DNA of 64,000 nucleotides from Flagellimonas sp. (GTDB lineage Bacteria; Bacteroidota; Bacteroidia; Flavobacteriales; Flavobacteriaceae), in assembly GCF_965215805.1 (NCBI RefSeq), contig NZ_OZ244124.1, positions 2,358,417-2,422,416 of the forward strand, written 5' to 3'. The position numbers and the translations under genes are program-made. This document shows positions 1-64,000 of the stretch, piece after piece (positions within the stretch are counted from its first letter, which is position 1; each line of letters starts with the position of its first letter). The notes beneath the pieces were generated by a model. It was not told the origin of the DNA and made no database searches. It was given only the letters and a program-made list of their open reading frames with translations.

Positions 1-72
1 ACCAAATCTCTATTCTTTTTTTACCATTTGTAGCGCGAATTGAATTTATTTAAGAACATCTTATTTTAATCG

Positions 73-1422
73 ATGAAGATTATTATTGCCGGAGCTGGTG
101 AAGTAGGTTTTCATTTGGCAAAACTCTTGTCTTATGAAGCGCAGGATATTACATTGATCGATACAGACAAGGAAAGCCTTACCTATGCGGACAATCATTT
201 GGATATTCGCGTACTTCGAGGTGATGCCACCTCCATAGAAGTTTTACGGGATGCCAAGGTGCAGAGCTCCGAATTGGTGATAGGAGTAACGGCTTCGGAA
301 ACTACCAATTTGACCCTTTGTATGTTGGCGAAGCAACTAGGGTGCAAACGTACCATTGCACGAATATCCAATACCGAGTTCATGGATAATAGGGAACTCA
401 TTAAGTTTGATGAGTTGGGGATAGATGAATTGATATCACCCGAGGAATTGGCTGCTACTGAGATCCAGTTATTATTGAATCAGTCGGCGTTTAATGATAC
501 CTATGAATTTGAGGGCGGTCTCTTGACCATGATTGGCGTTTTTCTTCCTAAAGCAGCCCCATTTGTGGGCAAGATGGTAAAAGAAGCCGCCAAAATCTTT
601 CCCGAACTGCACTTTATGCCCATTGCACTGCAACGCATGGGCACCCAATTTACATTGATTCCAAGAGGTGATACCGTTTTTAAGGAAGGCGATCAGGTGT
701 ACTTTATAACCACCAGTGAAGGGGTAGAGGAACTCTACAAACTAACTGGAATGCAGAAAAAGGACATCAAAAATGTGATGATCTTGGGTGGGAGCAAGGT
801 GGGCTTCAAGACAGCCAGGGACCTTTGTACCAAAAAATTCAATGTAAAGTTGATAGAAAAGGACAAGGAAAAGGCCTTTGATATAGCGGATGATCTTCCG
901 CATGCCTTGGTCATCAATGGGGATGGAAGGAATGTTGAGCTATTGGACGAAGAAAGTTTGGATTCCATGGACGCGTTCATTGCGGTAACGGGAAATTCGG
1001 AAACCAATATAATGTCCTGTTTGGTTGCAAAATCAAAAAAGATAAAGAAGACTATCGCCATGGTAGAAAATATGGACTACTTCCAGCTTTCACAGTCCAT
1101 TGGGGTGGATACACTTATCAATAAAAAACTGCTTGCAGCCAACAATATCTTTAGATATATCCGAAGAGGGGAAGTCTTGGCACTTACCCGCTTGAATAAC
1201 CTTAACGCAGAAATTCTCGAGTTTGAGGTTAAACCAACTTCCTTGGTCAACGGGGAGATTATCAAGGAATTGAATTTCCCTCGGGAAGCGAGTATTGGGG
1301 GTGTAATCCGAGATGGAAAGGGAATTATTGCCCTTGGGGATTTCAAGATTCTGGAAGGGGACCGTGTTGTGGTATGTTGCTTACCCAAGGCCATTCCAAG
1401 GATTGAAAAGCTCTTCTTATAA
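73..1422 (+). CDS. trkA: Trk system potassium uptake protein TrkA
   Basis: N-terminal GAGEVG Rossmann (RCK_N) motif, second RCK_N (GGSKVG), two RCK_C regions; stop overlaps the start of trkH. Confidence 0.95.
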   Translation: MKIIIAGAGEVGFHLAKLLSYEAQDITLIDTDKESLTYADNHLDIRVLRGDATSIEVLRDAKVQSSELVIGVTASETTNLTLCMLAKQLGCKRTIARISNTEFMDNRELIKFDELGIDELISPEELAATEIQLLLNQSAFNDTYEFEGGLLTMIGVFLPKAAPFVGKMVKEAAKIFPELHFMPIALQRMGTQFTLIPRGDTVFKEGDQVYFITTSEGVEELYKLTGMQKKDIKNVMILGGSKVGFKTARDLCTKKFNVKLIEKDKEKAFDIADDLPHALVINGDGRNVELLDEESLDSMDAFIAVTGNSETNIMSCLVAKSKKIKKTIAMVENMDYFQLSQSIGVDTLINKKLLAANNIFRYIRRGEVLALTRLNNLNAEILEFEVKPTSLVNGEIIKELNFPREASIGGVIRDGKGIIALGDFKILEGDRVVVCCLPKAIPRIEKLFL

Positions 1423-2912
1423 TGGGCCTTAATACGCGAATAATTGTTCATATCATGGGATTATTGCTGCTCTGCAATGGTTCCTTTATGCTGGTGGCGG
1501 CCTTTGTCAGTGGACTGTACAAGGATGGTGTTACCCTAGATATCAGTTTGGCGGCCATTGTAACCATGTTGTTTGGGGTTATGGCTATGTTCTATACCCG
1601 AGGTCATAGAAAGGAGGTCAAGCGTAAGGAAGGATATATTGTGGTGACCTTTGGTTGGATCATCATGTCTATTTCCGGGACGCTTCCCTACCTTTTTTCC
1701 GGAGCCATCCCAAGTATTACTGATGCCTTTTTTGAAACCATATCAGGGTATACCACTACTGGTGCATCCATTTTAAACGATATAGAGGCATTGCCCAAAG
1801 GCATTCTGTTTTGGCGAAGTTTGACGCATTGGATCGGAGGGATGGGTATCATTGTACTTGCCATAGCCATTCTACCACTTTTGGGAATAGGGGGAATGCA
1901 GCTTTTTGCGGCGGAAGCTCCAGGCCCCGCCGGAGACAAATTGCACCCTCGTATAACCGATACCGCAAAGCGATTGTGGCTCATTTACTTTGGTTACACC
2001 GTGGCAGAAACGGTACTGTTGAATTTGGCAGGGATGTCCCTGTTTGATGCCATGAACCACGCCTTGGCAACACTTTCCACTGGTGGATTTTCTACCAAAA
2101 ATGCCAGTTTGGCCTACTGGAACCATCAACCTATCATTCAATACATTACCATTTTGTTCATGTTCTTGGCAGGGAGCAATTTTGTGTTGAGCTATTTCGC
2201 GTTTACTGGAAAAGTCCAGCGAATTCTTAAAGATGAGGAGTTTAAATACTACTCCATTTTAATAGTGCTGTTTGCCTTGGCTGCTTTTTTGGTGGTGAAT
2301 TATAAGGTGGAAGTTCCAGTTTCCGATTTCCATCCCATGGTGTGGGGAGCTACTGAAAGTGCCTTTAGGCACGCCTTGTTTCAGGTGGTGGCCATTGTGA
2401 CCACTACGGGTTTTGTAACGGCTGATTTTACGAGTTGGACCTCTTTTTTGACCGTTTTCTTTTTTGGTTTGATGTTCTTGGGAGGGTCCGCAGGATCCAC
2501 TGCAGGGGGAATCAAGGTGATGCGACACTTGTTGATCATTAAAAATGGAATTTTGGAGTTTAAGCGCACCTTGCACACCAATGCCGTAATTCCTGTTCGG
2601 TATAACGAAAAGACAGTTACCGAGCATATCGTTTACAATATTATCGCCTTTTTTGTGCTTTACATGTTGCTATTTATCATAGGATCCTTGGTATTGGGCT
2701 TTATGGGACTGGATTTTGTTTCCGCCATTGGTGGTGCAGCCTCATCATTGGGTAATGTGGGACCTGCTTTGGGAGACCTAAATCCGGTAAGTAACTATGC
2801 CAGTCTTCCTGCGGCTGGTAAATGGTGGTGTGGTTTTCTTATGCTTTTGGGCAGATTGGAGCTTTTTACGGTCCTTATCCTGATGACCCCATATTTCTGG
2901 AAAAAAACGTAG
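1422..2912 (+). CDS. trkH: Trk potassium transporter membrane subunit TrkH
   Basis: Multi-TM; selectivity-filter motifs FETISGYTTTGAS, TLSTGGF, TTTGF, SLGNVGP; GGSAGSTAGGIK. Confidence 0.95.
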   Translation: MGLNTRIIVHIMGLLLLCNGSFMLVAAFVSGLYKDGVTLDISLAAIVTMLFGVMAMFYTRGHRKEVKRKEGYIVVTFGWIIMSISGTLPYLFSGAIPSITDAFFETISGYTTTGASILNDIEALPKGILFWRSLTHWIGGMGIIVLAIAILPLLGIGGMQLFAAEAPGPAGDKLHPRITDTAKRLWLIYFGYTVAETVLLNLAGMSLFDAMNHALATLSTGGFSTKNASLAYWNHQPIIQYITILFMFLAGSNFVLSYFAFTGKVQRILKDEEFKYYSILIVLFALAAFLVVNYKVEVPVSDFHPMVWGATESAFRHALFQVVAIVTTTGFVTADFTSWTSFLTVFFFGLMFLGGSAGSTAGGIKVMRHLLIIKNGILEFKRTLHTNAVIPVRYNEKTVTEHIVYNIIAFFVLYMLLFIIGSLVLGFMGLDFVSAIGGAASSLGNVGPALGDLNPVSNYASLPAAGKWWCGFLMLLGRLELFTVLILMTPYFWKKT

Positions 2913-2944
2913 TTTTCCGTTCCGAAGTAAATCAACTGGACGTC

Positions 2945-3376
2945 ATGAATAAAATATTTACTTTCCTTATTGGGATGTTGCTCCTGTGTATGGCTTGCAA
3001 TACCTCAGAAGAAGCCGATAAAGCTGAAATCATTAGCTTGTTAAGAGATCAGGAAAAAACGTGGTCAAATCACGATTTGGAGGGGTTTATGCAAACCTAT
3101 TGGAAGAGTGATTCCTTGAAGTTTTATGGAGCCAATGGCTTGACCTTGGGCTGGCAAAAAACATTGGAAGGTTACCAAAAAAGATATCCGACCAAGGATG
3201 AAACGGGAACCTTGAATTTCACTATTGATGACATGACCCAAATAGAGTCCAACTCTTATCATGTCATGGGGCAGTACCATTTAAAAAGAAAAGCTGGAGA
3301 TGCCAATGGGGTGTTTTTGATTATTCTTCGCAAGATTGATGGGGAGTGGAAAATTGTGGCGGATATGTCCTGTTGA
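2945..3376 (+). CDS. NTF2/SnoaL-fold (DUF4440/YybH-like) lipoprotein
   Basis: ATG at 2945 (MNKIFTFLIGMLLLCMAC, lipobox-like) preferred over the track start 2822, which overlaps trkH; DLEGFMQTYW...GEWKIVADMS typical of DUF4440. Confidence 0.75.
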   Translation: MNKIFTFLIGMLLLCMACNTSEEADKAEIISLLRDQEKTWSNHDLEGFMQTYWKSDSLKFYGANGLTLGWQKTLEGYQKRYPTKDETGTLNFTIDDMTQIESNSYHVMGQYHLKRKAGDANGVFLIILRKIDGEWKIVADMSC

Positions 3377-3403
3377 AATCCATTTTAGTTCTATTTTTCA
3401 AAC

Positions 3404-4351
3404 ATGCAACCACTACAGATCAGCTCGGAATTTATTGAAGAGCACACCAATTTTTTGGAATTGACCCAGGCGCTGCAAGAAGGATTTGCAAATAACAATA
3501 TGCTGGTTCCCGAGCGTCATCATCACGATTTTCCAAATCCAGAGACCCAAAAGGATACTACTTTGTTATTGATGCCTGCATGGAATCCAGGCAATGAAGC
3601 AGGGGTTAAAGTGGTAACGGTAAACCCGGGAAATGACAAATTCGACCTACCGTCCATTCAGGGAAGTTATTTGTACTTGGATGCCAAAACAGGGGTATTA
3701 AAGGCCATCATGGAGGCAAAGAATTTGACTGCCAAGCGCACTGCCGCGACATCTGCTTTGGCTTCGTCTTTTCTATCCAGGAAAAATACGGAGACCATGC
3801 TTATTATTGGTACTGGGGCCTTATCCATCAATCTGATCAGGGCGCATGCAACGGTTCGTCCAATAAAGAAGGTCTATATATGGGGTAGGAGTCAAACAAA
3901 AGCGGATGCTGTATGTCAGGAACTCTCCCAAGAGCCTTTTGAAGTTTGCAGCGTGCCTAGTGTAGCATCCTGTATTGGAGATGTGGACTTGGTGTCCTGT
4001 GCCACGCTTTCCGAAACACCTTTGGTGATTGGAAGCGACCTTGTTCCCGGACAGCATATTGATTTGGTAGGAGCCTACAAGCCAAACATGAGGGAATCTG
4101 ATGATGAGACCATTCGCAGGGCATCGGTGTTTTTGGATACTCGCGAAAGTGGGCTGAAGGAAAGTGGCGATATCGCCATCCCGTTAAAAAATGGACTTTT
4201 GAAGGAGTCGGATATCAAAGCGGATTTATTTGACTTGTGTGCGGAGGCGGTTCCTGGAAGGACTTCGGAAAATGAAATAACCCTTTTTAAATCCGTGGGA
4301 CACGCTTTGGAGGATTTGATTGCCGCAAGCTATTATTATTCCAAATTTTAA
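3404..4351 (+). CDS. Ornithine cyclodeaminase/mu-crystallin family; probable delta1-pyrroline-2-carboxylate reductase (LhpI-like)
   Basis: LLLMPAW, VKVVTV, LTAKRTAATSALA, IGTGAL, LFKSVGHALEDL motifs; directly upstream of a proline-racemase-family gene. Confidence 0.8.
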   Translation: MQPLQISSEFIEEHTNFLELTQALQEGFANNNMLVPERHHHDFPNPETQKDTTLLLMPAWNPGNEAGVKVVTVNPGNDKFDLPSIQGSYLYLDAKTGVLKAIMEAKNLTAKRTAATSALASSFLSRKNTETMLIIGTGALSINLIRAHATVRPIKKVYIWGRSQTKADAVCQELSQEPFEVCSVPSVASCIGDVDLVSCATLSETPLVIGSDLVPGQHIDLVGAYKPNMRESDDETIRRASVFLDTRESGLKESGDIAIPLKNGLLKESDIKADLFDLCAEAVPGRTSENEITLFKSVGHALEDLIAASYYYSKF

Positions 4352-4353
4352 GA

Positions 4354-5418
4354 ATGGGACAAACGTACGATAGGATTTTAGAGCATAACACATTTGATCC
4401 ACCCAAGGACTGGTTGCAGATCAAGACCATAGATATGCATACGGGAGGTGAACCCCTTCGCGTCATTGTGGGTGGTTTCCCGGAATTGAAAGGGAACAAT
4501 GTGCTGGAATACCGAAGGTATTGCAAGGAGCATTACGATGAACTGCGAACTGCTTTGATGTTTGAGCCCAGAGGGCATGCGGATATGTATGGCTGTATAC
4601 TGTTGCCTCCCAATGACGAGGAAGGCGATTTTGGGATTATTTTCCTTCACAACGAAGGGTATAGTACCATGTGTGGGCATGCCATCATAGCCATTTCCAC
4701 CCTGGCTGTTCAGATGGGGTGGGTTGATGAAAAAGAAGGAGTGACCGAGTTGAAAATTGACGCTCCTTGCGGACGAATTTACTCCTATGTTGAAATGGAT
4801 GGGAAAGAAATAAAAGGAGTTCGATTTCATTGTGTGCCCAGCTTTGTAGTGGGATTGGATAGAAAAGTAAGGGTGAAAGGATTGGGAGAGGTGACCTACG
4901 ATTTGGCATATGGCGGCGCTTTTTATACCTATGTTGACCTTAGAAAGAACAAGCTGGAATTGGCACTGGATTCAGATTCATTCCAAGATTTGATAAGAAA
5001 GGGAATGGGTATCAAGCATGCCGTGATGGAGCAAGACCAAGAGATATTGCATCCTTTTGAAGAGGATTTGAGTTTTCTTTATGGCACTATTTTTATTGAT
5101 GGTTCCGAAACTCAAGGGGTGGATAGTAGAAATGTCTGCATTTTCGCTGAGGGAGAAGTGGATCGTTGTCCCACAGGTTCCGGTGTTTCTGGTAGAATGG
5201 CCATTCATTGGGCCAGGAATGAGATAAAATCTGGGCAGGCCATGGTGATAGAAAGCATCACTAATTCCACATTTGTTGGAAGTGTGGTGAAGGAAGTTGA
5301 TTATGGTCCATTCACCGCTGTTATTCCCCAGGTTGAGGGCACGGCTCACATAACTGGGATGCATACGTTTGTTTTGGATCCCAAAGACCCCATGAAAAAA
5401 GGGTTTATCTTAAGATAA
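4354..5418 (+). CDS. Proline racemase family; probable trans-3-hydroxy-L-proline dehydratase
   Basis: IDMHTGGEPLR, PRGHADMYG, MCGH (Cys) and DRCPTGSG (Thr at the second catalytic site): Cys/Thr pair typical of dehydratases. Confidence 0.8.
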   Translation: MGQTYDRILEHNTFDPPKDWLQIKTIDMHTGGEPLRVIVGGFPELKGNNVLEYRRYCKEHYDELRTALMFEPRGHADMYGCILLPPNDEEGDFGIIFLHNEGYSTMCGHAIIAISTLAVQMGWVDEKEGVTELKIDAPCGRIYSYVEMDGKEIKGVRFHCVPSFVVGLDRKVRVKGLGEVTYDLAYGGAFYTYVDLRKNKLELALDSDSFQDLIRKGMGIKHAVMEQDQEILHPFEEDLSFLYGTIFIDGSETQGVDSRNVCIFAEGEVDRCPTGSGVSGRMAIHWARNEIKSGQAMVIESITNSTFVGSVVKEVDYGPFTAVIPQVEGTAHITGMHTFVLDPKDPMKKGFILR

Positions 5419-5448
5419 ACCCCCTTATATTCCTTTGACGGATGTGGG

Positions 5449-6636
5449 TTAGACAACTGCCTTAATTCGGGCAATGGCTTCTTTGATTTCTTCCACACTG
5501 GCTGCATAGGAAATACGGATGGAATTTCCATTTCCAAAGGCATCACCTGTAACGGTGGCCACATTGGCTTCTTCCAACAAGTACATTGCAAAATCCGAAG
5601 CATTGTTAATTTTCTTGCCGTTCAATGTCTTTCCGAAATAGGCTGAAACATCAGGATAAACATAAAAAGCACCTTGGGGCTCATTGCATTTAAAGCCTGG
5701 AATATTGTTCAGGAGTTCCAAAATGAGCTTTCGCCTGTTTTTAAACTCGTCAACCATGTATTGAACCCTGCTTGGTGGTTCCAAAAGGGCGGTGATTACC
5801 GCGCGCTGCGCAATACAGTTGGCTCCACTGGTTACTTGACCTTGCAATTTGTTGCAAGCCCGGGCAATATAGCTTGGGGCTCCAATATACCCGATTCTCC
5901 ATCCGGTCATGGCAAAAGCCTTGGCTACCCCATTCACCGTAACGGTGCGATCGTACATGTCTTCAAAACCAGCCATAGAGGCATGCTGGGTTACCCCATA
6001 GTTGATATGTTCGTAGATTTCATCACTGACCACAACAATTTGGGGATGTTTTTGGAGCACATCGGCCAAACCTCTTAATTCTTCCTTGCTATAAATGGAA
6101 CCACTTGGGTTGCAAGGAGAGGAATACCAAAGCATTTTGGTCTTTGGCGTAATCGCCGCCTCCAATTGCTCTGGTGTCATTTTAAAATCATTTTCTATGG
6201 AAGTGGCAACCTCTACGGGAACCCCATCGGCCAATTTTACAATATCGCTGTAGCTTACCCAATATGGACAAGGTAGGATAACTTCATCGCCTTTGTCCAA
6301 ACAGGCTTGCGCCACATTATAAAGAGCTTGTTTGGCCCCTGTGGAAACTACAATTTGTGAGCGGTCATAACCAATGCCGTTATCCCGCTGAAATTTGGTG
6401 ATGATGGCATCCTTAAGTTCTACATAGCCGTCAACTGGAGTGTAGGAGTTGTATCCATCATTAATGGCCTGAATGGCCGCTTCCTTAATGTAATCTGGCG
6501 TATTGAAATCCGGTTCTCCCAGACTTAAACCAATAATATCTTTTCCTGAAGCTCTCAGCTCACGGGCTTTTGCCGCCATTTCAAGGGTTGCCGAAGGAAC
6601 TAAACTATTAATTCTTTCAGAAAGTTGGTTGCTCAT
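5449..6636 (-). CDS. PLP-dependent aspartate aminotransferase family (class I/II)
   Basis: LSLGEPDF, SPCNPSG, SDEIYEH, NGVAKAFAMTGWRIGY PLP-lysine motif. Confidence 0.9.
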   Translation of the reverse strand: MSNQLSERINSLVPSATLEMAAKARELRASGKDIIGLSLGEPDFNTPDYIKEAAIQAINDGYNSYTPVDGYVELKDAIITKFQRDNGIGYDRSQIVVSTGAKQALYNVAQACLDKGDEVILPCPYWVSYSDIVKLADGVPVEVATSIENDFKMTPEQLEAAITPKTKMLWYSSPCNPSGSIYSKEELRGLADVLQKHPQIVVVSDEIYEHINYGVTQHASMAGFEDMYDRTVTVNGVAKAFAMTGWRIGYIGAPSYIARACNKLQGQVTSGANCIAQRAVITALLEPPSRVQYMVDEFKNRRKLILELLNNIPGFKCNEPQGAFYVYPDVSAYFGKTLNGKKINNASDFAMYLLEEANVATVTGDAFGNGNSIRISYAASVEEIKEAIARIKAVV

Positions 6637-6649
6637 GGACCTTGCTATT

Positions 6650-7750
6650 TTACTGAAATTGAAGGGCTGGGTTTTTCCCCAACTCCTTTAGATGTTTGAA
6701 GTGCGAAATTATGGCTTTTCGTGTAGTTTTATATTCGTTGTAGGGCAAATTAAATTCCCTGGCCGTCTGTTTCACAATTTTGGAAATTTTTGTGTAGTGA
6801 ATATGGCTGATGTTAGGAAATATATGGTGCTCCACTTGGTGGTTCAATCCACCGGTAAACCAATTTACAATCCTGTTTTTGGTCCCAAAATTAACGGTTG
6901 TAGCAAGCTGATGGATGGCCCAAGTATTTTTCATTGTACCATCTTTCTCTGGAAGCGGAGTTTCCGCATCATGGACAATATGAGCCAGCTGGAAAACCAC
7001 ACTTAGAATCACTCCCGCCACATAGTGCATAATAAAGAAGCCCAATAGTACTTGCCACCAAGGAATTTCAACAAAAATCAATGGAAGCACAATCCAAATA
7101 GTAATATATATGGCCTTTGTAATTACCAAAGTACTCCAATTGATAATCGGATTGGGTAATTTTCCATAGGACAGCTTTCGCTTCATGTAGCGATACATTT
7201 GCTGAAAATCTGTGGTGATGGCCCAGTTGAAAGTCAAAAGTCCATACAAGAAAATGGAATAGTAATGCTGAAATTTATGGTGTTTCTGCCATGCTGCATG
7301 TTTGGAAAAACGAAGGATACGGCCTGCCTCCATGTCTTCATCGTGCTCGTGGATATTGGTATAGGTATGGTGCAATACATTATGCTGTACCTGCCAATTG
7401 TAAACATTGCCTGCCAAGATGTAGATACTACCCCCCATTAACTTGTTCACCCATTTTTTGGTGGAATAAGAGCCGTGGTTTCCATCGTGCATAACGTTCA
7501 TTCCAACTCCGGCCATGCCCACACCCATGGTTATGGATAACAATACGTAGCCCCAAAAAGGTAAGTTTAAGGTCAGCATTAAAAAATAGGGAGTCAAAAA
7601 GACGGCGAACATCACTATGGTTTTCAAGTGAAGTTTCCAATTACCGGTTTTCTTGATTTGGTTTTCACTAAAGTATTGGTTAACCCGTTTATTTAGTGTT
7701 CTAAAAAATTGTGCGGAATCTTTTCTTGAAAACCGTATGGTATTTTCCAT
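6650..7750 (-). CDS. Membrane fatty acid (acyl-CoA/acyl-lipid) desaturase
   Basis: Three His boxes HDGNH, HNVLHH, QVEHH plus TM segments. Confidence 0.92.
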   Translation of the reverse strand: MENTIRFSRKDSAQFFRTLNKRVNQYFSENQIKKTGNWKLHLKTIVMFAVFLTPYFLMLTLNLPFWGYVLLSITMGVGMAGVGMNVMHDGNHGSYSTKKWVNKLMGGSIYILAGNVYNWQVQHNVLHHTYTNIHEHDEDMEAGRILRFSKHAAWQKHHKFQHYYSIFLYGLLTFNWAITTDFQQMYRYMKRKLSYGKLPNPIINWSTLVITKAIYITIWIVLPLIFVEIPWWQVLLGFFIMHYVAGVILSVVFQLAHIVHDAETPLPEKDGTMKNTWAIHQLATTVNFGTKNRIVNWFTGGLNHQVEHHIFPNISHIHYTKISKIVKQTAREFNLPYNEYKTTRKAIISHFKHLKELGKNPALQFQ

Positions 7751-7834
7751 AAAATATTTTTTTATAAAAATAGCTATTAATGTCTTGCAATAGCCACTTC
7801 CATTTCTAAACGAGAATTAGGTGCCCAAAAGTAT

Positions 7835-7842
7835 TAATTTTG
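7835..7842 (+). promoter_or_regulatory. Bacteroidota sigma-ABfr -7 element (TAATTTTG) for rsmG
   Basis: Exact TAnnTTTG 20 nt upstream of the rsmG ATG. Confidence 0.6.
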
Positions 7843-7862
7843 CCGAAATTAACAGTTAACAA

Positions 7863-8504
7863 ATGGGCTCAGATTTGATCTTTAACTATTTTACGACACT
7901 CACCGAAAAACAGAAGGAGCATTTTCAGGCTTTGGAGGCATTATATCAGGATTGGAACAAGAAAATAAATGTAGTGTCCAGAAAAGATATTGACGAGTTG
8001 TATTTGCGCCATGTACTGCATTCATTGGGGATAGCCAAAATTCAAACTTTCAATTCAGGGTCTATGGTTCTCGATGTGGGTACCGGAGGAGGTTTTCCAG
8101 GAATACCGTTGGCCATCCTTTTCCCCGAAGTCCAATTCACTTTGGTGGACGCTATTGGCAAAAAAATACGTGTGGTACAGGAAGTGGTGGATGGACTTCA
8201 GTTAGACAATGTGAAAGCTTTGCACACAAGGGTTGAGGACTTGGAGGAACAATTTGATTTTATTGTTAGCAGGGCAGTTGCCGCTATGCCAACTTTTGTC
8301 CGTTGGACCAAGGGGAAAATCAAAAAAGACTCGATGCATAGTAGAAAAAATGGGATTCTCTACTTGAAAGGTGGCGACCTGTCAGAGGAACTACGGCCCT
8401 ATCAAAACGCTCAAGTTTTTGATTTGAAGGATTATTTTTCCGAAGATTTTTTTGAAACCAAAAAGGTGGTGTATTTACCTCAAAAATACAAGGTATCCCG
8501 TTAA
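7863..8504 (+). CDS. rsmG: 16S rRNA m7G527 methyltransferase RsmG
   Basis: WNKKINVVSR, RHVLHSL, LDVGTGGGFPGIPLAI, IVSRAVA. Confidence 0.97.
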   Translation: MGSDLIFNYFTTLTEKQKEHFQALEALYQDWNKKINVVSRKDIDELYLRHVLHSLGIAKIQTFNSGSMVLDVGTGGGFPGIPLAILFPEVQFTLVDAIGKKIRVVQEVVDGLQLDNVKALHTRVEDLEEQFDFIVSRAVAAMPTFVRWTKGKIKKDSMHSRKNGILYLKGGDLSEELRPYQNAQVFDLKDYFSEDFFETKKVVYLPQKYKVSR

Positions 8505-8623
8505 ATGCTCAAGGTGTCATAATACAACAACCTACATTTTTTGGCATAGGTCTTTAAGTATTGCCATATGCTTTCATACCTATCAGCCACCATTTTTCTC
8601 CAAATACGCGTCCGTGAAGTCAT
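8501..8623 (-). CDS. Putative 40-aa small basic protein, not in the ORF track (MTSRTRIWRKMVADRYESIWQYLKTYAKKCRLLYYDTLSI)
   Basis: Hand-translated open frame ATG 8623 to TAA 8501; A-rich leader and near-consensus -7 TATCTTTA at 8643-8650; stop overlaps the rsmG stop. Confidence 0.5.
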   Translation of the reverse strand: MTSRTRIWRKMVADRYESIWQYLKTYAKKCRLLYYDTLSI

Positions 8624-8728
8624 AATTTGATGGTTTAGTTCCTAAAGATAAATAGATTACGTTTACTTTACAATTACTTAACGTTAAATTTACATAGAAA
8701 TTGTCTTGATGACGATTTTTAGCTGTCT

Positions 8729-9631
8729 CTAATTATTTATTACCAGTTTTTTGGACTCGGTAGAACCATCACCAAAATGTACTGTCACGAAATAGATTCC
8801 ATTTCCCTTTTCCAATAGATGTATAGGATTTTCCATATCTGGATTATCGATGGACTGGATTAAGATACCGTAGCTATTGTGGATATTTACCTCTGCTATT
8901 TGGGAATTCTGATTATTGGATTGAATAGTAAGTTGTGTTTTGGCTGGATTGGGATACATGATTGATTTTGCATTATTTCCACCATTTCCTCCACAATCCA
9001 ACAGAAAACTATTGCATTTTTTAATGCAATCTGTTCCATTTTCAAGAGTTACTTCGGCACAAACAGCCATATAGTAATTGGTCCAGTTTCCTGGCGGATA
9101 GTAGAAAGATGCCGTATTGCCGGTGGTCACAACTGTTCCAGAGTGCCCTGCTAAGGCCCATGTCCATTTTATGGATTTAATTTTTTCCAAATTTTCTATA
9201 GCCGCCATTCCAGTGGCGCACAATCCATTTCCGGCCTCATTGGAGAATATGATATCTTCCTCGGAAGGACAATCTCCAGATGAACCCATGCCCCCTCCAC
9301 CTTCACTGCCACCACCTTCTCCGATCATGCCATTTTCACATTCGTGGGATACGCAGGTTTCAACACAGCTCCCATTCGTAAAACGAATCAGTTTAAGTTT
9401 AAAAACTCCAGATCCACAGCTTATCGCTACATTTTGGTTCGTGTTTGAACCCATAATACTGGCGACCCCGCTACAAATCTCCCAATAATAGGCTTGGGCA
9501 TTGGTTGCACTAAAGGTTCCGTCTCCGTTATAAGAAATTGAATTGGAAACATCATTACAATTCTGACATTGCCCATAACCGGTTGGACTAAATAAAATAC
9601 ATAGGAGTACAATTGGTAATATTCTCATCAT
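8729..9631 (-). CDS. Cys-rich secreted protein with T9SS type A C-terminal sorting domain
   Basis: Probable start at 9631 (MMRILPIVLLCILFSPTGYGQ signal peptide); C-terminal MYPNPAK...NGIYFV...SKKLVIN CTD-A; Gly-rich linker. Confidence 0.8.
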   Translation of the reverse strand: MMRILPIVLLCILFSPTGYGQCQNCNDVSNSISYNGDGTFSATNAQAYYWEICSGVASIMGSNTNQNVAISCGSGVFKLKLIRFTNGSCVETCVSHECENGMIGEGGGSEGGGGMGSSGDCPSEEDIIFSNEAGNGLCATGMAAIENLEKIKSIKWTWALAGHSGTVVTTGNTASFYYPPGNWTNYYMAVCAEVTLENGTDCIKKCNSFLLDCGGNGGNNAKSIMYPNPAKTQLTIQSNNQNSQIAEVNIHNSYGILIQSIDNPDMENPIHLLEKGNGIYFVTVHFGDGSTESKKLVINN

Positions 9632-9895
9632 ATCAACCCAAAATTGATGGGTCATTTCATCTACATTTTCAATACAATTAATTGAATTTTTGTTGTGACC
9701 CTGGTTAAAGGGGAAAAGTAAGTGTTGTATGGTTGTGAAATGCGCCTGATCTGACGGTTGGCCCTTTTGGATTAACCTATGAAGTATTTGTATGGTAAAA
9801 CGTGTAGATTTATCCAAATAAAAGAAAAAGGCCATGGTGATTACCATGACCTTCTAAGGACTGTTTGGTATGTTTACTTTGGTTGGATTGAGTGA

Positions 9896-10933
9896 TTACA
9901 ACTTCTTGTAGATAGCCCCATTTTCTGTGAGGGAGTAACCAATAATTTGGTTGGCATCGTTTCTTTTGAAGTATATGGGCTCACTATTGACATTGGAGAA
10001 CATATCTTCACTTTCGTGATATACGGGATAAGGAATTCCATTGATTAGCGCCTGCAGATTTTCCTTTTCCCCGTTGTAGGCAACTATAATCTGACTTCCA
10101 TCCTCATGTTCGTACTTTCCTTCAAATTCGCGGAAAAAACGTGCATTTGCCAACTGGTTGTAGGGACTGTCGTTGGACAAAATCAATCCGTCACCAGGTT
10201 TCCAATTATCATATTCCATATAGTAGGCCGTGCGTTTGGCTGCATTTAGTCCTTGAAGTTTAGCTACTAAGTGCAAGGCGCCATCTATTCCAGCAGATAC
10301 CCCTGCTGTAGTGATGACTTTGCCATTATCTACAAAACGAGCGTCCTTTTTTACGTCAATCTTTGGATAGTCCTTTTCCAGACTATTCAGGGCACTGTGA
10401 AAGGTAGTAGCTGTTTTTCCGTCCAAAAGACCTGCCTCTGCAAGGACAAACGCTCCTGTGCATACAGAAAAGTGGTATTGAACTTCCTCTTGTTTTTGAA
10501 CCCACTGGATAACATCCTTGTTCTGGGATGCGGCCCCCGAATTGCCTCCAAAAAAGGCTAAAATATCTGCCTTTGGGGCATTCTCAATACTGTAATCTGG
10601 GATGACCTTTAGTGTACCTTGGGAAATTATAGGCTCCTGGGTGGCTGAAACGGTAAATACTTTGTATCCTGAATATACAAAAACCTCCATAGGGCCTGCA
10701 AAATCAAGGACTTCCACACCGTCTTGCAGATAAAAGGCTATGGTTTTGGACAAATCCTTTCGAATCAGGACCATGTTGCAATCCGTACAGATACCAGGGC
10801 CGTCGTGTTCCACTTCGTCACAGGACATGTTGCAAGGGGGGCAAATGTATTTGGTGGATGGAATTTGGGAATCTTGGGCAAGGCCGTTGGAAATCATAAA
10901 TAGTAGCGTGATAATAAAAAAAGACTGTTTCAT
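9896..10933 (-). CDS. Exported DJ-1/PfpI (InhA-like) enzyme with N-terminal Cys-rich heavy-metal-binding-like motif
   Basis: Signal peptide; YICPPCNMSCD...PGICTDCNMVL; EVLDFAGP, VCTGA nucleophile elbow, TAGVSAGID. Confidence 0.85.
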   Translation of the reverse strand: MKQSFFIITLLFMISNGLAQDSQIPSTKYICPPCNMSCDEVEHDGPGICTDCNMVLIRKDLSKTIAFYLQDGVEVLDFAGPMEVFVYSGYKVFTVSATQEPIISQGTLKVIPDYSIENAPKADILAFFGGNSGAASQNKDVIQWVQKQEEVQYHFSVCTGAFVLAEAGLLDGKTATTFHSALNSLEKDYPKIDVKKDARFVDNGKVITTAGVSAGIDGALHLVAKLQGLNAAKRTAYYMEYDNWKPGDGLILSNDSPYNQLANARFFREFEGKYEHEDGSQIIVAYNGEKENLQALINGIPYPVYHESEDMFSNVNSEPIYFKRNDANQIIGYSLTENGAIYKKL

Positions 10934-11013
10934 TGTTTCTTGTTTGATGATGAAACAAAATTATACCTATATAAGAACTAAAGAAAGGACAACTGGGCGC
11001 AGTATACGGACAT

Positions 11014-11985
11014 TTATCCCTGCCATTCCGAAGGAAGGGAATGCGTATGTTTTTTTAGTAATGCCCTAAGCTGATTACTGCTCCGAAGACCACAAGCCAA
11101 GGATGTAGCACTCACTTTAGAGCCATCCGATAATAACTGAACAGCACGCTCCACCCGAAGCTTTTCCAAATAGCTTCCAACGGTAATTCCAGTGACTTTT
11201 TTGAACAAACGACTAAGATTTCGCGGACTCATGTGCACATGTGCTGCCAAGCTTTCCAAGTTGGTCTTTTTGGCCAAATTCTGGGCCAAATAATCCTGTA
11301 CTTGGTGGATTCGGTTATCCAAATGGTTTCTATACTGAAGAAATACACTCAATTGGGGGTCACTGTCCGTTCTACGCAGGTAAATGACCACTGCTTTGGC
11401 AATTTTGGTGGCAAACACCGGCCCAAATAGTTCTTCCAAGATAAAAAGAGCCAAATCTATTCCGGATGACACGCCGGCACTGGAATATAAATTCCCATCT
11501 TTTACGATCAATCGATCAACAAGTAGTTTGGATTGTGGAAACCGTTTTTGAAAATCCTCCAAATACTTCCAATGGGTGGTGCAATTCTTGCCGTTGAAAA
11601 GTCCAGCATAAGCCACAATATACGCTCCCGTACAAACCGAGCATATTTGAGCCCCAGTTCCATATTGATTTTTTAACCAAAGGATGAATTCTTGGTTTTT
11701 GGCCGCATAGCCCGGCTCTGCAAAAATCCATCCTTCCAATCCAGGAATAAAAAGAAGGTCATTTGGTCCCAATTCATATGCATCATAGGGTTGTAGTTTA
11801 CCTAAGGACACCCCAGCACAAGTCACCTCTTCCAGCGTGGATGACATGCTTAAAAAATGGTTTTGAATATTGGCTCCATACAAAGTGGCCTCGTAAAATA
11901 GGTGGGCGGGGCCTGCAAAATCCAGTAGTTGCACTTCTGGAGGAATAAGGAAAAAGGCTCTGTATTTGGGGTTGTTTGTATTCAC
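11014..11985 (-). CDS. GlxA/FtrA-family AraC regulator (DJ-1-like sensor + AraC HTH)
   Basis: LLDFAGP, VCTGAY, TTHW, SSAGVSSGID, C-terminal HMSPRNLSRLFK HTH. Confidence 0.92.
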   Translation of the reverse strand: MNTNNPKYRAFFLIPPEVQLLDFAGPAHLFYEATLYGANIQNHFLSMSSTLEEVTCAGVSLGKLQPYDAYELGPNDLLFIPGLEGWIFAEPGYAAKNQEFILWLKNQYGTGAQICSVCTGAYIVAYAGLFNGKNCTTHWKYLEDFQKRFPQSKLLVDRLIVKDGNLYSSAGVSSGIDLALFILEELFGPVFATKIAKAVVIYLRRTDSDPQLSVFLQYRNHLDNRIHQVQDYLAQNLAKKTNLESLAAHVHMSPRNLSRLFKKVTGITVGSYLEKLRVERAVQLLSDGSKVSATSLACGLRSSNQLRALLKKHTHSLPSEWQG

Positions 11986-11991
11986 AAGGAG

Positions 11992-12216
11992 CTATTTTCC
12001 TCGTTGCTTCTCAATTTCGAGCAATTCAATGGCCTTGCTTAGTTCGCTTTGGAGTTCATCGTACCCAATAACTCTTCCAATCCCTGAAAGTTCCAAGAAG
12101 TGAAATCTCAATTGTTGATACAAGGACTCTTTAATCTGGTTTTTAATCTGGACTACCTCCTCGGTTTGAGGCATGCCTTCCAACTGCTTGTAGGTTTTTA
12201 ATAATTCTGCGTTCAT
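11992..12216 (-). CDS. Hypothetical 74-aa helical protein directly downstream of the antitoxin
   Basis: ATG 8 nt after the antitoxin stop with A-rich leader; ends 6 nt before the GlxA gene. Confidence 0.6.
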   Translation of the reverse strand: MNAELLKTYKQLEGMPQTEEVVQIKNQIKESLYQQLRFHFLELSGIGRVIGYDELQSELSKAIELLEIEKQRGK

Positions 12217-12224
12217 ATGTTTGG

Positions 12225-12545
12225 TTATAAAAATGTCAATCCTATTCTTCGGCCAAGACCTTGTTCAAAAATCCGGATAAGCGTGGAAAGTTGAATGTTG
12301 CCCTTGGCATTTTCCAATTTGGATATATAGCTCTTTTTAGTGCCTGCCCGCTCTGCAAGCTGTTCCTGTGTGAGGTTGGCCTGCTTTCTGGCCTCCTTCA
12401 ACATTTCACTGATAATGAACATTTGGGCACCTTCTTCATACTTGTTGCGATTTTCGGTGCCTATTTTCCCATGCTCATGCTCAATGAGTTCCTCAAAAGT
12501 TCGTATGTTCTTGTATGCATCCATGAGGTTATTGTTTGCTTTCAA
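12225..12545 (-). CDS. XRE-family HTH antitoxin (HigA-like)
   Basis: ARKQANLTQEQLAERAGTKKSYISKLEN HTH_3 motif; overlaps the toxin stop. Confidence 0.9.
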   Translation of the reverse strand: MKANNNLMDAYKNIRTFEELIEHEHGKIGTENRNKYEEGAQMFIISEMLKEARKQANLTQEQLAERAGTKKSYISKLENAKGNIQLSTLIRIFEQGLGRRIGLTFL

Positions 12546-12864
12546 AATATCTTTTCATCAGCCTATTGGCCTTTTCTAATTCCGTTTTAGGAGTTTTCTG
12601 CGTCTTTTTTTGGAAACCATTGAAGAGAATTATCAGCTTTCCTTCGTCAAAATAACAGAAGATTCTGTAGATGTTGGAATGATATTCTATTCTAATCTCG
12701 TACAATCCCCCAGTACCAGCAATATGTTTGAGGAACTTTTGAGGGACACGCTCAACCTGTTTGATCAATTCCAAGACGTATTGAATCTTTCCCCTCACTT
12801 TGGAATCCTGTTTGCGATAGAAGTCGATAAAGTGATTTTCAAAAAATACAATCTGTCTTGCCAC
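12529..12864 (-). CDS. RelE/HigB-like toxin (Gp49/DUF891 type)
   Basis: GLYEIRIEYHSNIYRIFCYFD, ILFNGFQKKTQKTPKTELEKA; toxin-first order with an XRE antitoxin; GTG start. Confidence 0.9.
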   Translation of the reverse strand: MARQIVFFENHFIDFYRKQDSKVRGKIQYVLELIKQVERVPQKFLKHIAGTGGLYEIRIEYHSNIYRIFCYFDEGKLIILFNGFQKKTQKTPKTELEKANRLMKRYFESKQ

Positions 12865-12872
12865 TGTATAAA

Positions 12873-12890
12873 GTTATCTTAAAAGATAAC
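12873..12890. promoter_or_regulatory. Palindromic operator of the TA operon: GTTATCTT-AA-AAGATAAC
   Basis: Perfect 8-bp-arm inverted repeat 8 nt upstream of the toxin GTG, overlapping a -7-like TAACTTTA (12869-12876, minus strand). Confidence 0.75.
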
Positions 12891-12963
12891 AATTTGCAAG
12901 TTCAAAAGAAATCAATAAAAAAAGTGCCATCACTCCTAAAGGAAAAAGGCTCTGTATGTGGTG

Positions 12964-13731
12964 TCAGTTTGCACTATTCAAATCTATGTCAAAATACTTT
13001 TTCAGGTATTCCTCGAACTGATTTTCATGAAACTGAATTTCTTCAGTATCTGACCCTTTTGTGACTTTTAAACTATTGTTATTGAGTGTGATACGACCTT
13101 TTTCAGTACTTATGGAGATTACCTTTTTTCTTGTAAAATGGGAATCGGGGCTGGTTTGATGATAGTTGCACATGCCCTCAAATTCATCCAAACTCCTGGG
13201 TTTGGGATTGAAAATATACTGAGGTACCCGATTTCCATTGGATAGCTCACTAACCTTTATGTAAGCGAGATCCGTTTCGTATGAATCTAGAACAAAAGTG
13301 CCGTAGAGATCGTGTTGGGGGACATTTAGGTTTATGGTCAGTGGTTCCAGGGTAAATTTTCCGAAACCTACATCTACCAGGTACTTTATATCATCTAGGG
13401 TTACCAAAAGAGCCATGTGATCATATTCTGGACTATAAACGCCATTTTTATCATGGACCCTGGCAGAAACCCTATGAACATCAAACCCAATTGCATGGAG
13501 AAGCTCATAAAAAAGGCCATTCAGCTCATAACAAAAACCACCACGATTTTGGAGCACTATCTTTTTAAAGAAAAATGCTGTCTCTAAAGTGATCGGGACA
13601 TTGTAATGAATATCTAGATTTTCAAAAGGCACACTGAGTAAGTGTGCCTTCTGAAGTCCAAACAAAGTTTGTTTGTCGGTTCCAACGCTAGCTGTATAGT
13701 TGATTCTATTCAAATAGGCTGAAACGTCCAT
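12964..13731 (-). CDS. Arylamine N-acetyltransferase
   Basis: VPFENLDIH; catalytic triad RGGFCYELN (Cys), DHMAL (His), YLVDVGFG (Asp). Confidence 0.95.
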   Translation of the reverse strand: MDVSAYLNRINYTASVGTDKQTLFGLQKAHLLSVPFENLDIHYNVPITLETAFFFKKIVLQNRGGFCYELNGLFYELLHAIGFDVHRVSARVHDKNGVYSPEYDHMALLVTLDDIKYLVDVGFGKFTLEPLTINLNVPQHDLYGTFVLDSYETDLAYIKVSELSNGNRVPQYIFNPKPRSLDEFEGMCNYHQTSPDSHFTRKKVISISTEKGRITLNNNSLKVTKGSDTEEIQFHENQFEEYLKKYFDIDLNSAN

Positions 13732-13744
13732 AAGTTTACTCGTG

Positions 13745-15373
13745 TTACCCTAAAAAAGGATATCTGTAATCCTCGGGGGTTACAAAAGTTTCCTTGATCA
13801 ATCTTGGAGAAACCCAACGCAATAAGTTCTGTGCAGAACCAGCTTTGTCATTGGTTCCCGAAGCTCTTGCACCGCCAAATGGTTGTTGTCCTACAACGGC
13901 CCCAGTTGGTTTGTCATTGATGTAGAAGTTTCCTGCGCAATTTTGCAATGCCTTGGTCGCTTCGTCAATGGCATAACGATCTGTGGATAATACCGCTCCT
14001 GTCAATGCATACTCCGAGGTACTGTCTACCAACTTCAAAGTTTCACTCCAATCCGCATCCTTATAAATGTATATGGTCACAACAGGGCCAAATAGCTCTG
14101 TGCACATGGTTGTATATTTTGGGTCTTGGGTCAAGATAACCGTGGGTTCCACAAAATATCCGTTGGATTTATCATATCCACCACCGGCAATGATCTCGGC
14201 ATCTTTATCCGCTTTGGCTTGATCGATGTATTTGGCCAGCTTGTCAAATGAACCTTCATGAATCACAGCGGTGATAAAATTGCTCATATCTGCGGGTGAA
14301 CCTGGCTTGTTGAAGGATGCTATATCGGTTTTTACCAATTCCAATATCTCATTGGCTGTAGATTTTGGGAGATACACCCTGGACGCAGCACTACATTTTT
14401 GACCCTGGAATTCAAAAGCGCCCCTTATGATTGCGGTAGCTACTTGTTCCGGTTTGGCCGTTGGGTGTGCCAATATAAAGTCTTTTCCACCAGTTTCCCC
14501 AACTATTCTTGGGTAGGTTTTATAGGTATGAATATTATTCCCAATTTGTTTCCACAATTCCTTGAAAACAAAAGTGGAACCTGTAAAATGGAGTCCAGAA
14601 AAATCTGGGTTGGAAAGTACGGTTTCTGTAACCATAATGGGGTCTCCCATTACCATATTTATAACCCCATCCGGAAGCCCGGCCTCCTTGAATACATCCA
14701 TGATTACCTTGGCAGAGAACACTTGACTGTCGCTAGGTTTCCAAAGCACAACATTTCCCATCATGGCAGCACTGGCTGGCAGGTTACCTGCAATGGCCGT
14801 AAAATTGAAGGGGGTAATGGCATATACAAATCCTTCCAAAGGCCTATATTCAACGCGGTTCCAGATACCATCTGCAGACTCTGGCTGCTCCGCATAAATT
14901 TGAGACATGTATTCCACATTGAAACGCAGGAAATCGATGAACTCGCAGGCAGCATCAATCTCCGCCTGATGGATGGTTTTGGATTGTGCCATCATGGTGG
15001 CCGCATTGATTTTTGCACGATAAGGTCCAGCAACCAAATCGGCCGCTTTCAAGAAAATGGCAGCACGTTGCTCCCAAGTCAAGTTGGCCCATTTTTCTCT
15101 GGCTTCCAAACCGTTGGAGATGGCTTGCTCCACATGTTTTTTATCGGCAATGTGGTAATGGCCCACAACGTGTGCGTGCTCATGTGGTGGAGACATGGTT
15201 TGGGTGTTTCCGGTCCTTATTTCTTCGGCACCTATATATAAGGGAACATCAACGTTTCCGCTATAATAGGCATCATACTGTTGTAGCACTTCCTCTCTTT
15301 CCGGAGTGCCTGGAGCATAACTTTTTATAGGTTCGTTATATGCTGTTGGAACCTGAAAAAAACCTTTTCCCAT
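13745..15373 (-). CDS. pruA: L-glutamate gamma-semialdehyde (P5C) dehydrogenase
   Basis: RPLEGFVYAITPFNFTAI, FTGST, GETGGK, FQGQKCSAASR, QQPFGGARASGTNDK; start refined to ATG 15373 (MGKGFFQVP) because a TAnnTTTG at 15404-15411 overlaps the track start. Confidence 0.95.
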   Translation of the reverse strand: MGKGFFQVPTAYNEPIKSYAPGTPEREEVLQQYDAYYSGNVDVPLYIGAEEIRTGNTQTMSPPHEHAHVVGHYHIADKKHVEQAISNGLEAREKWANLTWEQRAAIFLKAADLVAGPYRAKINAATMMAQSKTIHQAEIDAACEFIDFLRFNVEYMSQIYAEQPESADGIWNRVEYRPLEGFVYAITPFNFTAIAGNLPASAAMMGNVVLWKPSDSQVFSAKVIMDVFKEAGLPDGVINMVMGDPIMVTETVLSNPDFSGLHFTGSTFVFKELWKQIGNNIHTYKTYPRIVGETGGKDFILAHPTAKPEQVATAIIRGAFEFQGQKCSAASRVYLPKSTANEILELVKTDIASFNKPGSPADMSNFITAVIHEGSFDKLAKYIDQAKADKDAEIIAGGGYDKSNGYFVEPTVILTQDPKYTTMCTELFGPVVTIYIYKDADWSETLKLVDSTSEYALTGAVLSTDRYAIDEATKALQNCAGNFYINDKPTGAVVGQQPFGGARASGTNDKAGSAQNLLRWVSPRLIKETFVTPEDYRYPFLG

Positions 15374-15403
15374 AGTGGTATTTTTACGATTTAAAAATTC
15401 CAC

Positions 15404-15411
15404 CAAAGGTA
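15404..15411 (-). promoter_or_regulatory. -7 promoter element TACCTTTG for pruA
   Basis: Exact TAnnTTTG on the minus strand 30 nt upstream of the pruA ATG. Confidence 0.6.
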
Positions 15412-15442
15412 GTAAAAGAATAGATGATTATTGGATTATAAA

Positions 15443-15826
15443 TTATTGATTGTTGGATTGCAAGTTGAGGTATTTGATATACCCATTTAAAGAGTAAATG
15501 GCCTGGGATATAAGAATCATTCCCTGTTGGATTTCCTGTTTCGTCACTTTATTTTCATCCATACAAATAATTAAATCTTCTTTGATTTCGAACAAAGAAC
15601 CCCTACTTATTCTACAAAATTGAATGTTCTCTTTATAATGGAATCTTCCGAAACCTTCTGCAATGTTTCTAGTGGTGGAACGTGCTGCTCTTCTAAGATT
15701 TTGGACTAAATCGTAATCCTTTTTGTCAATTTTGGCCTTAAGGAACGAATCAACCCATATTCTGACCTTTCTGCACTTTTGCCAACACTCCAATTGTTCA
15801 AAGGAAGTATAGCTTGGCATTATCAA
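15443..15826 (-). CDS. Four-helix bundle protein (TIGR02436 / 23S-IVS protein / bAvd-like)
   Basis: SFEQLECWQK, QNLRRAARSTTRNIAEGFGR, FCRISRGSLFEI; start is TTG 15826 or ATG 15820. Confidence 0.9.
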   Translation of the reverse strand: MIMPSYTSFEQLECWQKCRKVRIWVDSFLKAKIDKKDYDLVQNLRRAARSTTRNIAEGFGRFHYKENIQFCRISRGSLFEIKEDLIICMDENKVTKQEIQQGMILISQAIYSLNGYIKYLNLQSNNQ

Positions 15827-15881
15827 TAAGATTTGGGAACATAGAAAAGAAATAATTAATAATCGATAATGTGCAATTTAA

Positions 15882-16268
15882 TTAATTGATCGCAAAAGGA
15901 GCGGAAAATTTGAAGGTAGGTATCTCCACCTCAAATTCTTCCGTAGAAGTGAAATTTACCATGTGATAATACCCGCGCATGGCACCAATAGGGGACGCCA
16001 AAAGACAACCGGAACTATAGGTGTGGGACTTACCGGGCTTAATGACGGGTTTTTTACCTACGACCCCTTCACCATCCACAGTCTCCATTTCCTTTAAGGC
16101 ATCAAAAATGTCCCAGTGCCTAGCCGTAAGCTGCACGGTATCCTGACTTTGATTTTCAATCGTAATGGTATATCCAAAGGCGTAGTGCATTTTATAGTTC
16201 TTAAAAAATGTGCCTTCGAAGGTGGTTTGCACCGATACTTTAATTCCTTTGGTAATCTGAGTAAACAT
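15882..16268 (-). CDS. apaG: ApaG/CorD protein
   Basis: YAFGYTITIEN, VQLTARHWDI, GEGVVGKKP, GAMRGYY. Confidence 0.95.
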   Translation of the reverse strand: MFTQITKGIKVSVQTTFEGTFFKNYKMHYAFGYTITIENQSQDTVQLTARHWDIFDALKEMETVDGEGVVGKKPVIKPGKSHTYSSGCLLASPIGAMRGYYHMVNFTSTEEFEVEIPTFKFSAPFAIN

Positions 16269-16272
16269 AATT

Positions 16273-17454
16273 CTAATATGTAAAGACGCTTCCTGTCAAC
16301 AAACCTAACAACACAAACAGTGCCAAAAAGGCAAAAATAGTGTTCAGAAAAACGTATTTAATAATTGTCTTTATCCTTCCTTGGCCGTAGAACCGTCTCA
16401 TGGCTTTGTACAGGTAAAATCCGAAAATCAGCAAAAAGATTCCTGCACTGGCCGTATTGAAAATAGTATCAATTATTAGGCTAAGGATGAGCAAGATAAA
16501 TAATAATGACTGGTTGTGAAAACTAAAGATCAGATGATCGGTGTAGGTGTATTTTTTTCTGATGTATGCCATCCAAATGAAGACAGTGAACAGGGGAAGG
16601 AAAAAGAATATTACGAACGGCAGCTTTGCTATGGTGTTGTTTAAGTAGGTGCCTGGCTGCTCAATTGCTTTCAATGAACTCTTGGATCCATTGAAGGCCA
16701 TTTTGTTTTTCCATGTATGTTTGGCACCAAATTTATTTTGCGCATCCTCAAAGGTTCTTACAGAGTCTTTTCGCAAATACGTAAAGAAGAATACCATTCT
16801 TTCCACAAAACTGCCTGAATCTCCACTTTGGAGTTCTTGAAAGTACTTTCTTGGATTGGCTCGCATTAAAGAATCTTTTCTGGCTTCTTCTTTTATCTCT
16901 TGATTTATGAGATACCCCAATGAGTCCATATTTTGCATTCCTGGAATTGGGATTCTTTCCAAATTTCTAAGGGAGTCCAGATGCCCTAGCGCTTCTTCGG
17001 TTTGCTTTTTTACATCCGAACTATCCGATTCCTTGTAAGCATAACTTATGGGGCTTGTTTTTTGAAATTTGTTTTTCAGGTCAAGGTCATCCAAGTTGGA
17101 AAAATTGTTGTCATAGGAGAACAGCAGAAGATAAAGAAAGGCCAAGCTCAAAAGAAATCTAAAGGGATTGGTGTAGGTAATTCGCTTCCCGTTGACATAA
17201 TCTTTGGTGATGGTGCCAGGTTTTAGCAACATCGCATAAAGAGTTTTGATCAGTTTGGAATCGTAATTGATCAAACTGGAGAAAAATTCATCCCAAAAAT
17301 CCCTTAGAACCAACTTTTTGGTGCTATTGGCTTGTGAACAATTTGGGCAGTATTTATCACTGATGTCAAGGGGGTGTCCGCAGTTTAAGCATTTGTTGCC
17401 CCTAAATTTCAGCTCATACCGGCCTTTGGAAATTAAGCTTGGTTTGTTTCCCAT
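16273..17454 (-). CDS. DUF3667 domain membrane protein
   Basis: CLNCGH...YCPNCSQ zinc-ribbon, LLKPGTITKDYVNGKRITYTNPFRF, C-terminal TM helices. Confidence 0.85.
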   Translation of the reverse strand: MGNKPSLISKGRYELKFRGNKCLNCGHPLDISDKYCPNCSQANSTKKLVLRDFWDEFFSSLINYDSKLIKTLYAMLLKPGTITKDYVNGKRITYTNPFRFLLSLAFLYLLLFSYDNNFSNLDDLDLKNKFQKTSPISYAYKESDSSDVKKQTEEALGHLDSLRNLERIPIPGMQNMDSLGYLINQEIKEEARKDSLMRANPRKYFQELQSGDSGSFVERMVFFFTYLRKDSVRTFEDAQNKFGAKHTWKNKMAFNGSKSSLKAIEQPGTYLNNTIAKLPFVIFFFLPLFTVFIWMAYIRKKYTYTDHLIFSFHNQSLLFILLILSLIIDTIFNTASAGIFLLIFGFYLYKAMRRFYGQGRIKTIIKYVFLNTIFAFLALFVLLGLLTGSVFTY

Positions 17455-17484
17455 TTCCTGATGGAGGTTATGGGCTAAAGATAA

Positions 17485-18729
17485 TTAATTGCTGATTGTT
17501 CTGGAATTTACAGAGCCTATTCCTATGATGCTGTCGTGCATGTCACCAAAATCCCGATAATAGACCAAAATGAGGTAATTGTTTTCCGTGAAATGAAAGT
17601 TGCCTCCCACATAGTTAAGGTCCACAACTCCATCCTCCCGTTCCACCACATATTTATAATTGTAAAATCCTTGCTTTATGGGTAGGGTTAGTTCCATTTT
17701 TCCATTATCGGAGTTGAAGGTCATCAAATTTTCCTCTTCCAAGGCATAGTTGTTGAACTTCCCGAAGACGTAGACCTTGTCCAAACCAATGTCATTGGAG
17801 TAGGGTAGGCTAAAATGGACTTTGGAGTATTCCGCCTCCCTGGAAACATCATCACCCTGAAGCGTGCGGATCACAAAATCCCCATTGATATCCGGGAAAT
17901 AGGTGTACGGCAGATCATGCCTGAATTCGTTGGTGAAAAGATAATGGTGGTACAGATCTTTAAATTCTACCTTGGAAATAGCAAAAGTGGGAGATCGTAA
18001 ATCTTTGGTGTCAAAATTCAAAAATTCGTTGCCCCCATAAAAACTTGTTTCCTGGTCGTATTTATAAACCAACTCAGTTCCCAGGGTAAATTGTGGTTGA
18101 ATATTGTAAATCGCCGTGGGCCAAAAATGATTTTGGATTATGGCAACCTTGACCTCCTTTTTGGGATTGACAACTGGGAATCCAGCGGTGTTGATACGAA
18201 ACTGAACTACTTGTTTGGTATTCAAAAACTGGAAATCCCGGGAACGTTTTATGGTGCCCCCAACCCTAACTAAATCCTTGTAAACCAGAAACCTGCGGGA
18301 AAATTGGAGTTCCCCGTACATATTGTAAATCTCAAGAAGGTAGTTGCCACTTACTTTGAGCCCAACGTTTTGGTTGGGTATGGTAAGTCTATAATTGGAA
18401 TAGGGTTGTAGGGTGTTATAACTGTTCTCGTAATCAATAATGCGTTGGTTGTCGGTTCCGTTGAGGTATTGCGATTTTAGCAATTGCGAAGGTGTCCAGT
18501 CGTAATCACAGTGTACGATCTTGTAGTAGTAATCTTGTTCGCTGGCTGTGAGGTCGTCAAACTCCAATGTCATTTTTTCACCAAGCTGAATAACAGGGAA
18601 TTGATCCTCCGTTGGGCCTATAAAGACAACCGATTTTATGTGGGAGGGTGGATTTACTTCTTCTTGCACCTGTGCAAAAACTCCGGTAACAAAAAAACAA
18701 CAGCACAATTGTTTAATCAATAAGCGCAT
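17485..18729 (-). CDS. DUF5103 protein (T9SS plug-like)
   Basis: LEFDDL, YYKIVHCDYDW, KVSGNYLL, GGNEFLNFDTK, KQGFYNY, TENNY; start refined to ATG 18729 (signal peptide MRLLIKQ...VFAQ). Confidence 0.8.
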   Translation of the reverse strand: MRLLIKQLCCCFFVTGVFAQVQEEVNPPSHIKSVVFIGPTEDQFPVIQLGEKMTLEFDDLTASEQDYYYKIVHCDYDWTPSQLLKSQYLNGTDNQRIIDYENSYNTLQPYSNYRLTIPNQNVGLKVSGNYLLEIYNMYGELQFSRRFLVYKDLVRVGGTIKRSRDFQFLNTKQVVQFRINTAGFPVVNPKKEVKVAIIQNHFWPTAIYNIQPQFTLGTELVYKYDQETSFYGGNEFLNFDTKDLRSPTFAISKVEFKDLYHHYLFTNEFRHDLPYTYFPDINGDFVIRTLQGDDVSREAEYSKVHFSLPYSNDIGLDKVYVFGKFNNYALEEENLMTFNSDNGKMELTLPIKQGFYNYKYVVEREDGVVDLNYVGGNFHFTENNYLILVYYRDFGDMHDSIIGIGSVNSRTISN

Positions 18730-18774
18730 ATTAGGCCCAAATTTTGGGTAAAGGTAAACAAAAAGTGTGCCTAG

Positions 18775-18846
18775 CAAATTTAGCTCGATGTAATCCCATT
18801 TTTATGGTCAATTATTATGAAAACTATCCTTTTAATGCTAAATTTG
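18775..18846. promoter_or_regulatory. Back-to-back -7 elements (TAAATTTG) for the DUF5103 gene (minus, 18775-18782) and nqrA (plus, 18839-18846)
   Basis: Two exact TAnnTTTG in opposite orientation, each inside GCTAAATTTGC. Confidence 0.6.
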
Positions 18847-18882
18847 CCTGCGATTTTTCATAACACTAAGGTCTACAACAAT

Positions 18883-20235
18883 ATGTCTAAAGACATCCGG
18901 ATTAAGAAAGGGTTGGACATCAACCTTGTCGGGGCAGCAGAACAGACTACTTCCAAAGCCGTTTTAAGCAACGTTTACGCCCTAAACCTAGATGATTTTC
19001 ACGGAATAACCCCTAAGATGCATATCAAGCAAGGTGCTGAGATCAAAGCAGGGGAACCTCTTTTCTACAACAAGAACAAGGAGGAAATGCAATTTGTCTC
19101 TCCAGTTAGTGGGGAATTGGTAGAAATTGTCCGTGGAGCAAGGAGAAGGATTTTGAGCCTAAAGATTCTGGCTGACAAAACCCAGGAATTCGTAAAGCAT
19201 AAACCGTTGGATTTTGCGGGTGCCGATGCAGAAACCATCAAGGCATTTTTGTTGCAATCGGGTGCTTGGCCTTTTGTGAAGCAGCGCCCATATGATATCA
19301 TTGCCGACCCAGATGCTACACCCAAAGCCATTTTTATATCAGGATATACCACAGCGCCCTTGGCGGCAGAGGCAGACTATGTTTTAGCAGGTAAGGAAGA
19401 ACAGCTTCAAGCGGCCATTGCGGCCTTGGGGAAATTGACCCCTGGAAAGATTCATGTTTCCGTAGGAAAATCTGGGAATTCTCCGTTGGCCCAACTGGAT
19501 GGGGTGAGCGTTCATAAAATCTCCGGCCCACACCCAGCTGGTCTTGTTGGGACACAAATCAATAAGATTGATCCAATTAATAAAGGAGAAGTGGTTTGGA
19601 CGGTATCCCCTCAGGATTTGATTATCATTGGGGAATTGTTATTGACTGGAAAATTCAATGCAGAGCGAACCGTGGCATTGGCCGGTTCCATCATAAAGGC
19701 GCCTAAATACTACACCACTAAAATAGGAGCAGAGATTTCGACCTTCTTATACGCAAGTGGGGTGAATCAAGATAAATACAGGCTGATCAACGGAGATGTG
19801 TTGACAGGATCTAAAACCCATCCGGAAGGCCACCTTGGTTTTTACAATAACACCGTTACGGCCATCCCTGAAGGCGATGACTATGAATTCTTTGGATGGA
19901 ACAAACCCGTATTCAATAAAGTATCTACAACAAGGGCGTTGACCTTCTCTTGGATGCAGCCCAAAAAGAAATACGACCTCAATACCAATACCAATGGAGA
20001 GCATAGAGCTTTTGTGGTAACTGGGCAGTATGAAGAAGTTTTTCCAATGGATATCTATCCCCTACAGCTTTTAAAAGCTTGTATGGTAAAGGATTTGGAT
20101 GAAATGGAGCAATTGGGATTGTACGAGGTAGCCCCTGAAGATTTTGCCTTGACGGAGTTCATCTGTATCTCCAAACAACCGCACCAGCAAATTATTAGGG
20201 AAGGATTGGATTTATTACATCAAGAAATCGGATAA
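18883..20235 (+). CDS. nqrA: Na+-translocating NADH:quinone reductase subunit A
   Basis: IRIKKGLDINLVG, SPVSG, GPHPAG, DLDEMEQLG; start refined to ATG 18883. Confidence 0.96.
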   Translation: MSKDIRIKKGLDINLVGAAEQTTSKAVLSNVYALNLDDFHGITPKMHIKQGAEIKAGEPLFYNKNKEEMQFVSPVSGELVEIVRGARRRILSLKILADKTQEFVKHKPLDFAGADAETIKAFLLQSGAWPFVKQRPYDIIADPDATPKAIFISGYTTAPLAAEADYVLAGKEEQLQAAIAALGKLTPGKIHVSVGKSGNSPLAQLDGVSVHKISGPHPAGLVGTQINKIDPINKGEVVWTVSPQDLIIIGELLLTGKFNAERTVALAGSIIKAPKYYTTKIGAEISTFLYASGVNQDKYRLINGDVLTGSKTHPEGHLGFYNNTVTAIPEGDDYEFFGWNKPVFNKVSTTRALTFSWMQPKKKYDLNTNTNGEHRAFVVTGQYEEVFPMDIYPLQLLKACMVKDLDEMEQLGLYEVAPEDFALTEFICISKQPHQQIIREGLDLLHQEIG

Positions 20236-20237
20236 AA

Positions 20238-21506
20238 ATGGGATTGAAAGAAAAATTACATACGTTCAGAGTAAAAAATCAGGATAAAAAGTGGTTTCCT
20301 GTTTTTAGCGGATTTCACACGTTCTTGTTCACACCAAATGAAATCACACATCATGGAACCCACGTAAAAGGTGCGGACGACTTAAAACGTACCATGAATA
20401 CGGTGGTGATGTCGCTTATCCCTTGTTTGATTTTTGGGATGTTCAATACAGGATACCAACATTACTTGGCCCTTGGGGAGATTGATGCCGTTACAGGTGG
20501 CTTTTTTGGTTCAGGTTTTTGGACCTGGGACAACTTCATTTTGGGATTCTGGAAAATATTGCCCTTGGTTGTGGTCTCCTATGTAGTGGGACTTACTGTT
20601 GAATTCATTTTCTGCGTTATCAAAGGGCACGAAATTGAGGAAGGTTATTTGGTTACCGGTATGTTGGTGCCATTGATCGTTCCTGTGGACTTACCCCTTT
20701 GGATGTTGGCCGTTGCCGTTGTTTTTGGTGTGGTCATTGGGAAAGAAGTTTTTGGAGGTACCGGAATGAATATTTTGAATCCGGCCTTGACCATCAGAGC
20801 CTTCTTGTTCTTTGCCTATCCAACCTGGATGAGTGGGGATAAGGTTTGGGTGCATGGTGCCGTGGACAGCGCTGGTACTGCGGATGCGATTTCTGGGGAA
20901 ACCGTACTTGGATTCCTGGCGCAGGGCAATACCACGGATTTATCCCAGAAATACGATTTAGCGGATATGTTCTTCGGATTTATTCCCGGTTCGGTTGGTG
21001 AAACATCCACTTTGCTCATTCTTTTGGGCGGATTGTTCCTGGTATTCTCAAAAATAGCCTCTTGGAGGATTATGTTGAGTGCTGTAATAGGTTCCTTGGC
21101 AATGGGATTGATTTTCAATGGAATAGTTGCTGCGGAGTGGATTCCGGAATACAGCAAGTTCTATAGTTTGATGAGCTTTGAATACTGGCAACATCTGTTG
21201 GTAGGAGGTCTGGCCTTTGGTATTGTATTTATGGCAACAGATCCGGTTACTGGTTCACAGACCAACAGGGGAAAATGGATTTATGGATTCCTCATTGGAT
21301 TTATGTCTGTTATGATTCGGGTTTTCAACCCTGGATATCCAGAAGGCGTTTTCTTGGCCATCCTATTAATGAACGTATTTGCTCCTACCATTGATCACTA
21401 TGTGGTAAGAGGAAACGTCAAGAGAAGATTGAAAAGATTGAAGAACGCAACCATTTATCCCAAAGTATCAGGAGAGGTTGAAGCATTAAAAACGGAAACA
21501 GTTTAA
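20238..21506 (+). CDS. nqrB: Na+-NQR subunit B
   Basis: DLKRTM, KEVFGGTGMNILNPAL, DAISGET FMN-Thr motif, MATDPVT. Confidence 0.96.
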   Translation: MGLKEKLHTFRVKNQDKKWFPVFSGFHTFLFTPNEITHHGTHVKGADDLKRTMNTVVMSLIPCLIFGMFNTGYQHYLALGEIDAVTGGFFGSGFWTWDNFILGFWKILPLVVVSYVVGLTVEFIFCVIKGHEIEEGYLVTGMLVPLIVPVDLPLWMLAVAVVFGVVIGKEVFGGTGMNILNPALTIRAFLFFAYPTWMSGDKVWVHGAVDSAGTADAISGETVLGFLAQGNTTDLSQKYDLADMFFGFIPGSVGETSTLLILLGGLFLVFSKIASWRIMLSAVIGSLAMGLIFNGIVAAEWIPEYSKFYSLMSFEYWQHLLVGGLAFGIVFMATDPVTGSQTNRGKWIYGFLIGFMSVMIRVFNPGYPEGVFLAILLMNVFAPTIDHYVVRGNVKRRLKRLKNATIYPKVSGEVEALKTETV

Positions 21507-21508
21507 TT

Positions 21509-22258
21509 ATGGCAATCAATACAGAAAAAAACACCTATACTGTAATTTTTGCTGCCGTAATGGTGGTCGTTGTGGGATCCCTGTTGGCATTTTTGGCCTC
21601 AGGTCTGCGCCCTAGGATAGATGAGAACGAACGCTTTGAAAAGCAGCAGAACATCCTGTATGCCATGGGTGTCAACCAAAATGAAGGCGAAGGAAGCGTG
21701 AATTTCATTCCAACTAATATTGTGGAGGATGAGTTTTCCAAATACATCAAACAACAATTGGTGGTTGTGGGTTCAGAGGCCAAGGAGAAGGAGGAATCCT
21801 ATCTTATAGATATGAAGAAGCAGCTCAACATCATAAAAAATGGTGATGAAGCTGAATTGCCTTTGTTCATTGGTGAAAAAGACGGAAAACAATATTACAT
21901 CATCCCCATGTACGGTAAAGGACTTTGGGATGCTATTTGGGGCTTTATTTCCTTGGACGAAAATATGGTGGTGCAAGGTGTGGTTTTCGACCATAAAGGT
22001 GAAACACCTGGATTGGGAGCCAATATTAAGCTTCGCTATTTCATGGACGACTTTGTGGGTGAGTCTGTTTTGGACGGAAACCGATACGCGGGTATTTCCG
22101 TGGTCAAAGGAAACAACGACCCCCTGAACAATGATAAAGAGGATAATGAAGTGGATGCACTGGCCGGAGCTACCATTACAGGTAACGGCGTAACTGCAAT
22201 GATCAAGGAGACCTTGAAATTGTACAAACCTTATTTAGAAACAATTAGAACCAAGTAA
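21509..22258 (+). CDS. nqrC: Na+-NQR subunit C
   Basis: GKGLWDAIWG, HKGETPGLG, DALAGATIT FMN motif. Confidence 0.96.
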   Translation: MAINTEKNTYTVIFAAVMVVVVGSLLAFLASGLRPRIDENERFEKQQNILYAMGVNQNEGEGSVNFIPTNIVEDEFSKYIKQQLVVVGSEAKEKEESYLIDMKKQLNIIKNGDEAELPLFIGEKDGKQYYIIPMYGKGLWDAIWGFISLDENMVVQGVVFDHKGETPGLGANIKLRYFMDDFVGESVLDGNRYAGISVVKGNNDPLNNDKEDNEVDALAGATITGNGVTAMIKETLKLYKPYLETIRTK

Positions 22259-22259
22259 T

Positions 22260-22907
22260 ATGGCGCTACTTTCAAAAAAAGATGCAAATCTAATTTTAGA
22301 CCCTTTGGCGGATAACAACCCCATCACCATTCAGGTATTGGGTATATGTTCCGCATTGGCAATTACGGCAGAGTTGAAAGCGTCTGTGGTGATGGCCATC
22401 TCCGTACTGTTTGTACTGGGGGTAGGAAACGTGGTCATCTCTTTGCTCAGAAACATAATCCCGTCCAAAATCAGGATTATAGTACAGTTGATTGTTGTGG
22501 CCACCTTGGTAATCGTAGTGGATCAAGTGCTGAAGGCTTTCGCTTATGAACTGAGCAAGACTTTGGCTGTATTTGTGGGATTGATCATTACCAACTGTAT
22601 TATCATGGGTCGTTTTGAGGCCTTTGCTCTGGGTAACGGACCTTGGAAGTCTTTTCTGGATGGAATAGGAAATGCTTTGGGATATGGTGTAATACTGATC
22701 ATTGTTGGGTTTTTCCGCGAATTATTGGGTTCAGGAACGCTTTTCGGGATTCCAGTATTGGGAGATCCCATTGCAAAAACGGGATTGTATGCCACAGGTT
22801 ATGAAAACAACGGATTCATGATCATACCACCTGCTGCATTGATTGTGGTTGGAATTATTATCTGGGTACAACGTTCCAGAAACAAAGCATTAATTGAAGA
22901 AGCATAA
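22260..22907 (+). CDS. nqrD: Na+-NQR subunit D
   Basis: NNPITIQVLGICSALA, FVGLIITNCIIMGR. Confidence 0.96.
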   Translation: MALLSKKDANLILDPLADNNPITIQVLGICSALAITAELKASVVMAISVLFVLGVGNVVISLLRNIIPSKIRIIVQLIVVATLVIVVDQVLKAFAYELSKTLAVFVGLIITNCIIMGRFEAFALGNGPWKSFLDGIGNALGYGVILIIVGFFRELLGSGTLFGIPVLGDPIAKTGLYATGYENNGFMIIPPAALIVVGIIIWVQRSRNKALIEEA

Positions 22908-22917
22908 ATAGGATAAC

Positions 22918-23658
22918 ATGTTAGAGCATTTAGAACTTTTTTTTAAGTCAATCTTCATAGATAATATGGTGTTTGCGGTCTTTTTGGGAATGTGTTCCTA
23001 TTTGGCCGTATCCAAAAAAGTATCCACCGCGGTAGGATTGGGTGCAGCGGTCATCTTTGTATTGGCTGTAACTGTTCCCCTGAACTGGCTGTTGGATCAG
23101 TATTTGCTTCGCGATGGGGCATTGGTTTGGTTGGGCCCCGAGTATGCGGACTACAACTTGAGCTTTTTGTCATTCATCCTCTTTATTGCTACCATCGCAA
23201 CCATGGTGCAATTGGTAGAGATCGTAGTGGAAAAGTTTTCACCGGCCCTGTATAACTCCTTAGGTATTTTCTTGCCTTTGATTGCGGTAAACTGTGCCAT
23301 CTTGGGTGGTTCCCTTTTTATGCAGGCCAGAGAGATTCCAAGCTTGGGATTGGCCTTCAATTATGGGGTTAGTTCAGGAATAGGTTGGTTCTTGGCTATT
23401 TTGGCCATTGCCGCTATCCGTGAGAAAATCAGATATTCCAATGTACCTGCGCCCCTACGTGGTCTGGGTATTACCTTTATCATTACAGGATTGATGGGCA
23501 TTGGATTCCAAAGCTTTGGTGGCATGTTGACTGGGGATAACGAAGCTCCGGAACCAACGGAAAATACCACCGTTGAAAGTGTTGAAGAAAAAGAAATTGA
23601 AAAAGAGATTGAAAACGAAGAAAAAGCAGTCTCCTATAACGACGTTGTAAACAAATAA
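22918..23658 (+). CDS. nqrE: Na+-NQR subunit E (acidic C-terminal tail)
   Basis: FLGMCSYLAVSK, GIFLPLIAVNCAILG. Confidence 0.96.
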   Translation: MLEHLELFFKSIFIDNMVFAVFLGMCSYLAVSKKVSTAVGLGAAVIFVLAVTVPLNWLLDQYLLRDGALVWLGPEYADYNLSFLSFILFIATIATMVQLVEIVVEKFSPALYNSLGIFLPLIAVNCAILGGSLFMQAREIPSLGLAFNYGVSSGIGWFLAILAIAAIREKIRYSNVPAPLRGLGITFIITGLMGIGFQSFGGMLTGDNEAPEPTENTTVESVEEKEIEKEIENEEKAVSYNDVVNK

Positions 23659-23660
23659 AG

Positions 23661-24971
23661 ATGATTTTAGCCACAAGCACAGGAGGTACCATTCTAATCA
23701 CGGTTGTAGCATTTCTAATTTTATTGTTGCTCTTGGTGGCCCTTTTGCTGTTCACCAAAGAGAAATTGTCTCCCTCGGGGCCAGTAACGATTACCATCAA
23801 TGGAGAGAAGCAAATAGAAGTAGCTTCGGGAAGTTCCTTGTTGACCACCTTGGGAAATCAGAAAGTATTTTTACCATCTGCATGTGGAGGTGGAGGTACC
23901 TGTATCCAATGTGAGTGCCATGTGCTTTCTGGTGGAGGTGAAGCACTACCTACGGAAACACCTCATTTCTCTAAGAAAGAGTTGAACCATGGGGCTCGTT
24001 TGGCCTGTCAGGTGAAGGTGAAGCAGGATATGGAAATCACCATTCCCGAGGAAGTTTTTGGTATCAAGAAATGGCCCGCTAAAGTGGTGCGTAACTACAA
24101 CGTGGCTTCCTTTATCAAGGAGTTTGTGGTGGAGATTCCAGAAGATATGAACTACAAGGCAGGAGGGTACATCCAGATTGAGATTCCCCCTTGTGAAGTA
24201 AAATATGCCGATATTGATATAACGGCTCACCCAGAGGAGCACGAAACCCCTGATAAGTTCCAAAACGAATGGGATAAGTTTAATTTGTGGCCCTTGGTCA
24301 TGAAAAACCCGGAAACTGTGGAGCGTGCCTATTCCATGGCCTCTTACCCAGCTGAGGGACGGGAAATCATGTTGAATGTGCGTATTGCAACACCGCCATG
24401 GGATCGTTCCAAAAATGGTTGGATGGATGTAAACCCTGGGGTGGCATCATCTTATATTTTCAACCTAAAACCAGGTGATCCCGTGACTATTTCAGGTCCA
24501 TTTGGTGAGTTCTTCATCAATGAATCAGAAGCTGAGATGTTGTACGTGGGAGGTGGTGCAGGTATGGCACCAATGCGTTCGCACTTATACCACCTGTTCA
24601 AGACATTGAAAACCAATAGAAAGGTTACCTACTGGTATGGTGGTCGTTCCAAAAGAGAGCTTTTCTATATAGAGCATTTTAAGGATTTGGAGCGAAACTT
24701 CCCTAACTTTAAGTTCTATATGGCGCTTTCGGAACCTTTGGAAGAGGACAACTGGAAAGTCAAAAAAGATATCAATGATGAGGAAGGTGATGGTTTTGTT
24801 GGATTTATCCACAACTGTGTAATCGATAATTACTTGGATCACCATGACGCTCCAGAAGATATTGAGTTGTACTTCTGTGGTCCCCCATTGATGAACAAAG
24901 CCGTTCAAAAAATGGGAGAGGATTTCGGAATTCCTGATGAGAACATCAGATTCGATGACTTCGGTGGATAA
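23661..24971 (+). CDS. nqrF: Na+-NQR subunit F
   Basis: SACGGGGTCIQC 2Fe-2S, RLACQ, RAYSMAS, GGGAGMAP, FCGPP, FDDFGG. Confidence 0.97.
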   Translation: MILATSTGGTILITVVAFLILLLLLVALLLFTKEKLSPSGPVTITINGEKQIEVASGSSLLTTLGNQKVFLPSACGGGGTCIQCECHVLSGGGEALPTETPHFSKKELNHGARLACQVKVKQDMEITIPEEVFGIKKWPAKVVRNYNVASFIKEFVVEIPEDMNYKAGGYIQIEIPPCEVKYADIDITAHPEEHETPDKFQNEWDKFNLWPLVMKNPETVERAYSMASYPAEGREIMLNVRIATPPWDRSKNGWMDVNPGVASSYIFNLKPGDPVTISGPFGEFFINESEAEMLYVGGGAGMAPMRSHLYHLFKTLKTNRKVTYWYGGRSKRELFYIEHFKDLERNFPNFKFYMALSEPLEEDNWKVKKDINDEEGDGFVGFIHNCVIDNYLDHHDAPEDIELYFCGPPLMNKAVQKMGEDFGIPDENIRFDDFGG

Positions 24972-24987
24972 TCACGTATAAAACAAT

Positions 24988-25011
24988 GTCACCTCGAGCG
25001 CAGTCGAGAGG
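24988..25011. repeat. REP-like GC-rich hairpin GTCACCTCGAGCGCAGTCGAGAGG
   Basis: CTCGA-gcgcag-TCGAG stem in an AT-rich intergenic region after nqrF; single copy in this window. Confidence 0.5.
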
Positions 25012-25023
25012 TAATTATAACCT

Positions 25024-25051
25024 AACCGATGCGATAAGCATCGGTTTTTTT
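25024..25051 (+). terminator. Intrinsic terminator after nqrF
   Basis: AACCGATGC-gataa-GCATCGGTT followed by a T tract. Confidence 0.8.
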
Positions 25052-25053
25052 AT

Positions 25054-25419
25054 ATGGGAGAACGGAGAAGACTTACGGAGCAGGAATTGCACAATTTGGC
25101 CATGAATATTGTAGGCAGGGAATTGGAGGCAGATGGGTTTGAATTTATGGCTATAAACAGCAAACCCAAGAAAAATCCGCAGTATGTATGCTTAAAGAAC
25201 AAGATTCTTCATTTTATTGTGGTTCGCAATACAGAATACCCGAAGAACCCTAGGGAGTATGATCGGGAGTTGATGCGCAAAGTAAAAGATCAGGCCACTA
25301 AGTTTGAGGCTAGATGCTATTTTGCGGGTGTTGGCCTTTCCAATGCCGCAAATCAAGAACTGCCGGTTTATCTAAATGAGGACTATATAGTCGACTATCA
25401 AGGTTTAATAGAGATTTAA
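25054..25419 (+). CDS. Hypothetical 121-aa protein between nqrF and apbE
   Basis: Clean ORF ending 3 nt before apbE; no catalytic motif recognised. Confidence 0.8.
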   Translation: MGERRRLTEQELHNLAMNIVGRELEADGFEFMAINSKPKKNPQYVCLKNKILHFIVVRNTEYPKNPREYDRELMRKVKDQATKFEARCYFAGVGLSNAANQELPVYLNEDYIVDYQGLIEI

Positions 25420-25422
25420 GAG

Positions 25423-26424
25423 ATGAAACAATTCGTTGTTGGTATTGGTATATTGTTTTTGGTCGGATGCACTCCCAAATCCTGGGTGAAAAATCAGGCC
25501 GCGGGAGCTGCTTTGGGGACCTCCTATTCAATCCTATATATATCGGATGGGGAATTGGATTATCAAAAAGAGATTGACTCGGTTTTCCAGGTGTTGAATC
25601 AGTCCATGTCTACCTATATCCCCTCTTCGGACATTTCCAGGATCAATGAGGGAGATTCCACAATCATCGTGGATGAGATGTTTCAAGATGTTTTTAAAAC
25701 ATCCAGTGCTGTTCATAAAGCGTCTGATGGGTATTTTGATCCCACGGTAGGGGTGTTGGCCAATGCTTGGGGTTTTGGTCCTGGGGAACAAATGGATTTG
25801 GACAGCTTAAAGGTGGACAGCCTTCTGGCTTATGTGGGTTGGGAAAAGGTGCAGCTAAATAAGGATGGAACCATTTCCAAAATGCACCCTTCCATCCGCT
25901 TTGATTTCAACGCGGTGGCCAAAGGATATGCCATAGACCGTTTGGGGGCATTGCTAGATGCAAAGGGAATCGAAAACTATTTGGTAGAAGTTGGGGGAGA
26001 AGTACTGACCAAGGGAACCAATGTGGTTTCAGGCAAAAAATGGTCCGTAGGTATTGACGACCCCCAAGTAGAGGTGGGGCGGCAACTAAAGTTGATTGTT
26101 TCCTTGGAAAATAAGGCCATGGCCTCCTCGGGAAATTACCGCAAATTCCGTGTGGATCCGATAACAGGGGAAAAGTACGTTCATACCATCAACCCAAAAA
26201 CTGGATTTACCAAAAATTCCAGTGTATTGGCGGCTAGCGTGGTGGCTAATAATTGTGCAGAAGCTGATGCCTATGCTACCGCATTTATGGCCATGGATTT
26301 GGTGGATTCAAAAAAACTATTGGAAACTGAGGATGACTTGGAAGCATATATCATCTTTTTGGATGACAATGGGGAAACCAAGGAGTTTATGACTCCAGGA
26401 TTTAATGAATTGATAAGAAATTAG
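25423..26424 (+). CDS. apbE: FAD:protein FMN transferase lipoprotein
   Basis: Lipobox LVGC, FDPTVG, DFNAVAKGYAID, VEVGGE, ASSGNYR, ADAYATA. Confidence 0.95.
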   Translation: MKQFVVGIGILFLVGCTPKSWVKNQAAGAALGTSYSILYISDGELDYQKEIDSVFQVLNQSMSTYIPSSDISRINEGDSTIIVDEMFQDVFKTSSAVHKASDGYFDPTVGVLANAWGFGPGEQMDLDSLKVDSLLAYVGWEKVQLNKDGTISKMHPSIRFDFNAVAKGYAIDRLGALLDAKGIENYLVEVGGEVLTKGTNVVSGKKWSVGIDDPQVEVGRQLKLIVSLENKAMASSGNYRKFRVDPITGEKYVHTINPKTGFTKNSSVLAASVVANNCAEADAYATAFMAMDLVDSKKLLETEDDLEAYIIFLDDNGETKEFMTPGFNELIRN

Positions 26425-27188
26425 GCCTTCCTCACAAAGGGAACAATTTCCCCTTTGGCAAGTCTATACTTTTCAATTTCTTCTGGAGAATAATCTTGGG
26501 TCAAATCAACTTCTTCTACAGTAAAACCAATTTTTCGAAGTTTATCAAAATAATCCCTTCCGTAGATGCGGACATGATCGTACTGACCAAAAATTCTTGC
26601 ACGTTCTTTTTTATCTGTTATGGAATTGTCTTCAAAAGTATGTTCTCTGCCCAAATCCTGCGGAATTTGAAAAACACCCCAACCTCCAGGTTTCAAAACA
26701 CGGTACAGTTCCTGCATGGCTTTGGTATCGTCCGGAATATGTTCGAGCACATGATTGCAAAGAATTACGTCAAAAGTGTCATTTTCAAACGGGAGCTTGC
26801 AGATATCGGCTTTCACATCTGCCAAAGGAGAATTTAAATCGGTGGTCGTGTAAGTAACATTGGTAAGCTTTTTAAACCGTTTGTAAAAAGCTTGTTCAGG
26901 AGCAAAATGCAACAGGCTCAAATCTTTACTAAAAAAGTCCGTGCGGTTTTTCAAAAATAACCACAACAGACGATGCCTTTCCAAGGAAAGGGTAGAGGGG
27001 GAGAGCACATTTTCCCTCGGACTCTCATAACCATAGGGAAGAAACTTCCTAAAACTTTTGCCATCAATGGGGTCGGTATAGGTGCTTCCTCTTAAAAAAA
27101 GTGCGATAAGTGGTCGCACCCAATAGCTCAGTTTAATGAGCCATGGTCTTGGGATGAGGTTAAGAAAGAACTTAAATATTTTAGACAA
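26421..27188 (-). CDS. Class I SAM-dependent methyltransferase (Methyltransf_11-like)
   Basis: LHFAPE, ADICKLPF, CNHVLEHI, RVLKPGG, FGQYDHVR. Confidence 0.88.
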   Translation of the reverse strand: MSKIFKFFLNLIPRPWLIKLSYWVRPLIALFLRGSTYTDPIDGKSFRKFLPYGYESPRENVLSPSTLSLERHRLLWLFLKNRTDFFSKDLSLLHFAPEQAFYKRFKKLTNVTYTTTDLNSPLADVKADICKLPFENDTFDVILCNHVLEHIPDDTKAMQELYRVLKPGGWGVFQIPQDLGREHTFEDNSITDKKERARIFGQYDHVRIYGRDYFDKLRKIGFTVEEVDLTQDYSPEEIEKYRLAKGEIVPFVRKA

Positions 27189-27231
27189 TGGTAGCTTTAT
27201 TTATTGAACCTTCAGGTAGGTAAAACCATCA

Positions 27232-27299
27232 GTGCAAATTCGTGGAATTCGTGTCAAACTTAACGCTATTGGACACGAATTCCGCAAATTTACACGAAT
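27232..27299. repeat. Long inverted repeat built of AATTCGTG/CACGAATT units downstream of the GxxExxY gene
   Basis: Arms 27232-27255 and 27272-27295 are reverse complements at 21/24 positions; 16-nt loop; extra ACACGAAT at 27292-27299. Confidence 0.85.
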
Positions 27300-27301
27300 A
27301 A

Positions 27302-27676
27302 TTAAAGGATAACTCTTCGATAGATTAAACTATCTTCTCCAAAGTTGACTAACAAACCAAGTTTCATTTTTGAAACGGCTAAATAGTTCAAAGTTTGTTT
27401 TACGTGGCTTTGGGTCAAGGAGTTTATTGCTTTTATCTCAAGAATTATCTTGTTGTCAACAACAAAGTCAGCAAAATATTGATGCCGTAGCATCTTACCC
27501 TTATAATTGATGTGGAACTTAGTCTCTCTGGTATAGGGAACACCGTTTTCATTCAATTCAAATTCCAACGCGTCCCCATAAACTTTTTCGCTGAATCCTT
27601 TGCCCAGTTCATTATGAACGTCCATACAAAGTCCGATAATGAAGTAAGATTCATGCTTATATAATACCTCTGTCAT
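27302..27676 (-). CDS. GxxExxY protein (PD-(D/E)XK nuclease superfamily)
   Basis: LGKGFSEKVY motif; ADFVVDNKIILEIK; LGLLVNFG. Confidence 0.92.
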   Translation of the reverse strand: MTEVLYKHESYFIIGLCMDVHNELGKGFSEKVYGDALEFELNENGVPYTRETKFHINYKGKMLRHQYFADFVVDNKIILEIKAINSLTQSHVKQTLNYLAVSKMKLGLLVNFGEDSLIYRRVIL

Positions 27677-27748
27677 ATCAATACAGTTTATTGATTTTAA
27701 CGAGGTTGATTTTTATGGAATGGGAAGGCGATTTAACCAACCCTTCTT

Positions 27749-28567
27749 TTATAGCACGAGGTTCTGATGTCTAAATTCTTCTTCTTCGTCACTTTCAATT
27801 CCCAACGCTTTGTAGATATATTGAAAAGTGGACAGAAGCTCGGGTTTACCGTCTACCAAAGCCACATCATGCTCAAAGTGGGCACTAGGTTTTCCATCTG
27901 CGGTCAAGATAGTCCAGCCGTCTTTGAGTTGTTTTATTCTTCGGGTGCCCATATTGATCATGGGTTCAATGGCCACGACCATTCCGTTGACAAATTTCTT
28001 GCCTCTTCCGCGTTTGCCATAGTTGGGCATTTGGGGATCTTCATGAAGTTCTGTACCCAGACCATGTCCCACCAACTCGCGTACTACACCATACCCATGA
28101 CTTTCACAGTACTTCTGAATGGCAAAACCAACATCACCTACCCGGTTTCCTTCCTTAAATTCCCGGATTCCAACGTATAGCGACTCCTTGGTAACCTTCA
28201 GCAGTTTTTTGGTAGCCTCGGCAACCTCTCCCACTTCAAAGGTGTAGGCATGGTCACCATAATACCCATTTTTAAGGGCGCCACAATCCACAGATATAAC
28301 ATCACCTTCTTTAAGGGGTTCGTTGTTGGGAATACCATGAACCACTTGGGCATTTGGGCTCCAATTCAAGGTGTTGGGAAAGTCGTACATCCCTAAAAAA
28401 CCTGGTTCTGCCCCTTGTTCCCTAATAAACTCTTCGGCCATTTTATCCAAAGCCAAAGGATTGGCTCCAGGTTTGATTTCCGAGGCCAACATACCCAAAG
28501 TCCTGGAAACGACCAATGCACTCTCGCGCATCAATTCAATTTCCTCTGCAGTCTTAATTTTTACCAT
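27749..28567 (-). CDS. map: Type I methionine aminopeptidase
   Basis: VVHGIP, DCG, GDHAYT, LVGHG, EPMIN, SAHFEHDV. Confidence 0.97.
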   Translation of the reverse strand: MVKIKTAEEIELMRESALVVSRTLGMLASEIKPGANPLALDKMAEEFIREQGAEPGFLGMYDFPNTLNWSPNAQVVHGIPNNEPLKEGDVISVDCGALKNGYYGDHAYTFEVGEVAEATKKLLKVTKESLYVGIREFKEGNRVGDVGFAIQKYCESHGYGVVRELVGHGLGTELHEDPQMPNYGKRGRGKKFVNGMVVAIEPMINMGTRRIKQLKDGWTILTADGKPSAHFEHDVALVDGKPELLSTFQYIYKALGIESDEEEEFRHQNLVL

Positions 28568-28572
28568 GGGTG

Positions 28573-28580
28573 CAAAGATA
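28573..28580 (-). promoter_or_regulatory. -7 element TATCTTTG 5 nt upstream of the map ATG
   Basis: Exact TAnnTTTG. Confidence 0.65.
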
Positions 28581-28634
28581 ATCGGAAATCAATAAACACA
28601 AGGGTTTTACGTCCTTAGAGCGTAAAAAGGAAAT

Positions 28635-30152
28635 TTATACCAAAGAATTCCGAGTCATTAAATCCGGTTTAGGGATACCCAATAAGTGCAAGATGGTAGG
28701 TGCAATATCACCCAACACTCCATCTTTGATGGATGTAATTTCCGAATCGACCAAAATTAATGGCACGGGATTGGTCGTATGGGCTGTGTTTGGACTACCA
28801 TCGGGATTGATCATGGTGTCGCAGTTTCCGTGATCTGCAATAACAATGGAAGAATATCCGTTTTCAAGACCTGCCGTTACCACATCCCTGGCGCATTCAT
28901 CTACCGTTTCGCAGGCTTTTACCGCAGCCTCCATGATTCCTGTATGGCCAACCATATCTGGATTGGCAAAGTTCAGGCAAACAAAATCGGTTTCTCCTTT
29001 TTTCAGTTCAGGAATTATGGCATCCCTAATGTCATAGGCACTCATCTCGGGTTGAAGATCGTAAGTGGCCACTTTTGGCGAAGGACATAAAATCCTGTTT
29101 TCGCCATCAAAAGGTTCTTCGCGTCCACCGTTAAAAAAGAAAGTTACGTGGGGATACTTTTCGGTCTCGGCAATTCGAATCTGTTTTTTACCGTTATTGG
29201 CCAGTACCTCTCCAAGAGTATCCTTGATATTCTCCTTGTCGTACACTACGTGGATTCCCTGGAACGAATCATCGTAATTGGTCAGGGTTACATAGTGCAG
29301 GTTCAATTTGTGCATGTTGTGTTCATGAAAATCCTGCTGGCTTAAAACTTGGGTAAGTTCACGCCCCCGATCCGTCCTGAAGTTGAAAAAAACAATAACG
29401 TCCCCTTCCGATATTTGGGTCACGGGCTTGCTATTGGAATCGGTCAAAACCAACGGCTTAATGAATTCATCGGTAACGCCTTCATCATAACTTTTTTCCA
29501 TGGCGGCGGAAATGTCCTGGACTTTTTCTCCATCATTGTTGACCATGACATCATAAGCCAACTTAACACGTTCCCATCTTTTATCCCGATCCATGGCATA
29601 ATATCTTCCGATGACCGTAGCCAATTCGGCTTTCTTATCCGAACAAAACTGTTGAAGATCCTCTAGAAATCCTTTACCACTTTTGGGGTCAACATCCCTT
29701 CCATCCATAAATGCATGGATATAGGAGTTGGCAACTCCACTTTCATCCGCAGCATTGATCAGGGCTTTTAAATGGTCTATATGACTATGTACTCCTCCGT
29801 CACTTACCAAACCAAGAAAGTGCACCGGTTTGTTGTTGGATTTGGCATAGGAAAATGCCGCTTGCAGTACTTCCTCGTTCTTAAGGGTGTCCTCCGCTAC
29901 AGCCTTATTGATTTTGGCCAAATCTTGATAAACGATTCGCCCAGCGCCCAAATTCATGTGTCCCACTTCGCTATTGCCCATTTGTCCTTCGGGTAATCCC
30001 ACATTCATGCCGTCCGTAAGCAAATTGGAGTTTGGATATTGGGTGTAAAGCGAATCTATAAATGGAGTATTGGCTTGTTCAATGGCCGAAACTTTGGGGT
30101 CTGGAGACTTTCCCCATCCGTCCAAAATCATTAGGATTACCTTCTTGTTCAT
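28635..30152 (-). CDS. gpmI: 2,3-bisphosphoglycerate-independent phosphoglycerate mutase
   Basis: LMILDGWG, GNSEVGH, GRYYAMDRD, AETEKYPHVT, NPDMVGHTG, ADHGN; -7 TATTTTTG at 30170-30177. Confidence 0.97.
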   Translation of the reverse strand: MNKKVILMILDGWGKSPDPKVSAIEQANTPFIDSLYTQYPNSNLLTDGMNVGLPEGQMGNSEVGHMNLGAGRIVYQDLAKINKAVAEDTLKNEEVLQAAFSYAKSNNKPVHFLGLVSDGGVHSHIDHLKALINAADESGVANSYIHAFMDGRDVDPKSGKGFLEDLQQFCSDKKAELATVIGRYYAMDRDKRWERVKLAYDVMVNNDGEKVQDISAAMEKSYDEGVTDEFIKPLVLTDSNSKPVTQISEGDVIVFFNFRTDRGRELTQVLSQQDFHEHNMHKLNLHYVTLTNYDDSFQGIHVVYDKENIKDTLGEVLANNGKKQIRIAETEKYPHVTFFFNGGREEPFDGENRILCPSPKVATYDLQPEMSAYDIRDAIIPELKKGETDFVCLNFANPDMVGHTGIMEAAVKACETVDECARDVVTAGLENGYSSIVIADHGNCDTMINPDGSPNTAHTTNPVPLILVDSEITSIKDGVLGDIAPTILHLLGIPKPDLMTRNSLV

Positions 30153-30291
30153 GCTGTTGGATTAAGCCCCAAAAATAGCATGAATGCGCTGGATACCCTA
30201 GTGTTTGTTAAGATTTCTAACTGAGGATTTGTTAATTATTTATGTTAAAAAAAAGGCTGTTGTTAAAGTTTAGTTATTTAAGTGTTAATGC

Positions 30292-30318
30292 TGTAACATT
30301 TGATTCCATATAGAGTCT
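30292..30318 (+). promoter_or_regulatory. Putative ECF-sigma promoter TGTAAC-N16-AGTCT
   Basis: Same motif and spacing recurs at 45313-45339. Confidence 0.5.
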
Positions 30319-30359
30319 ACTTTTATATTAATCATTTCATTAATCAAAAATTATTCATC

Positions 30360-30752
30360 ATGAAAAAAGCAATCCTAAGCGTAGCCGCGGCCTGTATGGT
30401 CATGGTTGCAGGCGTTAACGCCAACGAAAATTCCGCAATGGTTGAAGACCATTTGAACAGCACTGTGATTACAGCTGAAATCAACTCTTTTTGTAAGGCC
30501 ATTGTAAAAGGGGATGTGGAAACTGTAAAGAAACTTATTGAATTGGGTGAGGATGTGAATCAAAAGTCATTGGGAATGGCGCCCATCCATTTTGCCGCCC
30601 GTTACAATCAAACTGAAATTCTTGAAGTACTTATTGCCAACGGTGCCAACCTTAGAAAGAAGTGCGATAAAGGATACACGGCAAAGAAATATGCAGAACT
30701 TTCCAATGCTGTTGAGGCATTAAAAGTTTTGAAAGATGCTATGAAGAAATAA
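30360..30752 (+). CDS. Small secreted ankyrin-repeat protein
   Basis: Signal peptide MKKAILSVAAA...NA; AIVKGDVETVKKLIELGEDVN, GMAPIHFAARYN, LIANGAN; start refined to 30360. Confidence 0.88.
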   Translation: MKKAILSVAAACMVMVAGVNANENSAMVEDHLNSTVITAEINSFCKAIVKGDVETVKKLIELGEDVNQKSLGMAPIHFAARYNQTEILEVLIANGANLRKKCDKGYTAKKYAELSNAVEALKVLKDAMKK

Positions 30753-30775
30753 AAGAAAGGGGTTTATTCATCCAA

Positions 30776-30807
30776 AAAAAGGCCCGTCCATGTGGACGGG
30801 CCTTTTT
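30776..30807. terminator. Bidirectional intrinsic terminator
   Basis: AAAAA-GGCCCGTCC-atgt-GGACGGGCC-TTTTT between convergent genes. Confidence 0.85.
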
Positions 30808-30846
30808 GCTCATTTACTTATAGTGTTCTTGTAAAAGAGAAAGTTC

Positions 30847-31014
30847 TTAAAAATCAAAGCCGGTCAGTACTCTAAACATGAATGCGTATAGAGCCATTGA
30901 CAACAAAATGGCGCAAAAAATCGCGTAGCCTTTTAAAAATAATACCAGATAACTAGGCTTACAGTCATCGAATGCTTCAAAATAAAGCTGCTTAAAATGC
31001 AATAGTGTTCCCAT
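30847..31014 (-). CDS. 55-aa small membrane protein (DUF6747-like), not in the ORF track
   Basis: Hand translation MGTLLHFKQLYFEAFDDCKPSYLVLFLKGYAIFCAILLSMALYAFMFRVLTGFDF; one TM; TACCTTTG -7 at 31075-31082; terminator downstream; DUF name from recall only. Confidence 0.75.
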   Translation of the reverse strand: MGTLLHFKQLYFEAFDDCKPSYLVLFLKGYAIFCAILLSMALYAFMFRVLTGFDF

Positions 31015-31128
31015 ATGTCCTCTCGTTTAATAGCACAAATGGGTTAAAGAAAAGCATGTTTGATTTGGGTACTACAAAGGTATTCAAATCTTGGAAACAC
31101 CCATTTTTAATCGACAAATGAGGTAAAT

Positions 31129-31893
31129 CTATCGACCTGAATACTTTTTTATGGCTTCTTTAATCTTTTCAATCCGATTTTCAGGATCTGGATGGGTACT
31201 TTGAAATTCAGGAACACGGTTAGGGCCAGCTGCCGCTTTCAGGATTTCCATGACCCTGATCATCTCATAGGGGTCGTATCCCGCCTGAATCATAAACAAG
31301 ACACCCAACTCATCACTTTCCAACTCATCTCCCCTTCCATTTTTCAGTAGTGTATTTTGACCAATACTTCCTACCACATTTCCCATATCTGCACCCACGG
31401 TGGCGCCCATGGTCAAAGTTTGCCAAAAACTGCTTTCAGCAATACGCTCCGCCGAATGTCTTCCTATTACATGAGCAATTTCATGCCCCAAAACCCCGGC
31501 AAGTTGTGCCTCCGTCAATTGGGAAAATAAGGCATAGGTTATAAAGCATTGGCCGCCAGGTAGTGCAAATGCATTAATAGTACGGTCATCTGCCAATAAA
31601 TGAAATTCATATTGATATGGTGTTTCCCTGGCAATGCTATTTTGGACCAATCTATTGCCCACCGCATCTACCAGGGCTTGCATCTTTTGGTCTGGATAAA
31701 GTCCACCGTGTTGTTGGGCCATTTCAGGTGCGCTTTGAAGACCAATCGCAATTTCCTGGTCTGGGGTCATGTTTATATTCTGTACCCTTCCCGTATATGG
31801 ATTTTCCTGTTTGTTGTTACAACGCTGGATAAAGGCAAAGGCAACTATGGCCAATCCTATAAAGATTCGGATTTTCCAACTTCCTCTTCTCAT
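31129..31893 (-). CDS. M48 family zinc metalloprotease
   Basis: INAFALPGG, GVLGHEIAH (HExxH), ELESD, STHP. Confidence 0.92.
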   Translation of the reverse strand: MRRGSWKIRIFIGLAIVAFAFIQRCNNKQENPYTGRVQNINMTPDQEIAIGLQSAPEMAQQHGGLYPDQKMQALVDAVGNRLVQNSIARETPYQYEFHLLADDRTINAFALPGGQCFITYALFSQLTEAQLAGVLGHEIAHVIGRHSAERIAESSFWQTLTMGATVGADMGNVVGSIGQNTLLKNGRGDELESDELGVLFMIQAGYDPYEMIRVMEILKAAAGPNRVPEFQSTHPDPENRIEKIKEAIKKYSGR

Positions 31894-31933
31894 GGTGTTA
31901 GTGTTCTAGATAAATGAAAGTACAAAAAATAGC

Positions 31934-32668
31934 TTATAAAAGCTCTGGGTTGATTCCTAATATGTTATCCTGAACATAACTTCTCAAGAATCCAGTAGTA
32001 AAATAATCACACCCTATAAAATCCTGACTTAGCAGCATTTTTACAATGTTGATTTTTCTATAGGCCTCCAACATGGGAATTGAAATGGGAGCATAGCTAT
32101 AATGCCATGGCTCGTACTTGAATCCAGGTCTTTTGGGTTCATCCGTATAAACAAGATAAAAACCAAACTCCTCGGAATTTTCATCCAGCCAAAGTTTAAG
32201 CCCTTCAAATGGGCCTCCTGCTTCAAATTTTTGGGGAACCAAAACATCACCGGAAGATTTTACCCCACCATCAATTATGTCGATATCGGTACCCCAATGG
32301 TGCCTACTGGTTCCAGGGATTGTGGAATACTCAATGATTTTCTCGATAGCATCCAAAGGTTGCATACCATCATCTTCTGTGTAGCGGAGAAATTTCCGTT
32401 CCCATATGCCTTCCTGCCTAAAATAATCCCGATAGCTGGAAACCATCTGAATATCAAATCCAGCCTTAAGGGCGGCTTTTTTCATTGCAACGAACGCATG
32501 ATAGGCCTCTTCCCTTAAATTAATGCCTTTACCGTAAAGATCAATATCTGCTTTGCCGATTAATTCATCAAGGGAATATTCCGAATCGGAGTAAACGGGG
32601 ACCAATGGAGGTAGGGCACATGCCAAGCCTGTAATGGAAGCTTTTTTAATAAAAGTCCTTCGCTTCAT
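31934..32668 (-). CDS. M15 family D-Ala-D-Ala carboxypeptidase (VanY-like) with Tat-type signal
   Basis: MKRRTFIKK twin-Arg; VSSYR, PGTSRHHWGTDID, EPWHY. Confidence 0.92.
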   Translation of the reverse strand: MKRRTFIKKASITGLACALPPLVPVYSDSEYSLDELIGKADIDLYGKGINLREEAYHAFVAMKKAALKAGFDIQMVSSYRDYFRQEGIWERKFLRYTEDDGMQPLDAIEKIIEYSTIPGTSRHHWGTDIDIIDGGVKSSGDVLVPQKFEAGGPFEGLKLWLDENSEEFGFYLVYTDEPKRPGFKYEPWHYSYAPISIPMLEAYRKINIVKMLLSQDFIGCDYFTTGFLRSYVQDNILGINPELL

Positions 32669-32740
32669 GGATTTGATTTATTGACCAAGTTAAGAAGTAT
32701 TTTTAAGCCAGAATATATCCCAATTCTGTTTTCAATTTTA

Positions 32741-33916
32741 TTATTGGGAAATGTAGAGATACCCCTGGTATTTCTCTTTATTATCGGTTACGGTAAGGAC
32801 ATAGAAATAAACCCCTGCAGAAAGTCCTGAAGCTTTGCTAATTACTCCATTCCGATTTGATTTGCCGTCAAATTCGTTGGCGTAGTTTAGTTTGGAATAC
32901 ACCAACACACCGTAACGGTTATAGATGTTAAGGACATTGTTGGGAACATTTTCAATACCATCAATCAAAAGAAAATCGTTTACCCCATCATCATTTGGGG
33001 TCATAAAGTAATTGTCAAGTTCTAGAACCGTAAACGGTTCCAAAAGGTCATCTGTTCCACCTAGCGTAATGATTTCGTAATCGTTGGGTACAAAAGTCTC
33101 TGAAGAGATACTTCCTGTTTGCATATTACCGGACACGGTAGTATTGCCCAATCGTTCCCATTGGTTGGATGTTTTGTTCCATCCCACGACCAACAAACTT
33201 TCAACCGTTTCGGCCAAAAGTTCCACGGCACTATTGGTATCCCAGGTAAGGGTCACTACCGAAGGTTGATTACCTTCCAATCGCCAAAATTCCAGCGTAC
33301 TGACCTGGAGGTCTTCAGTGGCTTTACTATCTGTTGGGAATTGTTGGGACAATGATGCTGAATTATTGGGGTCTTCGGGATAATAAGCACATTTGGCCAA
33401 AGTGTTGGCTGTACCTGATGATAGGGTCAAATATCGAAAAAACTCCCCGTCCCCAACTGGAAAAGTTATGGTTTCCTTATTTGCTGCCCCTGCGTAACCA
33501 TTGATATGTGCCATATTACCAGATCCCATATAAAAGGAATCGTCTATAAAATTCAGATAGCTTGCAGAGTTGGATTTGGAGGTTAAAACATCTCCTACCA
33601 CAAAATTGACATTTCCTGTTACCCCTAGCCAGGTCTCCAGCAGCAACCCATTGTCAGCAACAATTTCTATGTCCTGGAAAATAGGGTTACTTGAGCCCGA
33701 AACGGTCAACAGGTTTCCGCTATAAAACCCTGTAAGCCCTATGTTATTATCAAAAGCGCCATCGTTGATTACATCCAAATGAAAACCGACCGATGAGGTA
33801 CCGTGAAACTGAATATTGCCAAAATTATGAAAGGCCGTCTGTCCCCAAAAAAGGGTTGGAACTACCATTAGGGAGCTTAAAAGTAATCGTTTTATATATT
33901 GTCTTATGATGATCAT
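32741..33916 (-). CDS. T9SS type-B CTD (gliding-motility-associated CTD) protein, partner paralog 2
   Basis: Signal peptide; C-terminal FMTPNDDGVND...IYNRYG...GVYFY...QGYLYI; clearly paralogous to 40237-41403. Confidence 0.88.
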   Translation of the reverse strand: MIIIRQYIKRLLLSSLMVVPTLFWGQTAFHNFGNIQFHGTSSVGFHLDVINDGAFDNNIGLTGFYSGNLLTVSGSSNPIFQDIEIVADNGLLLETWLGVTGNVNFVVGDVLTSKSNSASYLNFIDDSFYMGSGNMAHINGYAGAANKETITFPVGDGEFFRYLTLSSGTANTLAKCAYYPEDPNNSASLSQQFPTDSKATEDLQVSTLEFWRLEGNQPSVVTLTWDTNSAVELLAETVESLLVVGWNKTSNQWERLGNTTVSGNMQTGSISSETFVPNDYEIITLGGTDDLLEPFTVLELDNYFMTPNDDGVNDFLLIDGIENVPNNVLNIYNRYGVLVYSKLNYANEFDGKSNRNGVISKASGLSAGVYFYVLTVTDNKEKYQGYLYISQ

Positions 33917-33919
33917 GGA

Positions 33920-34570
33920 TTATCTAAATGCTTGAAATATGACAACGATTCCGTCAGCAAAACTGTCTGTGTTTAGGGTGAATCCGTCCGTGTTAAAACT
34001 TGTTACGGTGGCTGATGTAATTCCCAGGTTATTTCCGTTTTGATCACTGTAACGCAGTGCTATTGAGTGGGAATTGGAAGCATATCTTGAGATGTCGTTT
34101 ATGGAATTCCCGCTTCCGCCAACATAAATGACCTGTTCAGCAATGGTCCCACCGTCATTTCTGGCAAATCCGTTCATGGAACCATAGGCATTGGCAAGGG
34201 TCCGGTTATTGTTTCCAACTCCGTTGTCGGAATTTAGGTTAAAGCTTTCCACATTCGCATGGGCAGAAAAAGTTAGGCTGGTAGGCTGGAAGGGTATTCC
34301 CGTTATGGTTTGGTTACCCGCTCCCGTAATTTGAAAAGCACCCACATAGCTATTGGCCACATTCGGAACTTCCACCCAGGCGGAATTGCTATAAAAATGC
34401 ATACTACTCGTTGTGGTATTATAGACCATGGAACCTTCTTCTGGATTGGAAATACTGTTCATCTCCAAAGTGGTGACATTATGGATGGCTACCAGGTCCC
34501 CAGCGGTTGGCGTTTGAGCACTTAGACCCAAAAGGAAGAATAACAATATGGTGGTAAAAATGCCTTTCAT
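33920..34570 (-). CDS. Secreted 216-aa protein: fibre-type N-terminal module plus tip-like beta domain, no stalk
   Basis: Signal peptide; VTTLEMNSISNPEEGSMVYNTTTSSMHFY..SAW resembles the N-domain of the two neighbouring repeat proteins. Confidence 0.8.
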   Translation of the reverse strand: MKGIFTTILLFFLLGLSAQTPTAGDLVAIHNVTTLEMNSISNPEEGSMVYNTTTSSMHFYSNSAWVEVPNVANSYVGAFQITGAGNQTITGIPFQPTSLTFSAHANVESFNLNSDNGVGNNNRTLANAYGSMNGFARNDGGTIAEQVIYVGGSGNSINDISRYASNSHSIALRYSDQNGNNLGITSATVTSFNTDGFTLNTDSFADGIVVIFQAFR

Positions 34571-34580
34571 TGTTCTTCTT

Positions 34581-37500
34581 TTACAGATCTAGAATGGTAA
34601 ACATAAATTCTGAATTGAATCTATTTCTATCTGTACCCCCGTTGTCATTATCCCCTACAATTACTTCGAAGCTGGAACTGGTCTGTGCACGATAAGAAAT
34701 TCCAGGGTCGTCATTTCCGGAACCATCCCGACTCGGCTGTGCCAATTGAATAATATAGTTGGCGTCGCTTACCAGTCCAGAAGGTAGGTTGACCCTGTAA
34801 TATCCATTTCCTGTGAGTTTGGTAACTGTAATTCCCGATGTGGCCCTCGTAACACTTCCGTTTGCAGCTATTTTGCCGAAAGCTTTTATAGGACTCTCGT
34901 AATATGCGCCACCATTGGCTCCCACAGTAATGCTATTGTCAGCCTCAGCGCCAACAACATTGGCTGTTTGGTTCGCTGTAGCTTCGTTGGTATATGTTAT
35001 AACACCAGTTGTTGTGTTTTGGGAAAGGGTGGTAACGGTGTCATCGTCTCCATCTGCTATATCTGCTGGGATATTGGAAAGTGATGACCAATCTCCGTCA
35101 AAATCATCGGTCACATCGGTGTCCAGGTTGGGGAACTCGTTGTTCACTGCCGTTGCCACCTGTGCATCGGTCAGCTGTGTATCGTTGTCTATGTTGTCGG
35201 CAAAGCCCGCGGGAACGTTGTTCAAAGAGGCCCACTCCCCGTCAAAGTCGTCCGTTGAGTCAGTGTCGAGGTTCGCGGGCACGTCCGTAAGGTCGTTGAA
35301 ACTTCCACTGAAATCATCGGTGGAATCCGTATCCAGATTGGCAGGTACGTTGGTCAAATCGTTGAAATCCCCTGAAAAGTCATCGGTCACATCGGTATCC
35401 AGGTTGGGGAACTCGTTGTTCACTGCCGTTGCCACCTGTGCATCGGTCAGCTGTGTGTCGTTGTCGATGTCGTCGGCAAAGCCCGAGGGAACGTTGTTCA
35501 AAGAGGCCCACTCCCCGTCAAAGTCGTCGGTTGAGTCCGTGTCCAGATTGGCGGGCACATCCGTAAGATCGTTGAAGCTGCCTGAAAAGTCGTCGGTCAC
35601 ATCGGTATCGAGGTTGGGGAACTCGTTGTTCACCGCCGTTGCCACCTGTGCATCGGTCAGCTGTGTATCGTTGTCGATGTCGTCGGCAAAGCCTGAGGGC
35701 ACATTGTTGAGGGAGGACCACTCCCCGTCAAAGTCGTCGGTAGAGTCAGTGTCGAGGTTCGCGGGCACGTCCGTAAGGTCGTTGAAACTTCCACTGAAAT
35801 CATCCGTTGAGTCCGTATCAAGATTGACGGGTACATTGGTCAGATCATTGAAATCCCCTGAAAAGTCGTCGGTCACATCGGTGTCCAGGTTGGGGAACTC
35901 GTTGTTCACTGCCGTTGCCACCTGTGCATCGGTCAGCTGCGTATCGTTGTCTATGTCGTCGGCAAATCCTGCTGGCACATTGTTCAAAGAGGACCATTCC
36001 CCGTCAAAGTCGTCCGTTGAGTCCGTGTCCAGATTGGCCGGTACATTGGTCAAATCATTGAAATCCCCTGAAAAGTCGTCGGTCACATCGGTATCGAGAT
36101 TGGGGAACTCGTTGTTCACTGCCGTTGCCACCTGCGCATCGGTCAGCTGTGTATCGTTGTCGATGTCGTCGGCAAAGCCTGCGGGCACGTTGTTCAGGGA
36201 GCTCCATTCCCCGTCAAAGTCGTCGGTTGAATCCGTGTCCAGATTGACAGGTACATTGGTCAGATCATTGAAATCCCCTGAAAAGTCATCGGTCACATCG
36301 GTATCGAGATTGGGGAACTCGTTGTTCACTGCGGTCGCTACCTGTGCATCGGTCAGCTGGGTATCGTTGTCGATGTCGTCGGCAAACCCCGCTGGCACGT
36401 TGTTGAGCGAGGTCCACTCCCCGTCAAAGTCGTCCGTTGAGTCCGTATCAAGATTTGCCGGTACATTGGTCAAATCGTTGAAATCCCCTGAAAAGTCATC
36501 CGTCACATCGGTGTCCAGGTTGGGGAACTCGTTGTTCACTGCCGTTGCCACCTGTGAATCTGTCAGCTGTGTATCGTTGTCGATGTCGTCGGCAAATCCT
36601 GCTGGCACATTGTTCAAAGAGGCCCACTCCCCGTCAAAGTCGTCGGTGGAGTCCGTGTCCAGATTGGCCGGAACGTCCGTAAGGTCGTTGAAGCTGCCTG
36701 AAAAGTCATCGGTCACATCGGTGTCCAGGTTGGGGAACTCGTTGTTCACTGCCGTTGCCACCTGTGAATCTGTCAGCTGTGTATCGTTGTCTATGTCGTC
36801 GGCAAATCCTGCTGGCACGTTGTTCAGGGAGGACCATTCCCCGTCGAAATCGTCCGTTGAGTCCGTATCAAGGTTGGCGGGCACATCGGTAAGGTCGTTG
36901 AAGCTACCGCTGAAATCATCCGTTGAGTCCGTATCAAGATTGACGGGCACGTCCGTAAGGTCGTTGAAGCTACCTGAAAAGTCATCGGTCACATCGGTGT
37001 CCAGGTTGGGGAACTCGTTGTTGACCGCCGTTGCCACCTGTGCATCGGTGAGCTGTGTATCGTTGTCGATGTCATCGGCGAAGCCTGCGGGCACGTTGTT
37101 CAGGGAGCTCCACTCCCCGTCAAAATCGTCAGTGGAGTCCGTATCGAGGTTCGCGGGCACGTCGGTAAGGTCGTTGAAGCTTCCACTGAAATCATCGGTG
37201 GAATCCATATCCAGATTGGCAGGTACATTGGTCAGATCATTGAAATCCCCTGAAAAGTCATCGGTCACATCGGTGTCCAAGTTCGGGAACTCGTTGTTCA
37301 CTGCGGTAGCCACCTGTGCATCGGTCAGCTGTGTATCGTTGTCTATGTCGTCGGCAAATCCTGCTGGCACATTGTTCAAAGAGGCCCACTCCCCGTCAAA
37401 GTCGTCCGTGGAGTCCGTGTCCAGGTTTGCGGGCACATCCGTCAGGTCATTAAAGCTGCCTGAAAAGTCATCGGTCACGTCGGTATCGAGGTTGGGGAAC

Positions 37501-40076
37501 TCGTTGTTGACGGCCGTTGCCACCTGTGCATCTGTCAGCTGTGTATCGTTGTCGATGTCGTCGGCAAATCCTGCTGGCACATTGTTCAAAGAGGCCCACT
37601 CCCCGTCAAAGTCGTCGGTGGAGTCCGTATCGAGGTTGGCCGGTACATTGATCAAATCATTGAAATCCCCTGAAAAGTCGTCGGTTGAGTCCGTATCGAG
37701 GTTCGCGGGCACATCTGTAAGGTCGTTGAAGCTTCCACTGAAATCGTCCGTTGAGTCCGTATCAAGATTGACGGGTACATTTGTCAAATCATTGAAATCC
37801 CCTGAAAAGTCATCCGTCACATCGGTGTCCAGGTTGGGGAACTCGTTGTTCACTGCCGTTGCCACCTGTGCATCTGTCAGCTGTGTATCGTTGTCGATGT
37901 CGTCGGCAAATCCTGCTGGCACATTGTTCAAAGAGGCCCACTCCCCGTCAAAGTCGTCGGTGGAGTCCGTGTCCAGATTGGCCGGAACGTCCGTAAGGTC
38001 GTTGAAGCTGCCTGAAAAGTCATCGGTCACATCGGTGTCCAGGTTGGGGAACTCGTTGTTCACTGCCGTTGCCACCTGTGAATCTGTCAGCTGTGTATCG
38101 TTGTCGATGTCGTCGGCAAATCCTGCTGGCACATTGTTCAAAGAGGCCCACTCCCCGTCAAAGTCGTCGGTGGAGTCCGTGTCCAGATTGGCCGGAACGT
38201 CCGTAAGGTCGTTGAAGCTGCCTGAAAAGTCATCGGTCACATCGGTGTCCAGGTTGGGGAACTCGTTGTTCACTGCCGTTGCCACCTGTGAATCTGTCAG
38301 CTGTGTATCGTTGTCTATGTCGTCGGCAAATCCTGCTGGCACATTGTTCAAAGAGGACCACTCCCCGTCGAAATCGTCCGTTGAGTCGGTATCGAGATTG
38401 GCCGGTACATTGGTCAAATCATTGAAATCCCCTGAAAAGTCGTCCGTCACATCGGTGTCCAGGTTGGGGAACTCGTTGTTCACTGCCGTTGCCACCTGTG
38501 CATCGGTCAGCTGCGTATCGTTGTCTATGTCATCGGCAAATCCTGCTGGCACATTGTTGAGTGAGGCCCACTCCCCGTCGAAGTCGTCCGTGGAGTCCGT
38601 ATCCAGATTGACGGGTACATTGGTCAAATCATTGAAATCCCCTGAAAAGTCATCGGTCACATCGGTATCGAGGTTCGGGAACTCGTTGTTCACTGCCGTT
38701 GCCACCTGTACATCTGTCAGCTGTGTATCGTTGTCGATGTCATCTGCAAATCCTGCTGGCACATTGTTGAGGGAGGACCATTCCCCGTCAAAGTCGTCGG
38801 TTGAGTCCGTATCAAGATTGGCGGGCACGTCGGTAAGGTCGTTGAAGCTTCCACTGAAATCATCAGTGGAATCCGTATCCAGATTGGCAGGTACATTGGT
38901 CAAATCATTGAAATCCCCTGAAAAGTCATCGGTCACATCGGTATCGAGGTTCGGGAACTCGTTGTTCACTGCCGTTGCCACCTGTGCATCTGTCAGCTGT
39001 GTATCGTTGTCGATGTCATCTGCAAATCCTGCTGGCACATTGTTGAGGGAGGACCATTCCCCGTCGAAGTCGTCCGTGGAGTCCGTGTCCAGGTTGGGGA
39101 ACTCGTTGTTAACGGCGGTTGCCACCTGTGCATCGGTCAGCTGCGTATCGTTGTCGATGTCGTCGGCAAAGCCTGCGGGCACATTGTTGAGGGAGGACCA
39201 CTCCCCGTCAAAGTCGTCGGTAGAGTCAGTGTCGAGGTTCGCGGGCACGTCCGTAAGGTCGTTGAAACTTCCACTGAAATCATCCGTTGAGTCCGTATCC
39301 AAATTAGCGGGCACATCCGTAAGGTCGTTGAAGCTTCCACTGAAATCGTCTGTTGAATCCGTATCAAGGTTGGCCGGTACATTGGTCAAATCATTGAAAT
39401 CCCCTGAAAAGTCATCGGTCACATCGGTATCATAACCACTAAGGTCAATAGTGGTGGCATCAGGATCGTTGGTTAATGAAATTACACCAGCATTAAATTG
39501 CAAATCTTGGATTTCATTTTGACTGTCTGCGTCAGCATCATCAACATTGATGGCTATGGTGTTTCCGTTATCAATGCTAATATTTCCTGGATTTCCATCG
39601 GTATTAAGGTTTTGGCTATCTGTATTTGTTGTATTGATGACCGTTTGTGTCCCGGATTCGTTGGTAAATGTGTATGTGCCATCCAAGTTGTCAACTAAGG
39701 TAGTAATGGTTTCAGGCGCTCCGTTGAACGTTAGGTCATTTCCAAGGCCATCTGAGAGCGTAATGGTTCCATCTCCGTTGTCAACAAAAGAAAAACCTGT
39801 GGTATTGGATGAGTTGCAAAGGTTTATCCACTGCCCTCCATTGAAATAATGCACGCAGGAGGTATCAATGTTATAAATTACAGCACCGTTAAGCGGAGTA
39901 ATGCTTTGCATTTGGGCCGAAGTCAACCTGGTAAGTACCAGAGCCTTGTCGCTGCTCTCCAGTTCCATGATGGATGCTGGGTTTATGGCATTGGGATTAT
40001 CTCCCACCTTGACTTGGCCGAATGCGATGATAGAAAAAAATAGGGCAAAAAAGGGTAAACTTCTTCTCAATTCCAT
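34581..40076 (-). CDS. Giant Asp-rich repeat protein (1831 aa), putative fibrillar adhesin
   Basis: Sec signal (…IIAFG/Q), N-domain QVKVGDNP...ELESSDK..LTRLT...GAVIYNID..CVHYFNG.QW, 1436-aa repeat stalk, ~170-aa unique C-terminus, no CTD. Confidence 0.9.
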   Translation of the reverse strand: MELRRSLPFFALFFSIIAFGQVKVGDNPNAINPASIMELESSDKALVLTRLTSAQMQSITPLNGAVIYNIDTSCVHYFNGGQWINLCNSSNTTGFSFVDNGDGTITLSDGLGNDLTFNGAPETITTLVDNLDGTYTFTNESGTQTVINTTNTDSQNLNTDGNPGNISIDNGNTIAINVDDADADSQNEIQDLQFNAGVISLTNDPDATTIDLSGYDTDVTDDFSGDFNDLTNVPANLDTDSTDDFSGSFNDLTDVPANLDTDSTDDFSGSFNDLTDVPANLDTDSTDDFDGEWSSLNNVPAGFADDIDNDTQLTDAQVATAVNNEFPNLDTDSTDDFDGEWSSLNNVPAGFADDIDNDTQLTDAQVATAVNNEFPNLDTDVTDDFSGDFNDLTNVPANLDTDSTDDFSGSFNDLTDVPANLDTDSTDDFDGEWSSLNNVPAGFADDIDNDTQLTDVQVATAVNNEFPNLDTDVTDDFSGDFNDLTNVPVNLDTDSTDDFDGEWASLNNVPAGFADDIDNDTQLTDAQVATAVNNEFPNLDTDVTDDFSGDFNDLTNVPANLDTDSTDDFDGEWSSLNNVPAGFADDIDNDTQLTDSQVATAVNNEFPNLDTDVTDDFSGSFNDLTDVPANLDTDSTDDFDGEWASLNNVPAGFADDIDNDTQLTDSQVATAVNNEFPNLDTDVTDDFSGSFNDLTDVPANLDTDSTDDFDGEWASLNNVPAGFADDIDNDTQLTDAQVATAVNNEFPNLDTDVTDDFSGDFNDLTNVPVNLDTDSTDDFSGSFNDLTDVPANLDTDSTDDFSGDFNDLINVPANLDTDSTDDFDGEWASLNNVPAGFADDIDNDTQLTDAQVATAVNNEFPNLDTDVTDDFSGSFNDLTDVPANLDTDSTDDFDGEWASLNNVPAGFADDIDNDTQLTDAQVATAVNNEFPNLDTDVTDDFSGDFNDLTNVPANLDMDSTDDFSGSFNDLTDVPANLDTDSTDDFDGEWSSLNNVPAGFADDIDNDTQLTDAQVATAVNNEFPNLDTDVTDDFSGSFNDLTDVPVNLDTDSTDDFSGSFNDLTDVPANLDTDSTDDFDGEWSSLNNVPAGFADDIDNDTQLTDSQVATAVNNEFPNLDTDVTDDFSGSFNDLTDVPANLDTDSTDDFDGEWASLNNVPAGFADDIDNDTQLTDSQVATAVNNEFPNLDTDVTDDFSGDFNDLTNVPANLDTDSTDDFDGEWTSLNNVPAGFADDIDNDTQLTDAQVATAVNNEFPNLDTDVTDDFSGDFNDLTNVPVNLDTDSTDDFDGEWSSLNNVPAGFADDIDNDTQLTDAQVATAVNNEFPNLDTDVTDDFSGDFNDLTNVPANLDTDSTDDFDGEWSSLNNVPAGFADDIDNDTQLTDAQVATAVNNEFPNLDTDVTDDFSGDFNDLTNVPVNLDTDSTDDFSGSFNDLTDVPANLDTDSTDDFDGEWSSLNNVPSGFADDIDNDTQLTDAQVATAVNNEFPNLDTDVTDDFSGSFNDLTDVPANLDTDSTDDFDGEWASLNNVPSGFADDIDNDTQLTDAQVATAVNNEFPNLDTDVTDDFSGDFNDLTNVPANLDTDSTDDFSGSFNDLTDVPANLDTDSTDDFDGEWASLNNVPAGFADNIDNDTQLTDAQVATAVNNEFPNLDTDVTDDFDGDWSSLSNIPADIADGDDDTVTTLSQNTTTGVITYTNEATANQTANVVGAEADNSITVGANGGAYYESPIKAFGKIAANGSVTRATSGITVTKLTGNGYYRVNLPSGLVSDANYIIQLAQPSRDGSGNDDPGISYRAQTSSSFEVIVGDNDNGGTDRNRFNSEFMFTILDL
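35100..39407 (-). repeat. Intragenic combinatorial tandem array: 18 x 144-nt unit plus 26 x 66-nt units
   Basis: Hand parse: 18x48 aa + 26x22 aa = 1436 aa = 4308 nt, exactly matching the coordinates. Confidence 0.92.
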
Positions 40077-40236
40077 TACAACTTGTTTGATAGCGCGCTA
40101 AAAATAAGGTTGGCGGTAGAGAAGAACCACAAAATGTTGTGTAGGTGGATAAGATTGTTGTAAATGGGAATTGAATGGACAATCCCTTAAAATATAGCTT
40201 GTTAGGCTAGGTAATGTGAAGTATAATTCTTACAGG

Positions 40237-41403
40237 TTAACGATCCAGAAACAAAAAGCCTTGATATTCCAAACCTAAATCATCCAAGGTGACCAGATAG
40301 AAGTAAACACCTTCGGGAAGCCCAATATCCTGGCTTAGATAAAAATTTCCAGTATTTGATTCTCCTATGAATTCGTCTACGTAGTTGATTTTTTCATACA
40401 CCTTCTGTCCAAACCGATTGAAAATTCTAAGGCTATTGTTTGGCGATTCAGACATATTGTCCAGCACAAGAAATTCGTTAATGCCATCCCCATTTGGACT
40501 TAGGAAGTAATTGCCCAAAGTAGGATTGTTCACGGCGAATGTATCTGTAGGTAATGGAATGGTCCCGAAGGTAATGGCTCTAAAATCGTTAGGATTAAAG
40601 ACTTCGGAGGTGATGAAACCGTTTGTAATATCACCGCCTTTAGCTGAATTTCCGATGACAACCCATCGATTTGAGGCTATACTCCAGCCCACCACAATAA
40701 TGGACTCAAAACTGGCATTGGGAATAGATGCTAAATCGCTTCTCGGATTCCAACTAATGGTTACCGATGCGGGGACGCCACTTTGGAGAATCCAAAACTC
40801 CTGGTCCGTCACTGTTCCAATTTCCGGTACTTTGCTGTTTACATCAAAGGTGGATGTAAGAGATGTTGGACTGGAGGGGTTTTCAAACAAATAAGCACAC
40901 CGTGCCAAAGGCGTACTACCTTGTGAATTCAGGGTCAGTGGCCGTAATTGATTTTCATCACCAATCGGAAATGAGAAAAAATCCCTGTTATTTATGGCAG
41001 CAAAGCCCTTTATTTTTGCACCATCCCGTTCCCCGGTAAAAAAACCATTTTGCATAAAATTGAGATACACCGTTTGATCATCCAAGGGCGAGTCCACATT
41101 ACCGTCCACAAAATTGGTATTGTTTTGTACATGCACCGGGATTCTTAGCATGACATTACTGGGAACAAAAAACTCCGCATCCCAAAAACTTGGGGCTACA
41201 TTGCCTGAAACCTCAATAGCGCCGTTTCCATAGAAACCAGTCAGCCCAATATTTTGATCAAAGGAAGCATCGTTGATAAAGTTGGTATGAAATCCTATGC
41301 TGCCATTAGGGTGTATCTTGATATCGCCTCCGTTATATAGGGCGTTTTGGGCATAGCCAGAGACTAAAAATAACAGTAAAGATGCTTTAATAAGTACTTT
41401 CAT
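40237..41403 (-). CDS. T9SS type-B CTD protein, partner paralog 1
   Basis: Start refined to ATG 41403 (MKVLIKASLLLFLVSGYAQ); FLSPNGDGINE...IFNRFG...GVYFY...QGFLFL. Confidence 0.88.
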   Translation of the reverse strand: MKVLIKASLLLFLVSGYAQNALYNGGDIKIHPNGSIGFHTNFINDASFDQNIGLTGFYGNGAIEVSGNVAPSFWDAEFFVPSNVMLRIPVHVQNNTNFVDGNVDSPLDDQTVYLNFMQNGFFTGERDGAKIKGFAAINNRDFFSFPIGDENQLRPLTLNSQGSTPLARCAYLFENPSSPTSLTSTFDVNSKVPEIGTVTDQEFWILQSGVPASVTISWNPRSDLASIPNASFESIIVVGWSIASNRWVVIGNSAKGGDITNGFITSEVFNPNDFRAITFGTIPLPTDTFAVNNPTLGNYFLSPNGDGINEFLVLDNMSESPNNSLRIFNRFGQKVYEKINYVDEFIGESNTGNFYLSQDIGLPEGVYFYLVTLDDLGLEYQGFLFLDR

Positions 41404-41408
41404 GTTTT

Positions 41409-43490
41409 CTAAGGAGCTAAAACCACGTAATGCCAATTTGCATTGGTCGCTGTAGGAACTCCAGCTATAAACTCGTAGACCTGTACAGAAAAAGTCCCTA
41501 CACCTTGATTGGTCAATTGAATCATAATTGGATTTCCTGGTGTGTTTTCCTGGACGGTGAGTTGAATAACTGAGGTAGCAGTTATGGCGGCATTATTAAC
41601 GATATAAGCTCCGGCTGTTCCAGTCCCAGATGCAACTTGTGCCCTTAAGGTTACTTGCTGACTAAGAACCCAATCAGTTCCATTCCACTCCATAAGTTGA
41701 CCTTGTGTGGTTCCGTTGTCAAGTTTTGCCAAAGTGACAGCATCATTTGCTATGGATGTGGCATTGGGGGCTCCCGTGACATCCCCAGAAAGATTATCCA
41801 CAGAGAATGTGGTCCCCGTAAGTGTGAGCCCCGTCCCTGCGGTATATGTTGTGTCGTCATCGGTATCGTCCGCGAAGCCCGCCGGGATGTTGGTGATGTT
41901 GGCCCAATCGGGTGCGACGCCCGCATTGTCCACGGAGAAAGTTGTCCCCGTAAGTGAGAGCCCTGTCCCTGCGGTATATGTTGTGTCGTCATCGGTATCG
42001 TCCGCGAAGCCCGCCGGGATGTTCGTGATGTTGGCCCAATCGGGTGCGACGCCCGCATTGTCCACGGAGAAAGTTGTCCCTGTAAGTGAGAGCCCCGTCC
42101 CTGCAGTGTACGTTGTGTCGTCGTCGGTATCGTCCGCGAAGCCCGCCGGGATGTTCGTGATGTTGGCCCAATCGGGTGCAATGCCCGCATTGTCCACGGA
42201 GAAAGTTGTCCCTGTAAGAGAGAGCCCCGTCCCTGCAGTGTACGTTGTGTCGTCGTCGGTATCGTCCGCGAAGCCTGCCGGGATGTTGGTGATGTTGGCC
42301 CAATCGGGTGCAATGCCCGCATTGTCCACGGAGAAAGTTGTCCCTGTAAGTGAGAGCCCTGTCCCTGCAGTGTACGTTGTGTCGTCGTCGGTATCGTCCG
42401 CGAAGCCTGCCGGGATGTTGGTGATGTTGGCCCAATCGGGTGCAATGCCCGCATTGTCCACGGAGAAAGTTGTCCCTGTAAGTGAGAGCCCTGTCCCTGC
42501 GGTATATGTTGTGTCGTCATCGGTATCGTCCGCGAAGCCTGTCGGGATGTTCGTGATGTTGGCCCAATCAGGTGAAATTCCTGAATTGTCAACTTCAAGT
42601 GACCCGTCCGCGGCTTGGTTTAACCCTGTTCCAGCAACATCCACATTTATCTTGGCCGCTGTCACGCCGTCGTCCAGCAGTTCATTCGTCCCAACCGCAT
42701 CATTGGCCATTTTATCATTGGTAACCGCATCGGTGGCCAAATCCAAATTGCTTACTTGGCCATCTTCAATCTTTAATGAGTTGACGGCATTATCGGCAAG
42801 CTCTACAGTGTTGATTCCTCCCGCATTAACGTCCAGCAAAAATGGGTTTAAGGCATCCCCTGTTCCAGACAGCACCAAGGTGGCATCAGCTGGTCCTGTA
42901 ACTTCATTTCCAACCACACCGTCCACTTCGGTAACGGTTAAGGCCGACTCATCCACCAAAATCCATTGTGTTCCGCTCCATTGCAACAACTCGCCTGTGG
43001 TAGTTCCAGGACCCAGCTTATCAAAAGAAATGGCTTCTGCTGCAATCCTATCTCCAGTAATGGATTGTGGTTGAATATGAAGTTGCCCATTTACAGAGGT
43101 TGGAACAATATTCTCGCCTCTAATCATGCCTACTTCAAAATTGAAATTGGTACCATCTTCCGTGATTACAATGGTAGGGTTTGCATTTACAATGGGGTCC
43201 GCGGAAAAGGTCTGCTCATCTGGCTGGTCACAGGGATTGATCCACTGGGTACCGTCGAAGAAATGCACGCACTCGGTATCCACGTTGTAGACCATGGCAC
43301 CTTGCAATGGGGTTATGCTTTCCATTTGGACCGTTGTCATACGGGTAATGACCAAGACCCTGGAGGTGCTTTCCAATTCCAGAACGGACGCCGGATGCAA
43401 AACTTCAGGGTTTTCCCCAATTTTGATTTGGGCTTGTAGCGAACTGATCATCAGTAGTCCAATGATCAAACTTGAAAATTGTTTTTTCAC
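41409..43490 (-). CDS. Repeat-stalk secreted protein (~693 aa), putative fibrillar adhesin
   Basis: GTG 43490 (VKKQFSSLIIGLLMISSLQA/Q) preferred because TAGTTTTG -7 at 43527-43534 overlaps the track start; same N-domain as the 1831-aa protein; 6x44-aa repeats; no CTD. Confidence 0.88.
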   Translation of the reverse strand: MKKQFSSLIIGLLMISSLQAQIKIGENPEVLHPASVLELESTSRVLVITRMTTVQMESITPLQGAMVYNVDTECVHFFDGTQWINPCDQPDEQTFSADPIVNANPTIVITEDGTNFNFEVGMIRGENIVPTSVNGQLHIQPQSITGDRIAAEAISFDKLGPGTTTGELLQWSGTQWILVDESALTVTEVDGVVGNEVTGPADATLVLSGTGDALNPFLLDVNAGGINTVELADNAVNSLKIEDGQVSNLDLATDAVTNDKMANDAVGTNELLDDGVTAAKINVDVAGTGLNQAADGSLEVDNSGISPDWANITNIPTGFADDTDDDTTYTAGTGLSLTGTTFSVDNAGIAPDWANITNIPAGFADDTDDDTTYTAGTGLSLTGTTFSVDNAGIAPDWANITNIPAGFADDTDDDTTYTAGTGLSLTGTTFSVDNAGIAPDWANITNIPAGFADDTDDDTTYTAGTGLSLTGTTFSVDNAGVAPDWANITNIPAGFADDTDDDTTYTAGTGLSLTGTTFSVDNAGVAPDWANITNIPAGFADDTDDDTTYTAGTGLTLTGTTFSVDNLSGDVTGAPNATSIANDAVTLAKLDNGTTQGQLMEWNGTDWVLSQQVTLRAQVASGTGTAGAYIVNNAAITATSVIQLTVQENTPGNPIMIQLTNQGVGTFSVQVYEFIAGVPTATNANWHYVVLAP
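41793..42569 (-). repeat. Six 132-nt tandem repeats (DWANITNIPAGFADDTDDDTTYTAGTGLSLTGTTFSVDNAGIAP)
   Basis: Unit starts at 42569, 42437, 42305, 42173, 42041, 41909. Confidence 0.95.
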
Positions 43491-43526
43491 GGTGTCTGAG
43501 GGTTGAGGATATTTAGACTTAATGGG

Positions 43527-43534
43527 CAAAACTA
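43527..43534 (-). promoter_or_regulatory. -7 element TAGTTTTG for the fibre operon
   Basis: Exact TAnnTTTG 36 nt upstream of GTG 43490. Confidence 0.55.
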
Positions 43535-43692
43535 GGCCTATGATCCGAGAATTCTAATAATTACCGTCAAAATACCTCAGTTCAAAGGTGAACGGATAAG
43601 TACTACGGTAGAATTTTTGGAGAATTAACAAAAGTTTAGAACAGTGATATTTTTTTATGTGGCCGCCAAGGGTTTTCTTTAACTTCGGCTAA

Positions 43693-44445
43693 ATGGCCAT
43701 GCTTATGAAAAACTTTACACTGATTTTATTTTTTCTTGCTTGCGCTGGTAGTTTACTGGCTCAAGATAATAGACAAGTACTAAGGGGCAAGGTGATTTAT
43801 CGTGGGATAAATGTACCCAACGAAAACGTGATCAATTCCACTTCGGAAACAGCTACTATTACCAATGAGGATGGGGAGTTTGTAATATTGGTAAAGGAGG
43901 GTGACCAATTGGTTTTTACAGCAGTGAATTATCAACTGGAAGTTGTAACGATCACTCCTGAAATTTTACACAATAATCGTCTCGTAGTTGAGGTGACGGA
44001 AAAAGTTACCGAGCTGGAAGGGGTAGTGGTAACTCCTGAAAATCAGGAGAAATTTTTGGAAGTCAAAAACGAGGATTTCAAAGAATTTGAATATGAAATA
44101 GACCGATCTACCGAGGTTGAGAATATTGCCGAATCCAGAACCGTAAGAGGAATGCGGGATGGAATCAACTTTGTGAACATTTTCAAAGCTTTGTTCAAGG
44201 CCAAAAAACTTGAGGGTGAAACAAGGGAGCCGTTAAAGGTAAGCGAGGTTTTGAGACAGGTCTATGAAGACGAGTTTTTTGTGGTGGATTTGAAATTACC
44301 TCAGGATAAAATCGATGCTTTTTTGGTCTACTGTGATGACAAAGTTCCCTCGCAGACCTTGTTGCGCAAAGAAAATGAGTTCCAGCTAATCGATTTCCTA
44401 GTGACCCATAGTAAAACCTATTTGGCCGAATTGGATGCGGAGTAA
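43693..44445 (+). CDS. Secreted protein with carboxypeptidase-regulatory-like (CarbopepD_reg_2) N-domain
   Basis: Signal peptide; LRGKVI...TITNEDGEFVILVKEGDQLVFTAVNY...ELEGVVV. Confidence 0.75.
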   Translation: MAMLMKNFTLILFFLACAGSLLAQDNRQVLRGKVIYRGINVPNENVINSTSETATITNEDGEFVILVKEGDQLVFTAVNYQLEVVTITPEILHNNRLVVEVTEKVTELEGVVVTPENQEKFLEVKNEDFKEFEYEIDRSTEVENIAESRTVRGMRDGINFVNIFKALFKAKKLEGETREPLKVSEVLRQVYEDEFFVVDLKLPQDKIDAFLVYCDDKVPSQTLLRKENEFQLIDFLVTHSKTYLAELDAE

Positions 44446-45232
44446 AGTTCTACTTTTCCTTTTTGTTGTTTTTTCATTTTCGATACATGCCCAGCAAACG
44501 GGTACCAAACAGCTTCGAGGAAGGGTGTACAGCACCAATGAGGATGTTGTAGGGGTGGTGGTGCAGAACCTTACATCCCAAAGAGCTGTTATTACGGATA
44601 TGGACGGGAATTTTTCCATTCTTGTGGCCCTTCAGGATACGCTGGCATTCTCCGCGGTCCAATTTCAGCGAAAACTTATTGTGGTCAATGATGTGGTCTA
44701 CAATACAAGTTTTATCTCGGTACCCTTGGAGGAATTTGTGAACGAGCTGAAGGAAGTTGTGGTGAGACCTTACGATTTATCCGGAGACCTTAACCAGGAT
44801 TTAGATCAGCTCCAACTGGAAAAAGATGTAAGTGCGGAAGCTTTGGGACTGCCCAATGCGCACGCAAAAATCCCCACGCAGAGCGAACGGAAATTGCAGC
44901 AGGCTTCTTTTGGAAAATTTAATGTGGGAATGATTTTGACTCCTCCCTTGGATCCAATCATCAATGCCATTACGGGGCGAACAAAGATGCTTAAGAACAG
45001 GGTCAAAGTGGATAAAACCTATGCCAGAACCCAGCGGGTACAGGGTTTTTATGCAGATTCCCTAATTAGCACCAACTTAAAGATTCCTGTAGAAAAACTG
45101 GATGATTTCATGTATTTCTGTGAGGTGGATGAGGATTTTCAGCACACCGTAGACTCCCATGATAAATTGAAGATTTGGGATTTTATGGTTTCAAAGAGTA
45201 GAGCGTATCGTAGAAACAATAATTTAGACTAA
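44435..45232 (+). CDS. Paralogous carboxypeptidase-regulatory-like domain protein
   Basis: Signal peptide; LRGRVY...ITDMDGNFSILVALQDTLAFSAVQF...NELKEVVV; overlaps the previous gene. Confidence 0.75.
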   Translation: MRSKVLLFLFVVFSFSIHAQQTGTKQLRGRVYSTNEDVVGVVVQNLTSQRAVITDMDGNFSILVALQDTLAFSAVQFQRKLIVVNDVVYNTSFISVPLEEFVNELKEVVVRPYDLSGDLNQDLDQLQLEKDVSAEALGLPNAHAKIPTQSERKLQQASFGKFNVGMILTPPLDPIINAITGRTKMLKNRVKVDKTYARTQRVQGFYADSLISTNLKIPVEKLDDFMYFCEVDEDFQHTVDSHDKLKIWDFMVSKSRAYRRNNNLD

Positions 45233-45312
45233 AGGGTTGGCATGCCATTTGTACTTTTGTTAATTGAATACGAGGTTTGGGAAGGTTTTTTATTTCTAAG
45301 TCCTCAATTCCT

Positions 45313-45339
45313 TGTAACGAAAAGTTGAAAATGTAGTCT
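45313..45339 (+). promoter_or_regulatory. Putative ECF-sigma promoter TGTAAC-N16-AGTCT
   Basis: Identical elements and spacing to 30292-30318; 8 nt before ATG 45348. Confidence 0.5.
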
Positions 45340-45347
45340 TTTACATT

Positions 45348-45866
45348 ATGATAAAGCTTAAAAAAATAGGAAGTGTATTAGGTTTGTTAGCCCTTTTATT
45401 ATTGTTTTCCTTTACCACGATGCACAAATTCTACCTTAGTGTGACCAATGTGGTATACTCTGAAAAAAGTGCATCGTTCCAAATAACCAGTCGGATCTTT
45501 ATTGATGACCTGGACGATGTTCTGGAAGAACGATACGGGGTCAAGGCAGAACTGGCAACAAAAAATGAGGCTCCCGTAGCGGATGCCTATATTGAAAAAT
45601 ACCTCCGTGCAAAATTTGCCATAGCGCTAAATGGCGAAATCGTCCCCTACACTTTTTTGGGAAAAGAATATGACAATGATGTCGTAATCTGCTACATGGA
45701 GTTGGAAGATGTGGACTTTTCCAGCTTAAAATCAGTCTCCATTCAGAATGAAGTTCTTACCGATCTTTTTGAAGAACAGCAAAATGTGGTCCATGTAAAA
45801 TGGAAAGGAACGAAAAAAAGTTTTGTGTTGATCAAGGAGAATAATAAAGGAATGTTAAACTTATAA
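45348..45866 (+). CDS. DUF6702-like exported protein
   Basis: HKFYLSVT...RIFIDDL...LGKEY...LTDLFEEQQNVVHV; typical neighbour of M1 peptidases. Confidence 0.7.
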   Translation: MIKLKKIGSVLGLLALLLLFSFTTMHKFYLSVTNVVYSEKSASFQITSRIFIDDLDDVLEERYGVKAELATKNEAPVADAYIEKYLRAKFAIALNGEIVPYTFLGKEYDNDVVICYMELEDVDFSSLKSVSIQNEVLTDLFEEQQNVVHVKWKGTKKSFVLIKENNKGMLNL

Positions 45867-45928
45867 CTGCCTTTTAACAGTTCGTTAAAAAAAAGCTATT
45901 TTTCACCGTTTTAAAAATCAATAAGAAA

Positions 45929-48241
45929 ATGAACAAAATCAAGTATTGTTTTGCTTCCATGCTGTTTCTTTTTGGTGCAATGGCCTTTGCACAGGAAGAA
46001 GGTGAAACCAAAGAGCAAAGGGAGCCTGGTCATGTGAACCAAAGCAAGTTTAAACAGTTGTACGAAGAGTTCTCCACTCCAAACACCTACCGTTCAGCCT
46101 CCGGAGCTCCCGGTCCTGATTACTATCAGCAAAGAGCAGATTATGTAATGGACATTGAATTGGACGATAAAAATGCCAAGATTTATGGTGAAGAAACTAT
46201 TACCTATTACAACAATTCTCCAGATGATTTGGAGTTCCTATGGGTGCAGCTAGATCAAAATGTGCGGGCTAAAGATTCCAAGTCTCCATTAAGAAATGGA
46301 AACGGAGTAAGCTTTGCCTATATGGCGGGGGATTTTGCCCAAACCTATGTCACCGAGCCTTTCGATGGCGGTTTCAATATTGAATTTGTGAAGGATGCCA
46401 ATGGCAAGCCATTGTCCTATACCATCAACCAAACCATGATGCGTCTGAACATTCCCCAACCGCTTAAGAGTGGGGAGCAGATTTCATTTTCCATCAAGTG
46501 GTGGTATAATGTTCCTGACCATACGGTGAACAGGGCGCGTTCTGGCTTCGAATACTTTGCAAAAGACGGAAACCGCGCCTATGTTATTGCACAGTTTTTC
46601 CCAAGAATGGCTGTTTATAGCGATGTGGAAGGATGGCAAAACCATCAGTTTTGGGGAAGTGGCGAATTTGCCCTTCCATTCGGTAACTATGAAGTAAACA
46701 TTACTGTACCGTCAGATCATATCTTGGATGCCACTGGAGTTTTGCAAAACAGGGAACAGGTATTCTCCAAAGAGATGATGAAACGTTATAAGCAGGCTAA
46801 GAAATCGTATGATAAACCTGTCCTAATTGTAACCCAAGAAGAAGCTGAAGCGGCGGAAAAAGGCTTTTCGGAAAAGAAAAAGACTTGGAAGTTCAAAGCA
46901 ACCAATGTACGGGATTATGGTTTTGCGACCTCAAGAAAATTTGTTTGGGACATGCAGGCCGTAAAAATTGGTGGAAAAGATGTAATGGCTGTTTCCCTAT
47001 ATCCTAAAGAAGGAAACCCACTTTGGGAGGAGCAGTCCACCAAAGCTGTGGTACAAACTTTGAAAACCTATTCAAAACATACTTTTGATTACCCTTACCA
47101 TAAGGCTATCTCGGTACATGCCAAAAACCAAGGTATGGAATACCCTATGATTTGCTGGAACTATGGACGTCCCAACGAGGATGGTACGTATTCCGACAGA
47201 ACCAAGTACGGTATGATCAGTGTGATCATCCATGAGGTGGGGCACAACTACTTCCCTATGATCGTAAACTCTGATGAGCGTCAGTGGGGATGGATGGATG
47301 AAGGTTTGGATACTTTCATGCAATATTTGACCGAGCAGGAATTTGGGAAAAATTACCCAGATGTCATCGCTCCCAACTCAAAATACCCTTCTAGAAGAGG
47401 CGAGGCAGCGAAAATTGTCCCTTATATGGCTGGTGACCAAAGTCACATTTCACCCATTATGTCCAATCCAGAGAATGTATATCAGCTGGGGCCAAACGCC
47501 TATGGTAAACCAGCTACTGCTTTGAACATTCTTAGGGAAACCGTTATGGGCCCCGAATTGTTCGATCATGCATTTAAAACCTATGCCCAGCGTTGGAAAT
47601 TCAAGCATCCTACCCCAGAGGATTTCTTTAGAACCATGGAAGATGCATCAGCAGTGGACTTGGATTGGTACTGGAGATCTTGGTTCTATACTACCGATTA
47701 TGTTGATATCGGGGTAAAAGGGGTGAAAAAATACTATGTTTCAGACAAGCCTACCAAACAAATGGAAAAGTATATGGCGGATAGAAATATCACAGAAGCC
47801 GATTTACCTCCATTGGTTTATTTGGCGGAAGAGGATAGTGAGGATTACAATCCCGACCTCAAAGGAAAGGCACCTACAGAGGTTTCCCAGAACTTGAAGG
47901 AATTTATGATGGATAACTTGAGTGCTGAGGAAAGGACCCAGGTCCAGGAACCCAAGTATTTCTATGAGATTACTTTTGACAAGCCGGGAGGGATTCCAAT
48001 GCCTTTGATTGTTGAATATACCTATGCCGATGGAACTAAGGAAAACGTGACCTATCCACCGGAAATATGGAGAAAGAACGATGCAGAGGTGAAACGTGTA
48101 TTGTCTTCCCAAAAGGAATTGGTAGGTATTGTGGTTGACCCCAAAGCGGAAACCGCAGATATCGATACGGCCAACAATTCTTGGCCCAAGAAAGAGGAAA
48201 AATCCGATTTCGATAAGTTCAAACAAAATATCAAAGGGTAG
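45929..48241 (+). CDS. M1 family zinc aminopeptidase
   Basis: GMEYPM, HEVGHNYF (HExxH) ... WMDEG, AYGKP; signal peptide. Confidence 0.93.
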   Translation: MNKIKYCFASMLFLFGAMAFAQEEGETKEQREPGHVNQSKFKQLYEEFSTPNTYRSASGAPGPDYYQQRADYVMDIELDDKNAKIYGEETITYYNNSPDDLEFLWVQLDQNVRAKDSKSPLRNGNGVSFAYMAGDFAQTYVTEPFDGGFNIEFVKDANGKPLSYTINQTMMRLNIPQPLKSGEQISFSIKWWYNVPDHTVNRARSGFEYFAKDGNRAYVIAQFFPRMAVYSDVEGWQNHQFWGSGEFALPFGNYEVNITVPSDHILDATGVLQNREQVFSKEMMKRYKQAKKSYDKPVLIVTQEEAEAAEKGFSEKKKTWKFKATNVRDYGFATSRKFVWDMQAVKIGGKDVMAVSLYPKEGNPLWEEQSTKAVVQTLKTYSKHTFDYPYHKAISVHAKNQGMEYPMICWNYGRPNEDGTYSDRTKYGMISVIIHEVGHNYFPMIVNSDERQWGWMDEGLDTFMQYLTEQEFGKNYPDVIAPNSKYPSRRGEAAKIVPYMAGDQSHISPIMSNPENVYQLGPNAYGKPATALNILRETVMGPELFDHAFKTYAQRWKFKHPTPEDFFRTMEDASAVDLDWYWRSWFYTTDYVDIGVKGVKKYYVSDKPTKQMEKYMADRNITEADLPPLVYLAEEDSEDYNPDLKGKAPTEVSQNLKEFMMDNLSAEERTQVQEPKYFYEITFDKPGGIPMPLIVEYTYADGTKENVTYPPEIWRKNDAEVKRVLSSQKELVGIVVDPKAETADIDTANNSWPKKEEKSDFDKFKQNIKG

Positions 48242-48262
48242 TTAAACCCTAGATCAAGTGTT

Positions 48263-48293
48263 AAAAGCCCTGTGAAATCACAGGGCTTTTTTT
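48263..48293 (+). terminator. Intrinsic terminator after the M1 peptidase
   Basis: AAAAGCCCTGTG-aaat-CACAGGGCTTTT plus T tract. Confidence 0.85.
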
Positions 48294-48326
48294 AGTTTCC
48301 AAGCAAGTTCTCATTATATTTGTCCT

Positions 48327-48605
48327 ATGCATTTTCTATTCATCAGCGGCGGAGAAATCTTTTTTATCCTTTTTATTGTGGTCATGGTTTTTGGTGCCGA
48401 TAAAATACCGGGTATTGCCAAAGGCCTGGGTAAGGGAATGCGACAGTTACGGGACGCCACGGACGATATTAAGCGCGAAATCCAAAAGAGCGCCGAGAGC
48501 CAAGGTATTGATACCGACTTCACCAAAGACATCCGAAACGAACTGAATGAAGTAAAGAAAAATGTGGATGAGGTAACTGGAGCTGTCAAAAGAAGCACCA
48601 AATAA
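48327..48605 (+). CDS. tatA: Twin-arginine translocase TatA/TatB family subunit
   Basis: ISGGEI...VMVFGADKIPGIAKGLGKGMRQLRDA; TATATTTG -7 at 48315-48322. Confidence 0.9.
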   Translation: MHFLFISGGEIFFILFIVVMVFGADKIPGIAKGLGKGMRQLRDATDDIKREIQKSAESQGIDTDFTKDIRNELNEVKKNVDEVTGAVKRSTK

Positions 48606-48608
48606 TCC

Positions 48609-49166
48609 ATGTTGGACCGGCTCCTACAATGGGATCAGGATGTTTTCATTTATCTTAACGGGCTTGGTGTCGAATTTTGGGATCCTTTTTGGTCAACCGT
48701 GACCAAGATTTCAGTGTGGACTCCCTTATTCCTGTTGTTTCTTGCCCTGTTTTTACTGAAGTTTCCTAAAAGGCAGGCCTTTTCCAGAATTACTGCGGTA
48801 GTGGCCTTGGCATTTTTCATCACCTTAATTACCCATTGGACCAAAATTGGTTTTAAAAGACTGCGCCCCTGTGATGATGCAGAAATAAATTCCTTTATCC
48901 GCATCTTGGATACCCCTTCGGGTTATAGTTTTTTTTCGGGTCATGCTTCCAGCTCCTTTGCCATTGCCCTTTTGGTCTATTTGCTGCTTAGAAACAAGAT
49001 AAAATGGGCAGGTTTATTTTTTATTTGGCCCCTACTGTTCACCACCAGCCGTATTTATGTTGGGGTGCATTATCCTTTGGATGTTTTGGTTGGAGCAGCA
49101 GTTGGAGTGATTTCGGGTTTACTTTTCCATCGACTACACCGAGCTATAGTACCCGGCACATCGTAA
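48609..49166 (+). CDS. PAP2 family phosphatase
   Basis: KIGFKRLRP, SFFSGH, SRIYVGVHYPLD. Confidence 0.92.
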   Translation: MLDRLLQWDQDVFIYLNGLGVEFWDPFWSTVTKISVWTPLFLLFLALFLLKFPKRQAFSRITAVVALAFFITLITHWTKIGFKRLRPCDDAEINSFIRILDTPSGYSFFSGHASSSFAIALLVYLLLRNKIKWAGLFFIWPLLFTTSRIYVGVHYPLDVLVGAAVGVISGLLFHRLHRAIVPGTS

Positions 49167-49785
49167 GCCCATCACGTATAGGGAGCAAAACGGTTTCAAC
49201 TCTTGGATCTTGCTTTAATTTCTGATTATAGGCCAACAATGAAGCCGTAGCCTTATCCGAAGGAATCAAAGGTTCCACTACTTTACCAGACCAGAGCACA
49301 TTATCGCTTAAAATGATACTTCCCGCCTTGGTTTTTTCAATGACGGCTTCAAAAAAGGCATCATACTGGACTTTTTGGGCATCGATGAACACCAAATCAA
49401 ATTGATGATCCAACTTTGGAACAATGTCCAGGGCATCTCCAATATGCTGCTTGATCTGTGCTCCAAAACCACTTTTATCAAAGTACTTCCGCTGCATGCC
49501 GTGCAGTTCCTCATTGACTTCAATGGTGTGCAACTCGCCCGACTTTTGGAGTCCCTCGGCCAAACAAATGGCAGAATACCCTGTATAGGTTCCTATTTCC
49601 AATATGAATTTGGGTGAAATAATTTTGGAGAGCATGCTCAGTACCCTCCCTTGAAAGTGACCGGTGATCATTCGGGGTTGAATAACCTTTAGGTGGGTTT
49701 CACGGGTGAGCTCCGTTAAAATTGCTGGTTCCGACTCCGTGTTTTCTGCAATATAGCTTTCCAATAAGGGGGATAAAAAATGCAT
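49144..49785 (-). CDS. O-methyltransferase (Methyltransf_3)
   Basis: ILEIGTYTGYSA, FDLVFIDA, SDNVLWSG, LPIRDGL; start refined to ATG 49785. Confidence 0.92.
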   Translation of the reverse strand: MHFLSPLLESYIAENTESEPAILTELTRETHLKVIQPRMITGHFQGRVLSMLSKIISPKFILEIGTYTGYSAICLAEGLQKSGELHTIEVNEELHGMQRKYFDKSGFGAQIKQHIGDALDIVPKLDHQFDLVFIDAQKVQYDAFFEAVIEKTKAGSIILSDNVLWSGKVVEPLIPSDKATASLLAYNQKLKQDPRVETVLLPIRDGLTMCRVL

Positions 49786-49853
49786 GCGTAAATTTTCGCA
49801 AAAATAGAGAAAAGAAGTACATTGGATATACCGTTTATCTCGAACTAGAACAT

Positions 49854-50318
49854 ATGGTTTCATCCAATTTTACAACTAGAAATGCCAGAATGGAGGATTT
49901 GCCCATTCTGTTGGATTTTGAGCAGCAATTGATCAAGGCAGAAAGACCTTTTGATATCACCATCAGGGAGGATCCTGTTAGCTATTATGATATCAAGGCT
50001 ATGATTGATAATGATGACGCCTGTGTTCTAGTGATTGAACATGAAAGAGAAATTGTGGCCTCTGGGTATGCCATTACCAAAAGAGCAAGACATTATCTGG
50101 ATCATGAGTTCTATGCTTACTTGGGCTTTATGTATACCCACCCCAATTTTAGGGGCAAAGGCCTGAATGCAAGAATAGTTGAATCACTCAAGCAATGGGC
50201 CGATTCCAAAGGACTTGCTGAAATGCGCTTGACGGTTTACGAGGATAACATTCCAGCCGTAAAAGCCTATGAAAAAGTGGGCTTCAAAAAACACATTAGT
50301 GAAATGCGACTGGAATAA
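49854..50318 (+). CDS. GNAT family N-acetyltransferase
   Basis: MYTHPNFRGKGL, LTVYEDNIPAVKAYEKVGF; start refined to ATG 49854. Confidence 0.88.
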   Translation: MVSSNFTTRNARMEDLPILLDFEQQLIKAERPFDITIREDPVSYYDIKAMIDNDDACVLVIEHEREIVASGYAITKRARHYLDHEFYAYLGFMYTHPNFRGKGLNARIVESLKQWADSKGLAEMRLTVYEDNIPAVKAYEKVGFKKHISEMRLE

Positions 50319-50367
50319 GACTAGAGAAAACGATATTTAATTTCCATATTTAACCCAAACAATACGT

Positions 50368-51636
50368 ATGACTTTTCAGCATTCCTTGGAATTTGCACAA
50401 CAGTTGGACGCCCAAGACCCCCTGGCCAAGTATAGGGAGGAGTTCCACTATCCCCAGCACAATGGAAAGGATGTAATCTATTTTACTGGCAATTCTTTGG
50501 GACTTCAGCCTAAACGTAGCCAGAAATTTGTGGATGACGTCATGAAAGACTGGAAGGAAATGGCTGTGGAGGGTCATTTTTATGCTGAAAAGCCATGGTG
50601 GGACTATCATGAGCGCTTGGCGGAAGGCTTGTCCAAAATTGTTGGCGCCAAAAAAGAGGAGGTTTCCGTAATGAACACTCTTACAGTGAATCTGCACCTG
50701 TTAATGGTATCCTTCTATAGACCCACTGGAAATAGAATAAAGATTTTGTGTGAGGAGAAGGCCTTTCCGTCCGATCAATACATGCTACAAAGTCAGGCTA
50801 GGTACCACGGTTTTAATCCTGAAGATGTGATTGTGGAGGTTAAAAAAAGGGATGGCGAACATTTTTGGAGAACGGAGGACATTCTTGATAAGATCAATGA
50901 GGTAGGAGAGGAGTTGTCCTTGGTCTTAATGGGAGGGGTCAATTATTACAATGGCCAAGTCTTGGATATGGAAGCCATTACCAAAGCTGGAAAAAAAGTA
51001 GGTGCAAAAGTGGGATGGGATTTGGCCCATGGTGTAGGTAACGTAAAGCTTAGCCTGCATGATTGGGGTGCAGATTTCGCGGCTTGGTGCAGTTATAAAT
51101 ATATGAACAGTGGCCCAGGAAATGCTTCTGGAATCTATGTGAATGAGAGTTATCTGGGACAAAAGGATATACCGCGTTTTGAAGGGTGGTGGGGCACCAA
51201 AAAGGAAACCCGCTTTTTGATGCAACCGGAATTTGACCCGATAGATACGGCAGACGCCTGGCAGTTAAGTAATCCTCCAATTCTTTCTGTAGCACCCTAT
51301 TTGGCTTCGCTGGAGTTGTTTGATGAGGTGGGCATGGATGCTTTGGTGCAAAAACAAAAAAAGATAGTGGCCTTTCTGGAATTTGTTCTAAAAGAAATAG
51401 ATAAAGAGGTGGAAAGTACCTTTGAAATCATTACTCCTGAAGATAGAGGATGTCAACTTTCCGTTTTTCTGCATGGAGAAGGGCGCCCTCTCTTTGATTT
51501 TCTGATGAAGAATGGGGTCATTACGGATTGGAGAGAACCCAATGTGATCCGATTGGCTCCCGCTCCTTTGTATTGCTCGTACACTGATATGTACAATTTT
51601 GGACAAATATTAAAGGAAGGGATTTTAAGCAAGTGA
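50368..51636 (+). CDS. kynU: Kynureninase
   Basis: YFTGNSLGLQP, MNTLTVNLHL, WDLAHGVGN, WCSYKYMNSGP, RGCQLS, DWREP. Confidence 0.96.
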   Translation: MTFQHSLEFAQQLDAQDPLAKYREEFHYPQHNGKDVIYFTGNSLGLQPKRSQKFVDDVMKDWKEMAVEGHFYAEKPWWDYHERLAEGLSKIVGAKKEEVSVMNTLTVNLHLLMVSFYRPTGNRIKILCEEKAFPSDQYMLQSQARYHGFNPEDVIVEVKKRDGEHFWRTEDILDKINEVGEELSLVLMGGVNYYNGQVLDMEAITKAGKKVGAKVGWDLAHGVGNVKLSLHDWGADFAAWCSYKYMNSGPGNASGIYVNESYLGQKDIPRFEGWWGTKKETRFLMQPEFDPIDTADAWQLSNPPILSVAPYLASLELFDEVGMDALVQKQKKIVAFLEFVLKEIDKEVESTFEIITPEDRGCQLSVFLHGEGRPLFDFLMKNGVITDWREPNVIRLAPAPLYCSYTDMYNFGQILKEGILSK

Positions 51637-52491
51637 GGTAGAGTACCTGCGCTTTACGTATACGGAAGGCGATAAGCCTTGATATCTCCTAAATTGCTTG
51701 CTAAAGTAAGAAGGGTCCGTGAACCCGCATTGGTACATGACCTCGGCAATGGTTGAATTGTCCTCATTGAAAAGTTCCACCGCTTTGGTTATCCGATACT
51801 CATTGACAAAATCCAGAAACCGTCTTTGGGTCATTTTTCTAAAAAAACGGCTAAAGGAATTGGGAGTGAAACCCAGTTGCGCTGAAATTTCAAGCACGGA
51901 AATTTCTTTATGATAGTTGGTGTTTACATACTCAAAGACGTGTTCCAACCGCCTAATCTCGTCACTTTTAAACTCGTTGATTGAAAATGTGTCCAATAGG
52001 GTTTTATAGGTTTTTTCCTTGGACAGATCACTTAGGATAGACAACAGATTGATCAATCTACCTTGATTGTCTTGATGGGCAAAGGCTTCAAATTTGGATT
52101 GTAATTCATCCTTGCACTGCTGGCTGAAGACAAGGACATGACCGGATTTTTCAATAAGCTTTTTGATGGCATCAAATTCTGGGAATACTTTGATTTTTTC
52201 ATCCAAAAACTCCTTTCTAAACTGGATGACCACCTCTATGTTATCTTCATTATCCTTGTTGCCAAAGTCAGCATGGGGAATATTTCCTGCTAAAAATACA
52301 AGCGTCCCATGGGTATAATGGCTTTTGTTGGAACCAATATGCAAACAACCGGCTCCATTTTTCACATAGACCAATTCGTATTCCGGATGCACATGCCAAC
52401 CAGCCGACTCACAATAACTGGAATTGTTATACGTAGCTACCTTTAAGGAAGTGTTGTGGGAGACATTAATGGATTCCAACATGGGTTTCAT
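51625..52491 (-). CDS. AraC family transcriptional regulator (cupin + HTH)
   Basis: WHVHPEYEL...PH cupin; FTPNSFSRFFRK; CGFTDPSYFSKQF. Confidence 0.93.
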   Translation of the reverse strand: MKPMLESINVSHNTSLKVATYNNSSYCESAGWHVHPEYELVYVKNGAGCLHIGSNKSHYTHGTLVFLAGNIPHADFGNKDNEDNIEVVIQFRKEFLDEKIKVFPEFDAIKKLIEKSGHVLVFSQQCKDELQSKFEAFAHQDNQGRLINLLSILSDLSKEKTYKTLLDTFSINEFKSDEIRRLEHVFEYVNTNYHKEISVLEISAQLGFTPNSFSRFFRKMTQRRFLDFVNEYRITKAVELFNEDNSTIAEVMYQCGFTDPSYFSKQFRRYQGLSPSVYVKRRYSTSLA

Positions 52492-52602
52492 GCTGTAAAA
52501 CTACCAATAAAATCTTGTTTATATCCAGTTTGGGAATAAAACAGACAAGTATTGGAATGTTTTCAGCTATAAAGTTCCGCTGGGGTTCGGTTATTTTGCC
52601 AT

Positions 52603-53751
52603 ATGAAATCACTTCAACTTATTTTTTCCAATCCCAGATACTTTGCACCAGCTTGGGTTTTTACCACCCTTAACATTTGGTTTGGTACCTGGGCCATTTA
52701 TATCCCGACGGTAAAAGAAAAATTGGACATCAACAAGGCCGATTTAGGGATTGCCTTGTTTTGCCTGTCATTGGGAGTTTTTGCCATTTTTCCCTTGGCG
52801 CCCAAAATCATCAATAAACTTGGAGTGGGAAAAGCAACTTGGGTAGGAGTGTTGTTGGGTAGTATAACGGCCATATTCCCACTATTGGCACCCAATTACA
52901 TTACATTGGCGGTAACCCTATTTCTTTTTGGGGCAGCCAATGGACTTACAGATATTGCCATGAATACCCTGGTCACTGAGATTGAAAAGGAGGATAAGCA
53001 GAATTTTATGTCGGCGGCCCATGGATTTTTTAGTTTGGGCGGCGTTGTTGTGGGCTTGGGTAGTTTCTTAATTCCCATTATCGGGAACCCGGCACTTCAT
53101 ATGGGCATAACCGTGGGTGTTGCGTTTTTGATCAATTTGTACTTTTTCCGCCATTATATAAACATTAAGGCAGCTCCACAGGAAAAAGAGGCCTTCAATT
53201 TAAAATTGTTCAAACCCCTGCTTTTACTGGGACTGATAAGTTTTGTTGCTTTTGGTAGTGAAGGTGCTATTGTGGATTGGAGTGGACTTTATTTAAAAGA
53301 GATAACGCTGGCTCCGGAAGCACTTATCGGCTCGGGATTTTTGGCCTTTTCCGTTGCCATGACCCTAGGAAGGTTTTTGGGGGATGGCATCAGCGCTCGG
53401 ATAGGTTCCATTAAAATTGTGGTGTTGGGAGCTTCGGTGGCGCTTTTAGGGTATCTGTTGGTGTTATCGGAACATACCCTTTTGGCCATTGTGGGCTTTG
53501 CCTTGAGCGGTCTTGGGTTTTCTGTTATAGTCCCTGAGCTTTTCAGAATTGGGGGTAACGTTAAGGGGGTGGAATCGGCACAAGGAGTTTCCTTTATCGC
53601 TGGTACCGGATACTCAGGTTTTTTAATGGGACCCGTTGTTTTGGGCTTTGTGGCGGAAAGCACTTCCCTAACCCATAGTTTCTATGGTCTTTTGGGCTGC
53701 ATTCTACTGGTTTTGGGAACTAGCTTGTTCCTTCAGAAAAAGAGAGCTTAG
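52603..53751 (+). CDS. MFS transporter
   Basis: About 12 TM; DIAMN, MSAAHGFFSLG, EGAIVDWS, MTLGRFLGD. Confidence 0.9.
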   Translation: MKSLQLIFSNPRYFAPAWVFTTLNIWFGTWAIYIPTVKEKLDINKADLGIALFCLSLGVFAIFPLAPKIINKLGVGKATWVGVLLGSITAIFPLLAPNYITLAVTLFLFGAANGLTDIAMNTLVTEIEKEDKQNFMSAAHGFFSLGGVVVGLGSFLIPIIGNPALHMGITVGVAFLINLYFFRHYINIKAAPQEKEAFNLKLFKPLLLLGLISFVAFGSEGAIVDWSGLYLKEITLAPEALIGSGFLAFSVAMTLGRFLGDGISARIGSIKIVVLGASVALLGYLLVLSEHTLLAIVGFALSGLGFSVIVPELFRIGGNVKGVESAQGVSFIAGTGYSGFLMGPVVLGFVAESTSLTHSFYGLLGCILLVLGTSLFLQKKRA

Positions 53752-53762
53752 AAATCCTGGAA

Positions 53763-54437
53763 TTACTCTTTGATTACGGATAGATTGGTAAAATTCAAGC
53801 TGAATTCTTCTTCTGATTTTCTATGATCTTGGGCTAATTTCAGTCCTTCCATAGTCACATAATCCTCCCAAGTAGTGGTCATGGAAGGTTCTGCTTGGTT
53901 GGCTTTTCTAAATACCCATTCACGCAAAACAAAGTCGTCCTTAAAATAAAAATCATAGGCATCTCCAGGGGTATACCCACCTTCGTTGCCATATACTATG
54001 GTCAGCTTCTGCATGGATTCTCCACTAATAGGTGCCTTTTGACCTTCTTTGTGTTCCGAAGTATAATTGTTGGCATCCCAAATTAGATTGAACGGCGCCA
54101 AAATCCAGAATCTGTCATTGATAAAACCGCTATTGCGTTCAAGGGCAACGCTATCCATGGATTTTCGATTGTAAACTAAAGTGTCCGAGGAAATTGAAGT
54201 GACCTTATTGGTTTTAGGCTCCCAGACCCAGGTACGTTCAAAATGGGTGGTATCCTTATCCACATTAAATGTAAACGTGATTTCCTTCACGGATTTCCAA
54301 GCATCGTATCCATGTGCTTGGGCTATTTTTTCTGGAATTGACAGTTCTTTTTCAGGAGTGGGCTCAGCTTTGGGTTCAGTTTTACAAGCTGAAATCAATG
54401 TAAAGCTAATCAAGGCTAAAAAGAAGTAGTATTTCAT
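53763..54437 (-). CDS. Hypothetical lipoprotein
   Basis: Lipobox LISAC; FINDRFW, GGYTPGDAYD. Confidence 0.75.
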   Translation of the reverse strand: MKYYFFLALISFTLISACKTEPKAEPTPEKELSIPEKIAQAHGYDAWKSVKEITFTFNVDKDTTHFERTWVWEPKTNKVTSISSDTLVYNRKSMDSVALERNSGFINDRFWILAPFNLIWDANNYTSEHKEGQKAPISGESMQKLTIVYGNEGGYTPGDAYDFYFKDDFVLREWVFRKANQAEPSMTTTWEDYVTMEGLKLAQDHRKSEEEFSLNFTNLSVIKE

Positions 54438-54595
54438 CTGCTAATTTTCCATAAATATAAGGTCAATTTCAATTATCTTGGTGAGATATTCCCTAAAAGG
54501 GAAAACTTCATAAAAAGAACCCGAACAAACCTCGTCCAGTGACTTTTATCAGAAGACTGTTTCTAACTCTTATACATTACATTGATAAGAATTCA

Positions 54596-55165
54596 TTGGA
54601 AACAGATGACCCATATGCCCATCTGACGGATGAGGAACTGGTGCAGAAAATTGTTGCCAACAACAATCCGTTGCTCTTTGGCAAGTTGTACGACCGGTAT
54701 GCAAAAATGGTCTACAACAAATGCTACGGATTTGCCAGATCGGAAGATGAGGCTGAAGATTTGACCCAGGATGTGTTCCTGCAATTGTTCATAAAACTGA
54801 AGATGTTCAAAGGGAAATCCAAGTTTTCCACTTGGCTGTACTCCTTTACCTATAATTTCTGTGTGAACTATGTGAATAGGAACAAGCAGCGAAAGATGAG
54901 CGATAAATCCGTGCCTGTGGAGGACTCGGAATACAAATTGACAGCGGAAATACCCGATGACAGCCTTTTTGAAATGAAGACCAAGAAATTGAAAAAAGCC
55001 TTGGAATTGGTTTCGCCAGAGGATAAGTCCATCTTGTTACTGAAGTATCAGGATGGAGCCTCCATTAAAGATTTGGTAAACCTTATGGAAATAGGGGAGA
55101 GTGCCGTAAAAATGCGGTTAAAAAGAGCAAAAGAAAAATTAATGGAAATCTATAAAACCTTGTAA
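54596..55165 (+). CDS. ECF-type RNA polymerase sigma-70 factor
   Basis: AEDLTQDVFL, FSTWLYS region 2; ESAVKMRLKRAK region 4; TTG 54596 preferred over GTG 54539 (uncertain). Confidence 0.9.
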   Translation: METDDPYAHLTDEELVQKIVANNNPLLFGKLYDRYAKMVYNKCYGFARSEDEAEDLTQDVFLQLFIKLKMFKGKSKFSTWLYSFTYNFCVNYVNRNKQRKMSDKSVPVEDSEYKLTAEIPDDSLFEMKTKKLKKALELVSPEDKSILLLKYQDGASIKDLVNLMEIGESAVKMRLKRAKEKLMEIYKTL

Positions 55166-55166
55166 C

Positions 55167-55355
55167 ATGGCAAAGAAAATTAGAAATCCGTTTAAGGAAC
55201 TGGAAGCTTCGTTACGGGAAGTTCCACCAGGCATGAAGAAAAAAGTAATGAACGATATAGCGGCTGCCAAATTAATCATGGATATGGCCTCGCTCTTCTC
55301 GTTCAATGTGGGATCCGCTTTGCGAAAACTTTTTAAAACCTTGGGAAATAATTGA
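55167..55355 (+). CDS. 62-aa basic protein immediately after the ECF sigma (candidate anti-sigma/partner)
   Basis: ATG 1 nt after the sigma stop; NPFKEL...VPPGMKKKVMNDI. Confidence 0.7.
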   Translation: MAKKIRNPFKELEASLREVPPGMKKKVMNDIAAAKLIMDMASLFSFNVGSALRKLFKTLGNN

Positions 55356-55379
55356 TAACTGCACTATAAAACTAAAGAT

Positions 55380-56207
55380 ATGGAAACACTGAACGAATGG
55401 AAGAACCTGACCTTTGATTCCTTGGCTGCAATGGGCAGGGATATAGCATTGGCCCTCCCCAAGATTATTGGGGCACTGATCATTCTGCTGATTGGTTGGA
55501 TCGTAACCAGAATCATACTCTTTGTCCTGGGCAAAATATTAAAGTTGGCCAAGGTAAATGTCCTGAGCGATAAGATCAACGACATGGAACTGTTTGGCAA
55601 GGGGGATTTTAAAATTGATATCCTTAAGATAATCCTAGGCTTTGTTAAATGGGTATTGTTATTGGTCTTCTTGATTGTGGCCGCGGATATTTTAAGCTGG
55701 GAGATCATCTCCACCGAAATTGGCAATCTGCTACGCTATTTACCAAGATTGTTCAGCGCACTCGCTCTTATGATGATTGGGCTCTACATTGGGAACTTCA
55801 TTAAGAAAACGGTCAAGAAAATCTTTGACTCCCTAGAGTTTGGGGGATCTAACTTGGTGAGTAATATGTTGTTTTACATCATTGTGATATTTATTTCCAT
55901 TACGGCCTTGAACCAGGCGGGAATAGATACCACGATTATTACTAACAACGTTACCATGATCTTGGGCGCATTTCTATTGGCTTTTGCCATTGGTTTGGGC
56001 TTGGGGTCACGCGATGTGATCACAGATTTGTTACGTTCCTTTTACACCCGTAGGACATTTGCCGTGGGCGACAAACTGGTGATTGGCAAGCACTCAGGAA
56101 CGGTAGAAGCTATTGAAAACAACAGCTTGACTTTGGTAACCAAAGACGGAAAATTTGTGATTCCCATTAAGGATGTTGTGGAGAGTAAAGTGGAGATAAA
56201 ATCTTAA
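55380..56207 (+). CDS. Small-conductance mechanosensitive channel-like protein (CmpX/TM_helix + MscS beta domain)
   Basis: LPKIIGALIILLIGW and LPRLFSAL TM_helix repeats; ALNQAGID; FAVGDKLVIGKHSGTVEAI. Confidence 0.85.
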   Translation: METLNEWKNLTFDSLAAMGRDIALALPKIIGALIILLIGWIVTRIILFVLGKILKLAKVNVLSDKINDMELFGKGDFKIDILKIILGFVKWVLLLVFLIVAADILSWEIISTEIGNLLRYLPRLFSALALMMIGLYIGNFIKKTVKKIFDSLEFGGSNLVSNMLFYIIVIFISITALNQAGIDTTIITNNVTMILGAFLLAFAIGLGLGSRDVITDLLRSFYTRRTFAVGDKLVIGKHSGTVEAIENNSLTLVTKDGKFVIPIKDVVESKVEIKS

Positions 56208-56210
56208 AAC

Positions 56211-56247
56211 AAAAAGCCGCCCAGAATTACTTCTTGGGCGGCTTTTT
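56211..56247. terminator. Bidirectional intrinsic terminator
   Basis: AAAAAGCCGCCCA...TGGGCGGCTTTTT between convergent genes. Confidence 0.85.
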
Positions 56248-56266
56248 AAAAGAATCCCTCTACTAT

Positions 56267-58237
56267 TTATTTTGATTTTGCCAAATAGTTATTGTTGAGT
56301 TGAACCACCGGAAATTCGGTTCTTCGGTTCAATTCCAGTTGTTCTTGATCACAGTCTTCCAAACCGTTACAATCGTTGATCAATTTTCGTTTTCCAAATC
56401 CTTTATAAGAGATAATTCGGTGTCTTGGTATACCGTGGGCAATGAGATACTCGTAGGTGGATTTAGCCCTTCGTTCTGATAGTTTGTCATTGTAATTGTG
56501 GCTTCCCACGGGATCGGTATGCGATTCCAATCGGATAACCATTTCAGGGTAGGTTTCCGACATAAGCTTGACCACTTTATCCAATTCACGGGCTGCATCA
56601 GGTCTAATATTACTTTTATTAAAGTCAAAATAGATTTTATTGAGTCCTGCCAAAACCTTCACATCCATTACAGGTTCCAGTTCAATATTCTGAACTACTG
56701 TTTTGGTAACGCGCTGTACCGTTTGCGTGCTAAAATACACGTGCTTATGGGGGTGCGTTTTCCGAACCGCTTCTATCAGGTAATTTTGACCACGATTCAC
56801 AAACATTTCATAACGCCCTTGATCATTGGTCATCGTTTTTTGAACCAACTCCCCAGTATTTTGATCGTACAAAGAGATGGCAACACTGTCCAACGGCTGA
56901 AGGTTGATAGCATCCGTGACTGTTCCCTCCAGCATCAAAGAAGGAATAAACTTAAAACGATAAATATCATCGCTTCCTTTGCCTCCTTTACGGTTGGAGC
57001 TTACATATCCATCCACACCGTTATCCATGGCGTAGTATCCAAAATCGTCTTTTTCACTATTTAGGGGCTTTCCTAAATTGATCACATCCTTTATGTTTCC
57101 TTCCTCGTCCGAAATAGCAGCAAAGACATCCAATTGTCCAAAGCCTACATGTCCATCGGAAGAGAAGAACAACTGCCCTTCATTATTGATGTACGGAAAC
57201 ATTTCGTTCCCAGGGGTATTGATTATGGGGCCAGCGTTTACTGGGAGTCCCACACCACCCCTTGGGTGTATTTTACAGTAATAAATGTCGGTACCCCCAT
57301 AGCCACCGGGTCTGTCGGAAGCAAAGTACAATAGCGTTCTATCAGTGTTTACGGTAGGGTGACCGGTAGAGTAGTGGTCGGCATTGGTCTTAAGGTTTCG
57401 GGTAACCTTCCAGACACCATCCACTTTTTCCCCTTTGTAGATTTTTAGGTTGTTTAGTTTTTCTATGTTCTTGTCTTCCTTTTTCTTGGTGAAAAAGCTT
57501 TCTTTATTTTGGAAGTAGCTGTTTCGCGTAAAGTAGACAATGGTATCGTTTTTGTAATCGGTGGAAAAAACCAAGGAACTTTCGTGGAACTTGGAGTTGA
57601 TTTCGCCTTGAAACTTTCTGGGAACATCCATGGTACTTCCTTCGGTAACATGGAAAATATCCAACCAGGATTCGTTGTTCCATCCGTAAATATCTTCTGA
57701 AGCGACCTCTTTTCTACTGGAGCTGAAATACAACTGCCCGTCATGGACAAAGGCGCCAAATTCGCTGTATCGCGTATTAAAATGTACTGGCTCCACTTCG
57801 TATCTTTCCCTACTGTTGAAGACCACAGAAGCCAGGTTTCCATCCTTTAAAAACTGTTTGACACGTGCATCGTTTTTATGGAATTTTCTATAGCGTTTAA
57901 GCCATTTTACAGCCTCTTTCTCCTGACCGGAGCTTTTAAGCGCCATGGCATACTTAAAGTAATAGTTGGTCGGGGTCTCGGGCTCGTTGATAAACCTTTT
58001 GAAATAGGGCAAAGCCTTTTCAAAATCCCGAAGCATCAAATAACATTCGGCCAACCGCTGATAGGCATGTACAGCGTTTTTCCCAGTGACCATTTTTTCG
58101 TACTCGGGAATGGCCTTTGCGTAAGCAAATTTATAGAACAATTGGTCCGCTCTCTTTTGGACTGTGGATTGTGCGGTCATGGAAACCACTCCAAAAAAGG
58201 CAATGAATAAAACTGATATGAGGTTGTGGCGCTTCAT
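56267..58237 (-). CDS. PorE-like OmpA-family protein (TPR - PD40 beta-propeller - carboxypeptidase-regulatory - OmpA_C)
   Basis: ADQLFYKFAYAKA TPR; YFASDRPGGYGGTDIY, FSSDGHVGFGQLD; IYFDFNKS, ESHTD, LSERRA, NRRTEF; signal peptide lacks a lipobox Cys. Confidence 0.92.
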   Translation of the reverse strand: MKRHNLISVLFIAFFGVVSMTAQSTVQKRADQLFYKFAYAKAIPEYEKMVTGKNAVHAYQRLAECYLMLRDFEKALPYFKRFINEPETPTNYYFKYAMALKSSGQEKEAVKWLKRYRKFHKNDARVKQFLKDGNLASVVFNSRERYEVEPVHFNTRYSEFGAFVHDGQLYFSSSRKEVASEDIYGWNNESWLDIFHVTEGSTMDVPRKFQGEINSKFHESSLVFSTDYKNDTIVYFTRNSYFQNKESFFTKKKEDKNIEKLNNLKIYKGEKVDGVWKVTRNLKTNADHYSTGHPTVNTDRTLLYFASDRPGGYGGTDIYYCKIHPRGGVGLPVNAGPIINTPGNEMFPYINNEGQLFFSSDGHVGFGQLDVFAAISDEEGNIKDVINLGKPLNSEKDDFGYYAMDNGVDGYVSSNRKGGKGSDDIYRFKFIPSLMLEGTVTDAINLQPLDSVAISLYDQNTGELVQKTMTNDQGRYEMFVNRGQNYLIEAVRKTHPHKHVYFSTQTVQRVTKTVVQNIELEPVMDVKVLAGLNKIYFDFNKSNIRPDAARELDKVVKLMSETYPEMVIRLESHTDPVGSHNYNDKLSERRAKSTYEYLIAHGIPRHRIISYKGFGKRKLINDCNGLEDCDQEQLELNRRTEFPVVQLNNNYLAKSK

Positions 58238-58248
58238 TGGAATTGATT

Positions 58249-59157
58249 TTAAAAATATCTTGGTGACTTATAAAGATTGGTTTTCTTAGAAAGTCTTGGT
58301 TCAAAGATCAAAATGACTTCATGGGTTCCACCCGTGTAGGGTCTAATGGTAGAAGTTGGAAGGTCGTAAGCATAGCCAATTCTAAAATTGTTGGAAATCT
58401 GGTAGTCCAAAAACGCTCCAAAATTGGACGCATCATTGAATCGGTAAGAAGCTCCCAACCATACTTTTTCATACAGTAGAAAGCTATTGGTAATATCATA
58501 AGTAGATGGTGCTCCATTGGTAAATTTGGTGATAAATGCAGGACGTAATTTAACATCAGCTGAGATATCAATAACCAAACCTCCAATAGCATAGTAGCTA
58601 TTACGCTCCAAGGCTTCAAACTCCCCTTCGTTCAAATCCGTGTTCAAAATTCGAGGAGAGGAAATACCCGCATACCATCTATTGGTACTCAAATAAACCC
58701 CAGCCCCAAAATTGGGTTTCCAACTGTTAAAGTTGGCATTGAAGAAGGGATCGTTATAATCAGGATTTTCCAAACGGTAGTTGGTGAATCCGGCTTTTAA
58801 TCCAAAAGAAAGTTTTGCTTCGGCTGTAACGGGAATGGTATAACTAAAATCCCCATACACATAGTTGGTGCTCTCAAAACCCAATTGGTCCGTGATATAG
58901 GAAATCCCCAATCCCACACGTTCATTGTTCATGGGAGTGTGGAAGGAGAATGTACTTGTGGTCGGATTCCCGTCCAGTCCAGCCCATTGGTTCCTGTGAA
59001 GGGCGGTCATGTTCATACTCTCTCGGCTACCTGCATAAGCGGGATTTACAGAGATGGTGTTGAACATATATTGTGTAAACTGAGGAAGCTGTTGGGCCAT
59101 AGCGCTGGATCCAACAATTGCCATCAATGACAGGGTAATCTTGCGAAGCGTTTTCAT
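58249..59157 (-). CDS. PorP/SprF family T9SS outer-membrane beta-barrel
   Basis: QQLPQFTQYMFNTISVNPAYAGS, HRNQWAGLDGNP, WLGASYR, IGYAYD, GTHE. Confidence 0.95.
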   Translation of the reverse strand: MKTLRKITLSLMAIVGSSAMAQQLPQFTQYMFNTISVNPAYAGSRESMNMTALHRNQWAGLDGNPTTSTFSFHTPMNNERVGLGISYITDQLGFESTNYVYGDFSYTIPVTAEAKLSFGLKAGFTNYRLENPDYNDPFFNANFNSWKPNFGAGVYLSTNRWYAGISSPRILNTDLNEGEFEALERNSYYAIGGLVIDISADVKLRPAFITKFTNGAPSTYDITNSFLLYEKVWLGASYRFNDASNFGAFLDYQISNNFRIGYAYDLPTSTIRPYTGGTHEVILIFEPRLSKKTNLYKSPRYF

Positions 59158-59386
59158 ATTGTTTCGGTTAAGGTTTTGCCCGGTTGCCCAGACTGGAATT
59201 TGGGTTTAAATTCTATATCAAAGCAACGGCAAATGGGTGTTATTGAGTAATATAGCCGTTGAATGAACTTGAATAATCGGCCTGAAACAAAGGGTTCGAT
59301 GAAGTGCATTTTTCTGTGGACGAATGCGGCAAATGACCTGATTTACAAAAGGGCTTTGGTCTAAGAAATAGTTCGATTATCGATAC

Positions 59387-59417
59387 AAAAAAAGGCCAGC
59401 CTGTGTGGCTGACCTTT
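59387..59417 (-). terminator. Intrinsic terminator after the giant T9SS cargo
   Basis: Minus strand AAAGGTCAGCC-acaca-GGCTGGCCTTTTTTT (one G-U pair). Confidence 0.75.
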
Positions 59418-59436
59418 CAAAGTAGTTGCAGTTTGT

Positions 59437-62400
59437 TTAGTTTGCACCAGTTCCCAGATAAATGTATCCGTTCAGTGGTTTAATATCTGTATTTATCACG
59501 TTGATGATATAGTAGTACGTACCTGAAGGAAGCATACCGGAATTTCCAAAGGCATTGCTCGGAGCAAAACCACCCCAGTCATTCTGATAGTTCTTGGATT
59601 CGTATACTTTATCTCCCCAGCGGTTGAAAATCATCAGCTCAAAAGAGTAATTACAATATTCTACTCCAGTAATGGTGAACATATCATTGATATTGTCTCC
59701 ATTGGCAGTAACCGTTTTGGATACAATGATCTCATCTCTACCACAAGGCACACAATCACTGTTTACAATGATGGTGAAGTCTACATAATACTTGCAGGTT
59801 CCTTCAGTAGAACTATAGCTGATCAGGTATTCTCCAACTTCCAGGTTGGCTGGATTAAAGATGCTTCCATCCAAGACAACATTACCACTGATCAACTCAA
59901 ACACCCCATTGGTATCAAAGGATTCTGGTAAATAGTTAATCAAGTTAATGGCATCATCCTCAACGCAAATGTTGATTTCTACTTCCTCAGGTTGAGGTTG
60001 CATAACAAAAATCACTTGCTCAAAAGAGGCAGTATTACCACAGGAGTCAGTTACGTCCCAAGTTCTGGTAATCATGAAGTCTTCAGTATCTGCCAAACTA
60101 ACGGTCTCTTCAGAGAATTCTACTTGATAGTTACCACATCCACCCATAAAGGTCAATTGCGGAACTTCTGGAATCTCATCACCACAAATTAGGTTGATTT
60201 CCTCCTCGTAAGCACTTGAGGTGATAGGACCAGTAGGTTCTATCGTGATAACCTGGGTGTGGGTATTGACATTCCCCGCACAATCTTCCGTAGACCAAGT
60301 TCGGGTAACGGTATAGCCAGTTGCACAATTGGAATCATTGGTAATTATCTCATCGAAAGTCACCGCAGTAGTTGTATCACAATTGTCAATCGCAGTTAGA
60401 ACAATAGCATCAGGAACCTCGTTACACATTGCAGTCATGCTTTGTGGCAAGTTTTCCACAAATTGTGGAGCCTGAGTGTCCTCAACCGTGATTTCCTGGG
60501 TGTGACTTACAGGATTACCTGCACAATCAGCCGTACTCCATGTTCTAGTGATGATGTAGTCGGAACCACAAGAATCAGAATCCGTGATTTGCTCATCGAA
60601 CACTACGGTGATACTTGGATCACAATTGTCCATAGCTGTCAAGATTTCTGCAGTCGGAACATTGTCGCACGACACAGTTATATCCAGAGGCAATGTTTCC
60701 ACAAATGTAGGAGCAGTAGTATCCTCCACCGTGATAACTTGGGTATGACTTACAGGATTACCTGCACAATCAGCCGTACTCCATGTTCTTGTAATGATGT
60801 AATCAGAACCACAAGAATCAGAATCAGTGATTTGCTCATCGAACACTACGGTGATATTTGGGTCACAATTGTCCGTAGCTGTCAAGATTTCTGCTGTTGG
60901 AATAGCATCACAGGAAACAGTTACATCCATTGGCAAGGCTTCAACAAATGTAGGAGCAGTTGTGTCCTCCACAGTGATAACCTGCGTATGGCTTATTGGG
61001 TTACCCGCACAATCTGCTGCATCCCAGGTTCTTGTGATGATATAATTGGATTCACAAGAATCAGTATCCGTGATTTGCTCGTCAAATACTACAGTGATAT
61101 TTGGATCACAGCTATCAATGGCCGTTAGGACATCAGCAACTGGAATATTATCACAAGAAACTGTAATATCCGTCGGAAGTACTTCAACAAATGATGGTGC
61201 TTGGGTATCTATCACCGTGATCACTTGCACGTGTTCACGTACGTTTCCAACACAATCTGTAAAAGTCCATGTTCGCGTAATGGTATAATCCATGGCGCAG
61301 CCATCATCCTGTCCTGTAATGGACTCGTTGAAATCCACCGTAGTTGCACAGGTACTGTTTACGGTAATTACTTCTGCTGTTGGAATCGTATCACAAGCTT
61401 CAAGCGTAATATCAGTTGGATAACCTTCATTTCCATCATTATCGATAATGTTAACCGTAGCGGTATCGTTAGCCAGGATATTGACCAATGTGGTTGAAAT
61501 ATTGGTCAAGACTACCTGGAAGTCTTCCGTACTTTCAATAATGATATCATCAATAATCGGAATGATTATGTTTTGATTGTTACTGTTGGCTGCCCCAAAG
61601 GTCAATACCTGAGTGTTCTGGGGAATACCAGTGTAATCAAATGCATCTTGAGCCGAACCATTGGTGGTATAAAACTCCACGGTAAATTCGTCCTGTACGT
61701 CTACATTAAGGCTTACGGGTACTGAAACTGTTCCGGCATCTTCATCAATGTTGATGTTGGTGATATCGAATTGAACCCCGTTGCCTGCACCCCCGTCGTT
61801 GTCACCTATCGTTCCCGTTGCATTCCCATCGATGATGGAGATGAGCCCGGTTGAAAGGTTGGAGATCGTTATGGTCAGGTCCTCGCTGTTCTCTATCAGT
61901 GTATCGTCAAGTATGGTGACGGTCACGCTGTGCTGCTCGCCCGCGTTACCGGCAAATGCGATGTTCCCGGTGGCGGATGCCACGGTATAGTCGCTGCCCG
62001 CAATGGCGGTGCCATCGGCAACGGCAAAGTCCACGTTGAACCCTCCCTGTACGTCGGCGTTGAGCGACAGTACGAAGTCAGCGGTACCTGCGTCCTCGTC
62101 CACGCTGAAGCCCGCAACGGACACCCCGTTCCCGGCCCCGCCGTCGTTGTCACCTATCGTTCCCGTTGCATTCCCATCGATGATGGAGATGAGCCCGGTC
62201 GAAAGGTTGGAGATCGTTATGGTCAGGTCCTCACTGTTCTCGATAAGGCTGTCGTCAAGTATGGTCACGGTCACGCTGTGCTGTTCGCCCGCGTTACCGG
62301 CAAATGCGATGTTCCCGGTGGCGGATGCCACGGTATAGTCGCTACCTGCGATGGCCGTACCGTCGGCAACGTCAAAGTCCACGTTGAACCCTCCCTGTAC

Positions 62401-64000
62401 GTCGGCGTTCAGTGACAGAACAAAATCAGCGGTACCTGCGTCCTCGTCCACGCTGAAGCCCGCAACGGACACCCCGTTCCCGGCCCCTCCGTCGTTGTCA
62501 TTTATGGTACCTGTGGCATTTGCGTTCAAAATACCTATAAGCCCCGTTGAAAGGTTGGATATCGTTATGGACAGGTCCTCGCTGTTCTCGATAAGGCTGT
62601 CGTCAAGTATGGTGACGGTCACGCTGTGCTGCTCGCCCGCGTTACCGGCAAATGCGATGTTCCCGGTGGCGGATGCCACGGTATAGTCGCTACCTGCGAT
62701 GGCGGTGCCGTCGGCAACGGCAAAGTCCACGTTGAACCCTCCCTGCACGTCGGCGTTGAGCGACAGTACAAAATCAGCGGTACCCGCGTCCTCGTCCACG
62801 CTGAAGCCCGCAACGGACACCCCGTTCCCGGCCCCGCCGTCGTTGTCGTTTATCGTACCAACGGCATTGGCGTTCAAAATACCTATAAGTCCCGTTGAAA
62901 GGTTTGAAAGTGCGATGGACAGGTCCTCGCTGTTCTCGATAAGGCTGTCGTCAAGTATGGTGACGGTCACGCTGTGCTGCTCGCCCGCGTTACCTGCAAA
63001 TGTTATGTTCCCGGTGGCGGATGCCACGGTATAGTCGGAACCTGCGATGGCGGTACCGTCGGCAACGGCAAAGTCCAGGTCAAATCCTCCCTGAACGTCG
63101 GCGTTGAGCGACAGTACAAAGTCTGCCGTACCGGCGTCCTCGTCCACGTTGAACCCAGCAACGGATACCCCGTTGCCCGCACCGCCGTCGTTGTCGTTTA
63201 TTGTACCAACGGCGTTGGCGTTCAAAATACCTATGAGCCCGGTTGAAAGGTTGGAGATCGTTATGGTCAGGTCCTCGCTGTTCTCTATCAGTGTATCGTC
63301 AAGTATGGTGACGGTCACGCTGTGCTGCTCGCCCGCGTTACCGGCAAATGCGATGTTCCCGGTGGCGGATGCCACGGTATAGTCGCTGCCCGCAATGGCG
63401 GTGCCATCGGCAACGGCAAAGTCCACGTTGAACCCTCCCTGTACGTCGGCGTTGAGCGACAGTACGAAGTCAGCGGTACCTGCGTCCTCGTCCACGCTGA
63501 AGCCCGCAACGGACACCCCGTTCCCGGCCCCGCCGTCGTTGTCACCTATCGTTCCCGTTGCATTCCCATCGATGATGGAGATGAGCCCGGTCGAAAGGTT
63601 GGAGATCGTTATGGTCAGGTCCTCACTGTTCTCGATAAGGCTGTCGTCAAGTATGGTCACGGTCACGCTGTGCTGTTCGCCCGCGTTACCGGCAAATGCG
63701 ATGTTCCCGGTGGCGGATGCCACGGTATAGTCGCTACCTGCGATGGCCGTACCGTCGGCAACGTCAAAGTCCACGTTGAACCCTCCCTGTACGTCGGCGT
63801 TGAGCGAGAGCACGAAGTCTGCCGTACCGGCGTCCTCGTCCACGCTGAAGCCCGCAACGGACACCCCGTTGCCCGCACCGCCGTCGTTGTCATTTATGGT
63901 ACCTGTGGCATTTGCGTTCAAAATACCTATAAGCCCCGTTGAAAGGTTGGATATCGTTATGGACAGGTCCTCGCTGTTCTCTATCAGTGTATCGTCAAGT
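59437..64000 (-). CDS. Giant T9SS type-B cargo/adhesin (partial, 5' end beyond the window): Calx-beta repeats, six HYR-like Cys repeats, CTD-B
   Basis: Frame stays open to the window end; DGTAIAGSDY...ILDDSLIENSE Calx-beta; DTTAPTF...TRTW..DCAGN HYR-like; TANGDNIND...IFNRWG...GTYYY...NGYIYL CTD-B. Confidence 0.92.
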   Translation of the reverse strand, partial: LDDTLIENSEDLSITISNLSTGLIGILNANATGTINDNDGGAGNGVSVAGFSVDEDAGTADFVLSLNADVQGGFNVDFDVADGTAIAGSDYTVASATGNIAFAGNAGEQHSVTVTILDDSLIENSEDLTITISNLSTGLISIIDGNATGTIGDNDGGAGNGVSVAGFSVDEDAGTADFVLSLNADVQGGFNVDFAVADGTAIAGSDYTVASATGNIAFAGNAGEQHSVTVTILDDTLIENSEDLTITISNLSTGLIGILNANAVGTINDNDGGAGNGVSVAGFNVDEDAGTADFVLSLNADVQGGFDLDFAVADGTAIAGSDYTVASATGNITFAGNAGEQHSVTVTILDDSLIENSEDLSIALSNLSTGLIGILNANAVGTINDNDGGAGNGVSVAGFSVDEDAGTADFVLSLNADVQGGFNVDFAVADGTAIAGSDYTVASATGNIAFAGNAGEQHSVTVTILDDSLIENSEDLSITISNLSTGLIGILNANATGTINDNDGGAGNGVSVAGFSVDEDAGTADFVLSLNADVQGGFNVDFDVADGTAIAGSDYTVASATGNIAFAGNAGEQHSVTVTILDDSLIENSEDLTITISNLSTGLISIIDGNATGTIGDNDGGAGNGVSVAGFSVDEDAGTADFVLSLNADVQGGFNVDFAVADGTAIAGSDYTVASATGNIAFAGNAGEQHSVTVTILDDTLIENSEDLTITISNLSTGLISIIDGNATGTIGDNDGGAGNGVQFDITNINIDEDAGTVSVPVSLNVDVQDEFTVEFYTTNGSAQDAFDYTGIPQNTQVLTFGAANSNNQNIIIPIIDDIIIESTEDFQVVLTNISTTLVNILANDTATVNIIDNDGNEGYPTDITLEACDTIPTAEVITVNSTCATTVDFNESITGQDDGCAMDYTITRTWTFTDCVGNVREHVQVITVIDTQAPSFVEVLPTDITVSCDNIPVADVLTAIDSCDPNITVVFDEQITDTDSCESNYIITRTWDAADCAGNPISHTQVITVEDTTAPTFVEALPMDVTVSCDAIPTAEILTATDNCDPNITVVFDEQITDSDSCGSDYIITRTWSTADCAGNPVSHTQVITVEDTTAPTFVETLPLDITVSCDNVPTAEILTAMDNCDPSITVVFDEQITDSDSCGSDYIITRTWSTADCAGNPVSHTQEITVEDTQAPQFVENLPQSMTAMCNEVPDAIVLTAIDNCDTTTAVTFDEIITNDSNCATGYTVTRTWSTEDCAGNVNTHTQVITIEPTGPITSSAYEEEINLICGDEIPEVPQLTFMGGCGNYQVEFSEETVSLADTEDFMITRTWDVTDSCGNTASFEQVIFVMQPQPEEVEINICVEDDAINLINYLPESFDTNGVFELISGNVVLDGSIFNPANLEVGEYLISYSSTEGTCKYYVDFTIIVNSDCVPCGRDEIIVSKTVTANGDNINDMFTITGVEYCNYSFELMIFNRWGDKVYESKNYQNDWGGFAPSNAFGNSGMLPSGTYYYIINVINTDIKPLNGYIYLGTGAN
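61782..64000 (-). repeat. Near-identical 348-nt (116-aa) Calx-beta tandem repeats: six full copies plus a partial one
   Basis: Unit boundary recurs at 61781 and 63869 (6x348); shadow ORFs recur at 348-nt offsets. Confidence 0.92.

What the first reader, a model, noticed from the sequence alone, without database searches (positions are those of the whole stretch)
32741..43534. Candidate new surface-fibre system: CTD-less tail-fibre-like proteins paired with type-B-CTD partner proteins
Seen: the minus-strand order is fibre A (693 aa), 5 nt, partner 1 (CTD-B), a 160-nt gap, fibre B (1831 aa), 10 nt, short 216-aa fibre, 3 nt, partner 2 (CTD-B). All have Sec signals. The three fibres share an N-terminal module (…MxSIx.P..G..vYN..T.c.H(F/Y)(f/y).G/S.qW) and lack any T9SS CTD or autotransporter barrel. 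They differ in stalk length and end in unrelated ~90-120-aa beta-rich tips. The partners are paralogues (GFH..INDxxFDxNIGLTGFY, FPxGD...R.LTL, AxCAY, EFWxL, WERLG/WVVIG). Established: T9SS export needs a CTD; type-B CTD cargo normally needs an adjacent PorP/SprF, which is absent here; W/F-x-x-L-x-N-V-P and TYTAGTGLxLTGTTF motifs are typical of trimeric phage tail fibres. Inference: the partner acts as a secreted base or carrier that binds the shared N-domain and takes trimeric fibres through T9SS, giving modular adhesins with swappable length and tip. The module is duplicated in tandem.
Basis: partly seen in the sequence, partly recalled or inferred. Interest (0 to 1): 0.85.

Follow-up and report, generated by a model that had tools for sequence, protein, structure and literature searches.

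The report
Tag-less surface fibres with tagged partner
A marine Flavobacteriaceae chromosome encodes phage-tail-fibre-like proteins with no export tag, each set followed by a small protein carrying a type IX secretion tag; the pairing recurs in hundreds of Bacteroidota loci, which points to an undescribed way of mounting fibres on the cell surface.

Summary
Five minus-strand genes run fibre A (693 aa), partner 1, fibre B (1831 aa), short fibre (216 aa), partner 2, with the stated gaps. The fibres share the N-terminal module now in Pfam as PF26696 (PTL_trimer) and have no T9SS C-terminal domain (CTD). Both partners have a type-B CTD.

The pairing is not chance. In one genome for each of 201 Flavobacteriaceae genera, 40 have both the partner and the close fibre subfamily, 5 have only one and 156 have neither (p = 4e-36). 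The fibres usually end at the partner's start, and the locus is syntenic across genera.

Two results are new:
- About 25%-identical partner relatives (at least 511 loci) also follow PTL fibres, and they are followed by their own PorP/SprF and PorE-like genes.
- A third variant pairs PTL fibres with a type-A-CTD protein that shares only the partner's N-terminal ~130 residues.

The missing PorP here is a secondary loss, not an anomaly; orphan type-B cargo is known.

The most likely reading is that the partner is a T9SS-exported, PorP-anchored base that docks the fibres' N-module. Binding and co-export are untested. Most distant PTL proteins have no partner, so pairing is not obligate for the superfamily.

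The parts
41409..43490 (-). Fibre A, 693 aa from a GTG start. It has a Sec signal, the PTL_trimer N-module, six 44-aa repeats and a beta-rich tip. It has no CTD.
   Evidence: ORF. No CTD family. PF26696 is annotated on the identical protein P0243. phrog_892 tail fibre match at E 3e-7.
43227..43427 (-). N-terminal module of fibre A (residues about 22-88), starting directly after the signal-peptide cleavage site (AQ|I).
   Evidence: 59% identical to the fibre B module. Local PTLN HMM E 2e-26. Weak Mtd_N match.
41793..42590 (-). Stalk repeat array of fibre A, 6 x 132 nt (motif DWANITNIPAGFADDTDDDTTYTAGTGLSLTGTTFSV).
   Evidence: Tandem Repeats Finder: period 132, 6.0 copies, 95% matches.
40237..41403 (-). 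Partner 1, 388 aa from the ATG. It has a Sec signal, a beta-sandwich N-domain of about 270 aa and a T9SS type-B CTD (about 40240-40506).
   Evidence: CHU_C E 6.7e-22. TIGR04131 at 32.1 bits, just under the cut-off of 35. 40% identical to partner 2.
34581..40076 (-). Fibre B, 1831 aa. It has a Sec signal, the PTL_trimer N-module (about 39813-40016), an acidic 22-aa/48-aa repeat stalk and a beta-rich tip of about 150 aa. It has no CTD.
   Evidence: ORF. Its only Pfam hits are low-complexity artefacts with 0 matched stretches. PTLN HMM E 2e-26. The tip is unrelated to the fibre A tip.
35100..39431 (-). Stalk repeat region of fibre B (66-nt and 144-nt units in 210/276/342/486-nt super-repeats).
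   Evidence: The long plus-strand ORF at 34915-39435 is an antisense artefact of these repeats.
33920..34570 (-). Short fibre, 216 aa. It has a Sec signal, the second half of the N-module (about 34367-34498) and a conserved beta-sandwich tip with an invariant GGSGNSINDISRYAS loop.
   Evidence: PF26696 on the identical protein P0121, and 505 homologues. Alignment A2. AF2 model pLDDT 83. BFVD matches to Caudovirales proteins, including Mtd_N-domain proteins, at E 2e-6 to 1e-4.
32741..33916 (-). Partner 2, 391 aa. It has a Sec signal, an N-domain (33032-33838) and a type-B CTD (about 32750-33019).
   Evidence: CHU_C E 6e-27 and TIGR04131 at 45.9 bits, above the cut-off. 534 homologues at 52-95% identity. 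AF2 model pLDDT 77: stacked beta-sandwiches, with the conserved residues 20-59 below pLDDT 50.

Best explanation
This is a chromosomal, vertically inherited operon for cell-surface fibres, split between two kinds of protein.

The fibres are Sec-exported, phage-tail-fibre-like and presumably trimeric. They have a conserved N-terminal PTL_trimer module, a repeat stalk of variable length and a beta-sandwich tip. They carry no T9SS signal.

The partner consists of a conserved beta-sandwich N-domain of about 270 aa and a type-B CTD. It is a T9SS substrate. Like other type-B cargo, it is handed to a PorP/SprF-family outer-membrane barrel and stays anchored there.

The partner serves as the base or adaptor that holds the fibres' conserved N-module, so the variable tips point outward. 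In the ancestral and more widespread form, the operon also encodes its own PorP-like barrel and a PorE-like peptidoglycan tether, which implies static anchoring. In the clade that includes this genome those two genes are gone, and the partner must use an unlinked carrier.

Shown here:
- the gene order and domains;
- the conserved pairing in three independent architectures;
- the PorP/PorE linkage in relatives.

Inferred:
- physical binding between the partner and the N-module;
- surface location of the fibres;
- trimeric state of the fibres.

Unresolved: how the fibres cross the outer membrane. Co-export with the partner is the most economical idea.
For: 1. Co-occurrence. In one genome for each of 201 genera, 40 have both the partner and the close fibre subfamily, 3 have the partner only, 2 have the fibre only and 156 have neither (Fisher p = 4e-36). 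All five exceptions are fragmented assemblies or matches at contig ends. 25 of 33 long fibres end within about 300 nt of the partner start.

2. Synteny. The same chromosomal site (CarbopepD_reg_2 genes and DUF6702 | fibres and partners | VanY, M48, iPGM) is found in Maribacter and in part in Spongiimicrobium.

3. Distant relatives with PorP and PorE. Partner relatives of about 25% identity again follow PTL fibres and are followed by PorP_SprF (E 1e-69 to 1e-86) and by TPR/PD40/CarboxypepD_reg/OmpA proteins. Of the 80 best loci out of at least 511:
- 59 have PorP next to the partner;
- 52 have PorP plus a PorE-like gene;
- 73 have a same-strand upstream run of genes;
- 45 have a detectable PTL module in that run; many of the other upstream ORFs are cut at the locus edge.

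4. A third variant. Proteins of about 650 aa with a type-A CTD (Por_Secre_tail in 7 of 8) share only the partner's N-terminal ~130 residues. They abut 426-488-aa PTL fibres in 6 of those 8 loci.

5. Candidate binding segment. The partner's N-terminal stretch is nearly invariant across genera yet has pLDDT below 50 in the monomer model, as expected of a segment that folds on binding.

6. No fusions. No fibre-partner fusion and no fibre with a CTD was seen among 89 homologues and 80 loci.

7. Literature. Type-B cargo is anchored on PorP-like proteins tied to PorE (PMC9143113). Orphan type-B cargo uses an unlinked shuttle (PMC12618676).
Against: - No interaction was tested.
- The N-module superfamily is much wider than the partner. 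113 of 201 genera have the module, against about 60 with any partner-like gene.
- 19 of 20 sampled distant PTL loci have no partner-like neighbour.
- Short-fibre homologues stand alone in two genera. The module therefore does not in general need an adjacent partner.
- One partner serves one to six fibres of different kinds, so the stoichiometry is unclear.
- The partner N-domain also heads longer T9SS cargo carrying cadherin, FG-GAP or laminin-G domains. It may be a general cargo domain rather than a dedicated fibre socket.
- The fold searches gave no informative match.
- Conserved adjacency can also reflect co-regulation alone.
Confidence: 0.5

Rival explanations
1. Co-regulated but independent surface proteins. 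The partner is a small T9SS adhesin or PorP cap in its own right, like PG1035. The fibres reach their place by another route, common to all PTL_trimer proteins, and do not touch the partner.
For: - Most PTL_trimer proteins have no partner.
- Short-fibre homologues occur alone.
- The partner N-domain also heads unrelated longer cargo.
- PG1035 is proposed to act only as a cap for PorP.
Against: - Three independent architectures place a CTD-bearing protein with the same N-terminal segment beside PTL fibres.
- The gaps are 3-10 nt and the co-occurrence is near perfect.
- No alternative export route is known for a CTD-less protein of 1831 aa.
Confidence: 0.2
2. The partner is a fibre assembly or tip factor, like the phage tail-fibre assembly proteins encoded just downstream of fibre genes (Tfa, T2/T4 gp38). 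It would bind the C-terminal tip and either chaperone trimerisation or serve as the distal adhesin.
For: - The gene order, with the fibre followed by a small protein, mimics phage fibre-chaperone pairs.
- The fibres are phage-like.
Against: - Within one operon the tips are unrelated. The tips of distant PTL-module proteins, sampled from loci without a partner, include BclA_C, C1q, fibrinogen, YadA head and S74.
- The partner, by contrast, is conserved at 50-78% identity.
- The conserved part of the fibres is the N-module.
- A CTD anchored on PorP at the distal tip would tie the tip to the cell.
Confidence: 0.1
3. The fibres are periplasmic or envelope-internal structural proteins that never leave the cell. 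They would be linked to the PorP/PorE/partner complex from inside.
For: - The fibres have only a Sec signal.
- PorE-like proteins are periplasmic and bind peptidoglycan.
- VanY and M48 peptidase genes are conserved neighbours.
Against: - Lectin- and adhesin-type tips occur in distant PTL-module proteins: C1q, fibrinogen_C, YadA head and S74.
- The stalks reach more than 4000 aa.
- The fold resembles phage receptor-binding proteins, which fits an outward-facing role.
- The characterised analogues, the MAT fibres, are surface exposed.
Confidence: 0.1
4. Remnant of a prophage or tailocin tail-fibre module.
For: Weak similarity to phage fibre families and to the Mtd N-domain.
Against: - No other phage genes lie nearby.
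- All fibres have Sec signal peptides.
- The chromosomal position is conserved across genera.
- The fibres are linked to T9SS genes in hundreds of loci.
Confidence: 0.02

Closest known systems
T9SS type-B cargo / PorP(SprF)-like carrier / PorE-like tether operons (SprB-SprF, Fjoh_3952-3951-3950, PG1035-PorP-PorE)
   Same: - The partner has a type-B CTD.
- In distant relatives it is followed by a PorP_SprF gene and a TPR/PD40/CarboxypepD_reg/OmpA gene, exactly like these operons.
- The orphan situation in the window matches the orphan cargo of F. johnsoniae, which is served by Fjoh_1677.
   Different: - In the known systems the CTD sits on the adhesin itself.
- Here the long fibre proteins have no CTD, and the CTD protein is a small conserved protein with no obvious adhesin part.
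- None of the T9SS papers I read or searched discusses the upstream CTD-less genes.
MAT (mosaic adhesive trimer) fibres of Bdellovibrio bacteriovorus (PMC10769870)
   Same: - They are cellular, not virion, phage-tail-fibre-like trimers.
- They have a signal peptide, then a conserved N-terminal beta-rich domain, a stalk and diverse tips, some with an S74 chaperone.
- The N-domain is proposed to bind an unidentified surface element.
   Different: - They come from a different phylum with no T9SS.
- Their N-domain is about 130 aa, against about 70 aa here. Homology was not tested.
- No dedicated partner gene is described for MAT fibres. Here the candidate surface element is encoded next door.
Phage tail fibres / receptor-binding proteins with an Mtd_N- or DUF2793-like N-domain
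   Same: - The architecture has a conserved N-terminal attachment part and a variable distal tip.
- The repeat motif W-x-N-I-x-N-I-P-x-G-F is shared.
- There are PHROG and BFVD matches.
   Different: - These proteins have Sec signal peptides.
- They have no virion genes nearby.
- They sit at a conserved chromosomal locus.
- Similarity to Mtd_N is below the family threshold (E 0.009-0.03).
Mfa5 of Porphyromonas gingivalis type V fimbriae (from my own knowledge; met here only as a search hit, PMC7835359)
   Same: A CTD-bearing, T9SS-dependent accessory protein joins a fibre whose other subunits have no CTD.
   Different: - Type V pilins are lipoproteins polymerised by strand exchange.
- No such pilin features are seen here.

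Membership tests
T9SS type-B CTD cargo (TIGR04131 / PF13585 CHU_C): the partners | C-terminal type-B sorting domain at the extreme C-terminus | tested here: met
   CHU_C E 6e-27 (partner 2) and 7e-22 (partner 1), both ending at the C-terminus. TIGR04131 scores 45.9 bits (above the cut-off of 35) and 32.1 bits (just below).
T9SS type-B CTD cargo: the partners | N-terminal Sec signal peptide | tested here: inconclusive
   Judged by eye from the translations (hydrophobic core, then A/G-Q). No signal-peptide predictor was available.
T9SS type-B CTD cargo: the partners | Cognate PorP/SprF-like gene immediately downstream (usual, but not universal) | tested here: not met
   There is none in the cluster. 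It is met in distant relatives, where 59 of 80 loci have one. Orphan cargo is documented.
T9SS type-B CTD cargo: the partners | T9SS-dependent secretion and anchoring on a PorP-like protein | not testable with these tools
   This needs secretome or co-immunoprecipitation work in wild type against sprA/gldK mutants.
PF26696 PTL_trimer: the fibres | Match to the Pfam model | tested here: met
   Precomputed PF26696 hits on proteins 100% identical to the short fibre (P0121) and to fibre A (P0242, P0243). The model is absent from the local Pfam copy. Fibre B was assigned through 59% identity of its module and a local HMM match at E 2e-26.
PF26696 PTL_trimer: the fibres | Trimeric state | not testable with these tools
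   Only monomer AF2 was available. Trimer-type tips (C1q, BclA_C, S74, YadA head) occur in distant PTL-module proteins sampled from other genera.
T9SS cargo of any type: the fibres | Type-A or type-B CTD | tested here: not met
   No PF18962, PF13585, TIGR04183 or TIGR04131 hit in any of the three fibres, nor in 89 homologues. Only 1 of 28 distant relatives has a hit, and it is weak.
Trimeric autotransporter adhesins: the fibres | C-terminal YadA-type beta-barrel anchor | tested here: not met
   No anchor family was found. The C-termini are soluble beta-sandwich tips.
Phage tail fibre (virion component): the fibres | Encoded within a phage or tailocin structural module | tested here: not met
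   The neighbours are housekeeping genes. The locus is syntenic across genera.
Bdellovibrio MAT fibres: the fibres | Homologous ~130-aa N-terminal domain after the signal peptide | not tested
   No full-length MAT sequences were to hand. The resemblance is architectural only.

The most novel reading that the evidence does not exclude
The T9SS can export proteins that have no CTD of their own. A folded trimeric fibre would bind, through its N-terminal PTL module, the N-terminal segment of a small adaptor that carries the CTD. The fibre would then be carried through the SprA translocon in trans ('hitch-hiking') and left mounted on a PorP-family barrel. Where a PorE-like gene is present the mount would be static. 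In PorP-less operons such as this one, it might sit on the gliding track through the orphan twin-cysteine PorP-like carrier. This would define a modular, two-polypeptide class of T9SS adhesin found across Flavobacteriia.
Probability: 0.3. Interest if true: 0.85.

Novelty: new variant of a known kind. Interest (0 to 1): 0.7.

Why it matters
T9SS export is thought to need a CTD on each cargo. Here long adhesin-like fibres lack a CTD but are coupled, in at least three gene architectures and hundreds of loci, to a small CTD protein.

If the partner is their base or carrier, three things follow:
- T9SS substrates could be recruited in trans.
- A large set of 'hypothetical' tail-fibre-like proteins in marine and soil Flavobacteriia would have an explanation.
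- The question left open for Bdellovibrio MAT fibres, what the conserved N-domain binds, would have a concrete candidate.

The system can be tested directly in genetically tractable flavobacteria. It would also give a natural scaffold with exchangeable stalk length and tip.

Tried and rejected
- **Spurious Pfam and NCBIfam hits.** Fibre B matched HAMP_2, SopE_N and Annexin, and fibre A matched aminotransferases. All have 0 matched stretches and come from acidic repeats, so I rejected them.
- **PDB sequence searches.** Fibre A gave nothing. The N-module profile gave only a chance match to the VZV capsid protein Tri1.
- **Foldseek against the PDB.** For the partner the best match was the Epf adhesin domain, at E 5e-4 and TM 0.2. 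For the short fibre there was nothing below E 1e-3. Neither is informative.
- **PF26696.** It is not in the local Pfam copy, and no paper mentions it.
- **Phylogenetic profile of the orphan twin-cysteine PorP-like gene.** I tried it as the partner's candidate carrier. It is present in 186 of 201 genera, so it does not discriminate.
- **The neighbouring first-stage note on a TGTAAC-N16-AGTCT motif.** The two copies, at 30292 and 45313, flank the cluster. Neither lies upstream of a fibre gene.
- **Sigma-70 and terminator scan.** It showed nothing distinctive in the 160-nt gap, and Bacteroidota promoters are not covered by the tool.
- **Kulkarni et al. 2019.** The paper is not held, so I could not map the family onto F. 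johnsoniae locus tags.
- **Mirror-tree co-evolution analysis.** I considered it and dropped it, because modules that duplicate as units give the same signal without any interaction.

Full report
**1. What is in the window**

The window is a Flagellimonas/Muricauda-type Flavobacteriaceae chromosome. The best protein hits are named Flagellimonas, and the genome is one 4.22-Mb contig.

At 32741-43490 five genes lie head to tail on the minus strand:
- fibre A, 693 aa from a GTG start;
- 5 nt;
- partner 1, 388 aa from the ATG;
- 160 nt;
- fibre B, 1831 aa;
- 10 nt;
- short fibre, 216 aa;
- 3 nt;
- partner 2, 391 aa.

Both partners carry a type-B T9SS C-terminal domain (CTD). CHU_C matches at E 6e-27 and 7e-22, and TIGR04131 scores 45.9 and 32.1 bits against a cut-off of 35. 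The partners are 40% identical.

The fibres match no CTD or autotransporter family. Their stalks are tandem repeats: 6 x 132 nt in fibre A, and 66-nt and 144-nt units in fibre B. The long plus-strand ORFs over them are antisense artefacts of the repeats.

The genome has no other partner and no other copy of the N-module.

**2. The fibres**

The shared N-terminal module starts right after the signal-peptide cleavage site. Fibres A and B are 59% identical over 68 residues, and the short fibre keeps only the second half.

Proteins identical to fibre A and to the short fibre are pre-annotated with Pfam PF26696 'PTL_trimer'. That family is newer than the local Pfam copy, and I found no paper on it.

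The profile shows only weak similarity to Mtd_N and DUF2793. Fibre A's stalk matches the tail-fibre family phrog_892 at E 3e-7.

The AF2 model of the short fibre has pLDDT 83. It has no significant PDB neighbour. It does match many uncharacterised Caudovirales proteins in BFVD at E 2e-6 to 1e-4, including proteins with an Mtd N-domain.

The fibre A tip is conserved in 56 of 89 A-type homologues, while total length ranges from 554 to more than 1000 aa. The short-fibre tip holds an invariant GGSGNSINDISRYAS loop across genera.

**3. The partner**

There are 534 homologues of 52-95% identity, nearly all 380-395 aa. Their only annotation is 'gliding motility-associated C-terminal domain'.

The AF2 model (pLDDT 77) is a stack of beta-sandwich domains plus the CTD. 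The nearly invariant N-terminal stretch, residues 20-59, has pLDDT below 50. Foldseek finds nothing specific.

Across 1.84 billion representative proteins, the N-domain defines 690 clusters. It always sits at the N-terminus. Most proteins are about 380-400 aa, but some longer ones combine it with cadherin, FG-GAP or laminin-G domains, and two of the eight I scanned also carry a Por_Secre_tail CTD and one a CHU_C CTD.

**4. Is the pairing conserved?**

I searched one genome for each of 201 genera of the family.
- The partner is strong in 43 genera and the close fibre subfamily in 42.
- 40 genera have both, 3 have the partner only, 2 have the fibre only and 156 have neither (Fisher p = 4e-36).
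- The five exceptions are fragmented assemblies or matches at contig ends.
- 25 of 33 long fibres end within about 300 nt of a partner start. The other eight leave 0.7-4 kb, enough for short fibres as in this window.

Two or three tandem modules are common.

The locus sits at the same chromosomal site in Maribacter: CarbopepD_reg_2 genes and DUF6702 on one side, VanY, M48 and iPGM on the other. In Spongiimicrobium the contig ends inside the cluster, so only the VanY/M48/iPGM side is seen. The locus is therefore vertically inherited, not mobile or phage-borne.

In Tenacibaculum one giant fibre, several short ones and two unknown proteins precede a single partner.

**5. The wider picture (new here)**

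*Distant partners keep PorP and PorE.* Partner-like proteins of about 25% identity (395-440 aa, type-B CTD) also lie directly downstream of PTL-module fibres. They are followed by a PorP/SprF gene and a TPR/PD40/CarboxypepD_reg/OmpA (PorE-like) gene.

A scan of species-representative genomes found at least 511 such loci. They occur in Gelidibacter, Aequorivita, Formosa, many Flavobacterium species, Myroides (several copies per genome), Mesonia, Winogradskyella and Tenacibaculum. They also occur in a Sphingobacterium MAG and in Belliella.

In the 80 best loci:
- 59 partners are followed by a PorP-like gene and 52 by PorP plus a PorE-like gene;
- 73 have a same-strand upstream run of genes;
- 45 have a detectable PTL module in that run; many of the other upstream ORFs run off the fetched flank;
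- there are no fibre-partner fusions, and no fibre has a CTD.

*A third variant.* In several genera a protein of about 650 aa with a type-A CTD (Por_Secre_tail in 7 of 8) shares only the partner's N-terminal ~130 residues. It abuts a PTL fibre of 426-488 aa in 6 of those 8 loci. L019 shows the same pairing.

Three architectures thus place a CTD-bearing protein with the same N-terminal segment beside CTD-less PTL fibres.

**6. Limits of the pairing**

The N-module superfamily is wider than the partner.
- It is found in 113 of 201 genera, and in 83 of 401 genomes sampled across the phylum, with up to 15 copies per genome.
- Only about 60 genera have any full-length partner-like gene.
- 19 of 20 sampled distant loci have no partner-like neighbour. 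Their neighbours are housekeeping genes, and their tips are BclA_C, C1q, fibrinogen_C, Lcl_C, YadA head or S74.
- Short-fibre homologues stand alone in Cellulophaga and Aquimarina.

**7. The 'missing PorP'**

This genome has 11 PorP/SprF genes. Seven or eight lie beside type-B cargo, and at least one is an orphan.

In F. johnsoniae three orphan type-B cargos share an unlinked shuttle, Fjoh_1677. PorE-linked cargo is static, while orphan cargo can ride the gliding track (PMC12618676). [quoted passage not shown] The absence of PorP in the window is therefore a derived state, not an anomaly.

PorP-like proteins beside PorE-like genes end in SPRF[FY]; none of 65 beside distant partners has a C-terminal CxC. 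Only the SprF-like gene and the orphan gene at genome position 2093266-2094261 end in CxC, as NCRCMY and DCYCPAANN. [quoted passage not shown]

This orphan is near-universal in the family, in 186 of 201 genera. It is available as a carrier, but its distribution neither supports nor refutes that role.

**8. Interpretation**

The best reading is that the partner is the T9SS-exported, PorP-anchored base or adaptor for the fibres, and binds their conserved N-module. My confidence is about 0.5.

That fibres and partner belong to one system is well supported; I put this at about 0.85. Physical binding, surface exposure and the route of the fibres across the outer membrane are all inferred.

Co-export in trans through the T9SS is the boldest reading the data allow, at about 0.3.

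The rivals are:
- co-regulated but independent proteins (0.2);
- a chaperone or tip role for the partner (0.1);
- periplasmic fibres (0.1);
- a phage remnant (0.02).

**9. Comparison with known systems**

The system works like a type-B cargo/PorP/PorE anchoring module, but with the adhesin and the CTD on separate polypeptides.

The fibres resemble the MAT fibres of Bdellovibrio. Those also have a signal peptide, a conserved N-domain thought to bind an unidentified surface element, and variable tips, some with S74 (PMC10769870). Homology between the two was not tested.

**10. Other notes and gaps**

Other agents in this scan reached similar readings on other genomes. These are leads, not independent evidence.

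Noticed in passing
window 56267-63999 (-): A classic type-B cargo trio: a giant Calx-beta/HYR protein with CHU_C (2499 aa in the genome, running off the window), a PorP/SprF gene (58249-59157) and a PorE-like TPR/PD40/CarboxypepD_reg/OmpA gene (56267-58237). It serves as an internal contrast to the PorP-less fibre cluster.
   Followed up: partly
genome C1:2093266-2094261 (+), outside the window: An orphan PorP-like gene of 331 aa that ends in DCYCPAANN. [quoted passage not shown] The only other PorP-like protein in this genome with CxC is the SprF-like gene beside a 4579-aa SprB-like cargo. All PorE-linked PorP-like proteins end in SPRF[FY].
   Followed up: partly
L133-L140 (other genera): Pairs of a ~650-aa type-A-CTD protein and a PTL fibre. 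In seven of the eight loci the type-A-CTD gene is preceded by a conserved block of PAS/histidine-kinase and response-regulator-like genes, and six of these also carry the PTL fibre. This suggests a dedicated regulatory input for this variant.
   Followed up: no
L055, L056, L057, L075, L079, L092, L094, L096: A recurrent CTD-less protein of about 480-520 aa (mature N-terminus ...CYP.QIVT..FATGG...VLWLTWG) lies between the giant fibre and the partner in several genera. It matches neither the PTL-module HMM nor any of my other local HMMs; I did not scan it against Pfam. It may be a further component.
   Followed up: no
window 33920-34570 (-), residues about 150-165: The short-fibre tip has an invariant GGSGNSINDISRYAS loop across Flagellimonas, Maribacter, Tenacibaculum, Aquimarina and Cellulophaga, yet AF2 gives it pLDDT below 50. 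It could be a ligand- or metal-binding site.
   Followed up: no
window 17485-18777 (-): A protein with the T9SS plug first domain (PF17116) lies in the same window, which confirms a complete gliding-type T9SS context.
   Followed up: no
window 43693-45866 (+): Two CarbopepD_reg_2 proteins of about 250 aa and a DUF6702 protein are divergently transcribed from the fibre cluster. They keep this position in Maribacter. Whether they have any link to the fibres is unknown.
   Followed up: no
window 34915-39435 (+) and 41707-43074 (+): Very long antisense ORFs (1506 and 455 aa) are by-products of the in-frame repeats in the fibre genes and are not genes.
   Followed up: yes
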